From assembly GCA_044892525.1 (NCBI GenBank), contig CM097886.1, positions 15,624,001 through 15,688,000 of the forward strand: a DNA stretch of 64,000 bases, read 5' to 3'. Position numbers and translations under genes: made by a program. Position 1 is the stretch's first letter; each line of letters begins with the position of its first letter. Shown here one piece after another: positions 1 through 64,000 of this stretch. The notes under the pieces were generated by a model. The model was given only the letters and a program-made list of their open reading frames with translations. It was not told where the DNA came from and made no database searches. Source of the DNA: Schmidtea polychroa. Its lineage: Eukaryota.

Positions 1-455
1 GCACTGTAGGCTGCTTATGGACCTTCTTGTTCCAAATGTAGGCCAAGTGAAATAGAATGGTTTGCACCTCTGAACAACTGAGATAAGGCAACATCAGTTT
101 CAATTCATCTGTCAGAGCCATTTGAGACGAGAGACACTCAAACAGAAACACTGTTGCGCGGTAGAGATTGGAATTTGAGTTTATTAATTCGTAGAATCGC
201 TAATGAGAAATGAATGAACATAAAATGAGATTTATAAAGGGTTTCGTGGAAATATGTGAAGAGAAGGAGTTTAGACATCATTTGCCTATCGATTAGTTGC
301 ATGGAGGGTTGAAAATGAACGCGTAAGCAAAGGAAAGCGTGTCTGATTTTGCGGAGATGGAAATTGATCGTATAACTTTAATTTAGGCTTCGCAACTTTT
401 TGAGCTTCATTATTTGATATTTTATAATTTCTTATTAAATAATTTGATTTAAACT

Positions 456-924
456 CACAGCCGGCTCAGAGGTCGGGACTTCGGGGATTTTCCGGAGGCC
501 CCACGCTTTCATATTTCTAACAATTATTAGTAGCTAGGCCAAGTTTTTGACATCAAATGCAACGTTTTTATATGTCGGATGTTAATGTAGGTCTTTCCCT
601 GCATTAACATAATCATTAAGCAGTTTTTCCAAATTAAAGTTAATTAAAAATTACCATGCAACAAGATAGGTTAGAGGGGGTGGCTATGTTGTCAATAGAG
701 CAGGAAGTAACAAAACAGATACATTTTGATGTATTTTTTCGAGGAATTAGCAGTAATAAAAAGTTAATACGAAATAAGAATAAAAATAATTATGTTTATG
801 TATTGATATTATTGAATAAATAAATATTTCATAAATAAATTGATAAAACTATGTCCATGTATCATTTCTTCTTTAGAGAATATAATATTTTCACGAGGCC
901 CCGCTAATCACTCAACCGGCCCTG
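456..924 (+). mobile_element. Non-autonomous hAT deletion derivative carrying a remnant of the transposase C-terminal dimerisation domain
   Basis: Termini CACAGCCGG (456) and CCGGCCCTG (924) are imperfect TIRs. Flanking 8-mers TTTAAACT/TTTACACC match 6/8. 619-740 translates, with a frameshift, as SFSKLKLIKNY..MQQDRLEGVAMLSIEQE, the hATC motif. Confidence 0.75.
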
Positions 925-925
925 T

Positions 926-1171
926 TTACACCCATCCCTCGCTTAACACGTTAGATAAGTTCTGTTGAATTACCGTGTAAAGCGAGACTAAAAATGTATG
1001 GAAAATATGGGATATGTTTGTTTTTCTTCTAAATGAGACTCGTTTTATCAGCATTAAAATTTTATTTTTTTTTCTTAAGCAATAAATGGGTGTATTTAGG
1101 ATTATATATATTATAAGATAACGCCAATCAAACATTCTTTTCACGATATATTTCGACAGTTTTCCTGTCAT
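926..1171 (-). CDS. Possible terminal exon(s) of the INTS5 gene
   Basis: GC-richer open frame downstream of the last resolved INTS5 exon, same strand; splice path not resolved. Confidence 0.3.
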   Translation of the reverse strand: MTGKLSKYIVKRMFDWRYLIIYIILNTPIYCLRKKNKILMLIKRVSFRRKTNISHIFHTFLVSLYTVIQQNLSNVLSEGWV

Positions 1172-1866
1172 CTTCAGGTGGGATATAATAACTATGTAAA
1201 TTAAGGATTTTAAACAATTTTATTAATTATATAAAAAAATTTATTTAATAAGAATATTTCATTATTTTTTAAAAATTATAATTAAAATTACATATTATTT
1301 TTAAATTATAGCATTTATAATTTAATTTAATTATTTAAAATTTTTTTTATTAATTATTTAATTCAAAAAACAACAATCAATACATACAATATACAAAAAA
1401 TTATATAAAAACATTTATGAGATAATATATGTTGAAAAAATTTAACTTAATATTTTACTAACAAATTATAAGTAAAATATAGTTAGATTTTATTTTTAGG
1501 TTTTGCCATGTTTATCAGCTTCCCTTGACATTATTTTATAAATTAGATCAATAATTTCCTTTATTGTTTTATAGTGAGTATAAATATTTCAATTTCTTTT
1601 AAAGGAAAGATAACTTTTTATATACTTTTAAAACAATTAATAATTGAATTAAAATTTGTGCTATTGATTGATGCCATTTTCTGATTTGTCGAAACATATT
1701 TTATACATATAATTTTAATCAATTTATTTTTAATTTTAAAAATCTATTGATTTTATTATTTTAAAATATTTTATATTAAATTTAAATTTTTAAAAAATTT
1801 ATAAATATCTAAAATAAATACTGAAAAATAATTTAATTATTTTCAAAAATTTTTAATAATAATTAC

Positions 1867-4800
1867 TTGTTTATGAAGGATAATCGGATCCTGACTATCA
1901 CTGATAAATATTTCACTATCGGGAACGTTGCGAATCAGCCTCTTTCTAGGACAATCAGACGTGGACCAGAGATGTTGACAAGCTGACATTAATGCATCCA
2001 GAGTTTGATAAGGAGGCTGAAATGTTTGAGGTGCCTTGCGAGAGAGCATATAAAATAGACTCCAAAACAATTCCGACTGATTGAATCGTTTCCAGAACTA
2101 AATAATCGAGAAGAGATTAATATAAAAAGTAACCAAATTAGCGAGCAAAGATATCCAGAAAATCAATGATAAATATATTACGATTGTTATATAGTTGAGA
2201 TCCTTCGGTATCGTATTGAGATCTGCGTTGATGAGAAGATAATACGACGGACTAAGACACTGTCGAACTACCCATTGGATTACTTGATAAGCTGAAGTGG
2301 AATTCATATCGTTTTGCCGATGAAAATGACACAATGTCATTATGAGGACTTCCCAGTGTTTCTCTTGGATGGGGCTGTATCGATTTCTAACAATCGGGGA
2401 TTTATTAGTGTTATTCAATCGCCCAGTTTTCGAATCGGTTGGGGGATAATCATGCACCAGTTTACCGTTGAACCAACCGGGTTTTAGGGTTTTCTTGAAC
2501 ACGAATCGGTTGTTGGTATCGATCTGGGTAAAGATAACATCAATCAATATTGATTCCGTTAGAAAGTATTGATATATATACCCATGAGGATCGAAGGTAT
2601 TCTCGGAAAATGATCTGTACAGCAGAAACGGTGTGTCTGGAATCAGTCGTGCGCAGGAAGTTTACGAGAAAATCCGTAAGACGTCGGATAAGAATGGCAG
2701 AAGACGAACTTTTATCGTTTAGAGATTCTATTAAAATTGACAGCATAACGGAGATGCATCGTACGATTCTACAAGATACGAAAATCGGCCACGATTTAAA
2801 TCTCGTATCGGTTTTGCACAGATACGGTGATGATATCGGCACGGAATATTTCTCGTCGCTCAATACATCGATTTTAGAGAGAATAGAAATGGAAATTTTG
2901 ATGATGGGCAATGATTTGTTGGTCACGACGAGTAACAGCAGCAAATCGAGATTGGAATTTATTGCTCTAGCTAATCGTCGGCGTTGAGATTGCATACGAG
3001 CCTCGTAGACGATCATAGAATAAAGCGTCGACAAAAAGCGCATTTGACGTGCATGTTGATATGATTGTGCGACGCACAAACTGCGCGTTATCACTTCTTC
3101 CAGTATATTATGGCTAACAGACTCAAATTCGTCAACCAATCGAAAAAAGAGAACAAGTGCCTTTTTATGACCACTTACTTCGGTAGGAGTTTGAGGGTCG
3201 TTTGTTACAATAGTCACTGATAATATAATAATATTAATAAAATAATAATTAATATACAAATAATAAAATAGTAATATAAAAATATTTATAATATAATAAT
3301 ATTAATAAAAGAATAAATAAATAAAATAATGATTAATATAAAAATAATAAATTAATAATATTAAAAAATAAATAAATAAATAAATAATAATAAATAATAT
3401 TGATGATAATAATAAAATATTAATATAAAAATATTAATAAAAGAATAAATAAAAAAATAATAATATTAATATAATAATATTAAAAAAAATAAATAATAAA
3501 ATAATAATATTTATAATATAATAATATTAATAAAAGAATAAATAAATAAAATAATGATTAATATACAAATAATAAAATAATATAATAATATTAAAAAATA
3601 AATAAATAAAAAAATAATAATAAATAATATTGATGATAATAATAAAATAGTAATATAATAATATAATTAAAAAAAATAAAAAAATAATAATAAATAATAT
3701 TGATGATAATAATAAAATATTAATATAAAAATATTAATAAAAGAATAAATAAAAAAATAATAATATTAATATAATAATATTAAAAAAAATAAATAATAAA
3801 ATAATAATAAATAATTTTGATGATAATAATAAAATAGTAATATAATAATATTTATAATATAATAATATTAATAAAAGAATAAATAAATAAAATAATGATT
3901 AATATACAAATAATAAAATAATAATATAATAATATTAAAAAATAAATAAATAAATAAAAAAATAATAATAAATAATATTGATGATAATAATAAAATAGTA
4001 ATATAATAATATAATTAAAAAAAATAAAAAAATAATAATAAATAATATTGATGATAATAATAAAATAGTAATATAAAAATATTAATAATATTAATACAAA
4101 TAATAAAAAAGTAATAATAATAATGAATAATAAAAATAATAATAAAATTAATAATATTAAAGGATTGAAAATTTTGGGAAAATTTCTGATTTAACTTATT
4201 ACATATTTATCACAAAATAAGAGAAAAATAATATTAGATAAATAATAACAAAAAATGAAAAACGAAAAAGAGCAAGCAATGATGAAGAAACGAAAAAGAA
4301 TAAATATAGCGATTAAAAATACATTGCTATCATGAATTTTTAATGAATATGTAAGTTTCCTTATTTATTTGAACCCTTGCATTCCAAAAAACAATTTTGT
4401 TTATTTACATTTAATTTCTGGTATTAATTCAGTAATTTATTTTAAAATTTAATACGAAGACTCATAAAGTATTGAGTCGAAATTTGCTCTGAAAAAATAA
4501 CATTGAAATAAAGGAGATTAAAAAATAATGTGTTAACACAAATATACAATTGACTTTTATATTTTTAAATGGGGCACTAAATATATTAACCGTATAAAAG
4601 CAAAATTCACCATAGTTTTGAGTTATTGTTTTGAGTTATAATAATTATTATTATTATTATTATTATTGATTAAGTAATAAAACTAACAAAGCAAATCGTC
4701 TCCTATCGATTTGAAATCATTGAGAACAAGACATGAGAGCAGCTTAGACGCTACACATGACCCATCCTTAACTACTTTCTGGATCCAGAATTCCAGATGT

Positions 4801-7800
4801 TGCATGACGTAATTCAAAATAGCGAGTGCCATCGTGCGATTGTTAGAGGGTTTAGAAAGCCCAGCTGAATGACATTGTATTAGCAACTTTACGGACACAT
4901 TGGCTATGATGTTCATGCACATCTGACTGAAGTTAGAGCTGCAACAAGTCACGCCAGCCCGACCAGTGATTGTCGAGTGGGTGTGGTGAATCATAAACTC
5001 GAGGACGCGGCCTATCTCAAGATCTAACAGAGACAGTAAAGATGTTGTTCAGTCTATAGGAAATCAATTCAATATACCATGGGAATTCAGCAGGATATTT
5101 AGCGTCATGTGGTAATAACTGCGCAAAATATTGTCTCCGAAATTCTGATGTAAGAAAAACTGTTCGAGCTGTTTCGGTGTGAATTGACAGATGATGCGCC
5201 CAATCATCGAAATTGAGGCATTGGTCAGCTCGAAAACGTCACTCCGGGACGCTAGAAGCAGAGTAAAGTATATTAAAGTCTGGTAGTTGACTATTTTTTG
5301 TTTTGGGACATTTTCAAATGAGCCTTCGATGGCAGCCTTTAATTTTTTATACAAAGCTGATTGTAACTGTCGTGCATGGTGGGCACCGAGGCTACTCAAC
5401 ACAACCATGCAGGATTGAAGCTATTGGGCGACTCAGTAAAAATTTAACCAAAAAAACAACTCATTTTACTTTCTCATATTCCTGGGTCGGAATAAACTCG
5501 CTGAGGATGCAATCGATTATCTTGTCAACTATTCCACTAGGATGTCTTTCCCCGATGAATTTGATCACCCATAGCAAATGGTTTCGATGTTGGGCAACAT
5601 TTTTCATTATGATCGACACAGTTTCATGTCCAACCATTTTACTCTATTTCAATCGATTAATACAATAAAACACTGTTGATAACCCATAAATAAGAATATC
5701 TTAGAACTATTTCAATGAAATTGGATTTCAACAAACCTACAAATACGAAGTTTGACAGGTAGAAATAAGGGTCCCTTTCTATTCCTTCTAATTTTGAAAA
5801 TGAGACATGTACAACCTGAGATCAATATGGATGGTAACGAGTTGAAAGTTGAAATGAATATATCTCAACTTACCAACCAATTACTATCCAAATGATTTTG
5901 GGTAATTTGAAACTAATCGGTAAAATAAAGAACCTAAATAGATGGATTCCACATGAATGGCATTGAAGCTTACCTTTCTTCGTTGTTACAAAATAAAAAC
6001 GAACTATATCTATCCTGTGATGAACATGAATTATTTTCGACAATTGCAAGCGTACGGTACAATGATTAAATACAGATGAAGTAATGAAATACAATAGGAA
6101 TCCGAATATTCATGAAAATAGCAATTGTTGTTTATTTGGTGTTATCAATTACATTTTCTGGAAATAGAATGAAGCGGGTGTTTTTAACAGCGAATAGGAA
6201 GAGATTATGAAGAAATTTGTTAACAGAAATTAACTAATCCTCTTTTAAAGCAACACACAACGTTGATGCAAAAATAGAAATTAAACTTGAAAACCTCATT
6301 AATTTGCACTAGCTGTAGGAAAAATCAATTCTCAACAAATTGGGCAAAACCCTTGCCACTTGCACTTTAGCGAATCGTTAAGATGGCAAAACTATACTGA
6401 TAGTCTAAGCCAGGATTTGTCAAAGTATGTTCCGCGGAGCCCTGGGGATCCGCAGCTCAAAAAGTTTGAGATCCGCTGTTTTAACCAATCAGCGTGGAGG
6501 CGTTTATTTTATACTAAAAAATACATTTAAAAATTATTAAAATCTATTATTTTTAGTTGTGTGATATGAGGATTTATCAGCAGTCAACAAAAAAATAACT
6601 CATTTTATACTCAAAATACACCGAGAATATGGAAAACCCGTTTTAGTGGGGTGTTAATTTTTCATCATTTAAATGATATTCTTGTCCTACACAGTTTTTC
6701 AGTAGATTGAATGAAATATAAACTTGAATATTTTGATTTTACTTTTTGGGACGAAGTCAAGGGGGAAATCAATTTGAAATGCACCATTTTATACTGTATA
6801 TGAGACGTTTTTTATAAAATTTGATGAGTGATTTCAAACTGGAGTTTAAATATGAAGTGAGGATAATTTGTGTTAAATGGAAGCTTTGAAAAGTAGTATG
6901 ATAATCAAAGTGTACACTTATACCAGCGGTTCTCAACCTTTCAGCTGCGGAGCCCTTAGAGTTAGCTCGCGAATTCCCAGAGCTCCGCGGAGCACACTTT
7001 GAGAAACCCTGGGTTAGGATGTTCATTTTTAAGAAATTGTAAATCTTCCTTTGAAATCCAAATTTTCTTTATTTTTGTTCTGTCCATTATTATACTTTAA
7101 ATACCATTTTCTATCATTTTACTGAAATTGAGAGCATAATATTTATTTTGACAATATTCATAGGTGAATTATGTGGGGAGGTGTGGGGGGGGGGGGGTAA
7201 AATTAAATTGTGTAAAAACACGAATAGATAAATATTCTACTCAATATACTTTCTATCTAATTTGACCAGAAAATATTAAATTTAAATTACTTTCGAAATC
7301 AATCCAAGATTAGTATGTTTAAAATAAAAATTCAGTTTAATTAACATTAATTCAAAAATGAAATTAACAGAAAATTTTTACTAACTATGTAAATAAATTT
7401 AATAAATATCTATACAATTTAATTTTCACTTACTTTAAGAGTTTTACATAAAATATCCAAAAGATTTATAATAACTGGTACTTGAGTCCATTTTAATTTA
7501 TCACTGACGGACAAGGTTTCATTAAATGCCAAAATTTGATCATATTTCATTGTTATTTTGGCAAGGACTTGTAATACCCATTGACATGCATAAACAACAA
7601 ATCCATAGCCTGAGTAATGAGAAACTTTAGTATTAACTGCTGTTAGCACATAATCATTTGATTCAAATTCTTTATCGAGAATGATATTTACCTATACAAG
7701 ATTTTAATTATTATCTTAAGTATAAAAAATAACTTCGTTTGTCAATGATGTTATAATTTCTTCTAATTCATTTGTATAGTTATTCCGTTGGTGAATATAA

Positions 7801-7970
7801 GACCCAACATATTTATCTACGATAATATCACAAAAAATATCTAATAGAGCAGGTCTAGAAGGTGGGAAAAGATGAAAAGCTTCAGATATCGTATCTTTAT
7901 GCTTAACAATATCATGTTGAAGGGAAACTATGTTCACTAATTTTTTCCAAGATAATTCTACAGAAGTCAT
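1867..7970 (-). CDS. INTS5: Integrator complex subunit 5-like alpha-helical protein, multi-exon; 3' terminal exon(s) below 1867 unresolved
   Basis: Phase-consistent GT-AG exons: 7970-7734, 7691-7434, 5643-5470, 5420-5078, 5023-4688, 3216-2582, 2523-2134, 2097-1867. Peptides LFPPSRPALLDIF, ACQWVLQVLAKITMKY, VSIIMKNVAQHRNHLLWVIKFIGERHPSGIVDKIIDCILSEF and SCMVVLSSLGAHHARQLQSAL follow the INTS5 N-terminal motifs (e.g. [33 protein letters not shown]) in the same order and spacing. Confidence 0.8.
3220..4160. repeat. AT-rich higher-order tandem/low-complexity repeat in an INTS5 intron
   Basis: Blocks such as AATATTGATGATAATAATAAAAT and ATATTAATAAAAGAATAAATAAA recur many times; almost no C on the + strand. 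Confidence 0.9.
6411..6478 (+). mobile_element. Mini hAT-type MITE (intronic)
   Basis: CAGGATTTGTCAAAG...TTTGAGATCCGCTG termini; homologous to the reverse complement of 6924-7011. Confidence 0.7.
6924..7011 (-). mobile_element. Mini hAT-type MITE, inverted relative to 6411-6478
   Basis: CAGCGGTTCTCAACC...TTTGAGAAACCCTG TIRs of Charlie/MER5-like type. Confidence 0.75.
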
Positions 7971-8416
7971 AACACAAAATATATTTTATTTAATTACAAT
8001 TTAATTGAATATATTAAGGTTATTTAAAAGATTTATAAATTAAAACAAAACTAAAATATATATACTCTTTTCATGAGTACTTTATTATTTAAAAATAAAA
8101 CATAATATTTTAACAAATATATTTATTATTAACTCATTTTATCTAATTTATTTCAACATAAATTTTAATTTTCAACATTGTTAATCATATAAAAATAAAA
8201 CAATATTATGGACTTTTACGATATAAATGATATTATGAAAGATTTTTAGCACAGGGGCAGTTTTTTGACAAAGAGGTACAAAATATATAATTTATGAAAA
8301 AAAGATCTTTACTTAATTACAAAAAAATTAAAATGTATTTCAATTTATTATAAATGCAATAACAATTCATTTTTATCTGTTTTCAGTTAATGGAATGTAT
8401 ATTTTTCGCATGAATG

Positions 8417-8443
8417 CAGGCGCGTACGCAGGATGAATCCATG

Positions 8444-8482
<39 letters not shown>

Positions 8483-9987
8483 GGGTATATATATTATTTA
8501 TATATATATTGTTGGGTTTTTGGTTAGTTTAAGTCGGTTCTGACTCCTCGTGTCCTTTAAATCAAAACAATAACGACCCACAATCTTTTCTCACCACTTT
8601 ATAATTAATAATCAAAGTTACGTTTGACTTATTCTCCGCTCGGCGTTGATGCTTTGTAAATAGATAATATTCACCTTTTATTCCGTTAGACTCTCTTGAC
8701 CCACGTTTTCCTCTTTTTCTGTTTGATTTGATTCTTTTTCACCTTTTCGTATTCCTATTCTATGTCTTCTTTACCCTAATCTCCTTAATTCGTTTTACCT
8801 ATTCTTAACTCGGTTTCTTCAAACCCTAGCTGAGGCAAAATGCCGATTTTTTCTGATTTTCCCTTTCCTTACATACTCCTCGAAATCGGGATAACAAATG
8901 GTTATTGCCGAGCCAATCTTTCACTTGACATTTTCTTCCACGTATCTGCTTCGGGTGTCACCCATAATGGTCCAACGAACCAAGATAATTAATGGCCCTT
9001 CCGGCCTTTCTACACGCAATATCTTCTCCTTGCTCTTTTCCAATTAATCATTGTGGCAAGCTAATGGGCCCAAATCTTCCTTCTGTTTGCTTTTCTTCTT
9101 GTTTACCCAGCTCGGGTTTCCTTCATCTCTCGGGTTCTCCACTGGCTCGGGTTTTCTATTAGCCAATTAATTAATTAATTAATTAACGTTTTCTGATTTT
9201 ACACATTTGAATGCTTTTCGACCCTTCCTAACCATTTTCTGATAAATCCCTAAACATCATCTTGTTGACCATTAGCTACTCTATACCTGTCCCGTTTTCC
9301 CTATTCGATTTCGATGATTTTACTATTTATTGATTTTTTCTCGGATTTCCAGATTCTTTCCTTTCGTAATTGCTTCTGGCATTTTCTAATACTGCTTCCA
9401 TCACACTTTCCTTTACTATTGATTCTGTGCATGATCACGCTTTTATTTGTCTTTTTTCTTCATTTACTTTTTATNNNNNNNNNNNNNNNNNNNNNNNNNN
9501 NNNNNNNNNNNNNNNNNNNNNNNNNNNNNNNNNNNNNNNNNNNNNNNNNNNNNNNNNNNNNNNNNNNNNNNNNNNNNNNNNNNNNNNNNNNNNNNNNNNN
9601 NNNNNNNNNNNNNNNNNNNNNNNNATGGGTTCAATAAGAGCCATTTTCCGAAAATTTATTTTTTTAAGAGCCGCATCTGCCCACCGTTGTAATAATAAAT
9701 TTAAATAACTATATGACTGAAATTTAAAAAAAATAATAAAAAGACATTAATTTAATTTTAATTAGTTTAAAATTTTAAAATGCTTCATAAAAAAATCTTC
9801 TTACCAAATTTTTCAAAAAACACGAATAGAAAACTATACTAAAATATACAAACGACCGCAATCGGCATTCGGAATATTACTTAAATTGTTTTAAGTTTAT
9901 ATATTTATTAATTATAGTTTTTTATATTGTTGTTGGAATCATGGGGGGGGGGGTTAAACCCACAGTAACCCCCTGCGTACGCGCATG
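8417..9987. mobile_element. Non-autonomous hAT element with a nested LTR
   Basis: TIR CAGGCGCGTACGCAGG / CCTGCGTACGCGCATG; perfect 8-bp TSD CATGAATG at 8409-8416 and 9988-9995. Confidence 0.9.
8510..9474 (-). mobile_element. LTR (probably solo), inserted in a (TA)n tract; other end lost in an N block
   Basis: TGTTGGG terminus; CTCGGG repeat cluster at 9110-9155; shares GACACGAGGAGTCAG-like and CCCGAG motifs with 41962-42769. Confidence 0.7.
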
Positions 9988-10534
9988 CATGAATGCATTT
10001 TCTTCAACCGTTCGGAATTATCTACCAAAATATTATAAAATTCATAAAAACAACTTATAATATTATATTTTAAATACACATTTTAAATTTTGAACATGCT
10101 GCGACTTACTTTTTATCTGCTGCTACATTATCTGAATTCCAAGAATTTATTTGTTAGCCAATAATATATATCTTTATATGCGATATTTACTCAAAAATAT
10201 CGTTTTCAATAATTTTAATAACATCAATTAAAAATTTCGCTTTTACTTTTTCTAAGTAATTTTGAATATCTGCCCATAAAATTGGCTTCTTTAAAGTTAT
10301 CCAATAAAATAAACCAACAACATTAAACTATTCTGTAATCTTATTGAGAGGTAAACTATACAGTTGCTATAAAAGTTATTGAATCATTGAAGCAAATATA
10401 TACTTTTACAACACCTGCTAATATAATAAATACTTTTGGAATCATAAGTGGAAAAGACTAAGCCTTAAACCTTTTCGCGATATTTAAATTTTAATTCATA
10501 AATTATTTTTTATACTTCAATAAAAAATATTATA

Positions 10535-10792
10535 TCACCTAAGATTAATTTGGCTAATGTTAAATAATGACGGTTGATTATGAATGAATTTTAGCCAAAT
10601 CTCTGACGCCTTATTTTTAAAAAATAATTCTAAAATTCTAGGACATTTATCCTTCGAAAGAAAAAGGGATTTTAACGGTTCATACGTTTTCAAAATTCTT
10701 TCAACCGTTAGTAAAAGAGTTAACCAACTTGTTTTACTAAATCCAAGTAATCTTTTATATTCAACTTCTGCAGTTTCACAAAACTCCTTCAA
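10535..10792 (-). pseudogene. hAT transposase fragment
   Basis: KTSWLTLLLTVERILKTYEPLKSLFLSKDKCP resembles the (T)RWLSL..VERIL..Y..L..YF motif of hAT transposases. Confidence 0.65.
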
Positions 10793-10936
10793 ACATTAAA
10801 CATATACTGGATATATAAAGTTTACAATAATAATGTCGTACCATCTCTAGGTCTTCCTCTAAAATTAGCATTTGTATTATTTGCACAAAAAGCTATAACA
10901 TTGTTGTTTAACTCATTTTTTTAAATATTAATAATG

Positions 10937-11801
10937 TGTTGGGGTTCAACAAGAGAGGTACGAAAATGAAGTGAAAAATCAATAAAATCGCCAAATTCAC
11001 AATATTAATTTAAAGTACAAAATATTAATTAAAAAAAATCAAAAATTAAAAATGAATATTTTCCGGGGGAAACTGGTATGGTTGAATGCCGAATAATGAG
11101 ACGAGTTCAACTACAATAAAATAAAATCAATGGGGTTCATGGAAGGAATAAATTACAAAAAACAAAAATTAATTAAAAATTAATTAACTAATGGAGAACC
11201 CGAGCTAATATAAACCTGAGACAATGGAAAACCCGAGCAATTTGAGAGAACCTGAATTATCAATCAAATTAGTAAAGGCAATTAAATTAGCCGACTAAAA
11301 TGAAATTGGAGCGAGCCGTCAAATGAGACGGGCAAATTTCTCAAAGCGAATTAGAGCTACAAGAGGAAGCCCGGAGGGAAGTTGGATCCAGACTAATTTG
11401 ACAAAGTAAAATCAATTACAAAAGGAGTATAAAAGCGACCGACAAGAAAACAGAATGGCCAGTTGGTCGAAGAAATAGAACACAAGAAGTTTAGCGAGAT
11501 TGACATAGAAAACTTTGAAGTTAGTATCAATTGAATAATTTAAATCGAACGTACCAGAAAGGGACATCTCCCGTTGGAAGATTTATCCGTGCGTAAGATT
11601 TGTAGTTGTATTGAAAAGTGCAGACCAAAAAAAGGATTGTATCAAGTGTGGTTGAATTAATAAAAAGTGTAACCAAATAAAGATTTTTGTGTTGGGTTGT
11701 TTATTTAATTTCAAAAAGAATAATTCCATCACCGACTTGCACAAAATACCCAACAAATGGATATAAAAACTATTTGAGCACTTTGACACAACAGCGAAAC
11801 A
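10937..11801 (+). mobile_element. LTR followed by a putative PBS and truncated leader
   Basis: Starts TGTTGGGG; CCCGAG repeats at 11190-11250; ends ..CAACA (11793) or ..AACA (11801), followed by AAT-TGGTGATGT (PBS-like). Confidence 0.65.
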
Positions 11802-12397
11802 AATTGGTGATGTACACAGTCGTGGAGAGTTAAGGGACAGGTGAGATTTTAGTTAAAACTACTCTCTCATATATTCTCTGAACGGGTTCGAGATAGTTGA
11901 TGGAAGGCCTTACGTCAATAACAAAGATGATAAGTCGATATGGTCACAACACGTCCAAATTGGTGGTCCTCAAAGTCTACTAGAATTATTAATTTATTTA
12001 CTAACCTTGAACAAACCCTTTCCATTAAAATGAAGATAATGATGGGTTTCAAGTTATCCACATTTTAACCGTTCGTGTCGTTTCCGACGCAACTCCAGAC
12101 TTGTTTAGCCATACGACACCCGTTGAATGATCAACGTTTGTTGTGTGTCGTATGGGTGAATACTCGCGAGAAGTGTGTGTAACTCTGTACACTATAATCG
12201 TCGAATATTCTAATGGGTTCGCGGGCTACCGATAGAAGGCCTGTACCCTACTTCAGTTAGGTACCTTCACGTTATCCCCACCAATCAGGATCGATCTTGT
12301 GTTTTTGTAATCATTTTTAATGATAATCTTTAAATTTCAAATTCCAATCATTCCATTTTATTTATTTGTTTTAATTTGTTATATTTGAATTAAACTA

Positions 12398-12795
12398 CCG
12401 TAAATACTCGCGTATAAGTCGACCCCACGTATAAGTCGAAGTGGAAATTTTAAGAGGTTTTTAAGTTCTAAATTGGAAACCCGGGTATAAGTCGAAGTAA
12501 GAAATTAAACAAAGAGATTGAAAATTTTATTGAAAAATAATGACATAAAATATTTTTAATAGGATGAATAAATTGTGATTGTTTGATTAGTCGTCAAAGC
12601 ATCATCTTCAGTTCCATCCATAGCATTACTGATGCCACATTTAAGAAATGAATATCTGATCATTTCTTCTGGGATCGATTTAAAAAAAACTTGAAAAATT
12701 AATTTAATTTTTTATTGACCCGCGTATAAGTCGAAGTGGTATTTTGACTTGAAAATTCGACGTAAATTTCTCGAGGTATACGCGAGTATATACGG
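12398..12795 (-). mobile_element. pogo/Tigger-type MITE
   Basis: TA TSDs; 19-bp TIR CCGTAAATACTCGCGTATA (18/19 match); interior minus strand encodes IPEEMIRYSFLKCGISNAMDGTEDD, the pogo transposase C-terminus. Confidence 0.9.
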
Positions 12796-14909
12796 TATTT
12801 CTTTTCTTTTTGTTTCTGAGTGATCGAATGGATATGGTGGTAATTTCTGCTGCTGTGTGTCTTTTTTCGGCAATTCATTTTATATTGTTATGCGTTTTAA
12901 AATGTGTTTCATGTGTAACTGCTTGCTTTTATTATTTTATGACTTATGTTTTACTTATTTTTAATTTTGTTTTTTTACTTTAGTTTTAATTGATGTTATA
13001 ATTGATTTAAAATAAATTTTTGGTGCGTTTTAATTGTTTTGTGTAGTTTTCTCAGCTGACACTTTACTTTTAATTACTTAATCACGGCTAATTTAAACAA
13101 GAAAACAAAATTAAAAATTCTTGGAGATTTTTTAGGACTTGGCCCAAAAAGAGTCTCATGTAAAACAATTAAAGGTCAAGATATAAAAATAATTTAAATT
13201 AAATTCCAAATATAAAAGAATAATCTTGGTGTTTTGTTATATGATTAGTACAAAAATACTTGCTATATACAAATTTAAATTATGGTTGTTAAGCAGCTAA
13301 ACACTGGAACCATAATTTAAACTTGAAAATTATTCGTTGAATTTACTTGAATCTATTGTTATTCGTTTTGCTTATAAAATTCACTTAATATATAAAGGTA
13401 ATTTGTTTGTATTTGTTTGTTTTGTACAATATACTAATAACAAAGAAATAAGTAAATTTAAAATCAGTACAAAATCTGTAGAATTTTTGGAAAATCGTAA
13501 CGTATTTCTTTTTATCACTTTTTGTTTCTCAGAATTCTGGCACAACTCATCTCCACTTTCAGACAGGTTTTTACCTTTGATAATTTTTTTATTTAATAAT
13601 TATTGGATTTATTATTTAGGCATCTTCAGCAAAACTGATAGGATATAAATGCTAGTTATCACAGAATTATAATCGTCCTACATTCAGGATTAATTTAAAA
13701 TAAATGATAACTGTCAAAATGACTACTTTGGTCTGTTTAATGTGAACTTTTACTGGCTTGAGTCAAATAAAAATCGAAATTTCAAGTCAGTGGGAAGTAA
13801 GAAGTATATCATTCCCAAAATGGTAAATAAAAAAAAGACTAAACAAGACATTCCGGAAAGTTTCAATTTTTATTTTGGTCGATTTCTGGGAAATATATTT
13901 AAAGTTAATAATTAGTGCAATATAATTAATTATTTCCTTTCTTGATTTGTCTGATAAAATATGTAGTAGTAAGTCAATCAAATATATCCGTATACAAAAC
14001 ATTCTTCTTTCTTTCTGAACACTTAATTTTTCTAAGATAGTGATATATTTTTAATTTTTTAACGAATTTGACGTACAGCTCACGCATGTTATTCGTAATA
14101 TATTATAGAATATTTTAAGGTAAGGATTACATTCTATTATTATTAGTATTATATTCTTTTTACGAGTATATTCTATATATTATATTACTGTATGTTTTTA
14201 AGGAGGACGCCAAGATAGAATCATGCCTTGGGAGCCAGTTATGCTCGCCACTCCACTGTTTCAAGTCAAAAATAATAATAAATCTATAAAGTCCAAAGGG
14301 TTCATGCTAAGAATTTATAATCTTTATATCCAACTCTCAAAAAGAAATACATCTAAAAAAGCAAAACTGCATTACAATTTCCCAAATAGGACAAATCCCA
14401 GAAGCGATTAATTGTTAATATCCAACAAAACAAATTCCACTTAAAAGTTATTAAATCGCATTTGAAGTTTTATTAGCAAATTGTTGTCGGGAGAAAATCA
14501 TGTAAAACTCGGCAATTTGATGTAAATGCCAATATTAAACCGCTCGCTCGGTTGCGATTTCCATTAATTGAATTTTGACACTCGCTCTCATCGGGGAAAT
14601 TATCCGCGCCGCAAATATCACTAGAATTATTATTATTTCACAAACCTGATATTAAAAAATTATTTCTAAAATTAATAAATCAAAGATGAGAGATTGAAAA
14701 AGTGAAATTTGTTTCTGGATATCACCAAATATTCCAATGACATACAAAATAAATAATTATTTGACAATAGTGGCTCATGGCGTTTCATGTGTTGTTTTTG
14801 ACTGTCAAAAATTTAGTAATTGTTCGACAATAATAGTGATAATGATGATGATAATGATGAAAATAATAATAATACTAATAATAATAATAACAATAAAATG
14901 ATAATTTAA

Positions 14910-15026
14910 GCCTTCTGCTGCGAATAATGTATTTAATGAAAATATTTTCGGCTATAAGATAGATTGACAAGGACTATCTTATAGTCGAAAGTGTTTACAT
15001 TAAATACATTATTCGCAGCAAAAGGC
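14910..15026. mobile_element. Palindromic fold-back MITE with TTAA flanks (piggyBac-like)
   Basis: TTAA|GCCTTCTGCTGCGAATAATG...CATTATTCGCAGCAAAAGGC|TTAA; arms of about 53 bp around an 11-nt spacer; partial copies at about 38570-38640, 40390-40475 and 57262-57326. Confidence 0.7.
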
Positions 15027-16635
15027 TTAAATTAACCCTTAATTGTTTTATATAATAAATGCTGCTATTGTTGTACTAGGACTGATTTCTAGATCCAAAA
15101 ACTAAGTTCATGACTGAAATATGTCGGTACACAACTTGCAACTCAGCACTAAGTTAATTAAAATCAAAACATATAAAACACCAATTAAACAATAATAATA
15201 AAGAAAACAACGCACAAAAATTAAAACATCCAAATAAAAATAAAATGAAACCCAACAAGAAGTAGTGCACAAAATCTTACTCAGATATAACAGAAAAACA
15301 TACACACAATCGAAAACAAATCCGAATAATGGCGATTTGAAAAAATTAAAGAGAAAATTAAATAAAAAAGAAACTTATTTAGACAAAATTAGAGGAAATT
15401 TCAATTATAAAACCCAGAACAATCCATAAAAGTGGCGAAATTCATCATGGCCACCAAACAACCTAATAAAAGTTATAAAAATAAATATTTTAATTAAAAT
15501 ATAAAAATTTTTAATTAAAAAAAGAAAAATTTACAAAAAAACAATTTAAAAATTAAGAATTAGATTAAATTTAACAAGGAATGTTCTGGAAATGCCCAAA
15601 TCCATCTTGGAGGCAAATTTAGTAAAAATAATTATAATATAAAATTTTGAAAAATAAAACAAAAATTAATGCGAAAAAACCGCCAAGAAAATTATTAAAA
15701 ATCAAAAATAGAAAATTCTAGAATTACAACTAATTCTGATTTGTTTTACTGTACTAACACATGCACACAAACTCGTACACCAAAAATCAGGTATATATAC
15801 CGAAGTATTTCAGTCACAAAAAGACTCTTTATTTCCAAAAGCAAAACACTCACTCTTTTCGCCAAGATACACTCGATTTTGTCAAATCTATTTCTGTGAA
15901 AAGTTTGGAAAGAACCGATAAGTAAGGATTTTTCATTAATATATGAGTTATCATGTTTACAGATGAATTTCTTTTATTTTTTGTTTTCAAATCTTCAACA
16001 ATGATTTAGAGGGATTGGTTGAGATCCCTGTTTTTGATAATTTCAACACGAGAGCCCAACCAATCCGGCATCTATACTATGAGGTCTATGATATGAGGTC
16101 CACAACCTGCAAATACAATAAATAAATGATTACCAACCCGGAGTGGCGGTTGACTGTAGTGTGTATACGGTGTAGTGTATCTGCTTGAAGATACTTCGTG
16201 GTGACCAACTTAGTTTTGTGATAAATATGTTTTTAATTAATTTATTTGCGATTACAACGGGCTTTTTGGTTCGCCTGTAGCTGCGTTGCTTACATGACAT
16301 TAGGGCTTATCGTAGTGAGTACAGTGCGGCCATGAAAGTAAGCAAGTTTTAATTAATTTGACCATTTCTACCCGTACCCGGTAGCTTGATATTAAGTTTA
16401 CCCGTACCCGGTCCGTACCCGACTCGTACCTACCCGAGAATAATCCGAAACTAAATTAAACCTGATAATATTTGTGACCGTAACTACACTAAAAAAATAC
16501 GATACAAAAGCTATGCGCTAGTTACACAAAAAAGAATTTAAAAAAACTTAGAATATTGTCATTTTATTATTCAATTTATTAAATCATAATTAGAACGAAT
16601 AACTAAAATATCGTCGATTCTGGATGCAGCCAGTG

Positions 16636-17488
16636 TGTAATGTATAGTTATTTTTACTAGTATTTTAGTGTTCACAATTAGGGATTGTGAACACTAAAAT
16701 ATAAATTGTCACCATCTGGAAAACCCAGATTTTCAAAAAAAAAACTATATAGCGATAATTCACTAATTCGCTAAAGGAAATTGAAAAATTAAAAAAAAAT
16801 CAATAAGAAAAGATTTATCAAAGATAGAAAAGCTACGATCTAATCAAAGGATTTCCCTGACGGTTTTAAAAAGTTAATTCATCTAGAACCACTAGAAACT
16901 TTTGAAACAGTTACAAGTACCAAAAGTATTTTCATTTCAACTTCTAGAATTGTATCTTCTATAAATACACAAATACCTTCAACTGAATCTCAGCCTAATC
17001 CCTCAAATTCATTACATTGTCAAAGAACAAGTAAATCAGGAAACTCGAATTATTTACTGAATCTCAGCCTAATCCCTCAAATTCATTACATTGTCAAAGA
17101 ACAAGTAAATCAGGAAACTCGAATTATTTACTGAATCTCAGCCTAATCCCTCAAATTCATTACATTGTCAAAGAACAAGTAAATCAGGAAACTCGAATTA
17201 TTTACTGAATCTCAGCCTACTCCCTCAAATTCATTACATTGAGATTATTTCGAGACCTAACTGACCTACCTCCGGACTCAAGGTTCTTAATTTTGTTTTG
17301 AATAAAGTTTTGTTACAATCTATATTATTGTTGATTATTATTTTTATTTTTTATTTGTTACACAGCACACACCCCGATTGTCCCAACACATTTTATCGGT
17401 GACTCTTTCGGGCTCGACAATCTTCTTATTAAACATACAAGAACATACGAAAACATACAACAATTTTCTTATTAAACTTACACTAACA
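16636..17488 (+). mobile_element. Solo LTR
   Basis: TGTAATG...AACA ends; 5-bp TSD CAGTG at 16631-16635 and 17489-17493; homologous to 32364-33153. Confidence 0.9.
16983..17241 (+). repeat. 74-bp tandem repeat, about 3.5 copies, inside the solo LTR
   Basis: Units start at 16983, 17057, 17131 and 17205; the three full units appear identical. Confidence 0.95.
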
Positions 17489-19786
17489 CAGTGCATTGCT
17501 CTTCTTAGTTATAGTATTGCCAGCGTCCGAAAAGTTGCATTTTGACATAGATGAAGAAGCGGGTATGCATAGTACAGACCTAGCTGCTCTGGCCATGATA
17601 GGCAAATTCTTTGCATTCTACCACCATTCTAAAATATCAAAATCCTCACAACTGCGATCGTGCTTTAGTAAGCGAAGTAGAGAGTAAAGCTTTATCTCAG
17701 TTTCAATTTGTTCCAAAAGAATTGGTTCTTTTAGTATTTCTGCTTCAAGTTCTGACTCATCATCTGAAGAACTTCCCGCAAATGAAATAATGTCTTTCTT
17801 GTGAACTGTTCTTTGCCGTTTAACTTGTTGTTGCACTAACTTGTTGTTGCACTATCTTGTTAATCTGCTCATTTTCCGTACTGCCACTTTAACTCTCCCC
17901 AACCTTCTGCATTAAACAAAGTAATTGCGACTGACATTTATTAATTGTGTCGATCGAAACTTCAAACTTTGATTCTAATCTTGCTTTTTGACGGGGATCG
18001 AGATACGCAGCCAAAACATGTAAATCTTCTAGCTTCCACTTAGACTTTATTGTTTCATGTACAAGTTCTGCAATCTTTTGCTTTTGTGGCTTTTTTGGAT
18101 CTTCCATAATTGATTTGCAATGAGCTATAAGTCTGAACCTCTCATAAACAATAAGATGAAAAGTTGGTGTCTTAAACTGCTCTAATACCAAAGTTGAAAC
18201 TTGGTATTCGGATAAAAAAGAAGCTAAATCTTCTAACAAATTCTTATCAATCTTGGCAATCAGCAACTGCTTTCTTCTTGGCTCCAAAATTGCGTAAATT
18301 TCGTGATAGACTTTAATCATACTTACTAGTAGTCTTAGAAGCGAGTTTCACCGAGTGCAGTTTTCTTGTTTGAGTGTCGAAGTCAGATAAATTTGAAGAT
18401 TTGCTTGCTTAAAATATGTCACTAAAGTTTTACAATTGTCAATTAATTCAAATATTTCTGGGGCTAAATAAAAAAATCGATAAAATGGTGATGAGCGATT
18501 TCCATTTACAACTTCATTTGTTTTGTTGAATACGGTTGTCAACTTATGATCAGCACATGGCAGCCAAGAATATTTAGAACGAATTCCACCAATGGCAGCC
18601 ATATTAGAACCACTATCAGAGCATAAAATTGCTAATGAAGAATTATTACAACCATATTTAGCTAGATATTGCTCAAATTCTTTCAACACTTCATTGGCTG
18701 TGTGTGACTCAGCATGGAATACTTTAACCTGAAGAGGTCGAGCGTTCAATAAATATTCAGAATTGATGTAATGAATTGTTATTGACATAAAAGAGCGTTT
18801 TTTAATCGAGTCAGTCCATAGATCGGCTGTAAATCCAGCTGCAATATTATCATCAAAATGCTGCTTACATTTAGCTTTAACAAGTTCTCTAACTTGTGCT
18901 GCCATATCAATAACATTATTCTTGACAGTGTTTGAACTAGGCATTAGATCAACAATGTCCACAGGCCTGATTAGAGTCACCCCAATTTCCAATATCACCT
19001 TACATAGTTGCTGAAATCCGGAATCGCTTAATTAAAAAAATGGTGCTATGTCTTTTGCACACATTACCGCTGCTGCCCTAGCTACTTTTGTTTTGTCTCC
19101 AGATCTTGCGTTGCCTTTTTGTAAATATTGTTGCATTGCGCCGGTCTGACTCGATGCCGATGTTGATCCAGATTTGCAAGATTTCGCATGTTGGTTGATC
19201 GTTGATGTGCCAAGTGATGATTTGTAAGTAAACACAGTTTGACAATAATTGCAGACAACAAAGTTGTTACTATCAAACTCTAGAAGAGCATTCAAATACT
19301 TCTCATACACAAATAAAAACGTCTTCCAACATTTGGAAGCACTTTTCTTCGTATTACAATTCTTCCTTAGTTCTAACACTTTGCAAGAATCATCGCATTT
19401 ATATAATTCAACTTTAATATACTCTTTAGTTGCATTAATAGTTTGAGTCATTTAATATGTTTTAAACTTATTAAATATAGAATTCGTAAATTTAACACGA
19501 CAGAATCTGCTTTCGGCAAGCGGCGTGCACAAAATTTTGAACCAATGAGATTTCAGTGTTCACGTGATTTATGCTTGCGTGTGCACTGTGCACTCGCGCC
19601 ATCTATTTTTATGATATAAAATAGCGTTTCTCAACCTTTTTGGCCTGTGGCCTCCTTTTGAGATTTTCTTTTTGGTGTGGCCCCCACATCTCTAATATTT
19701 GTTCGAAAAAAGTAGATATTAAAAATAAAACTATTTAAAAATTCCAAAACATATTTTAAATAAACGTGTACATATATAAAACATAC

Positions 19787-21309
19787 CAGGCCCGTACCGT
19801 CGGGGGGCCCAGGAGGGCCCGGCCCCCCAAACGCAAGTCTGGCCCCCCCAAATAAAAAAACGGACATGAATAAAAAATTACATTCAATATGTTTGATAAA
19901 AGAAAAATTGCTATCGTGCACACATGCATTGAGTTGCACATGTAGAGGTTTATGTAGTGTGGACGGGGGTAGGATGTTCCATCTATCTGCCTCACTGGAA
20001 GAGACTGGTATGTGAAGTCGGTGGCGTGGGTAGGGTGCGTGCTGTCTGTCTTTCCTGCCTCACAGGCAGTAACAACGCATGGAGGCATGATTGAGTGTCA
20101 GAGCACGGAGTGGGTGCATTGTGGTCTTCATACGATGGTAGAGAGATAGGCCAATGAGAGCACATCACATGTCATTATACTCAACTCACTCCTATGGCAG
20201 AGTGACATGTTAATTGATCATATTTTGTAACATTTTTTTCATCGTATTAGATTCTAATATTATTAGAATAATATTATTAGAATTATATTATTAAATCTTA
20301 TATTTTTTTCACTCTATGTTTAGAAAATTTTTAAAAATGAAAATTTAAGTTTAAAGGTTAAGAGACTTCCTGATAGAAAAAACAAAATATATAAACATGA
20401 TTTAAGAAAATATTGCTTAATTGAAAAATAACTTTGAAAAATATATACTTTTTAGTAAAAAAAAGTAGTATTTGAACGGTGGATATTTTATCATTTTATT
20501 TTGTTTAAATATTATCTATTTTTAAGATCATTCCAAATTCAGTAATTTTATTAATTTTTAATACATTTTCATATATTTCTTCTGTATTTATTTAGTCTAC
20601 AATTAAAATCTTTTTTATTTTCATCTTTTTTATTTTATTATTATTTATTTTATTTTTATGGTTGTATTAAGATAATAAATAATAAGATAATAAATAATAA
20701 GATAATAATAATTAGAACATGTCGACAGAAAAGAGTATCATGAATTTCTTCCAAGTCATTCCAAAGAATTCTGTGACTTCAGTCACTTCATCCAGTGATA
20801 GTATCTCTGCTACTATGTCCTCAACTTGTGCTAGTCCTTCATCTGTACCTGCTATTTCATGTATCCGTGACAGTGCAGTGATGTCCTCATCTACTAAATG
20901 TGATCTGGGTGAAGAAATGCCACGCCAGCCAACTGCTGTAAATTTCCCAAAGACTTCGTTTGGTTCAAGGGAACGCTCATTTTCGTCTGTGTGGTATAAT
21001 GGAAGACCATATTTGGAGTACTCTATTGAGAAAGATGCAGTCTTCTGCTTTTGCTGTAGAAAATTTTCATTGCCCGGCTCTGCTGGCGAAAGTGCTTTCA
21101 TAACAGGAGGATTCCAAAATTGGAAATCGGGTTTAGAAAAAGGAAAAGGTTTTCAAAAGCATGAATCTTCTGTTGGCCACATCCATGCCATGGAATGCTG
21201 GAAAGAGAAACAGCTGAGATGTGAAAAAGGTGAGGAAGTTTGCACTTTGATTAATGAAACACAGCTGAAGAACAACCGTTATTACATATTTTTTCAACAA
21301 ATTATGTAA
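19787..21309 (+). mobile_element. 5' part of a ZMYM1-like hAT element with a TTF-type zinc finger ORF (20719-21309); 3'-truncated
   Basis: Starts CAGGCCCG; ORF has RERSFSSVWYNGRPYLEYSIEKDAVFCFCCRKF..GFQNWK..KHESSVGH. Confidence 0.8.
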
Positions 21310-21331
21310 AAAAATTGATCGTTTTCTTTAT

Positions 21332-24300
21332 TTAGTGTGATCCTTGTGCTTGATGCAATTTAGCCAATTTATTAATTTCGGGCTTCAATGTTGTTAGCGA
21401 CATACGCAGTCGCCTCTTTGCACAACATCAAGACAGTTTCGTGCTTTTGAGAGGAGATGCATAACTCGACTAAATCCAGATTCAACCAAATAAGATGTGG
21501 GAAATGCAATGAAATATAACCTAGCTTCTCCCATAACTGTGGGAATGTACTGGCTATTTCATTGCTGATCCAGAAATTATCTTTATTTAATTTAAATCTA
21601 ACTTGAGCATTCATACCACTTTGCAAGTCCACAAGACTTTCTTGCAGTTCGATATTGATATCAGCTGCATTCACACTAAATGGATCAATTACCCAATCTG
21701 GAATATTTAAATTAATAATATCAATAAATCTAACTCGCATATTCTCACGAAGCTGTTTCAAATGATTAATATATATTTCCAAATCATCATCTTGTATTTC
21801 ATTTAAAATTGTGGCCAATGATGAAAATTGCGCTAACTCACGACGACCAATATTCGTTATGAAAAGATTCAGCTTTCCCAAAAAAGCATTAATTACTTTT
21901 TTACACGTTATGAGATTACAATTTTTTCCTTGTAACTGTTTGTTTAATAAATTAAGTTTTTCAAATATATCTGATAAATAAAATATGTCACATTTTACAC
22001 TAACCAGCTCCACTCCGAATTCTGCATCTTTCATAAAAGATATAATACTATTCCAAAGCATAACAAACCGTTTTAATCTATTACCCTTCGATAACAACCG
22101 AACTTCTGTGTGTAATAGGAGGCGCTCAAAGCCTTCCTCATTTGTCGGAAGAGGCGATCTCGAAGTGGACTTGATTTAATGAAAATTATTGTTTTTATTA
22201 CAATATTATGAGATTCATGTAAACGCCCTCTTAACGTTTTTGCAACCAAATGTTGACGATGAATTACGGAATGTAATAAAGAAATATTTGGCACATCATT
22301 CTTCAGATATGTGATAAATCCTCGATATTTACCAACCATTGAAGCAGCGCCATCGGTTGCGCATGCTAGTATATTTTCAAGCGGGATATTTTTCTCCATA
22401 AAAATTTTTTTAACTTCTTGATATATCTTTTCACCTTTTGTGTCAGTTTTAAGTTTTCTGGCAAAGAGCATTTGTTCAATAAACTTGTCATTATCTTGAA
22501 ATCTAACATACGCCATTAATAGAGCTTCACTATCACGTATAGAGGATTCTTCTAATTGTAGGGCAAACTTCTTAACTTGCAAATGAGCAATTAGTAGTTT
22601 TTCCACATCATCTGCCTTTTCATCGATACGCCTCGATACTGAAGAATTGCTCAAAGGAATGACTTGAGTAATTGCATTTGGGTTCTGATTCATGACCCTT
22701 GAAATAACAATAGACACTGATGGCAAAATCAAAGATTCTGCAATAGTATGTTCTCTTCCAACTTTTGCAATTAACTGCGAAATCTCATAAGAAGCAATTA
22801 ATCCATTGTTAATCATCGATGACTTTTCATTAAATACTTGTAAAATTGTTTTTCTTGATCGAAAACCATCTTGAAGTTTTTTAAAAAATTCAACTGGCTT
22901 GTCTTTTTTGTCTTCATGTGCAGTTTCTAAATGTTTTTGTAATTTGCATGGTCGCATACTTTCGTTTCATAATACAGGCCCGACAAGAGGGGGGGGGGGG
23001 GGTTGAGGGGGGCCCCGGAGAAAAAATCTATTATGATTTAAATCACTTAATTTTTTATGAAAAAACCATGATTTCAATTTGTAGGAACTATGTTCCTCCT
23101 TTTGTAGTGCGTGTGTGTGGGGTACGTCTGGAGAGTGTCCGTTGCCAAGATTGCACAAGGGTACGATAATGGATCCAATATGAGTGGCTCATATAAAGGT
23201 GCTCAAGCTCATATTTTGCAAATCAATCCACTGGCAATATTTTCCCCTTGTGCATGTCATAGTTTACATTTGTATGGTGTTCATGCAGCAGAATCTTGTC
23301 ATGAGGTTGTAACGTTTTTTGGTACGGTACAAAAATTATACAATATTTTTAGCAGTAGCTCTCAAAGATTGGAAATATTAAAAAATAATACTGGACGTTC
23401 ATTGTACTCTATGTCAAATACACGTTGGTCTGCTAGAATTGAATGTATTAAACCAATTGCTGAAAATTTCCTGCAATTAAAAGTGCCATAGATTCTGTTC
23501 TAGAATTAAACTTAACATGGGAAATTCGTTCAGATCTGAACAGAATAAAAAAATATATGGAATTGTTTGAATTCTTAGTAATGGCTAAAATTTGGTACAA
23601 AGTCCTTCAAGCTATAAATTATAGAAATATTGTTTTACAAGCTCGTGATGCGACAATTGATGTAGAAGTAGCGAATTTGTCAAGTCTTCTTGATGAATTA
23701 CAAACAATAAGAGATAGTTGGGAAACTCTCTTCAATGAATGTAAATTGTTTGGTTCATCTTTAGAGATAAATACAGATTTTGAAACAAAACATAGTAAAA
23801 GGAAAAAATGGGGGAACGAATTAGAAATGACACCAAGTGACGAATTCAGAACAAATGTTTTCAATGTTTTCTTAGATTGTATTATTGGAAATATTGCAAG
23901 AAGATTTAATGCGGCTAAAGAAATTGATTCGTTATTCAATGTATTATGGTTATTTCATAACCTTAATGATGAAGAAATACAAAAGAAGTCCGAAAAATTA
24001 CAAAAAGTATATGAAAATGATATTGACCATAATCTTGGTGAAGAAATACTCCATTTAAAATCAATTTATGATGCCAATATACAAAACAAATCTCTCTCGC
24101 CCATTGAGTTACTAAACATCATTAAAAAATGAAACTGGATGTATTGTTTCCCAACATAATAATAGCAATAAGATTATTTTGTACGATCCCTGTAACCGTT
24201 ACTGAAGCAGAACGATCCTTTAGTGTTTAAAAAAGGATAAAAGATGTTTTGAGATCCACAATGTCACAACACCGATTGAATGATTTAGGAATGTTGTCGA

Positions 24301-24744
24301 TTGAATCTGAAATGGCTAAGAAAATTGATTTTCAAGACGTAATTAATTTGTTTGCTAGGCGCAAGGTTCGGAAAGCAACATTCTAAAAAATAATTTGTTT
24401 TTTGTACATTTTTTTGTAATTTTAGTTCTAAACGTTTTCATTTTTGTAAGAGAATTATTGATGAATACATTGTTCCAATAACAATTAGGATATTTTTCGG
24501 TTTCCCGCTTCATTTATAAATAGCCCAAAGTCCGAGGGGGAAATTATTTTTCACGCTCTTGGCAGGGGCCCACACAAGAAGCACAAGAAGTATATCCCCG
24601 GGCCCCAAAAGTCCTCTCGGCGGCTCTGCAGCCATACACAATAAACACATAGGCTTTTTAATATCTACTGTCGATTGAATAAACCCATACACGAGATAAT
24701 CGATGGAATATTGTCGACATTTTTTCTTAGTCTCACTACTAATG
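21332..24744 (-). pseudogene. Charlie/Buster (ZBED5/SCAND3-like) transposase, interrupted at 22975-24628
   Basis: KKCRQYSIDYLVYGF..PMCLLCMA|VL*NESMRPCKLQKHLET, FALQLEESS, ATDGAASMVG, HSVIHRQHL, and C-terminal LAKLHQAQGSH*. Confidence 0.9.
22975..24628 (+). mobile_element. Internally deleted ZMYM1-like hAT element retaining the 3' half of its transposase
   Basis: TIR CAGGCCCGACAAGAGG / CCTCTCGGCGGCTCTG (12/16). Remnant peptides GYDNGSNMSG, CACHSL, TRWSARIE, AERSFSV..LRSTMSQHRLNDLGMLSIE. Confidence 0.85.
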
Positions 24745-25699
24745 GTTATCTAAATAAATATTTTTATTTTAATAAAATTTGCTATTAAAGTGATTTAAAA
24801 AATCTCATTGGTCTTGAATTACATATGCATACATGTGTAATAAGAACATTACAATAAAGATAAAATCGCAAATTTATAAAAACTTACAATTTGTAGAAAA
24901 TTACAATTCACTTTCGAAAGATCGAATTGTTCCACGTCTCCACTCAATACGTGTCAAAACCCAACTAACAATAACAAGAATGCGCTTTGTGAACACGTGC
25001 AAGATTCAACATGTCTTTGTTTACGCAATGCAAACGCACAGTCAAAAGAAACAAATATATTTAATATTATATTACCTGAATTATATGCAATGGTGTGACA
25101 ACTAAATCTTTCTGGCTCAATTTTTTCAATATAATTTAAATATAATATTTTATTATTTTGTTTCAGCTGTGGCCCCCTTAGAGTTTGCTATGGCTCCCAA
25201 AAGTTTATTTTTGCCCTGTGGCCCCCAGGGGGGCCATATGGCCTCAGATTGAAAATCGCTGATATAAAATATGATATAAAACAGAATAATTTTAACAGAT
25301 GTAAAGTAAATAAAGTAAGTAAAGTAAGTAAACAGATGTTACCCGAACCCTACCCGACTGTCAACTCTTAAAAACTTTACCCGTACCCTACCTGTTCCCG
25401 TCGGGTACGGGTAGGGTACGGGTACCCGTTGTGACCTCTGGTGGAAATACCGAGAATGGCATTCGATATAGTACACCAAGCATACTTGGAGATTTCGGAT
25501 CATTGCATTAATGTTCAACTTGTGCAGCATCAGATGGATTTCTGACAGTGTAAATTATAATAATATTTATGATTTATATAATTTAAATGAAAATAAATTA
25601 ATTTTTAAACCATATCACTCTAGTAATGTTAAAAGTTCGAATACTTGCAATATAAAAGTGGAAAATCCTAAAACAATTTATAATTAATTATAACCATAT

Positions 25700-25965
25700 A
25701 GAAGGAACCCCCATGTTGAAATTACAATAAATAAAGAAAAAACAATGTGTGCGCTTGATACTGTGGCAAAGATTAGTGTTTTAGAGTACGATATTTATAA
25801 AAGATCTGAAAAGATTTGAAGATTGGAGAAATGTGATATTGAAGTGAAATGTGCAAACGGCAGTGGAATAACTGTAATGGGAAAGATAAATATAACTGTA
25901 ATTTTAGGGGGTATTTCAAAACCAATAGAATTCTATGTTACTCGAGAAGTTGTTCCAAAAGTTGT
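25700..25965 (+). pseudogene. Retroviral-type aspartic protease fragment (N-terminal two-thirds)
   Basis: PHVEITINKEKTMCALDTVAKISVL..VKCANGSGITVMGKINITV; catalytic DTG reads DTV; one in-frame stop. Confidence 0.8.
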
Positions 25966-26051
25966 TCCAAATTGCCGCGCTCGGGTTTTCTTCATTCGCT
26001 CGGGTTCTCCATTGGCTCGGATTTCCCTTTAGCTCAGGTTTCCCATTAGCC
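25963..26051 (-). mobile_element. Inverted fragment of the CCCGAG-repeat LTR family
   Basis: Matches the reverse complement of about 42148-42225; joined to the protease fragment through shared TTCCAAA. Confidence 0.8.
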
Positions 26052-26451
26052 AGAAAGAAGAAGAAGATAAAATCATACAACTAAACCAGAATGAGACAAA
26101 CATTGGAGTAAGTACCTCGCAATTATTGGAGCCACCAAGGGATAGGGTGAGCCCGAAGTTGGTCGAAAATAGGAGAAAGAAGGAGAGGAGAGGGAGACCG
26201 AGAAAGAGTCAAATGAACCGGCCTCCAAGAGAACTCCTAAGGCCAGTAACTATGCAAAATGTTACTAGACAGGCATTAGCAGGAATAGCTAGCCAAATAG
26301 ATAAAAGCGTTGGAGACGCCAGTAGTAAAACAGAAACATGGAGGAAATTAAATCAGATATTGCGATTGATTAAGATATTGCGATTGAATGGCAAATCAAG
26401 AAAGATAAAGATATAAACGTTGAGAAAATCACTGAAAAGATAAAGAAAACA

Positions 26452-28791
26452 ATGGGAAAGATCCCAGGAAATACCACGGAACAAGAAATGTTCGAAGTGG
26501 CAGAACAATTCCTAAATGAAGGAATGACGAAAGGGAAAATGATAACGATTTTAGCCTTAATGTTTAAAAATGCCTTAATGATACTTAAGGTTGATCAGTC
26601 AGGAATTCAAGCAACCTTAGATAGGTTGACTAATATTATAGAAGTGAATTTCGGAACATGGATGACCGAACACAAGTTTTGGGAGATAAAAGAGACAAAA
26701 GGAAAATATGAGTTAAATGAGGAATTACTAACGGAAAACATTTCGAGTAATCCACGGGGAACAGGTGGATTTACCAGTTGGATGATGATGTTGTTAGTAA
26801 TGATGGGAATATTGAGACAGACAAATTCCTTAACGGCATATGATTGTAGTGAACCAATACTATCACGAATATACTCATTAGTAGACACAGTGGAATGCAA
26901 GGAAGCATATCCCGACAAAGTGGCTAAAAGGGAAGATGTAGAATTTTACGTTTATCAACAAACAGAATTTTACCGAACAAGGATAAGGGAATGTCGAATA
27001 CAGAGAGCGACATTTGAATACTATTGCGGATCAAATAGTTATTCAGTATATTTAGGAGCCAAACTTATTCCTGTACCTTTGATAATCCCACCAGAGGATT
27101 GTGTAAATGCTTTTCGATCAAAGACGGTCAAAATAGATGATGAAGTGACAATTACTGCTGAAGAGGGAAAGAAATTGGGTATAACTATTACCCGGGGAGG
27201 ACCAATAGCAGATGATGGTTCTTGTCAGGGTAGAAAGAAACTACGAGGTTCTAATGTAGTAAGCTATGTGGTAACAGTTGAGGATTACACAGTAGAGCTG
27301 ATCGATTACGAAGGAACTTTTGAAGTTTCTACGGGAAAAATGATGTCGCATTCAGAATGTAATGCGAAGTTTGGCTATTGTAAAACCAGTTTAGCAGTAT
27401 TGACTTATCAATCAATGAGAGATTTTTGTGATTTGGGATACTTGAAAAAGTTAGTATTTTCAAGGCTTGATGGGAAAAGTTTTACGTCTCAAGACACGAA
27501 ACAGAGTGGTTGGGGAGACAAGATGGCTCACAAAACGAAAAAAGAGGAAGTACCAGAGAAAAACACAGCGGTAGTGTTAGTCTCAAAGGATCCAACAGAT
27601 GCAATACGATTAGTCAGAAAGAAACAGACCACAAAGTGTGGAGTATTAACATTTGAAACAAATTATAAAGGAATATATTTAGCACACAAATATGTTCTAG
27701 CAGCTGAATCAGAGTGTGAATTACGGCTGTGCGACCAGAAATTTAGACACGATATCAAAGTCACAAGAAAATGTATGGCTGAATGTATCGTGGGAATGGA
27801 TATATTGAAAAAGTTAAAAGATATTGTCTTCGATTGTGCAACAGGTGAATTAGTAAAAATGAAGGGTAGAAAACGAAAAACCTACAGTGTGGATGTAGTG
27901 TTTCTAGATAGAACGGTAACCATACCACCAAGAACCGAGACAGTTTGTTTTGTAGCCACACACCAAGAGGTGAAGGGAGATGTTATTTTCGAACCTAGTG
28001 AGCAGTTCGTGAATAGATATAAAACGCCCATGGTGCAAAACTTGGCAACAGTACGGGGAGGAAGAATTCCCATTCGATTAACAAATCTAGCAAGCAAGTC
28101 ATTGAAACTGTACCCAGAAACGAGAGTGGGTAAAATAATGCAACTTGCAAATGTACCCAAAGAAAGTGAGACGATAATATCAGTCCAAGAGGATGAACGA
28201 GATCCAGATATTGAATATTATGATGCACCAAGTTGTGATAGTAAAGCATTAACTAGAAAAGAGAACATCAGAGTTAATCAGTTGTTACGTAAATATGACC
28301 AAGTTTTTGCAAAACACGAATATAATTTAGGGCAAGTTAATATCTTAGAGCATGAAATTAAATTAACAGAAAATAAACCGATAAAAATACGCCCGTATAG
28401 AATACCTCAAAGTATACAAAGGTCCGTGGATAAACAAATTAAATTAATGCAAAAATATAATATAATTAGACCAAGTAAATCTCCATATTCCTCACCTTTG
28501 GTGGTTGTAGCTAAAAGAGATGGCTCAGTTAGATTATGTAATGACTATAGGAAATTAAATGAACAGACAGTAAGTGACAATCACCCGCTACCTTTGTTAG
28601 ATTATATATATGATAAAATGAAAAATTCAAAATTGTTTACTGTGATGGATGCCCAGAAAGGGTTTTATCAAATAAAGATCAGCGAAGACTCAATTCCTAT
28701 GACAGGATTTTCTACAAGTAGTGATCATTTCGAATACTTAGTAATGCCGTTTGGATTAAAAGGAGCCCTCCAACTTTTCATAGGGCAATGA
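26452..28791 (+). CDS. Chimeric ORF: leader + signal-like segment + chuvirus-like glycoprotein ectodomain (26836-~27681) fused in frame to a protease C-half and RT N-terminus
   Basis: MMMLLVMMGILRQTNS then LTAYDC, ECRIQR..YYCG, EDC, DGSCQG, EC..GYC, FC, KCG; then IVGMDIL (protease end) and KIRPYRIP..SPYSSPLVVVAKRDGSVRLCNDYRKLN (RT). Confidence 0.85.
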   Translation: MGKIPGNTTEQEMFEVAEQFLNEGMTKGKMITILALMFKNALMILKVDQSGIQATLDRLTNIIEVNFGTWMTEHKFWEIKETKGKYELNEELLTENISSNPRGTGGFTSWMMMLLVMMGILRQTNSLTAYDCSEPILSRIYSLVDTVECKEAYPDKVAKREDVEFYVYQQTEFYRTRIRECRIQRATFEYYCGSNSYSVYLGAKLIPVPLIIPPEDCVNAFRSKTVKIDDEVTITAEEGKKLGITITRGGPIADDGSCQGRKKLRGSNVVSYVVTVEDYTVELIDYEGTFEVSTGKMMSHSECNAKFGYCKTSLAVLTYQSMRDFCDLGYLKKLVFSRLDGKSFTSQDTKQSGWGDKMAHKTKKEEVPEKNTAVVLVSKDPTDAIRLVRKKQTTKCGVLTFETNYKGIYLAHKYVLAAESECELRLCDQKFRHDIKVTRKCMAECIVGMDILKKLKDIVFDCATGELVKMKGRKRKTYSVDVVFLDRTVTIPPRTETVCFVATHQEVKGDVIFEPSEQFVNRYKTPMVQNLATVRGGRIPIRLTNLASKSLKLYPETRVGKIMQLANVPKESETIISVQEDERDPDIEYYDAPSCDSKALTRKENIRVNQLLRKYDQVFAKHEYNLGQVNILEHEIKLTENKPIKIRPYRIPQSIQRSVDKQIKLMQKYNIIRPSKSPYSSPLVVVAKRDGSVRLCNDYRKLNEQTVSDNHPLPLLDYIYDKMKNSKLFTVMDAQKGFYQIKISEDSIPMTGFSTSSDHFEYLVMPFGLKGALQLFIGQ

Positions 28792-31080
28792 ATATCATGT
28801 TGATGGATGCACATCACGCAATGGTATATATAGACGATATTATCATCTTCTCAGAAGATTTGGACAAACATTTAGAGCATCTTGAAGACATTTTCAAACG
28901 ATTAATCATGGCAAACTTAAAAGTTAAACCAAGCAAATGTAAATGGGCAGAATCGGAAGTGATTTACGTGGGGCATGTAATATCACACGATTGCGTAAGA
29001 CCAGATCCGGCTAACACGGATAAAGTAAAGAATTTCCCACAACCAGTGAATGTGAAACAAATCAAAGGATTTTTAGGGTTGACGGGATACTATCGGAAAT
29101 TTATACTAAATTTTTCAGCAATTGCTTTTCCTCTAACTACCTTAGAAAAGAAAGGTATAAAATTTTTATGGGGAGAAGACCAGCAACAGGCATTTGATAA
29201 GTTAAAAGATGCACTATGCAAACCACCAATTCTACGATTTCCAGATTTTAAAAGACAATTCATGGTGATGACCGATGCATGCACAAGAGGAATAGGTGCA
29301 GTTTTGGGACAGAAAGACGAAATTGGCGATGAATACGCAGTAGCATATGCAAGTCGTGGATTAAAACCACACGAGAAAAGTTATGCTGTAATAGAATTGG
29401 AAGCATTAGCATTAGTATTTGCAGTGGAAAAATTTAGTCATTACCTATGGGGCAGAAAGGTAATTTTCTATACGGATCATAGACCACTACAATGGTTATT
29501 GAAACACAGAGAATAAGCGTCAAAATTAGTAAGATGGGCATTGAAATTGCAGCCCTATAATATTGAAATAGTATACCGAAAAGGTAAAGCCAATGGTAAC
29601 GCTGATGCATTATCAAGAATGGAACAGGAACCGGAAGCGGAAGATATAAAAGAAGGAAGATTAAAAGGAACTATATTTATGTTGAAAAGGGAAGCAAACA
29701 CCTTGATCGACTTGGTAGAGGCACAGAAAAGTGATGACGAAATTAATATGATCAGACAAGCTATAGAAGCCAAAGCCATACCAAGCGAGTTTCAGAAATA
29801 TTGGGAGAAACATAAAGATAAATTCATATTAGAAGAAGGTTTGATCAAATATGTAGAGGCAAAAGATAACGTTATATTAGTGCCAAAGAAATATAGAGAA
29901 CCCTTATTGTTACAATACCATGATGGAGCACTGGGAGGGCATCTCTCAGCAAGACATACATTGTCTAGATTAAAAATGAAGTATTTTTGGCCAGATATGA
30001 AAGATGATGTCAAGAAATGGTGCCAAACATGCAAGATATGTGTAACCAGGAGGAACACAGGCAGGAAACCTCATGTTCCGTTAAAACCAATGCCAGTACC
30101 GTCCTCGCCGATGGAGATGACAGCTATGGACCTACTAGGACCATTTAAAGAATCAAATATGGGAAATAAATTCATAATTGTGTTCTGTGACTACTTAACC
30201 AAGTGGCAAGAAGCATTTCCAATACCGAATCATAAGGCAGATACAATCGCCAGAATTTTTGTCGAGCAAATTGTATTCAGATATGGTGTTCCAACAAAAT
30301 TACTAACTGACAGAGGAAAAGATTTCATGAGTAATTTATTAAAAAGTGTCAATGATTATTTCGGCATATTAAAACTGAACACTTCACCATATCACCCACA
30401 AACCGATGGTTTAGTGGAAAGGTTCAATGGAACCTTGGCTAACATGTTATCATCATATGTGAACTCAGGGCAGACGGATTGGGATGTACATATACCGTCC
30501 TGTTTGTTCGCATACAGAAATGCAGTTCACTCAGTCACAGGAGAAACACCATTTTACCTGATGTATTTAAGGCATAGCAAGATGCCAGTAGATCTTATAT
30601 TTTATCCTAAAGCTTCACAAAATTGTGATGAAGGAAATTACCTATTTGAGATGAGAAGAAGCCTGGGAGAAGGCAGGTTTAAACATTCGTTACAAGCAAG
30701 AGACAATGAAGGAGTATCATGATCGTAAAGCGAAAGATCATGGGTTCTTAGTAGGTAACTATGTAATGCTAGAAGGACATTACAACAAAAAGGGATTGTC
30801 TCAGAAGTTGATGAGAAATTATAAAGGCCCATATCAAATAATGAAGGTCACGGAAACAAACTTGATTTTACAGTTAGTGTCAAACAAGAAAGCGGAACCC
30901 ATTATGGTTCACGCAAACAGATGTAAAAAGATAGCTCCACCAGAAAAGGAGAAGCCAAAATCAGAAATAGACGAATTTGAAATTAATAAGAAATTGAAAA
31001 AGAAAACGTTGGAATCATACAAAAGTATCCTAAAGGGACAACCAGAGAGGTATCCTTTACGATACCGACAGATTCCGAAA
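27690..31080 (+). pseudogene. pol: Gypsy/Ty3 pol (half PR, RT, RNase H, integrase, GPY/F) with two frameshifts and one stop
   Basis: RT YIDD; RNase H TDA..GIGAVL..ELEALA..DH; integrase HHCC (HDGALGGH..CQTC), MDLLGP, TDRG, VERFN; NYKGPY. Order RT-RH-IN is Gypsy. Frameshifts near 28770 and 30680; TAA at 29514-29516. Confidence 0.95.
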
Positions 31081-32058
31081 ACTGTAACATTTTTGTCAAT
31101 AATCAGTTGTGTTATGATGATAGGACAAGCATTTGAATTGTTTGATCCAGAAGCTAGTCATCACCCGGATATAGAATACCGGAGAACGGATAGATCATTC
31201 AGATTTTATTTGACAAATCCGCAATGGCACAGATATGATTTATATCTGACAACTCCAGAAAGAGAAGTATCTTTCCATCTAAATCTATGGGATCGAGTGA
31301 AGATAATAGATGGATTATTACCAAATACCAGTTATCTCCTAGAAATTAAGACATATATGGCAGATCCAAACGTGTTCGCAAATGGAGGAGATTGCGATGA
31401 CAAAGCAGCATGGATCGTGAGAACAGCGGTATTTAAGGAAAAAGTGGAAATTACGTATCAGAACCAGACAGTTAAATTCCATCATTTATATTGGAGGAAA
31501 AGTAACACATTTTCTGAACATGATTGGAGAATAAATAATCGAATAGCGCTCCTATACATATTAGAAAATAATAAAACAGTAAAGAAGTTAGTACTCAACC
31601 AAGCTTATCAACGGAGGAGCTGGACAGTTAAACAAAATATCGAAACGATAGCCAGTATAACGTATATGGAATTCACAGAGGAAACAGGCTGGTATACGGT
31701 GTATCATGAGATGATAAAATTAACACCTCCAGCAATAAAGGAACTAGCTAACCGACGATGGGAGGCTAGATTAGTAAATATCCCGGGTTTTAGAGGAATA
31801 AATACAATGGATTGGACGAATTTTCAAAGGGTAGCGAGTGAAAAACGTTCACGTGAAAATAAAATAATTAAAAATTGTTCATGTCAGACTGAACTTAAGG
31901 GAAATTCAGGAGCTAAAATGCCAAATTGGCTAATCATAACTATTGTAGGGGGAGTAATAATTATGATATTGAGTTTAATAATAGCTACCTTGTGGATGTT
32001 TAAAATAATAATGAGGGACATAAGGTATTGGGAAAATACTTACGAGACCGAGATTTAG
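30706..32058 (+). CDS. Pol C-terminal extension: internal signal peptide, FN3-like ectodomain, single TM helix, short tail
   Basis: Same frame as the integrase GPY/F domain. Hydrophobic TVTFLSIISCVMMIGQA (31081-31131); IIDGLLPNTSYLLEI FN3 signature; TM WLIITIVGGVIIMILSLIIATLWMF. Confidence 0.8.
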   Translation: MKEYHDRKAKDHGFLVGNYVMLEGHYNKKGLSQKLMRNYKGPYQIMKVTETNLILQLVSNKKAEPIMVHANRCKKIAPPEKEKPKSEIDEFEINKKLKKKTLESYKSILKGQPERYPLRYRQIPKTVTFLSIISCVMMIGQAFELFDPEASHHPDIEYRRTDRSFRFYLTNPQWHRYDLYLTTPEREVSFHLNLWDRVKIIDGLLPNTSYLLEIKTYMADPNVFANGGDCDDKAAWIVRTAVFKEKVEITYQNQTVKFHHLYWRKSNTFSEHDWRINNRIALLYILENNKTVKKLVLNQAYQRRSWTVKQNIETIASITYMEFTEETGWYTVYHEMIKLTPPAIKELANRRWEARLVNIPGFRGINTMDWTNFQRVASEKRSRENKIIKNCSCQTELKGNSGAKMPNWLIITIVGGVIIMILSLIIATLWMFKIIMRDIRYWENTYETEI

Positions 32059-32240
32059 GGGGAAAAAGTCTCACCAACAAACTAGGCAATGTAAATATAT
32101 AGTTATCTATTTAGTAAACTTTATTTATAGTAATGTATTAAAAGTGTGGGCTCAACTGAGCAAAGATAAAATCAGACATCAGTGTATGTCGACTTTGTGT
32201 ACCCTGGGAGGGTCTATCACGAAAGTGATGAAAGCTATTA

Positions 32241-32257
32241 ATTAATTTTATTTTCAG
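32241..32257 (+). promoter_or_regulatory. Putative splice acceptor for a subgenomic mRNA of the accessory ORF
   Basis: ATTAATTTTATTTTCAG ending at 32257, 2 nt before the ATG at 32260. Confidence 0.55.
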
Positions 32258-32259
32258 CA

Positions 32260-35190
32260 ATGGATCAGAACAGAATGACAAAAGCCCCAATCAAAGCAAA
32301 CAGACGACTTCAAATGGCAAAATACAATTCCCAATGTCCAACAGATATGGAGGTATACAGTACTGTAATGTACTGTTATATTTGTATGTATTTTAGTGTT
32401 CACAATTAGGAATTGTGATTACTAAAATATAAACGGTCACCATCTGGGAAATCCAGATTTTCAAAAAAAAAACTATATCGCTATAGAAAATTGAAAATAC
32501 AAAAAAACAAAAATCAATAAAAGTTAAAAAATTAAATTACCATAGAAAGAAAGAAGCTACTAGAAACAAAACTAGAAAATTAAAAGTCCATTAAAAATTT
32601 ATTAAACCAAAGAAAGAAAGAAAGAAGATATAATAAAATATTTATTGAAAATAGCAAAGATATTACATTATCAAAGTATTCCCAAATAAACCAGAGTATC
32701 CACCAGCAATAAAAGTTAAACGAGGTTTTAAACATTTACATTGGCAAAGAACGAATAAACTAGAAAATCTGAATTATTTACATCGAGTTTTCCTCGGGAT
32801 TATCAAAATTATTATCTCAATAAAACATTATAACTGAACCGGGAAGTTTCATCTTATCCTATTGTTATTACCAAATTGTCCTCATTTTTTCGGTGAATTT
32901 ATCGAGTCCTATAATTATCCGAAACAAATACTTAATTCCATTATAATACCTTCAAAAACTATTTCAGAGCCTAATTAACCTACCTCCGGACTCAAGGTTT
33001 TTCTATTTTGTTTAGATAAAAGTTTGAGTATAATATATTATTGTTTATTATTATTTTATTTTATTTGTTGTTACTCAGCACACACCCCGATTGTCTTAAC
33101 ACATTTTTTTATCGGTGACTCTTTCGGGCTCATCAAATTTCTTAGCCATTACATACCAATTGCATATCACACACAAAAAAAAACAAATATAGTAACCATA
33201 ATACTATAATAAGTATCTTCAAGGAAGAATACGTAAACCGGTTCATAGGAACCACGGTAGAAACGAAGATGAATCATTTCACTTCGAATTATTGGTATTA
33301 TCCCAGGAGAGTGGATATCCCAAACGATTATAAATTCCCAGGTGGATCTCACAGACAAATGATGATAACGGTTGTAAGCAACCAAGGGAGAATAAAGTTA
33401 GGACATTTATGAAGAGAATATGGATCATGTCCAAGGAGAGAGAACATTTGGATCCACGCTATAAATAGGCCAATCACGGTGTTCATGGCAGGTATGGACC
33501 TACCCGTGGAATTGGATAAATATAGTACGTTGGAAATATACCATTCAGATGGACGAGAAAAGAACATTCAAGTTCAAGCAACAGCAATAAATGCAATAAT
33601 AGCGGTGGAAATATTGGAGTTTAGGAAACAACACCCTATTGTGAGTCGAAATGAGCCGACATGGATTTATAATGTCAACGAAGCCGACATACAACAGTGC
33701 AAGTCGTTCGTAAGAAAATACTTAACAAAAATCGAGGAGGATGAGGCCACAGTTTTTGTATCAGCAGGATTTGCAAAATCCAGGATGGAGTTGAAAGAAA
33801 CACTAATCCAAATTGCGATAGTGGATATGAGAGGCAACAATTTATTGAGTGCGGTAGTGACTCCCAAGGACCCAGTTAAACACTACCAGACGCACCAATA
33901 TAAACTGAAGGAACCAGAAATCAGAGGGAATTTGGATGAAGACGATTGTCACCACCTTATTAGGAAAATTTGTGACAAGAAAATTATAGTTGGAATTTTA
34001 ATGAAAGATTTAGTTTCGGTAGCCAATCTACCAGTGCAACGATTGTTAGGAATCAGAGACTTATCAGCAAATAAGTTGTTAGAATCCAGAGGAGTCCCCA
34101 AGATTCATGGTCATTATAAATTGGGATTCCTAACAAAGACGTTTTTGCGTACGGTTCCCGGAGAACCAAGGAATTTAGTTGTAACAAACGAGGTACTTGC
34201 GATCCGAGCGGTTTACCTACAAATCCGAAATGAATGGGTAGACCATATCAGTATGCCTCAGGAGGATTACATGTCAGCAACCCAGGCGGAAGCGGTTGAC
34301 TTAGAAATATTGCAGAAACGAAGACTACCCGAACAACCTTCTACATCAGAACAACCCCAGGCAAAGAAAAGGGGTAGGTCACCAGCAGATTTACCACCAC
34401 CTCCAACAGTGTCGATAGGAGAAGAAGAGTATGAAACATGCGTAAGTGAAGCTGAATTAACAAGTCCGCTCAAACCATCTACTAGTGTCGCAAAGAAATC
34501 ACAGAAAAAGTCAGAAGTTAAAAGTGCAAAGGAAACCCCAGAGGTAGGCACAGTCAAAAAGATATTAAAAAAAATGATACCTGGCAAACGAGATAAATCG
34601 AAATTGAAATTGAAAAGGTTGCCAAGCAACCAGGGGAGAAGATAGAAATACCATCCAGCAAGGATGAAGTAAACAAAGCAGAGCCCAGGAAATTATTTAC
34701 GGAACCCGATGATGACTTAATGGAAATTGAATTCCAACCTCCAATCAAGGAATTGCAAGAGAAAATTAAAATCAAATCAGAACCCGAAGTACGAAAGAAA
34801 ATGTTAAAGCTAACAAAAGAAAATGTCATAAAGAAGCCAGTATCAGTAGACGTAGATGGATTTGATCCTATGTGATATAAACGTCCTGACAGGAATTGGA
34901 AGCCTAGAGCCAAAGAATATAATGGCCAACCCATCACGAGGATGGCGATAAATAACAATCAACAATATGATGAGTATGACGTAGATGGAATACCTTATGT
35001 GATATATACAGTCATACTAACATGCGCCCTGGAGGATAAAGCCCTGGCCGTGAGTTTGAGCCAGAGGTATTGAAGAAACGGAAAGCGAAAATGATTCGCC
35101 AATATGCAATCGCAAATAGTTACAATACCACGGAGGTACATCTATACAAAGTTCCCGAACCAGATCCCGACGATCTGGATGTCTGACCGA
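32260..35190 (+). pseudogene. Accessory ORF of the Gypsy element: N-terminal unknown region, DEDD/REX4-like exonuclease fold (33749-34237), charged low-complexity tail
   Basis: Removing the solo LTR plus a duplicated TAC restores one frame from 32260 to 34645 with a single TGA (33410). IQIAIVDMRGNNLLSAVVTPKDPVKHYQT, KIIVGILMKDL, IRDLS, LAIRAVYLQIRNEW parallel REX4/ISG20. Frameshifted continuation to about 35190. Confidence 0.75.
32364..33153 (+). mobile_element. Solo LTR inserted into the accessory ORF
   Basis: TGTAATG...CATTACA inverted termini; both ends are homologous to 16636-17488. Confidence 0.9.
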
Positions 35191-35394
35191 AGGAAATTGC
35201 CAGAAGCCGTTCAATTAAGTGTAAATATGAACTTATCTATATGTGTTTTATGTGACATTTCTTGGACATTACTTTGTGATTCTGTCATTTATCATTTTGG
35301 GAATATGGGTTTATATTTTGTTTTATGATTTATGGTAATTTTGCAGTTCTTGAAAAAATAATTTTATATCTTGTTTTCGGGACGAAAATCTTTT

Positions 35395-35406
35395 AGGGGG
35401 TAAGAC
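35395..35406 (+). promoter_or_regulatory. Polypurine tract
   Basis: TTTT-AGGGGG-TAAGAC immediately before TGTTAGGG. Confidence 0.75.
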
Positions 35407-35407
35407 T

Positions 35408-36463
35408 TGTTAGGGATAGGCCCCTGGCCTTAAATTATTAATCAATTAGAAAGTACAAAGTACTTAAGATTTGGAAAAACAAAATAGAAAATGAAATCGA
35501 TCCACTAGAAAATGAAAACAGCTTAAATAGACATAGCACTTAAACATTGATCCGCTAGAGAATGGAAGCAGTTTGGTTGGACGTGGCACTTAAACATTGA
35601 TCCGCTAGAAAATAAAAACAGCTTAATTAGACATAGCACGTAAACAGAAAGAAAAGTCAAGATCAAAATGCAGCTGTGCTCAATAGACTATAAATGGAAA
35701 GCAACATTGTTGGAAAGGTGTAGTGAAATTGGCAGAGCAGAAGACACTAGAATATTTTAGAAAAGAAAAGGGACGATAAACATTGAGAAGAATTTGGACG
35801 AGAAAACTGACAAGAAAGTTGGACGGAAAAACATTGAGACAATAATTTAGAAAATTATTTGATTATCATTGAAGTTCAACAATAAGTCGAAATCAGAGAA
35901 AACGTGATTAAAGAATCACTGTGTTTGTCAAGTACCAGACGACATTTCCAGCTCAAATTTCCGATTAATTAATACGAAGAAATTTGTCTATAAATTGTGA
36001 ACGAGAATCGATTTGGAGTTACAAAAAATAAAAAAAAACAATTAATAGCCAGAGGCAAGAATATCGTGATCAAGAATTTTTGAAGAAGATTATTCTACAA
36101 TAGTGTTTATTCAAACAAGGTAAAATTATTTTGTAAAGGGATAAATTAGTATCCTGTGGAATAGTTAAAATAAAGCGAACGCAAAGTATTGTTCTATTAC
36201 TTTAGTGTTCCCTGGGAGCCTCAAAATCATTCCCTCTTGCTTGCCCAACTCTTTTAGTCATTTTGCGATCGTTGTGCTACACAGGAGCCATCGATTTCTT
36301 GCAGGCTGTGGTAAACAGTAAGGATTAATAAATCCGTTTTCTTGTATTCTCTGCACATTAATTGTAAAGCAACTTTTGTAAATTATTGAATACATTTTTG
36401 TAAAAAGAGAAAGAGTTTGTTTTGTTTTTAATTCAGTGATTTAAACTTACACGCGCAACCACA
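35408..36463 (+). mobile_element. 3' LTR of the Gypsy element; 3' end approximate
   Basis: TGT start after the PPT; 50-bp repeat x3 at 35500/35550/35600; TATAAA at about 35689; candidate CA ends near 36450-36463. Confidence 0.7.
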
Positions 36464-36530
36464 TTAAATATAATCTATTTATATTTATTTTTATTTATTT
36501 TTTTTAATTAAATAATTGGAGTCATTTGTG

Positions 36531-37280
36531 TTAAGATCTGTAGTCNNNNNNNNNNNNNNNNNNNNNNNNNNNNNNNNNNNNNNNNNNNNNNNNNNNNNNN
36601 NNNNNNNNNNNNNNNNNNNNNNNNNNNNNNNNNNNNNNNNNNNNNNNNNNNNNNNNNNNNNNNNNNNNNNNNNNNNNNNNNNNNNNNNNNNNNNNNNNNN
36701 NNNNNNNNNNNNNNNNNNNNNNNNNNNNNNNNNNNAGACACTGAACATGGTATCTATGCTGACAAGGCAACTCGTACACTTCATCGGCCACCTCATAATC
36801 TGACAGACAAATGGAACCTGTATCATTAGGTTTGGTGATTTTCTTGACTTGTAATTTCTCAATATCTGCCTCATTTGCTGGTTGAGGACCACTCTGTTCA
36901 AATTGATTCATAATTCTCGTTACAAAATTGTCGAAACTTTGATCTGAAAATATGTAATCTGACGAATCTGATCTAAAATCAAGAGCTAGCAATTCACCAA
37001 ATAAATATGATATTAGTTGGCCAAAAACACTATTTCTGTTATCAGGATCTCTTGGAGTAATAAAAAAGGAACCATCAGTTTCATTTGTAGTACTTCCACC
37101 GGGAATATGACTAATAATATAATAAACATTCAAGGCATCATCATCACTTTCTATTGAGTTAACAGATTCAATTTTTTCAATAAATCCGTCATTGCACGTC
37201 ACACATTTACCATCCTGAGATATGTGAACGTCCCTGTTGCATTTATGATAATAGTAATTACCTATATTAATCGTAGCCAT
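36531..37280 (-). CDS. RNF115/RNF126-like RING-H2 E3 ligase, possibly degenerate; RING partly in an N block
   Basis: N-terminal C..C..GFIEKI zinc ribbon; FDNFVTRIMNQFEQSGPQPA and LPCQHRYHVQC match the RNF126 family. Confidence 0.85.
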   Translation of the reverse strand: MATINIGNYYYHKCNRDVHISQDGKCVTCNDGFIEKIESVNSIESDDDALNVYYIISHIPGGSTTNETDGSFFITPRDPDNRNSVFGQLISYLFGELLALDFRSDSSDYIFSDQSFDNFVTRIMNQFEQSGPQPANEADIEKLQVKKITKPNDTGSICLSDYEVADEVYELPCQHRYHVQCXXXXXXXXXXXXXXXXXXXXXXXXXXXXXXXXXXXXXXXXXXXXXXXXXXXXXXXXXXXXXXXXDYRS

Positions 37281-37499
37281 TTAAAAAATTTACAAAAATT
37301 TATTTTCAAAGAACTTCCAGAAACTCCCAATCTTTTAAACAAACTTGACAAATTCAAACTTCATAACAAATCCAAAATTCCAATCCAAATCCGAATAATA
37401 AATCTTTAAAATTACACTGATCGCGTCTGTGTGCGCATACAAACAACCAATGTCAAAAGCAAAAAAAACGCACACAGACGCTACATAAACTCATAATTC

Positions 37500-37835
37500 A
37501 CCAAACAACATCGCCTCCGTCTGGAGCAGTAACACTTCTTGCTTCAAGACCCTTAGCACCTTCAACAATATCAAAGAGAACTTCTTCTCCATCAGCAAAT
37601 GACGTTGCATTGCCAGCTGCGATCAATTTNNNNNNNNNNNNNNNNNNNNNNNNNNNNNNNNNNNNNNNNNNNNNNNNNNNNNNNNNNNNNNNNNNNNNNN
37701 NNNNNNNNNNNNNNNNNNNNNNNNNNNNNNNNNNNNNNNNNNNNNNNNNNNNNNNNNNNNNNNNNNNNNNNNNNAATTGGTCGAGGGTATGACCATTGGA
37801 TAGAACTCTTCAAGAGCTTTCGAATGATGAGTCAT
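37500..37835 (-). CDS. Cold-shock domain (Y-box-like) protein; central part hidden by N, ends uncertain
   Basis: 37629-37500 reads KLIAAGNATSFADGEEVLFDIVEGAKGLEARSVTAPDGGDVV, matching the Y-box CSD end [29 protein letters not shown]. Confidence 0.7.
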
Positions 37836-37973
37836 ATGTCTTTGTTTTGTAAATATCTCTGTTTAAAATTTGACCTTAAAATGGCCTAAAATCGAATTTG
37901 ACCTTACTGTAACCTTAAAGTTTTCTATGCCGTTAAGTTTACCTTAAGAGGGGCCTGGGGGTATATACATTAG

Positions 37974-38012
37974 TTACGTCATCGATGACGTCACATATAT
38001 TTGTTTCCGGCT
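37974..38012. promoter_or_regulatory. Candidate promoter with paired CRE-like sites
   Basis: TTACGTCA and TGACGTCA form a 16-bp palindrome (37976-37991), plus TTCCGG; lies about 150 bp upstream of the CSD frame. Confidence 0.4.
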
Positions 38013-38187
38013 TCTCATCCTACCCTACTGTAGATGTAGAACGTTTTCATATGAGATTATTATTATTGCACGTTAATGGCTGCAAATCTTTTGCAGACAT
38101 TCAAACTTTCAACAACAAAATCTATGACTCATACAGAAAAGCCGCAATTGCCAGATGATTAGCTTCTCACGGATCCACGACAACTGG

Positions 38188-38342
38188 TTCACTGACAAAT
38201 GGTTCACGACAAATGGATCCTGATATTTGGTTCACCACTTTCGGTTACGCATTTTTTCTGTTATCACTTTAAAATGACTGAAAACTTAAAACGTCGTGAA
38301 CCAAACGTCGTGAAACAAATGTCGTGAACCATTTGTCAGTGA
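38188..38342. mobile_element. Small MITE with repeated inverted termini
   Basis: TTCACTGACAAATGGTTCACGAC ... GTCGTGAACCATTTGTCAGTGAA, with internal CGTGAA repeats. Confidence 0.55.
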
Positions 38343-40591
38343 ATCTAAAAAAATNNNNNNNNNNNNNNNNNNNNNNNNNNNNNNNNNNNNNNNNNNNNNN
38401 NNNNNNNNNNNNNNNNNNNNNNNNNNNNNNNNNNNNNNNNNNNNNNNNNNNNNNNNNNNNNNNNNNNNNNNNNNNNNNNNNNNNNNNNNNNNNNNNNNNN
38501 NNNNNNNNNNNNNNNNNNNNNNNNNNNNNNNNNNNNNNNNNNNNTATTATTTAAAACAATAAAATGATAATTTAAGCTTTTTGCTGCAAATAATGTATTT
38601 AATGAAAATATTTTCGACTATAAGATAGTCCTTGTCAATAATAATGATAATAACTAGCAACTTGCGAAGTCCTGCAGATTTTATTTGAATAAAAAGTATT
38701 TTAAAAGATTATATTTAATGGCAAATAATATCAAAATAAAAAGAAAACAACAATTTAAATATAAAAAAGGCTTTTCTAGTATATCTCATTAAACACTTGA
38801 TTATCATCATAATACTACCATCTTCAAGTCGTTGTTTGTTTCCTTTTAAAAAAAAACACGACACTCAGCAAATGAAGTGCAGCGACTTAATGCTACGTAA
38901 AGTTGTTCATGTGTAAATACGGCATTTGGTAGATAAACATATATTGATCTTTAAAGTCTTTTACGAAATAATTCTTATGTCTTGATTAGAAATTTCTATA
39001 AAGATCCCAATGTATCACTATCTTCATATGAACAATTCTTTTTGTTATTTTTAAAATAAATGTCCTAAGTTCTTGAGTTTAGAAGACGTTAAGACTATTA
39101 CTTTTATCTGTTATCGTGTAAACCAACTTTTTCATATATTGTCGAACATCTTTANNNNNNNNNNNNNNNNNNNNNNNNNNNNNNNNNNNNNNNNNNNNNN
39201 NNNNNNNNNNNNNNNNNNNNNNNNNNNNNNNNNNNNNNNNNNNNNNNNNNNNNNNNNNNNNNNNNNNNNNNNNNNNNNNNNNNNNNNNNNNNNNNNNNNN
39301 NNNNNNNNNNNNNNNNNNNNNNNNNNNNNNNNNNNNNNNNNNNNNNNNNNNNNNNNNNNNNNNNNNNNNNNNNNNNNNNTCAAAGATTTTTAATTTTGCT
39401 CCCCAATTTGTCTAAGTTGTTTAATCTATCATAAATAATTGATAATTGTGTCGTATAAAATTTAATTTTGAATTTTCAAGTGTCATTTGAAATTGGATGG
39501 GAACTTTTTATGAATAAATCATTGATAAAATGTACATTTTATTATTCTGTCTGGCTCGAATGATTAACTTGTTCCCTTTCCCCTGCCTTATTGAGTAACG
39601 GCGTATATCAGACGAATTTATCAAGAAATGTTTCGAAATAATAACTTCAATTAAGAATTTGGATTTGATTAATTTTAATGAATCGGTTTTTTATTATGCA
39701 CATGAAAATCTGTTATTGAACTTTTTTCCTTTTTCTCCTGAACAAAAATTTTATACATCAAAGTAACAGTTTCATTTTTCTTCTTTCCATACTTCAAGGC
39801 CAACCTCGTTTTTTTTTGAAATTCCAGTTCCGCTCGGCTCCGAGCCATGAAATATGCCAACATAATCAATTAAACAGACAACTGCTAATGAAGTGAAGGT
39901 CGTGAAATCGTTTTATAATCACAATTTGGAATTTATTTCTGATTCCTAAGAATTTAATTGTCAAGATCAAGTAGCCAAAAGTAATTAAATTACTATGACA
40001 CTGACAATAGATTTCTTGGACAAGTTGATTTTATTACTCTCATAGTTACCAAAGCGTTCAGTAAATCTCATTACATTTTCATTTTTTTGTGATAGAATGA
40101 TGAACATTTTGATTAGATACATGACTACATACGCACGCACTGCTGACAATGGAGATATATATTTCATGGCTCAGAGACTTTTGGAATATNNNNNNNNNNN
40201 NNNNNNNNNNNNNNNNNNNNNNNNNNNNNNNNNNNNNNNNNNNNNNNNNNNNNNNNNNNNNNNNNNNNNNNNNNNNNNNNNNNNNNNNNNNNNNNNNNNN
40301 NNNNNNNNNNNNNNNNNNNNNNNNNNNNNNNNNNNNNNNNNNNNNNNNNNNNGGCAGCATTAATTAAATTTTAAAACAATTAAATTATAATTTAAGCCTT
40401 TTACTGCGAATAATATATTTAATACAAATGAAAAAATTTCGACTATAAGATAGTCATTGTCAATAGTCTTATAGTCCAGAATTTTTTCACTCATATCAAC
40501 TACATCATTCGACATATCAGTCAATTTACATTCATTCATACTACGATCCTTAGCATTATTCATACATTTATCAATAGACATTCCTCCTCTT

Positions 40592-41544
40592 TGTTGGGGT
40601 TCTTAAATTTAAAATTTCTAAATAATTAAAAAAGGAATATTTGAAAATTCTAAATCAAGAAATCATGGAATTAAAATTCGAAAAATGGGTCAGGTGTAAA
40701 TGAGATGATGGGAAAGATCATGGTGAGAACGAATTCATTAGAAAATGTTCAGAAAGAGTCGAAATGCAAGAAAACGTACAAAAACAGAAAATCGTTGATT
40801 TAATTAATTAAGTAAACAGAAAGAAATGTAAACAAAGTGGATTCTGGAAAACGAACAATGAAGACGAACGGTGGGATAATTAATTATTTCTTTTGAATGA
40901 GAAAAGATGAAAAAGGCCGCGAGATGAAGTTTGTCAAATGGAGAAGATTTAGTTCAAACGCCATTAATGAATGCTATTATTTGAACTATATAAACTAACT
41001 CCAACTCAGAAGGAATCGACAGTTTGCCATAGGTAGGGTGAAACAATTTGACCGTAGGATTGAAAGGAAAATTAAATTCTCAAGATAGAATTAACAGAAA
41101 GGAAAATAAATGAATCAAATTAAGTCAAATAATTAAAGAGAAAAGAATTGATTATTGTTGGAAAACGTGCAAAACCAAAGCCGTTACAGCGAGACTTATT
41201 GAATAGTTATAATATTCATTATATTGTGATATTCAGAGTTTTGTCAATTATAGATTATAAGAATTTGAATACAAATATGAGTTGTATTGTTTGTCTAATC
41301 ATTTTTACAGATAACGTGAACTCAGAAACACCGACTTTAATATTTATGTATTTGAAAAATTAACATCATTAGTTTTTCGACTGTTTTGCCGCACAAACTG
41401 TTATTTAATAACTTGTAATTTTTATTTAGTGTGTTTGTCGATTCAGCTCTGAGTTTGGTATTGATATCTATATATTTTTAAAAGAAGAAGATTGTTTAAA
41501 TTTCATCGTTCTATTTTTTTGGGACTTTAACACCAAGAATCACA
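40592..41544 (+). mobile_element. Probable solo LTR; 3' end approximate
   Basis: Starts TGTTGGGGTTC like 10937; purine-rich 5' half and T-rich 3' half; no TSD found. Confidence 0.5.
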
Positions 41545-41961
41545 TATAACTTCAATAACCTCCAAGACGATGATGAGGACTTTTATTAAATAAACTTTGT
41601 ATCCTTTATTGCTATTTTTATGTTGTGTTTGTTATACAATGCTGTTAGTATTAGGTTGCTGATACCTATTTGTTAGTACTTGGTTATTTTTAGCATGTTG
41701 TTAGNNNNNNNNNNNNNNNNNNNNNNNNNNNNNNNNNNNNNNNNNNNNNNNNNNNNNNNNNNNNNNNNNNNNNNNNNNNNNNNNNNNNNNNNNNNNNNNN
41801 NNNNNNNNNNNNNNNNNNNNNNNNNNNNNNNNNNNNNNNNNNNNNNNNNNNNNNNNNNNNNNNNNNNNNNNNNNNNNNNNNNNNNNNNNNNNNNNNNNNN
41901 NNNNNNNNNNNNNNNNNNNNNNNNNNNNNNNNNNNNNNNNNNNNNNNNNNNNNNNNNNNNN

Positions 41962-42769
41962 TTATTAAATTATATAGTTCAGATTAAAAGGAAAGCCGAA
42001 ATTGAAGCTGGAAAACGGGAGAGGAGTAGATTAGGGGATGGTGAAGAAGACAGTGAGCAAGAAATTGTTAGAAAATGTGTAGAAAGGGTCATAAAACAGA
42101 CAAATGTAGAAAACGTAAAATATTAATTAATTAATTAATTGGTTAATTGGAAACCCGAGTTAATGGAAAGCCCGAGCCAATGAAGAACCCGAGCGATGAA
42201 GAAAACCCGAGCACGGCAATTTGGAAGGGTAAACAAACGAGGAATTCAGAGGGCAATTATCCAAACAACCGGATAAACGAGGGTAAAAAAAAGATGGGGA
42301 ATTACGAAGAGGGTCAACAGAAATAGCCAATTAGTGAATGATAACTAAAGAAGTCAAAACCAATTAGGTCAAAAATGGGGCAATTACAACGATTATAGGA
42401 GTATATAAGGAAACTCAAAATTCACATAATCGGCGGTAGCCTGTAGGGAAGAAGAAATAGACGCTAGGATTTCGAGGAATAGAATAAAAGAAGAAAAGAA
42501 TTATAAGAGGAATCAAGGAGTCGGAAAGGAATATTAAAAGAGTTCGAATCAGAGAGCGGAATCAAGCAAAAAGGTGAAACTTAATTTTAAATCGTACAAG
42601 GTTGAGACCTTCAGAGCGGAGTCCGATCTGAAATTGTGTGAGAATTGTGATTAACCACCAGTGTGATCATTTGTTGAGATTTATGAATTTTCATAAAACA
42701 AATATACGTTGGGAGTTTGTGTTTATTGATTTTGGAACACGTGGAGTCAGAGTAACTAACGGTTGATTT
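41962..42769 (+). mobile_element. LTR of the CCCGAG-repeat family, both ends in N blocks
   Basis: AAACCCGAG x4 at 42148-42210; homologous to 8510-9474 (reverse). Confidence 0.7.
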
Positions 42770-45700
42770 NNNNNNNNNNNNNNNNNNNNNNNNNNNNNNN
42801 NNNNNNNNNNNNNNNNNNNNNNNNNNNNNNNNNNNNNNNNNNNNNNNNNNNNNNNNNNNNNNNNNNNNNNNNNNNNNNNNNNNNNNNNNNNNNNNNNNNN
42901 NNNNNNNNNNNNNNNNNNNNNNNNNNNNNNNNNNNNNNNNNNNNNNNNNNNNNNNNNNNNNNNNNNNNNNNNNNNNNNNNNNNNNNNNNNNNNNNNNNNN
43001 NCAGTATTAATTAAATTTTAAACAATTAAATGATAATTTTATAGTTTAATAATAATAATATTATTATTATTATTCACAAATATTTATTTCATTCAATTTT
43101 GAATTATTTTATAAAAATTTTGTATAAAATTATTGACCCTCTGTACCACAGGCGTATTTAACGAGAATTTATTTTGAACGAGAGGCTAAATATAGTACAA
43201 AAAATCGCAGAGAACTCAAAATATTTAAGCTTTTTTAGCGAAAATTTATTTTATGCTTTTTTAACGAGAATTTAAATTTAGACTTTTTAACGAGGGCCTA
43301 AATCTAGTACAAAAAGTCACAGAGAGGTAAAATACTTCCTCACTATAGTGTGATATTCATATAACCATTATAACCTATTAGAGCACAGGTTTTTTAACGA
43401 AATTCTATTTTATGCTTTTCAAACAAGAAAAATATTTAGGTTTCTTAACGATAAAAATATTTAGGATTTTTTAACTAGATTTAATCTAGTTCATTTTGAC
43501 CTGAAAAAGTTTTATTCAAAACCCATTATCAATCTGCATCACTGAATGCTCATTACCCATCTAAAGCAGCGAAAACCCATTGGGCTTCTGCAGCATAGGC
43601 GGTAGGAGGGGGAGGGGGTACATAGGGTGATTATGCTGCAGATGGCCTATATCTACATACTAATAATAAAACGCCCTTTGCACAATTTTGTTACTTAAAC
43701 TAATTCAACCCAACTGACTTTTATCCTTGATTTAATTGTTGAATTCATACCAAATTATATGAAGTACTGATAGTACCCATGTTTTAAATTGTTTACCTTC
43801 CAAACAACAAGCAATATAATATCTCAGTGTTTAGAATCGTTTTTCAATTTATCCATTCGATTAATGATGATTAGAACTTGAATAAACTATGTTCACATAA
43901 TATTTTAAAGTAATATTCCTAAAAGTTTTCAAGTCAAAATGGTCATTGGTACCAATTTGAATTTCTAATAAAATCAACGAAAAGAGCAATGAAAGTGATT
44001 ATCGGACCGGTTGATGTTTCCGATGAAGAATTGATTACAATATTATTAAAAGTAAAGTTTCGTGACCCCCGCCTACTTTGAAAAGTCTTGCCTACACTAC
44101 TGATTGAATTCATTCTTCTGGAAATTTTGTTTCAATATATGTAAGGTAAATACATTTTATTTATACATCTTATTAAATATATGAATGTAATTCTTTTAAA
44201 ATCTATACCTTAAGAAAATGTACTTTATATTATATCAGGGACAGGATCCTGTACATAAGAATGGTGCAAGTCTTTTAAAAAAATACTTAAAAAATTTCCA
44301 ATTTAAACAAGAGTTTGTCACTCCAAAAGAAAAAATTACTAAATATATATATTGAATTTATTAAAAAGAGAGCTTGAAGACTATAAATCAGTAATACTCA
44401 CGGGTTTTCGGCACTGCCTTTTTCAAGTGAAATTTGAAAAAAAGGCTGTGCCGATAATTTGTGAAGATAAAAACACATTGATATCTTTACTAATTCATTG
44501 TCAAATTTTTAATTAATCAATGTCAATTTAAAAGAAATCAGAAGTGAAAATTGAAAGAAGTTCTTATAATATATATATAGGCGTCCTATAGACGAGGATT
44601 CTTTCGAAAATCATATTACGCAGTGAGACTCATATGAAAGTAAATAATATTGGAATACTAAATTTCAAATTATACCTTAATACTTATTACAGTGTTCTTA
44701 TAACATTTAATGTACGTTAATGATGCATATTATGAAATATGAATAATAATTATAAAAATAATTATATTCTTCAATATTCATGCAATAACTCCGACGCTGT
44801 AATAATCCTTTATTAACAATCCACATTAAACTTTCACATCTCGCATAAGTCGCTGTACATTGCTGCATATTACAAGAAAACCATATCTTACAGAATCTCA
44901 ACAGTAATTCGGCGAATTAATCGCAGTTTCAAGGAATACTTATGTTAATAGAGAATAATCCTCTAGATTAATTTACCATAAACATATCTCGGTTGAAAAG
45001 TAATAAAATCAAAATAAAGAAAAATTAAAGAAGAAATATTGAAAAGAGCATGATTGAAGTAAGGACCATGATACTATACAATCGGTTTAGAGTTCCGTCA
45101 CATCTCCATTCGACTCTGGCACTGTATTATTGCTTGAGATTGTGTTACGATTTGATGACGATACATCACGCTCCACGTCTGCGTGAAAGTCATTTTGACA
45201 TGGATAATAATTTGGTACAAATCGAAAATTGATATCCTCCGAATAGTTTGGCCTCATAGACAAAGTGCTCGGATGATTCTGAATTAAAAATCCTCGGTCA
45301 AAAAGTATTTGAATATAGTATATGTACCTCCTGGCATTATGTTTTTGTATATAATTTTAATGAAATATTTTAATTTATATGGACAATTAATAAATCATAT
45401 TAAAACACAATTTGTTAAATTTATTTTGCATTATATTTCGACAGCTCAATTGTCATCATCAAAGACTAAACTAAATCAGTATAACAAATGCGTCTAATCC
45501 AAATAAAATTTCTTATTTCATTGGAAAATACTAATAAAACTAATTGAAGACTCGCAAATACATCCGGATTTTTAATCTTCTTAATTTATTTTGGATTGAA
45601 GTGATGCGTTTAAAGTTTAAAAAACCCTTTTAAATTTGGAAAGTTTTATTCATCTTAGAAGTTTAATTATCCTCAATAATGTTATTGCATATTATAATGT

Positions 45701-47844
45701 ACATCATGGAAAACTGCCAACTGTACCGTAAGGCTTTAGCTATATTTGATTTCAATTTTGAAATATTATTATTAGCACTAAATAAAAACATTTTGCTATG
45801 TGTTGCTGTAATTTTGTTTGAATCAAGATATTGAAAATAGTGAGTCTTTTAGTTTAACGTTATTTAATTTAGCACAAAAAAAATATTGTGGACAAATCCA
45901 CTCAGCCAAATGAGGCCACTATAGGCGGCTTTATAATTATGTAATTATTCGACATGAAGAAAGTTGAAATAACGTAATCTCAATTGACAACTTGATATCT
46001 TTATTACAGTGTTATCTGAAAATTGACTTTACTCTATCAGCATAACACCAAAATAGTTTGGAGTAAAAACCGATAAATTACTTATACTTTAAATTTCTAT
46101 TTCCATCATAAAATTAATAGCCCAAAGAAAAGAAAATAAATGGGAAAAATTATCATTGAAATTTCAAATTCCCTCATTGTTGCTCTGAATAAATTAAATG
46201 ATTGTTGAGAGATGAGATATTTAATGCCGGGAGGGGGCAGTACGACTCATCGCTTCAAATGCGTATTACGAATATCGAATTCTCCGAATAAAATTATTCC
46301 TTTATATTGATTTATATAATTTTAGCGGCGGGAAGAATTAAGAATTCTCGTATCTGAAAAAGAGAAATTTTTCAAAACTATCCGATTTGTACATAAAATC
46401 TATGTCCAGCAATATTCAACTGATCTCCAATCCCAGTTATAACTACTTTTGAACAAGAATTATCATTGAAGATAAAATATTGGTCTTTCTAAACTATTTT
46501 AACCTGAGTGGCAAGCGAACCAATGGTATCCGAAAGATCATTTAAAAAAGAAAACTCATATTACATTATTAATAAGTTAGTTACAGAAGGTTTGACTACT
46601 GACACCAAACTTTACCGAAATACATTGCAATACTTTATAGATATTGCAGGAAACTCGGTAGCTGCTAAGATTTAAAGCACTTTTCATTCATTTATTTTAT
46701 TTCATTTCCATTTCTTACATGGACGTTGAAGCGTTGAACAAATGGCTTAAAGATATAAAAATTATTGTCCATCGTTTGGTGTAAGTTCCAAACTTCACAA
46801 AAAGCAAATTACTTTACAAAATGTCTAATAACAACAAAACTAAGTGATTGACATGTCAAAGACCTTTAAAGAAGAAAAAAGATTTATATAAGAGACATGA
46901 TAATATTAACGAGATCTTCAACAGAACTATAAATTTCATCAACAACTGAATGGAGAAAAAAAGTATAAAATAAAAAAAAACTAAAAAACATTTTCCAAAA
47001 AATACAACAAGGCGAATCTGGAATAATAAATTTGTCAAATAAAATAAATCTTTAATTTACCTAATTCTAACCAGAGCACATAAAACATTGAAGAAATGGG
47101 AAAATATAAATGTCCATTGGCGCGTTTATTACGCCATTAAATCGTACATGGAAAGCAATTCTCACAACCGACAAGGAAATCAAGCATTGGGAAATATGTT
47201 TCATTGTTTTTCAATGATTTTATCACTTAGAATTTGTAATAAACCGTCATCCTTTTCATCAGCTGTTGGTATCAAAACATTTTCCCGTTAAAAAAAATAA
47301 TATTTCGACAATATTTATTTAATGATTTTTCTAAAAACTGTGTTTATAAATATAATCTAGGAGTCACGATATTACAAAAATATAATATAAATAATTAAAT
47401 TATGCAAAAAATATATGAAGTTTCTATTTCAATGTTATCTGAAAATCAACTTTTCACTACTGAATCATGCATAATCTGTTCTGTGATGTAATTATAATGG
47501 GATATTTGATTTCCTTAACCTTTACCCTATATTATGTAATGCTTGCATCTGTGATTTATTATTTTTGATTGTCTGGGTCCCCAAATTATGTCACTGATTA
47601 TTATTTCCCAATAAGCTATTGCTGATTGTGTTAATGTCGGCACACCGAGTACTATAAATAGTACTACAATTTCTTAAATAAAGTTTTTGGAATTTATTAA
47701 ATTATTCTTATTCTTTACATGTTCAATTTAGTCAAATATGACCTTTAAAACTGTTATACTATGTTAAATATTAAAAACTTATTTAAAAATTAGTTTAATT
47801 AATAGTGACTTTAAATTTTTAATAATAATCATGGTAGAGGTAAC

Positions 47845-48553
47845 CAGAGCCGTAGTTAGGGGGTGCGAATGAGGCGACCGCCCCGGGCGCCGAGTCGAAG
47901 AGCTCCAAAACTGTGAAAAATTATCATTTAAATTTTTTTTGCTTTTCTTTCTTTTTTTCATATTAAATTTTTATATTTTGCTTTCCATGTTTACTGTTTT
48001 CAAAAGTTAAACTAAAACAAAACTGTTTTGCTGGTCTATTTAAAGGTTTTTGCAAACGGGCGACTAAATCCGAAGGTGGCTGATCATGAAAACAGTTTTG
48101 AGCATAGAAAATGCTAATTTGCCTGGAATGATCTTGAAAGTCGCTTGAAAGAAGGAAGGACAATTAATTATAATGGTTATAGATATCAATATGCCCGATA
48201 CAGTAGTCTATATATAAAAACGAGAAATCGGAGAATAGTCTATTCAATATTGAGAAAAGAATCAGAATTATTTTTTCATAGTAAGGGAAATTTTGTGAAA
48301 CATGGCAACTCATTTCTTGCAAACTCGGCCACCCGCTGATATGGAATATGAAGCTATATATGTATATCCACATGTATAATAAATATTTATAATTAATTGG
48401 TTTTCGTTATAATATAAGTTTGGTTGAGCATTGTATAGCTTGGCATCTTAATTTGACTCTTCAAGACCAATTCCATTCCTGTAAGTCTTTTGGGACCAGG
48501 GACGCCAAATTTAAATCTCGCCCCGGGCGCCATTTTCCCTAGCTATGGCTCTG
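47845..48553 (+). mobile_element. Non-autonomous hAT element just 3' of the cadherin stop codon
   Basis: 17-bp TIR CAGAGCCGTAGTTAGGG (15/17); TSD GAGGTAAC/GCGGTAAC; interior has a ZMYM1-like remnant (DHENSFEH..WNDLESRLKEGRTI). Confidence 0.85.
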
Positions 48554-48603
48554 GCGGTAACTAGCCACAATATTATTGTTTTATGAGGGGTTATTATTAA
48601 TAA

Positions 48604-51600
48604 TCATACATTATTCCTATAATCTAAGCGTTGGTCTAGATTTTCCATTGGTATTGCTCCAGAAATAGTTGGATTATTTTGATTTATCCAGTCTCCAGAT
48701 CTATGGGTTGAGTATCGAGAAGGTTGTGGTTCTGCATATCTTATCTTGGAGAAAGTCCCCAAACTATTTCCAAAAGAACCGAGAGAATTAGTATTGATAA
48801 AAGCTTTATGAGATGGCATATTAATAATATTATTGCTAATATTATTATTATTATTAAAAACTGAAGTATTGCACGCTTGATTGTTTGTTATTGCAGAATA
48901 TCCACTGGAAGAATTCAAACTGGTATTTGAGTTTTGATACTTAATCTGATATTCCAAATTAGACCTTCTCTTGTTTTCCTGAATGAAAAAAATTCAAACC
49001 AATGTTAAAAAACTTTTTCATTTACTTTAGAATCGTCATAGAAGTTCTTGGAACATTGGTTTCGATCTATCCCTAAATCGCAGTTCATTTTCGGATACAC
49101 CAGCTCATTGCTATTGTACTCTTGACCATATGAAAGAGGAATATTTTCATCTAATTTCATCGATGTCTCAGACGAAAGTCCATATTTACTAGGATGACCG
49201 CTTGTTCCATAAGAGGAAATTGATTGTTTATTTTCATCATAAGATAAATTGAAATCTTGGGTATCCGAATGGGTTATATGGTCTATGTTGAATATATTTA
49301 AAACAAAAAATCAGTATAATGTTACCATTCGGATGTTTAAGGGGCATTTGAGCAACATCTGGCAACCCTAGATTGTTTGTGTTATATCTTTTAAATTTTG
49401 CCCGAGACGATCCCAAACTCATATTTGTATTCCAGCTGTTCGAAGTCTTGGGGGATTCAGTATGAGATGAAGGACAACTTAAATAAAGATTTTAAAATTA
49501 TTACTCGTTTCTAACAATTTACTTTGAATCTTTGTAGATCAACTGATTTTTAATGCAAACATACTTTCGTCTCAACAAGTACAAAACGATGGACACGATA
49601 ATGACTATAATGGCACCAATAGGTACTGTTGATGCCAAGATGATCTGTAATTCTGTAAGTTTTCTAGGAAACAATGAGGGTTTTATTCCAGGAATCGACA
49701 TCGTCAGTTCGACGTACGCATATGATGTTTTCAGTCCGGAACTAAAATTCGAAACGAGTGAGTTAAAAATAATCCTTTGTAAATATTTTTAAAGATGTCA
49801 ATTCAAAAACATTTTTAATTAAAGGTTTTTAAAGGTTCCTAAAAATTACTATTTTATATTTGGATTGTACTCTTTTTAGCAAATGTTAACATCGTCAGAG
49901 CCGTTCTAACTCAATAAGGTTACCCAGTGATTTATGTTTTCCTAACTCTGAGTCAAGCAGAACGTAATTATTCAAATATAGAAAGAGAAGCCTTAGTGGT
50001 TGTATGGTCTGTAACCAGATTGAGTCATTTCCTTTTAGGAAGAAAATTCCTAATTCAGACCGAACATTGTCCGTTGAAATATTTATTTGGAAGTGACAGG
50101 GCCATCCTAGAACAAGTCTCAGCACGGGTAACAAAATGGGCAATACAACTGATAAAATACGACTATGATATAACATATATTCCCGGAGCACAGATCCCAC
50201 ACGCCATGGAATCCCCGCCATACTTTCCCAGTTCAAACCATCTTGAAGGGTATAAAATGTTGGAAAGTAAGTCAATACCATACTGAATTTGACGGGTTTC
50301 TTCAAAAGATGCCATTCTATCATTGGAGATCTGCTGATTCTCAAGATGAGTTCCCATCAGAAATGATTTTTGGGAGACTAATACGCAGACCGATAATACC
50401 TGCATTCCAACAAGGCAAAGTTGTCGACACCTTTTGTCAGACCTCTCTAATGCAAAAGGGCTGGAATACATCATGGGTCATCTCAGAAGATGACTACAAT
50501 CTGATCATGAAATTGGCGAGTGATAACCAGCTATCTCCAAAGGGGCTAAGTCAGACACTGGAGAAGAAAATTACGTTATCACTAGATGAAGCGCCAGGCA
50601 TGAACAGTGATCAGACAGAATAAGTTATACCAATTGCCTCTGAAAACGAGCTTCGAAAGATCAAGAAATTGTAAGATAGTAAGTAAGATAGAGGATATTA
50701 CTGACCAAAATATTTAGCCTGAAGAAATTGGTAACCAACATTGCAAGCAACAAAATAGAGCATACACTATACATATCGAGTTGAGGAAGTTGCGTTATAT
50801 TGCATCTTTGTTATATAAGATTATCAAATGAGATTGTAAAAAATAAAACGTGTTAAAATTGAAAAAGAAATACCTTGCGGAAATTCGAAATTGAAAAGAT
50901 TTTTGATAACTTTTTGGAATTTCTTCATTAGTTGCAGACCGTTTCAATCGCTGGCTGTACTCCTTTTCAATGGTAAATTCGTTCTTAATATAAATTGCTC
51001 CTGTCTCATTGTTAATGCCGAAATTCTTTGACGGATTTTCGACAATCTGATAAGAAACCAATCCAAATCGACCGCGATCTTTATCTGTGGCATAGATAGT
51101 GAACAAAATCTGACCAAGTTTCGGTATTCCTCCATCGACATTATGACTGTAGGACTGATGGACAAATTCCGGGAAATACTCATCAATATCCAACACTGAT
51201 ATCTCCACCATGATTGTATGACTGCAACTCCTCAAATAAAAGTAAGAGCCTTTTATCAATAGCTGTAAACGATAATTTTCTTGAGTTTCAAAATCTAAAA
51301 AGGATTTCGATTTGATACTACAGCCAGAATTTGGAGATTGAGAACAAGCCAATTCAAAGTTATCATTGGGGGCTAAAAAATATCTTAAAAATATAAATTC
51401 ATAAATAAATATCCACAAATACATATATATATTTATTTACTGTATATCGTGATACCAATTAGGAAGCTTCAATGCAGTCGTCTTTGGTGGTTCGTTTTCA
51501 TTTATCACCCCGGTTAAACGCTTTATTTCGACACACTTTTTCAAACTTCCTATAATTTGCTTTGGAACTTCAATATTGAAAAATATGTAGCCATTTTCAT

Positions 51601-51643
51601 AGAGATTCGATCGACTATTCTGATACTTCTGTGCTTTTACTAC
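48604..51643 (-). CDS. Cadherin-superfamily type I membrane protein, 3' portion; 5' exons not identified
   Basis: Phase-consistent exons 51643-51441, 51383-50874, ~49775-49565, 49477-49326, 49282-49026, 48978-48604. Motifs INENEPP, LDFE, DIDEYFPEF, ATDKD.G..G.V.Y.I, FGINNETGAI; TM IILASTVPIGAIIVIIVSIVLYLL; low-complexity tail. Confidence 0.9.
49905..50700 (+). pseudogene. Degenerate Gypsy pol fragment (RNase H, partial integrase) in a cadherin intron
   Basis: YSNIEREALVVVWSVTRLSHFLLGRKFLIQTEHCPL..RVTKWAIQL..YDYDITYIPG. Confidence 0.85.
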
Positions 51644-51782
51644 CTAAATTTACAAGTTAATTACAAATAAATAAAGTTATACATAAAATACAATGTGTAC
51701 CATTAAATACATTAATGGAATAAAATACATTAAAGAAACTTCAAAATAAATACATATTTCAAATTTTAATGTTATTCAACAA

Positions 51783-52231
51783 TCTAATATATAAAGATGA
51801 ATGTTTGTTTGTTTGTTACCAATAGACTTCTTCACCGTTAGACCTAGGGTGCTAGACCTAGGATAGATCTAATTTCCATAACCCTGGGTACCCTAAGTCG
51901 GTTTGTTTGTCTGTCCGGTCAGCAATTTACCATATAAATAATAACTTATTATATGCTTGCTACTTACAATTGGAAGTAATATAATTTAGTCAAATGTTTT
52001 CAAAGCAAAATTCAAACATGGAGATTTTGAATTTTATTTGATTAGTGAAAAATATTGCCAGTTATTTTTCAATTTTACAAATTGAAATTTATTTTGAAAG
52101 TTTTTCTTATTGTGAATTAAACATGGAATTGAATTAATACTGAAACGTAATGACATCATTAAACAAAAAATTAATTTAAAGGAATTATTATAATAAATCT
52201 AAACTCGGGCGAAGCCGGGTAAAACAGCTAG
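51783..52231 (+). mobile_element. Non-autonomous Helitron
   Basis: A|TCTAATATATAAAG start, (TTTG)n, subterminal hairpin CGGGCGAAGCCGGG, CTAG|T end, no TSD. Confidence 0.85.
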
Positions 52232-52849
52232 TAATATTTAAATTGTTGAATTAAAAAAAATTTCCAAAAGTACTAAAAATGTTTGAACGTTTTAAAATGT
52301 TTTTTTATTTTTATCGGTATAGAAAATTGTAAAATGGATTTTGGTGCCCTAGGTGGTTGTCTAGTTCGTCTATATGGTAGAGCCACCACTATACTATTTA
52401 CGGTACCTCTGTGTCATGTCCAGAGCTTTTTGAAAGAAACGACATTATGCAATCCTCATTATGTAAATAAATATTAAAATAATTTTTAAACAGCCAGCTT
52501 GAAATAAAAATATAATTATTGATAGCTGTATTAAAAAACGCATTTAAATGGTTATACTAAATTTCGCTTTGACTTCTGCGTCTGCAGATTCTAGTACTAA
52601 GTTCTAATGACTATGGACATAACAATATTGCTAAATCTAAATAAGTTATTCTGATTATTTTAAAAATTTTTACTACCAAAACAATAGAAATTTTAATTTG
52701 AAGTGAAGCGCAAAATCACAGTTGAAAGAACCACAAGGGGCTCGCAAAATTTTTAAAAAGTTAACAAGGGGCTCTGCCGACCCCCCGCGGGACATACATA
52801 GCTCACCACTGGTTATAAGTATGCGTCTTATGCATTTAAGTGTAGATTT

Positions 52850-54300
52850 TTAAAATATGAAGTAAAGTTTCTGGGACATATTATTAGTATAAATGGAGTA
52901 GAAACGAAGGAGGATAAAATCAAAGTAGTGAAAAAATTCGAAAGACCGAAGTGTGTAAAAAAACTCAGGAGTTTCCTGTGGTTAATCAATTACTATAGGA
53001 AATGTATTAAAGACTATACACAAGATTTTAAGCTCCTTAAATATTTGTATGGAAGTAAACAGTAAAAGTTGATTTGGAAAGAGCAATGTGAAAACTTAAA
53101 GTTAAATTAATCAAAGCCCCAATCTTAAAATATCCATATTATTCAAAACCATTTATTCTAGATACCGGTGTTGGTTTTGACCGTATTATGACGGTTGGAA
53201 AAGAGAATGTGATTGCACGTGGGTAACATGCTATGTCAAAACACGAAGTTGGTTATTGCATAACAAGGAAGGAACTTCTAGCTATACATTATTTTACGAA
53301 AAACTTTTAACATTATTTTTATGGAAAGAAATTATACTACGCACGGACCAAAAAGCAATTATCTTTATGATAAAAATTCAAAAGCTATAACACCACAGTT
53401 CAAGACGTGGGTCAACTACTTAAACAGCTTAGAAATATACTTTCAATATTGGAAAGGAGAAGAACTGCAATGCAGACGTATTGCCAAGAATCGAATGTAC
53501 AACATGTGTTCAATGCCAAACCATCTACAAAAGCCAAAAAACAAGTAAATTAAAAATTATAAATTATTAGCAACAATGACAAAAAATCCAGAAGTAGAAT
53601 GGCAAAGTTGTTGAAATAAAATCAAGGAACTTATAGAAAACTTAAGCCGAAATGAGAAAAACATATTCAAATTAAAAGACTGAGTGATATTGTCAGAGTA
53701 TAATAAACTATGGATGCCAAATAACCAAAGAACAGCATTTTACAATTATATCATAAAAGGTTATGTCACAATGGGGCAAGAAAAGTGTACAAATATGTAT
53801 TGAATCGTTTTTTTTATGAAAAGTATAAGAAACGCGATACAGGGTGTGATTCAAGATTTAAAAAATTGCCAAAAGCTATAAAATTCAACACCTCAAACTA
53901 AGGAGAAAATATGCAAAATCCCAGAAACGAATTTATTTGAGAAGATATTTGATTTTTGTGGGTCACTAAGCCAAACACAATATGGAATGAAGTATAATTT
54001 TGGCATTGCTGATAGACATAATAAGTATTTTTCACCACATGTAGTTGCTTCAATTTTGAAGAAAAGCTGGTTATTAAAATGCGATGCGACAAGATTTAAA
54101 CATTATGTTTTACGTTCAAGAATATTACCGATCTAGTAGAATGAGTAATATTTGTTAGCATAATAAAGTTGGTAAAATGTAGTTAGGTATGTCCCATTTT
54201 AAAATTGTGTTTAAAACTTGATAAACTATTTGGAAAGAATTGTTTGAGGCATTGATGATAACATAATTAGATCCTAAAATCTAAGTTCCAAGTGTAGTGA
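52850..54300 (+). pseudogene. Highly decayed Gypsy pol remnant
   Basis: EVKFLGHIIS..KLRSFL..INYYRK, PILKYP..KPFILDT, YCITRKELLA, HKRLCH; many stops and frameshifts. Confidence 0.8.
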
Positions 54301-54649
54301 CCACAACTTTTTTAAAGTTTTGAATAAATTTATAGTTGTGATTTTGATTGTCTTCTTTGGTATTTAAATCGTTTTCATACCTGTTTTATTTAAAATAAAT
54401 ATAACTTATTGACTTGAATTTTGCATTAAATTTATGCTAAGGGTGAGTATTATAGAAACCATAGGCTTTAAAATGAATAATGATAAAAAGATAAAATTTA
54501 TTCAAGGATGTAAGAATTTCAAGGAGAATCGATTGTTTTGGTAGGTTTAAGAAACGTCTAATGGAATGTTCTTCTTATAGACAACTTTGCTCATCTTTAT
54601 TCTATTTTATTTTAAGGAGTGCCATACACACATGAAATTCTTTTAATCT

Positions 54650-55908
54650 CTGTAGGATAAATTCAAAAAAATTAGGAATTTACATGTATGTTCTATCCAT
54701 CAATTCTTAACTACTACACCACTTAAAAAATAAATATGATAAAAGCAGAAAAATTTGTACACTGCTGATACAAGTACAAACACTTTTAGTGGCATACTGT
54801 CAGAATAACGGCATTAATATATCTGATCTAATTGCACCCAGTAAATTACAAACAAAATTGAACACACATTTCGGTGTATTGCCATTCCGTTCAAAACCTC
54901 ATGTGAGTTTGATATACAAATTGTCTGCATATACACAAAAGCGCATAAATTATGTCCAACAAAGATAAATATTATAGGCAGATGGTATGTTAATACATTT
55001 TTAAATTTTACAATTTGTTACATTTTTCTAAAGTTTTTTTAAATAATTTTAATTTTTTTAAATAAATAAATTAATATTATTAAAAATAAAATTTTGTATT
55101 TATTATAAATTTCAGGTCACTTACGTAACATTTTTGTAAACGGTAATATTTATTAAATTGTCATATAAATATATTTATGAAGCTATTATAAAATGCTTTC
55201 AATTAAAAATAATTTCGGGAAATGTGTTTGATGTGATTGAAGTAATTTTCTCCTTGCTCCGGGACTTTGATCAATCTTATTTTTTATCAATTTCTGAATA
55301 TTTAAAAAAAAATAACTTAAAATTTAATATTTCAATTATAAATCATGTTGTTCGATGCATTTCTCATATATTTCCCATAATTTCTGGTAATTTATCATCT
55401 TTTTCCAAATTTCTAAAAATGTTTTCAGTTGGATTTTTCTAATAAATTATAATTTACATCAATCTATTTTGCATCTCTTCTACTTATAGAAAGTTGAAAT
55501 GTGATAAAACGCTAGAAAACACCTTAAATTGCTTAATTTTATAATTAAAACCTCCAGTAATAAAAGATTACTGTCCATAGGTTTTATCCGTCTGTGTGTA
55601 TTTTTTTATTATAGGATTGTTATGAGTAGTGTAAATTATTGTAAATTAAATTTAATAAATTTAATTCTATAGTTTTTCCATTAATTATATTTTTGATATC
55701 TATGAAAAATAAAAAAAAATTTTCAATTGAAATATTGTTGTTTTGTAACTGACTAAATGCCGGAAGTAAACATTTTTCTGTTTCAAAGAATAACTTAAGA
55801 CTATCGAAGAAAACAAGGAATGCAGAGAATTTCTTTTAATTGCAATATAAATTTTAATTAAAATTTTTCAAAAACCATTTATTATTGTACTAAAATCTAT
55901 TAACAATT
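54650..55908 (+). pseudogene. Degraded coding-like region of unknown product
   Basis: Several short open frames with splice-like boundaries and in-frame stops; ends VLKSINN*, mirrored by VLKSVNN* in the inverted copy near 63095. Confidence 0.3.
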
Positions 55909-57203
55909 AAAACAAAATATGGATATAAATCGAGAAATAAAATTCTAGACAGAATATTAAACCCATTCGAGTGAAAAATAATTTGAATTATTTTTATTCA
56001 TTTTAACATTATTTTTTTTCCATTTCTACCTGGAGTCAGTGACAAGTGTGATATATTTGTTTTATTGCTTACAAATGCCGGTTACCGATGTCGCATAAAT
56101 TTTGTTTTTTCTATTGGTTTTACATCACTAACGACTCGAAAAACTAGAAACAGGCATATCTCAAAAAGATTTGGGTTCGGTTCGATTTGATGCGTATCAA
56201 TGATTGGAAATTTAGATCTTTGTGATTCCATATCACGGTTCATTTCTGCCCTCTCTCAGTACTTTCAAACTGAAGAAAGGCAAAGATCAAAAAAAGGTAA
56301 AAATTCTACGCTGATCGATTTTGTTTGAAGACAAATAAAAATCAAAATACTCATCCAGAACCTCAAAAGAATATCCCACGTTTGAATAGAACATGACGCT
56401 CACTAAATGTTTTATCCAGGCAGTCAGAGAATAAAAACAATGTAAACAGAAAAAATAAAATATATAACCAATTTGTACTGATAAAATCAGTTCAATATCA
56501 AATGTTGCTACTAGTCTCGAGAATAAGACTTAAAAATGATACATATCTATAATCTGATATTCGTAAAGAACAAACTTTACACGAATTCATAGAGGTATCG
56601 GTTACATTTACGGTTAAAATTAATCTATTGTCTTCTTTAATTATCATTCTCTATGTAAATGGGCTTCCATTGCCTCGATCAACTTGTCAAAGAGATTTTT
56701 AAAAAGCTTATTTACTGTTTTATTTAGTTATAATTGTTTTTTCTCCAGTTTTTCTCCAACCTAATTTGATCAAATTGGCCTCCTAATAATACAATTATAA
56801 ATGCTATAAATATGTTATAAATATGCAATAAAAAATATCTACAATTTTTATAAAAAAATATTAAATTATTGAACCAGTCCATTGAACAATAAAACACTAT
56901 GAAAATATTATAATCATAAATAATATGAAATGATTTATTTTTGACATTTTTAATAGAGAAAAATATCAAATAAAAATTAAATCAAGAAAATTGGGACTAG
57001 GAAAAATAATTCATGAAATCTTCATTTAACCAATCAAACAAAATGAACATTTTTTCATTATTAAATATTGTAAAAATATTTCATAAAAATTGGTAAATAC
57101 TTTTTAAGTATTTAAAAAAAATCATTTAAAATATTTTGTTCTACTAAATTTGATAACGATAAACAAGAAATAATATAATTAAAATTAAGTATATCAGAAA
57201 ATG

Positions 57204-57211
57204 ATTGTTTC

Positions 57212-57260
<49 letters not shown>
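57204..57260 (+). repeat. (ATT)n microsatellite
   Basis: About 18-19 uninterrupted ATT units. Confidence 0.95.
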
Positions 57261-59299
57261 GAGATTGACAAGGACTATCGTATAGTCGAAAATTCTTTCA
57301 TTAAATACATTATTTGCAGCAAAAGGNNNNNNNNNNNNNNNNNNNNNNNNNNNNNNNNNNNNNNNNNNNNNNNNNNNNNNNNNNNNNNNNNNNNNNNNNN
57401 NNNNNNNNNNNNNNNNNNNNNNNNNNNNNNNNNNNNNNNNNNNNNNNNNNNNNNNNNNNNNNNNNNNNNNNTTAATAAATGATGAACGATATCCCAGTGG
57501 GTTGATGTCAATTTATACATGTGCATCATATGACATAATATTTGCTTGTTAGATGACTTATCAAATACAAATTTCCAATAGGTGATATGAATGTTTAGTA
57601 AAAGGTCACAATGGTAACCTGCGTCTTAACTCCTTGTTCAAATTATCCAATTATCTTTACATGGGCAAAAATTGACGGAATACTGGGCAAGTTTATACAT
57701 ATATGTAAGCTTAACTACATGTTGAGGAGAAAATAACGACAAAATCCAAATATCAGATTCATTCAATTATCCTACTGAATAATGACGACAAAACAAGAGC
57801 AAAAAGACAGCTTGGCAACGACAACGATTACATTAGATCCGTGCGGGGAAATTGATTTTGATAATCAATTTGCATTCTCTTCCACACCCCCCCCCTATCT
57901 GAAAAGAATTCTAACTGGGAAAATTTATTTACTAGTATGCGGTCTCTGATTTCAAGAAATGAGGATTTATTCCTCACAAATAATGATTGAGATTCATATC
58001 GGCTGATTTCATAAGCCTAGAGAGGCTGCAACAATGATCAGAATTATCAATTACTCACAAATGAGAAAACATTTTATTATTTGTTACCTTTTCTTTTTGA
58101 GATATATATTTTATTGATTTTACTTTCTTATAAACATTTTATTAATATCATTATGTTAATTATAAATTGATTAAATCACATTTTAATATTTTAATAAAAT
58201 TGTTGAAGGATAAAATTTAATTTAGAAATAAGATATTTTNNNNNNNNNNNNNNNNNNNNNNNNNNNNNNNNNNNNNNNNNNNNNNNNNNNNNNNNNNNNN
58301 NNNNNNNNNNNNNNNNNNNNNNNNNNNNNNNNNNNNNNNNNNNNNNNNNNNNNNNNNNNNNNNNNNNNNNNNNNNNNNNNNNNNNNNNNNNNNNNNNNNN
58401 NNNNNNNNNNNNNNNNNNNNNNNNNNNNNNNNNNNNNNNNNNNNNNNNNNNNNNAGAAAATTTACGATTCATATGTTTTCTTGGATGAAAAAGGGTGTAA
58501 CAATATGCGTACATTGAGTGTAGATACTGGGCTGACTCTTGGTATATGTCAAAACCATTCATACCCATTGATGTTATAACCAAATCACCAAAATATTAAA
58601 ACATATGACTTGAAATTCAGTAAAGAATGGAAATTTAAATCTAGGTCTAAAAATGTGAACTTCAAAAGTATTCTTTGGCTTATGATCGTTCAACTGGTAG
58701 AGACATTAATTCTGTTATTGAAGGTTATCTTTATTGACATCTTTCTATATATTGCAATCATGATGCAAGAAATGTTAATTCTACATTCAACAACAGGTTC
58801 TCATTTCAATATAAAACGACATCGAAAAACTTTATGACTTTAATAAAATTATATATGATTTTGCAAACATAACATTTATACCCTTTTTTCGCTTTATAAT
58901 ATGTTTTCATCTGAAAAGAGGCTTAGTAAAGAGTAGTTATTTATTAACACTCTCAGTGCCATGTCAGTTATTTTTGACTGACAGTGCTTTGCAGTGACAG
59001 CAAAGAAAGAGAAAATATGGAAATATTTTGGTCTACTGTGATTTTCGTAATAGGTAAGTTTATTTGCATGAGGTCGATCACGTCGATTTGTCTGACAGAG
59101 ACTTATTTTAAAATAAACTTGTCACGTCTGTGTGTCTGACAATAACATGTTAAAAAAGGCCTCTTTTTCTGTGGCAATGAGATTGTTAAAAGTTAATGGC
59201 TTATTAAATGCTCAAATACAATTTATTCATCAAAATCATCTTCCTCTTCGCTTGCAAAGTTTTCTTCGTTCATTAAAATTTCTATTAATTGTTATCGAA

Positions 59300-60827
59300 T
59301 ATCTTCATCTAAATCCTTACATTTATCATCATAATCTTTTTCAAAATCATTTTCACTATCAATGACATACCCTTTCTGCTCGTCGTTGTAAAAGTCGACG
59401 GTAGTCTTTTCAAAACCCTTTTAATAGTTGTTACTGGAACTTCATTCCATAAATCAGAAATCCATTTACATATTTCTTCGTAAGATGCACACTTTAAGTT
59501 TCCTGATTTTGTTAATATTTTATGTCCACTCGTCATCAAGCTCTCTTTTTGTTTCGAAAATGTTGCTTAAATAATTTATTAACACTATTATTTTTAACTA
59601 ACAAGATTTTGGTTAATAGCCATCGATGCAATATTTTCACGAAATTTCTTTTTGACATCTTCAGTTCTGTGAGCAGGAGCGACATGGAGCATAAGCAAGG
59701 ATTTACGTTTAAAAATAGATGTCTTTAGTTTTATTCAAACTTTTTCATTCCAAAGTTGAGTTTCGAAAGCTGTCATACAAGATTTTTCATTTTCGAAAAC
59801 GACAATATTCGATGTTAGAATTATCTTACGTCGAAAAATAACGCAGGGTAGAAGCTTATTTCGAATTGTAATTACACACAAGACTACAATAAATTGAAAT
59901 TTTCCCGCATCAGTTGTATTGATACGAATATCTAATCCAGTGGTTCTCAATTAATATAAAAGCGCGGAACACCATTCACATGATTTTTTTACGTGGAACA
60001 CTGACAAAAAAATACTTGCCCACAATGAATGACCAATCACAAATTACTATAAGCAAAGAAAATACCACGCGCAACAATAACAAGCAATAAAAACACTTAT
60101 ATCTGTATGTTTATATATCTGTGTAACGGCTTTCTTATTGAATCATCTTATAAAACAATTAATTGAGGTTTTTGATGATATGTATCTTAAATGCAAATTT
60201 AAAGATAAAATGTGATTTTTTTCGCGAAACACTGGAAGCGTAATCGCGGAAAACGGGTTGAGAACCACTGACCTAATCTATACTTTTGGTCCATATTTAA
60301 ATGTGATGACACATGGAATGTGATTGGATCCTTATCTTTGTTGCTGATGTGATCAAGTGTAAAGTTGGTTTTGTGGTCATTAAAGAATTTCACACAATTA
60401 CTCATTTTTTGTTATCAATCATGTGGTAAATGTTGACCAATTGATCTAACAACTCAACGAACAATTCCATTTCGTTTCATGAACTCAAAAATCAAAATAT
60501 CAAAGTTTTTAAAATTTTCGATCTCTATACGAATACCATAAACACGCGTTTCTCGTAAAATAGAAGTTTCTTACACTGAATGTCCGTTTGAGACGTCAAA
60601 TGAGTTTCTGAATCCAACCCTTTCATCGTTTATATGATTTTGACAGCTTTCACTGATTCATTTCGTCTTGATTGCATCTCTTGCTTTTGATATTCCCATA
60701 GATTAATTTGACTGATAATAACTCCAAAATGATGTGCTGCCTTAGAATTTGGGTTTTCCTCTGCAAATTTGATTGTATCAAGCTTAAAACTCAATGAATA
60801 AGAATTTCGTTTCTTTACCGAAGACAC
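59300..60827 (-). pseudogene. Decayed pogo-family transposase
   Basis: KRNSYSLSFKLDTIKFAEE..AAHHFGV (DNA-binding), ISNKDKDPITF, INTTDAGKFQFIVVLCV..KLLPCVIF, TKSGNLKCASYEEICKWI..W. Confidence 0.8.
59938..60270. mobile_element. hAT MITE inserted in the pogo remnant
   Basis: Perfect 13-bp TIR CAGTGGTTCTCAA; TSD ATCTAATC/ACCTAATC. Confidence 0.9.
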
Positions 60828-63800
60828 TTATGAGCGAAAAATAATTTACTAAATTATAGAATAATAGCGAAAAGAATAAAAACAAATTCTACCGATTTAT
60901 TAAAATGTATTGGCTCATTAATAGATGGACAAAAATAATTAAAAAAAACTATTAAGTCAGTGGGTTTGTAGCAAGCAGGTTCGAATCGACCTATCGGGTG
61001 ATCGCGCATCGCCCGATACGCCAGTAGCGCTTTTTATGGCAATGGGACAGCAGCTATTCACTACGTTTTTTCTCATTATTTAATTTACAACAATACCAAC
61101 AATAATCGTAGTGTATCGTGTGTCGTGCGCTGGATCTGTGATCTACATTCAGAATCTTAGCAAATAGAGGGCGATCATTATAGCCGAACTCTTAACATAT
61201 TTGCATTAAATGATCCAAATCGCCCTGACTGATTCGATCCCTTGATCCGACCCTGATAGCGAGTATTGCGTTATAACGCAAAAAAAGGTTACTTGCTATT
61301 CATTTAAATAAGCTACATTTTACAAAATTAATATCAGTAAAAGGTATATCTATGCTGTATTTATATTTATTTTTTTATTCACTCCACACACATTTTTGCC
61401 GACAAATTTGCTTGATTTGAGGTCCCTTGAAGAATATAAGGACGTTCATCACGTACAGCTTTCACTGAAATTTTTATAATGAACTAAAGCAGAACCACAT
61501 ATGGAAGAGCAAAACGTTTGGTTTTGTGAATTAAATTTTAGTTGAGAAGAGAGACACCCAAATCTTGTCTTTCCTTACACAGAAAATGCCAAGTCACCCA
61601 TGCGTACGTTGTATATTAAAATCAACAATCCTCAATCCTTAATTAGGTGTTTTAGATTATACACCGGGACTGAACATAAATTCAAATGAGTAATAAACCA
61701 AAATTTTTCAAATTATTCAATCATGCCTACACGACCAACAAAGCTCTACAAAACACCCCCTTGAAGTGGTTGCATTCATTGGACCTTTACTCAAGTACAC
61801 CGTGAAAACACTTGCATTTGTGACAGTTCTTATAGCAAGTTCTAAAACTCCACAATACTATCGATTATTATGGCCGGCATCAAAGTAGATTATGCAAATT
61901 AACAATAAGATTTTTGAATTTTTTTTGAATTATTTGTTTGAATACGTCTGATTAGATGATACTTAAAAATTAGTTTGAAGAAATAATTCTGACCTCAAGC
62001 CGACTTATGCAATGATTATATCTAAATTGAAGTCTTTTAGAAGTCTCAGGGGATATTCTAATAAGTTTTGTAAGAAAAATAAGAAGACTAATAATGATAT
62101 GACAGTTGCATGTTAACTTAAATTTATTCTTTCTTGTTAAGAGTAGGATAAAATTCCGTTGCACTGGTAGCTTTATGGAAAGAGTTTAATTTTATATTTG
62201 AAGAACGTTTTCCAATCTTTAAGAAGTTGATAAAGTATTGAGTCAATACTATTGACGCCTTTTTATCAAATACACAATAAATAAACAAGTACCTACGTTG
62301 CTAAAAACAACAATCACTTACTAGGCCTTTTCAAGGTACTTTCTAGTTCTTCTTTAATTCTTTAATTTTCTTTTAAGTTCTTCAATTATTCTTTCTCTAC
62401 CTGAGGTTGTTTCTTTTTTGTTGATTTATCAAGATTATATATTAATAAATTAATGATATTATGTTTTTGTCCTCTTTTACATTGATATTTTTACTATTCC
62501 TATTATTATTCTATTGAAAAGGATTATCTTATAATGGAAAAGTTTGTCTCACTTAATACATGCTTTCAGCGGGGGCCTATCTTGCCATTTACTTGTTTAA
62601 CATTTAATTTATGCTGCTAACGAGAAACAAACAGTTTATATTATTGCTGGACTTGAACCCATGCAAGTTCCAGGGTACACACATATGTACCGCAAAAACA
62701 ATACTAAAAATACGATCAAACAACAATAATAACAAGTAATAATTAAAAGAATTAAATAAAACAAATATAATAAAATTGCAATTCACGAAGTCGCAAATAA
62801 TAACATATTTAGAATAATTAAAAAAGAGCATAAAAAGAACTGCCTTTACACGGAATTCTTGCATTCTGTGGGTCGCTGGTGATGTAGCCAACTAGGAAAT
62901 CAAATTTATGCGACATCGGTAACCGGAATTTAAGCAATAAAACAAATATATCACACTTGTCGTTAACTCCAGGTAGAAATGGAGCATAAAAAATGTTAAA
63001 ATTAATATTAATAATTCAACATATTTTCCACTTAAATCGGTATTATATTCTGTCTAGAATTATATTTCTCAATTTATATCCATATTTTGTTTTAATTATT
63101 AACAGATTTTAGCACACTAATAAATAGCTCTTCAAACCTTTTAATTAAAAAATTTTGTCGCCATTTATAAAAAAAACACTTATTTTGCAATCTTNNNNNN
63201 NNNNNNNNNNNNNNNNNNNNNNNNNNNNNNNNNNNNNNNNNNNNNNNNNNNNNNNNNNNNNNNNNNNNNNNNNNNNNNNNNNNNNNNNNNNNNNNNNNNN
63301 NNNNNNNNNNNNNNNNNNNNNNNNNNNNNNNNNNNNNNNNNNNNNNNNNNNNNNAAAAGATTTACCATAATTGTCAGATTCCAAATTCGACTTTCAAATA
63401 AATCTCCATTAATCCACCAAAGAATATTTGATGAGTCGATCTGGAAGTTTGGAGGGTCGTAGATATTTTCTGGTTGTCCTGGTGCTACACTAATAAGGTA
63501 ATATGAATTTCGAAATGAATTTTTGTCCAACTGCAACAGATTAGAAATGATGGCTGGCTTTTTAATCATTTCCGGAATCTAAAATTATTAATTATCCCAA
63601 CTACATATCAGTTCAGCAATTCAAAGGGGAATTAATGGGATAAAATGATATTAGTATGCAAATACATGGTAGCCGATAATTACATGATAATTTACATATT
63701 TATTCACACCATTCACATTGATAGATTACAGAACCGCTATGGCTCCGAAATTAATTAGGATTTTTTTTTCATTTTAGCACTTTTGTCTGGTTTTTTATAA

Positions 63801-64000
63801 TAACATAGCCCACATTGTAGCACTCATAGGTGCTTTAAGAAGCTCTTCAAAAATGTTTTTAGAATTTGATGCCTCTTTATTTATTTATATTAAAATGGGG
63901 CAATATATAATTTGAAATGTTATTAAATGCCATTTACATTTGTTTGAAATAATAAATTATAAATTTATAACAATATGGGTCTATGGGATAATATGTTGGA

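Follow-up and report, generated by a model that had tools for sequence, protein, structure and literature searches.

A chuvirus/gB-type env fragment in a decayed copy of a probable planarian GAG-ENV-POL gypsy element

The 805-aa open frame at positions 26374-28791 of the window (the whole 64,000-nt stretch of Schmidtea polychroa DNA analysed here, from contig CM097886.1 of assembly GCA_044892525.1) includes a fragment that very probably derives from the env of a multi-copy Ty3/gypsy element of planarians, a member of the GAG-ENV-POL, HSV/gB-type kind known from the literature. The copy in the window has decayed and is dead. A first-pass annotation of this DNA had proposed a Gypsy lineage equipped with an RNA-virus-type fusogen; a chuvirus-type env is indeed found on a Gypsy element, and this combination has already been published, Schmidtea mediterranea included, so that it is not a discovery. 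The family to which the window copy belongs is an unlisted sibling of the Smed_errantivirus elements, and the arrangement itself was already known.

The env fragment and the remains of its element

The stretch 26830..27710 (+ strand) is homologous to the N-terminal half of an Env ectodomain of class III (chuvirus-G/herpes-gB type), as indicated by Pfam family PF24664, by sibling identity (292 residues out of 300 shared with a sibling whose env is complete) and by a family profile. The fragment had initially been placed at 26782..27681; that stretch does show env homology and matched PF24664 (Monjiviricetes_fusion) with an E-value of 4.3e-20 and 71.7 bits (cut-off 27), and the homology continues slightly beyond it, to 27710. 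The reported cysteine motifs were all recovered at the positions claimed: AYDC at 26836 (aa 129 counted from the ATG at 26452), C at 26896 and 26992, YYCG at 27019, C at 27100, DGSCQG at 27214, the CX6C pair C 27358 and C 27379, C at 27427 and CG at 27637. Nine cysteines of the fragment are 97-100% conserved in a 100-row alignment and a tenth is at least 90% conserved. The hydrophobic signal-like segment described ahead of this pattern is present as well (26770-26814 by hydropathy) and forms part of an internal signal-like segment preceding env (26770..26829, + strand), the position of which is common to 12 aligned upstream regions; signal peptidase would cut directly before LTAYDC.

A control profile made from 74 stand-alone public glycoproteins, with zero from the genome under study, gave the window fragment 114 bits, compared with a maximum of 4.8 for 500 shuffles and 3.9 for the reversed sequence; by these scores the similarity is not chance. 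Complete envs matched PF24664 with E-values of 1e-76 to 4e-87 and BDV_G weakly (E 0.001-0.02). With the env profile (100 rows) searched against PDB at E <=10, 33 of 33 matches were herpesvirus glycoprotein B, the best having an E-value of 0.0056 and spanning only about 75 positions. The first-pass annotation had proposed a chuvirus-type class III fusogen, to be abandoned if class III profile similarity was lacking; such similarity was found, and PF24664 together with the gB-only PDB matches bears the identity out, class III membership being assigned through profile homology. A complete sibling env searched against 1.84 billion representatives yielded 1,104 matches at E <=0.001, many of which are stand-alone proteins of about 650 aa. 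A word-indexed homology search with env gave 2 matches; a search of phage records gave none. AlphaFold returned a pLDDT of 30 for the window env fragment, run as a single sequence without alignment. The complete 526-aa ectodomain of a sibling from the window's subfamily contains 0 N-glycosylation sequons and those of two other families contain 1 each; so few are unusual for a luminal viral glycoprotein and speak against the cell-entry model discussed below.

The similarity of the window copy to its siblings begins at 26059, the 5' LTR, primer-binding site, gag and ubiquitin-like domains being missing. The first surviving part is the linker from the ubiquitin-like to the Bcl-2-like domains (26059..26373, + strand; 96% identical to aa 954-1058 of a sibling), and it is followed by a Bcl-2-like domain (BH1/BH2 region; 26386..26700, + strand; profile matches) that is degenerate in the window's subfamily. 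These residues had been read as a pol tail; comparison with siblings identifies them instead as the gag-env linker and Bcl-2-like domain of the same polyprotein, and a GRPRK motif inside the linker was probably the source of the earlier reading. Compared with a 97%-identical sibling, the window copy has an in-frame 1,680-nt deletion with its junction at 27710..27711 (+ strand), which took the C-terminal half of env, the TM, the tail and most of the protease. The window env lacks a TM because this private deletion fused it to the last part of the protease, and the claim that the N-terminal ectodomain alone is left stands (hydropathy, sibling comparison). The env-protease junction pattern has 1 match genome-wide, the window copy itself. 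Splicing was considered as the origin of the join and rejected, since the joint is unlike a GT-AG cut and occurs once in the genome.

Downstream of the junction lie what is left of the C-terminal part of the protease and the spacer domain between PR and RT (27711..28134, + strand). We sought a Pfam dUTPase match in this spacer and found none; the corresponding Burro spacer is called dUTPase-like in the section of PMC6431247 that treats these elements. The Gypsy RT reported downstream of the fragment is there (reverse transcriptase and RNase H at 28510..29510, + strand; Pfam RVT_1 and RT_RNaseH), with the frame broken inside RT and a stop at the end of RNase H, and so is an integrase (H2C2 zinc domain and rve core by Pfam; 29880..30722, + strand) with a frame broken in its C-terminal part. 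A second membrane protein (31075..32058, + strand; hydropathy, AlphaFold and fold matches) forms the C-terminus of the polyprotein. It is followed by an 849-nt secondary insertion (32364..33212, given without strand) that is absent from siblings, carries an imperfect 4-nt target duplication and is skipped by independent sequencing runs, and by ORF2 (33263..35186, + strand), which is frame-broken in the window copy and includes an ISG20/ISG20L2-like DEDDh exonuclease domain at about 33743-34250. The copy ends with a polypurine tract (35395-35407, + strand) and a 3' LTR (from 35408, + strand), the right end of which meets an N stretch at 36546. Frame breaks thus lie before the Bcl-2-like domain, in RT, at the RNase H end, in the integrase tail and in ORF2. 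The region as a whole is crowded with nested transposons.

Intact copies and architecture of the family

When the fragment was compared with the 781-Mb genome we found at least 132 matches (131 of the 2,382 candidates were scored), 60 of which are 76-100% and 72 of which are 60-63% identical. Eleven of the 60 closest env matches sit in open frames of 3,513-3,516 aa. The architecture was derived from three copies read as overlapping pieces: intact copies have a single ORF of 3,516 aa in the order Gag-CCHC, two ubiquitin-like regions (Pfam E 0.01 in one copy), Bcl-2-like domain, signal, Env, TM, PR, spacer, RT, RNase H and IN, continued in the same ORF after IN by a signal, an FN3 ectodomain and a TM, with ORF2 (about 760-775 codons) downstream. 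Env had been expected to follow RT-RH-IN; in the three copies read it lies in frame between gag and pol.

Full-length copies between paired LTRs, which the first-pass annotation had proposed to look for, do exist, and two of them have complete LTR pairs. These two sibling elements span 15.3 and 14.9 kb and have LTRs of about 1.1 kb with TG...CA ends, which are identical at 1077/1077 positions in the first sibling and show 0 mismatches and one gap over 1104 columns in the second. Both are flanked by 4-nt target duplications, one of which is weak because it lies inside an AAT repeat, and the primer-binding site can pair with the 3'-terminal sequence of tRNA-Trp as encoded in this genome. The best PDB match of a sibling RT-RNase H was Ty3 RT (E 5e-87), retroviral RTs following at 6e-29 or weaker, in a comparison of 12 matches that had no BEL/Pao RT among them as comparator. 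Two siblings hence possess the paired LTRs, target duplication, primer-binding site, polypurine tract and PR-RT-RNase H-IN order of Ty3/gypsy elements, and the window copy retains just the polypurine tract and the 3' LTR of those LTR-element features. The components of an HSV/gB-type GAG-ENV-POL errantivirus were likewise all found: gag, a gB-type env with signal and TM, gypsy pol and multiple intact copies.

We also read 10 kb at each of 20 further env loci, hand-picked along the match list. The family RT was found downstream on the same strand in 18 of the 20, the other two being truncated copies, which excludes a BEL/Pao or non-retroviral origin; the absence of any Gypsy pol linkage, named beforehand as the outcome that would speak against the first-pass proposal, was accordingly not observed. 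The env TM is kept in 19/20 loci, and a Bcl-2-like domain lies upstream of env in 18/20 (one stretch started inside env by the choice of coordinates). The post-integrase protein was seen in 13/20 loci within the 10 kb read.

Accessory domains and the post-integrase membrane protein

A profile from six natural copies of the Bcl-2-like domain matched BOK with an E-value of 3e-5, and the 60 matches shown of 152 all belong to the Bcl-2 family. Pfam Bcl-2 matched two related families at E 1e-5 and 2e-3, both under the curated cut-off; the window domain by itself gave E 1.5, and a clear BH2 motif is retained in related families. The ORF2 domain (profile of four copies) matched ISG20L2 at E 5e-10 and ISG20 at E 3e-5. 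Its DEDDh catalytic acidic residues are lost in three of four aligned copies, that of the window included, and a more distant family retains them.

By hydropathy, the post-integrase protein spans the membrane once and consists of a second signal-like segment, an ectodomain of about 260 aa, a TM and a short tail. Its first domain (about 31162-31431 in the window) is predicted to be an FN3 fold and is probably followed by a second beta-sandwich: AlphaFold with a 9-row alignment gave a pLDDT of about 70-80 at residues 11-100 and below 50 from residue 101 on, the predicted domain matched fibronectin type III structures (Z 9.3, rmsd 2.4 A, 82 residues, with many ties), Foldseek gave E 1e-4, and a weak language-model lead agrees with the fold. 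Pfam yielded nothing credible for the FN3 protein or ORF2. The same arrangement of hydrophobic segments was seen in each of the five families or subfamilies examined in the genome, as well as in three of four public polyproteins with an integrase, the fourth ending inside it. Between distant families the FN3 proteins can scarcely be aligned, a public post-integrase segment (P0019) has no alignment to the FN3 protein at all, and a word-indexed homology search with a related FN3 protein gave 0 matches. We found no description of a post-integrase FN3 membrane protein or of an ISG20-like pseudo-exonuclease in ORF2; Repbase, the extended data of Grohme 2018, Lee 2026 and figures could contain one of either, as could further supplements of PMC13524379. 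A predicted complex of the Env ectodomain and the FN3 protein, run without alignments, scored 0.00 and 0.00 and weighs neither way.

Relatives, age and mode of action

Anakin BEL/Pao elements of mosquitoes are reported to carry a chuvirus-like glycoprotein (Dezordi 2020). They are LTR elements with a glycoprotein of the same family and differ in having a BEL/Pao instead of a Ty3/gypsy pol; in contrast to Anakin, env is enclosed here by gag and pol in a common frame, and the element is that of a flatworm. Much closer in gene order, env type and size (about 15 kb) are the six elements Smed_errantivirus_1-6 of Schmidtea mediterranea, which are reported in the portions of PMC13524379 (Chary and Hayashi) used here together with other gypsy elements of gB-type GAG-ENV-POL organisation from Platyhelminthes, Nematoda and Bryozoa and 114 arthropod gypsy elements with a chuvirus-like glycoprotein. 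The window env is absent among the six; the nearest is Smed_errantivirus_4 (about 62%, 156/252 by hand count), which shares the domain I-II cysteine pattern C1a with the window family in a by-eye comparison. The tRNA type of the six is listed as 'none' in those portions, in contrast to the tRNA-Trp primer found here. A pattern search of the genome for Smed_errantivirus_4 gave 10 matches, all with Ser for the listed Arg and mostly in decayed copies that are 50-75% identical to the window family; Smed_errantivirus_4 itself was not located by this search. Over about 67 residues, another env family of this genome and Smed_errantivirus_2 differ at 1 position. The words Bcl, fibronectin, exonuclease and polyprotein are absent from the main text of PMC13524379.

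The polyprotein resembles that of Burro/GYPSM1, the giant planarian gypsy elements (Jurka 2007; Grohme 2018, both via the cited part of PMC6431247). In that part of PMC6431247 (Arkhipova and Yushenova), Burro polyproteins are described with ubiquitin/SUMO-like, BCL2, PR and dUTPase-like domains and with an in-frame env that matches mononegavirus fusion glycoproteins, the first env found in frame between gag and pol; its section 7, as cited, mentions no post-integrase membrane protein or exonuclease. An anti-apoptotic role is given for Burro1 (Lee 2026, as relayed in an extract of PMC13465017). Burro and the window family share one ORF with Gag, ubiquitin-like, BCL2-like, in-frame env, PR, spacer, RT, RH and IN, yet Burro exceeds 30 kb and 4,873 aa are encoded, compared with 15 kb and 3,516 aa, and unlike strict-sense Burro the window family has no MATH, BIR or ankyrin Pfam matches. 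The family thus works like Burro and is not Burro. Bdelloid Juno/Vesta LTR elements, according to the passages of PMC5408684 drawn on here, have a DEDDy exonuclease in ORF3, and so likewise an accessory DEDD-superfamily exonuclease ORF downstream of pol; that of the window family differs in being DEDDh/ISG20-like, in the loss of its catalytic residues and in the co-presence of env.

Selection was estimated with the Nei-Gojobori method from one pair of copies, of the window's subfamily and its sister subfamily. We obtained dN/dS values of 0.06 and 0.03 for the two halves of env, 0.04 for protease, 0.03 for RT and 0.01 for integrase, which are rough because dS ranges from 0.13 to 2.4 across domains and one copy pair was used. 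On these estimates env is under purifying selection like PR and RT, and from this and the near-identical LTRs of the siblings it follows that the family has moved recently. The FN3 protein is 60% identical between subfamilies, versus 93-94% for env, and ranks first in dN (0.26) among the 17 regions compared; its dN/dS of 0.22 suggests that it is still under purifying selection overall. Related envs were found in this kind of polyprotein in at least 7 public proteins with a Gypsy protease or RT. In a FastTree phylogeny (100 rows of 151 matches, rows with fewer than 450 query residues dropped, plus 5 genome copies) the five genome envs cluster together (SH 98) inside a broader group that also takes in each of the 11 public envs of the tree that are embedded in polyproteins, and 78 stand-alone rows fall outside it. 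The tree is midpoint-rooted and so shows neither donor nor direction.

The first-pass annotation had suggested that env was captured by a Gypsy lineage in this host, and would have the chuvirus G sit as a conventional env after pol. The naming of PF24664 after monjiviricete (chuvirus-like) glycoproteins and the many stand-alone proteins among the 1,104 public matches agree with such an origin; env precedes pol and is in frame with it, the genome envs group with polyprotein envs apart from the stand-alone rows, and an ancient association is argued in the portions of PMC13524379 used here. That this host acquired env recently is unlikely, and the specific version of a new capture after pol very unlikely; the lineage-specific part of the suggestion finds no support, given the related envs in public polyproteins and their common grouping. 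Even less probable, to the point of being nearly negligible, is a chance chimera of a viral insert or a BEL/Pao (Anakin-like) env with an unrelated nested Gypsy pol. The window env does stop abruptly and enter protease sequence amid nested transposons, but that join results from the deletion found in this copy alone, intact copies carry env and pol uninterrupted within a single frame, and no BEL/Pao or viral polymerase Pfam families were among the matches in the ORFs scanned.

A single in-frame element is thus the reading we prefer, and its polyprotein may thread the ER membrane like that of an RNA virus. The first internal signal would send Env into the lumen, the Env TM would return the chain to the cytosol for PR-RT-RH-IN and the second internal signal would export the FN3 protein, after which signal peptidase and the element protease would free the parts. 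Env trimers could let particles fuse with another cell, the likeliest route being from somatic cells into stem cells or the germ line, and in the recipient the RNA would be reverse-transcribed and integrated; the Bcl-2-like domain, with the signal helix left as tail anchor, may act on host cell death. We infer this topology, cleavage, particle formation and Env-mediated entry from sequence. Alternatively, the same element may retain Env for a job inside the cell, such as budding into the ER or into vesicles, anchoring the polyprotein in membranes, or blocking related elements. The near absence of N-glycan sites and the 1:1 in-frame linkage with Gag and Pol would suit such a job, and to our knowledge an infectious particle has never been shown for these elements. 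An infectious-particle assay is also not among the results reported in the portions of PMC13524379 used here. Every ectodomain cysteine of the wider family is kept, however, and the low dN/dS (0.03-0.06) holds over the entire ectodomain, and we regard an exclusively intracellular Env as unlikely.

As a tentative and rather doubtful extension of the entry model, these elements could be two-glycoprotein, retrovirus-like agents with a conserved class III fusogen and a fast-evolving FN3 attachment or trigger protein, in which the Bcl-2-like domain would sit on the Env signal-helix anchor and the dead ISG20-like nuclease would shield RNA. The accessory glycoproteins of herpes gB are the model for the receptor-binding or triggering role suggested for the FN3 protein. 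To the competing idea that the FN3 protein is a host-modulating, cytokine-receptor-like decoy and not a partner of Env we give nearly an even chance. The fold matches of its FN3 domain include IFNAR1, IL-22R1, IL-20R, fibronectin and tenascin, tied within about 1 Z, and the rest of the cargo (Bcl-2-like, ISG20-like) looks like host genes of cell death and defence; so generic a fold as FN3 reveals no function, though, and a signal-ectodomain-TM layout at the end of the polyprotein that also carries Env would suit a virion attachment protein just as well.

With a young family, a constrained env and an animal that offers RNAi and adult stem cells, the question of cell-to-cell passage becomes testable. 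If the FN3 protein is an attachment protein or a decoy of host receptors, it would represent a part of retroelement biology for which we found no description.

Repeats and coding sequences around the element

On the forward strand just upstream of the element, we recognized by eye a degraded aspartic-protease-like remnant of a different LTR element (25745-25970), followed by a high-copy short repeat (25965-26052) that recurs at positions 9114 and 42122 of the window. Two related repeat copies that start with TG (32364-33212 and 16636-17428, 83-87% identical over parts), one of which sits inserted within the element, are possibly solo LTRs. Decayed hAT-like transposase fragments, with weak Pfam matches, form a cluster at 17889-24390 on both strands.

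On the reverse strand, an intronless ORF with zinc-ribbon and RING-like similarity (36738-37280; Pfam zf-RING_11, E 2e-8, and Zn_ribbon_19, E 1e-4) has its end abutting the 3' LTR of the element; the ORF, which resembles RNF115/126, is possibly a retrocopy. A cadherin-domain exon of a host gene was also found on the reverse strand (50795-51436; Pfam E 6e-11).

Primer tRNA and related public polyproteins

A pattern search for tRNA-Trp gave 823 matches across the whole genome, and a tandem array of tRNA-Trp with a unit of 284 nt begins at 55.02 Mb of sequence C4. The element uses this tRNA as its primer.

Among the public polyproteins with the same env group, P0007, P0009, P0010 and P0017 carry two to four protease-like repeats downstream of env. 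P0012, a polyprotein of the same kind, bears the name of a hypothetical protein from a Flavobacteriaceae MAG, which probably reflects eukaryotic contamination in the MAG bin.

A satellite and a possible head-to-tail array derived from the family

Among the matches listed, three full-length family copies with equal scores are found on sequence C2 (100.87-100.91 Mb) at a spacing of 14,218 nt, which is consistent with a head-to-tail array in which neighbouring copies share LTRs. Tandem arrays with a unit of ~2.87 kb are located on sequence C3 (~106.49-106.52 Mb and ~107.05-107.22 Mb), and each unit contains a degraded piece of the gene for the FN3 membrane protein, the second, post-integrase membrane protein of the polyprotein (44-45% identity, with the same two stops). 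The C3 arrays are a satellite that originates from the retroelement family of the window.

Follow-up and report, generated by a model that had tools for sequence, protein, structure and literature searches.

A predicted FN3-like membrane protein with a PDZ-binding end motif is encoded behind integrase in Burro-type Gypsy elements of Schmidtea polychroa

The window, a 64,000-nucleotide stretch of Schmidtea polychroa DNA (assembly GCA_044892525.1, contig CM097886.1, positions 15,624,001–15,688,000, forward strand), contains a Burro-type Gypsy element, with Gag-Env-Pol order, whose copy here is damaged. The recognizable parts of this copy, in window positions, are as follows.

26059–26778 (+), 5′-truncated start, comprising a spacer and a Bcl-2-like domain; an 8-base insertion at 26377–26384 shifts the frame
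26779–26835 (+), internal signal-peptide-like stretch of Env; hydrophobic, before AYDC, present in all families compared, presumably cleaved
26836–27710 (+), N-terminal part of Env, a Monjiviricetes-type (gB-like, class III) fusion glycoprotein (PF24664, E 1.8e-19)
27711–30722 (+), damaged pol: end of the protease, dUTPase-like region, RT, RNase H, integrase H2C2 and core (Pfam RVT_1, RT_RNaseH, Integrase_H2C2, rve)
30655–31080 (+), integrase C-terminal part and basic linker; GPY motif at 30820–30834, weak SH3_Tf2-1 match (E 0.32), linker ending in YPLR at 31051–31062
31081–31131 (+), internal signal-peptide-like stretch of a second membrane protein; Kyte-Doolittle hydropathy 2.09 over 15 aa, 88% identity between subfamilies
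31162–31431 (+), predicted FN3-like domain 1; GLLPNTSY at 31312–31335, one N-glycan sequon, seven strands, pLDDT 56–80 by block
31444–31737 (+), predicted FN3-like domain 2; two N-glycan sequons, seven strands, second domain in alignments to FN3 tandems
31738–31926 (+), stalk; pLDDT <50, the fastest-evolving part, 47% identity between subfamilies
31927–32001 (+), TM helix; Kyte-Doolittle 3.01
32002–32058 (+), cytoplasmic tail of ~18 aa, ending Y-E-T-E-I-stop, a class I PDZ-binding motif by sequence
32364–33211 (no strand assigned), secondary 848-bp insertion, solo-LTR-like; absent from the natural copy, with a 5-bp near-duplication at its flanks, splitting the accessory ORF
33212–35390 (+), damaged accessory ORF region, with the accessory frame at 33413–34645
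35391–36545 (+), PPT and 3′ LTR; LTR from ~35408, its end under masked N from 36546; PPT and LTR start the same as in natural copies

The copy in the window is dead. It lacks Gag, its 97% DNA identity with an uninterrupted natural copy beginning at 26059; a deletion of ~1.68 kb (junction 27708–27710) has taken away the remainder of Env with its TM helix, as well as the protease start; and pol carries a 1-base deletion near 28769, a stop at 29514–29516, and an 11-base deletion near 30656. Only the PPT and the 3′ LTR are retained of the hallmarks of an LTR element. A relative of the 848-bp insertion lies at window 16636–17428. Nested, decayed DNA transposon frames on both strands, which we take to be hAT-type, occupy 17889–24400 upstream of the element; an intron-less RING ligase frame, presumably RNF126/RNF115-like, partly masked and possibly a retrocopy, lies beside the 3′ LTR at 36531–37280 (−); and a host exon that is cadherin-like by eye lies at 50795–51436 (−).

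Searching the genome itself with the 325-residue segment encoded at 31081–32058 (123 of 319 candidates scored) gave 126 matches, with two main identity classes of ~97% and ~62%. Natural copies read from both classes are elements of ~15.3 kb. Uninterrupted copies contain a single ORF of 3513 or 3516 codons encoding, in order, Gag, a ubiquitin-like domain, a Bcl-2-like domain, the fusion glycoprotein, Pol, a signal-like stretch, an ectodomain, a TM helix, and a short tail. In a natural copy, Pfam identifies, in order, CCHC knuckles, weak ubiquitin (E 0.011, below the curated cut-off and in the expected place), Monjiviricetes fusion glycoprotein, aspartic protease, RT, RNase H, and integrase; a Bcl-2 match (PF00452, E 0.0016, under the curated cut-off) precedes Env, and three of four family members have it. 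Two natural copies of subfamily B have identical LTRs of 1077–1082 bp, a TGG-type PBS, and a PPT, and one of them has matching flanks, as expected of a target-site duplication. The LTRs, PBS, PPT, and Pol order PR-RT-RH-IN are those of Ty3/Gypsy (Metaviridae), and the gB-type Env in frame between Gag and protease, preceded by BCL2-like and (weak) ubiquitin-like domains, is that of a Burro-type, GAG-ENV-POL element. A conserved spacer without a Pfam match lies between PR and RT; its label here, dUTPase-like, is taken from the accessible part of PMC6431247. Burro-1 (GYPSM1) itself was considered and rejected as the identity of the element, which has 15.3 kb and 3513–3516 aa versus >30 kb and a ~4870-aa ORF with ankyrin, MATH, and BIR domains; Pfam gave no match to MATH, BIR, or ankyrin in the element. 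Its integrase core is 56% identical to that of a BIR-bearing Burro-1-type family.

An initial annotation of the window had described integrase as continuing into an FN3-containing membrane protein "instead of a recognisable fusogen". The fusogen is in fact present upstream of Pol, detected in the window and, between the CCHC knuckles and the protease, in the uninterrupted copy (PF24664, E 1.8e-19 and 5.8e-56, respectively); because the element has this class III-type Env between Gag and Pol, the segment replaces no fusogen. The Burro-type identity of the element was overlooked in that annotation, as were the second FN3-like domain and the conserved PDZ-binding end described below.

The stop-free frame at 31081–32058 (+) is the 3′ end of a 467-codon ORF (30655–32058) that starts within the integrase C-terminal part. 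It encodes a signal-like stretch, an ectodomain and stalk that total ~265 residues and carry four N-glycan sequons, and, after a TM helix, a short tail with YETEI at its end. The signal-like stretch, TM helix, and tail had been placed here initially, and hydropathy and sequence bear them out; the signal peptide was judged from hydropathy and by eye, with cleavage probably following G-Q-A. The module is predicted to be a type I membrane protein, and the hydropathy fits this topology. The reading frame passes from integrase into the tail in uninterrupted copies, as claimed, but in the window copy it enters from the GPY/F part only, the 11-base deletion near 30656 having put the integrase core out of frame with the tail. 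The tail is also free of stops despite the damage to pol, but this is in itself no evidence, being at chance level: given three lesions over the 3370 nt of pol, 0.87 would be expected in the tail, with P(0) = 0.42. The evidence for selection comes from other copies, not from the clean frame of the window copy.

Right before the signal stretch is an (R)YPLRS motif that is kept across all non-Burro-1 families, and a similar motif is present at the ORF start of family D. We take the motif to be reminiscent of the chromatin/nucleosome-binding motif of foamy-virus Gag; it may tether integrase to chromatin. The accessory ORF of the element has 775 codons in subfamily B and ~761 codons in family K, with 40% identity between sister families; it has neither a Pfam match nor a PDB sequence match and by eye presumably resembles a DEDD exonuclease.

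The ectodomain is predicted to consist of two tandem FN3 domains. Three lines of evidence (ESM Atlas, a profile search, and a structure model) agree on FN3, none of them decisive alone. In the ESM Atlas, the neighbours of the tail are FNDC5 and FNDC9 at 0.90, with cytokine receptors extending the range to 0.86–0.90. A nine-sequence profile compared with 1.84 billion proteins yielded seven matches, of which P0010 is the only true homologue; five are FN3-repeat proteins and the last is a low-complexity repeat, and scores of this kind are raised by repeats. The AlphaFold model, calculated from nine sequences, has a mean pLDDT of 62.7 (mostly 70–86 in the domains and <50 in the stalk) and contains two seven-stranded domains. 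The top ten rows of a Foldseek search with this model are all FN3 tandems (E ~1e-6, with low whole-model TM-scores of 0.2–0.4). In structural alignments, domain 1 superimposes on single FN3 domains with Z 8.1–8.6 and an rmsd of 2.6–2.9 Å over 78–84 residues, and both domains together align with FN3 tandems over 162–167 residues with Z up to 9.0, domain 2 being seen within the tandem only. The second beta-rich segment, also reported initially, is present and in the model is FN3-like as well, because both seven-stranded domains match FN3 tandems best. Across families that share 14–27% identity, the residues of the FN3 core are conserved.

The FN3 assignment made in the initial annotation thus holds in the structure model but not in Pfam, where fn3 (PF00041) has no match in the window tail, in four homologous tails, or in the Burro-1 tail, and no other family matches the tail above cut-off. 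Word-index protein searches, which count as weak evidence, returned nothing for the tail among longer proteins, for its alignment, or for the Burro-1 tail; a PDB sequence search gave one uninformative match for the tail profile and none for the three-domain families described below; and a viral fold library matched only generic FN3 proteins. No donor can be named, because fibronectin, tenascin, Tie2, CD148, and others match the structure equally well, at 4–20% identity. The host receptor paralogue for which the initial annotation had suggested a search did not emerge either: the own-genome search gave no donor gene, with no distant host gene among the matches listed (47–100% identity; 123 of 319 candidates scored). 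The module, which the initial annotation had taken for captured receptor-like cargo and which may have come from a host receptor, is old and common to the whole Burro-type clade in this genome.

ORF1 ends in a predicted type I membrane module with S/T-x-V/I/L in all seven Burro-type groups examined, Burro-1 included; the seven are all Env-bearing groups reached by the searches, with subfamilies A and B counted apart. The end motifs by group are ETEV (twice), MSQL, ETRL, ETWV, ETFV, and ATLV, and 23 of 23 full-length copies examined end in T-x-V/I. As background, S/T-x-V/I/L makes up 2.2–2.4% of tripeptides and terminates 9 of 214 other ORFs. By the sequence definition of such motifs (S/T-x-hydrophobic at the C-terminus; PMC4810129, in its accessible part), the tail end is a class I PDZ-binding motif. 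The groups are related in the tree, and the recurrence of the motif is therefore a matter of long retention, not of independent origins.

The ectodomain varies among these groups. The tail of a family with a 3368-aa ORF is homologous (26% identity, E 1e-9), has two domains, and ends MSQL, and three groups have an ectodomain one domain longer, ending ETRL, ETWV, and ETFV. A profile of the three-domain groups and P0010 scores the 3368-aa family at 19.5–21.5 bits versus 8.7 for the best decoy; the same profile does not pick up the window tail, and the reverse search is marginal. P0010, a foreign homologue, is ~32% identical to one Burro-type group and ends TQV. The Burro-1-type family has a 4791-aa ORF and a BIR accessory gene, and behind its integrase and an ankyrin-like region has a signal-like stretch followed by three repeats with cysteines, then a TM helix and a tail that terminates in ATLV. 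Only one of these repeats gives a confident fold, a generic Ig-like sandwich (Z 8.5–8.7) for which FN3 is not singled out; profile comparison detected no sequence homology between this ectodomain and the FN3 families, and the ESM Atlas gave no usable match for the Burro-1 tail. In a small control of possibly damaged copies, four distant Gypsy integrase matches end 7–86 aa past the core, without a TM helix. Among the accessory ORFs, the 533-aa frame of Burro-1 terminates in ATWI, likewise a class I PDZ-like motif, whereas a different one has a signal-like stretch at its start and a weak C2H2 match.

To assess selection on the tail, we compared a natural copy of one subfamily with a natural copy of the other. 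For the tail, dN/dS is 0.23 (95% bootstrap 0.16–0.31) at a dS of 1.08, with no stop; for the same pair, Env has 0.045, RT 0.024, and the integrase core 0.015. In this comparison with pol, of a kind suggested initially, the tail is under purifying selection between subfamilies. By part, dN/dS is 0.07 in the signal stretch, 0.10 (0.04–0.24) in domain 1, 0.23 in domain 2, 0.58 in the stalk, and 0.10 in the cytoplasmic tail, the intervals being wide for the signal stretch and the cytoplasmic tail. Identity between subfamilies is 62% in the tail and 58–76% in the FN3 domains, versus 93% in Env and 91–97% in integrase. Conserved domains, a fast stalk, and faster change than in Env and Pol would fit an outward-facing protein. 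The dS between subfamilies is itself uneven, 0.11–0.27 in Gag, RT, and RH versus 0.7–1.6 in Env, integrase, and tail, probably a sign of recombination between subfamilies.

Within subfamily B (nine copies), the tail has a pN/pS of 0.25 for private changes and 0.07 for shared changes. Within subfamily A (seven copies), private tail changes look neutral (26 non-synonymous versus 3 synonymous), and the integrase region of the same copies gives 0.45 with 5 stops; the numbers are small, and we read these changes as decay after insertion. The pN/pS counts omit copies frameshifted upstream and one near-duplicate. A tail match lies within 1.6 kb behind 56 of the 58 integrase matches listed, in two subfamilies, a count that leaves out a tandem array on C3; the segment belongs to the element and is present across the family. 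That annotation had named three observations that would speak against it (no FN3 or TM prediction, absence from the family, neutral evolution), and none of them was made. The array, at C3 ~106.49–107.23 Mb, has a period of ~2.88 kb and at least 53 copies of a decayed tail piece (tail residues 113–325, 47–50% identity, with stops), and is an element fragment turned satellite. Elsewhere on C3 (~10.086–10.099 Mb), beside one natural copy, several compact ORFs, one of them 1474 aa long, form a series that is Polinton/Maverick-like by appearance.

We propose, with a probability of about 0.5, that the module is an attachment or cell-contact glycoprotein working beside the element's own fusion protein. 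The proposal starts from the observed position, linkage, selection, and end motif, and draws on the predicted fold and topology; from these we infer the following steps. Four hydrophobic stretches (Env signal, Env TM, tail signal, and tail TM) would thread the polyprotein through the ER membrane, and the four crossings would therefore leave Gag and Pol cytosolic and both ectodomains lumenal. Signal peptidase would release the FN3 protein in an amount equal to Env. The PDZ-binding end would tie the FN3 protein to Dlg/Scribble/MAGI-type scaffolds at cell junctions, like the end of HTLV-1 Env; the FN3 domains would recognize a ligand on the surface or in the matrix, and in this way the producer cell or the budding particle would come into contact with a neighbour; and the class III Env would then fuse at the neighbour cell. 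A prediction of the complex of Env with the FN3 tandem, in which alignments were not used, scored 0.00 and bears on neither side.

The same architecture and selection data would also fit a surface protein that modulates the expressing cell, as a receptor decoy or blocker (superinfection exclusion) or as a scaffold competitor, and that is not needed for entry. Host-modulating modules, Bcl-2-like and ubiquitin-like, are present in the element as well; subfamilies differ far more in the tail (62% identity) than in integrase (91–97%), as family-specific exclusion predicts; and many viral PDZ motifs displace scaffolds (PMC4810129, accessible part). However, synthesis in equal amounts with Gag and Env from one ORF suits a structural part, and the own-genome search gave no mimicked host receptor among the matches listed. 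We regard host modulation as rather unlikely. That the module serves the gB-like Env, as its trigger, chaperone, or accessory subunit, seems unlikelier still. Herpesvirus gD or gH/gL serve gB in this manner, and the module is present in seven of seven Env-bearing groups, in the same ORF and, by its predicted topology, on the same side of the membrane as Env; but Env is 93% identical between subfamilies and the FN3 domains only 58–76%, and two to three domains across families, with a dissimilar ectodomain in Burro-1, would be loose for a tight partner.

The module might instead be a sorting or anchoring device, in which the signal stretch tethers Pol and integrase to the membrane, the TM-PDZ end marks the budding site, and the ectodomain is a replaceable spacer. 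Such a device would account for the signal stretch and cytoplasmic tail being among the most conserved parts (dN/dS 0.07 and 0.10, with wide intervals), and for position and end motif being kept even where the ectodomain differs, in Burro-1. Domain 1 is equally constrained (0.10), however, and FN3 core residues are kept at 14–27% identity; we consider this reading improbable. Least credible is a neutral passenger, that is, host DNA captured by chance or adjacent sequence: the neutral-looking private changes in subfamily A and the chance-level absence of stops in the window copy would suit it, but an open frame kept over a dS of 1.08 at a dN/dS of 0.23, location inside the LTRs, linkage in 56 of 58 cases, and homologues in sister families all speak against it, and selection and linkage largely refute it.

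If the module is an attachment glycoprotein, Burro-type elements could be two-glycoprotein endogenous viruses of planarians, with a class III fusogen before Pol, an FN3/Ig-like attachment protein behind it, and PDZ docking on junction scaffolds that builds sites of cell-to-cell transfer, a wider picture that we offer tentatively and consider rather doubtful as a whole. To our knowledge, a single envelope gene is what has been described in enveloped retroelements. Attachment and fusion divided between two proteins, if real, would be an arrangement of which we found no record in any LTR retroelement. An additional surface protein that is under selection and present throughout the clade, in very abundant elements of a main regeneration model, would point to a route of entry or spread more complex than assumed. 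The movement of Burro elements between cells becomes directly testable, with a defined antigen and a putative ligand-binding domain and scaffold-binding peptide, and the end of the Burro polyprotein, blank in accessible papers, is now annotated.

The backbone of the element has been published. Burro/GYPSM1 giant Gypsy elements were described in Schmidtea mediterranea (PMC6431247, Arkhipova and Yushenova 2019, citing Grohme 2018 and Jurka 2007). According to the accessible part of that paper, Burro shares with the present element one ORF with Gag, three CCHC knuckles, ubiquitin-like and BCL2-like domains, an Env related to mononegavirus glycoproteins and placed between Gag and Pol, PR, RT, RH, and IN, together with an accessory ORF; Burro-1 has >30 kb and 4873 aa, in contrast to ~15.3 kb and 3513–3516 aa here. 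The Burro domains given there include no FN3, TM, or PDZ module behind integrase, whereas the Burro-1-type element in this genome has the signal-ectodomain-TM-ATLV end. Burro RNA is raised by smedwi-2 RNAi (PMC8532177, accessible part). GAG-ENV-POL errantiviruses with HSV/gB-type Env have been reported in Platyhelminthes (Smed_errantivirus_1–6; PMC13524379, accessible part) and share the Gag-Env-Pol order and the Env type. By eye, the Env of family D is almost letter for letter that of Smed_errantivirus_2 in PMC13524379, a likeness that points to S. mediterranea or a close relative as the most likely host, and the window Env is closest to that of Smed_errantivirus_4; two Env motifs of the window's family do not occur in the accessible supplements. 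That study examined the C-terminal part of Pol for chromodomains, and "fibronectin" and "accessory" have no occurrence in the accessible main text. Our literature searches found no published description of the membrane module behind integrase, which thus appears undescribed, though its TM helix may have been marked earlier in Grohme 2018 or Repbase.

HTLV-1 Env is likewise a type I viral membrane protein with an S/T-x-hydrophobic end, a C-terminal class I PDZ-binding motif that binds DLG1 and has been proposed to place Env at cell contacts (PMC4810129, accessible part); there the motif is on the fusogen itself, whereas here a putative motif is on a separate FN3 protein. Cellular FN3 type I proteins (FNDC5, FNDC9, cytokine receptors, neogenin, LAR, Tie2) share the arrangement of signal, FN3, TM, and short tail, but with only 4–20% identity and tied matches, so that neither orthology nor a donor can be named. 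Nematode LTR elements of the Cer and Tas types have Env fused behind Pol and share with the present element one ORF with an internal signal peptide after integrase; in those elements the downstream protein is the fusogen, whereas in the present one an FN3-like protein takes that place and the fusogen lies upstream.
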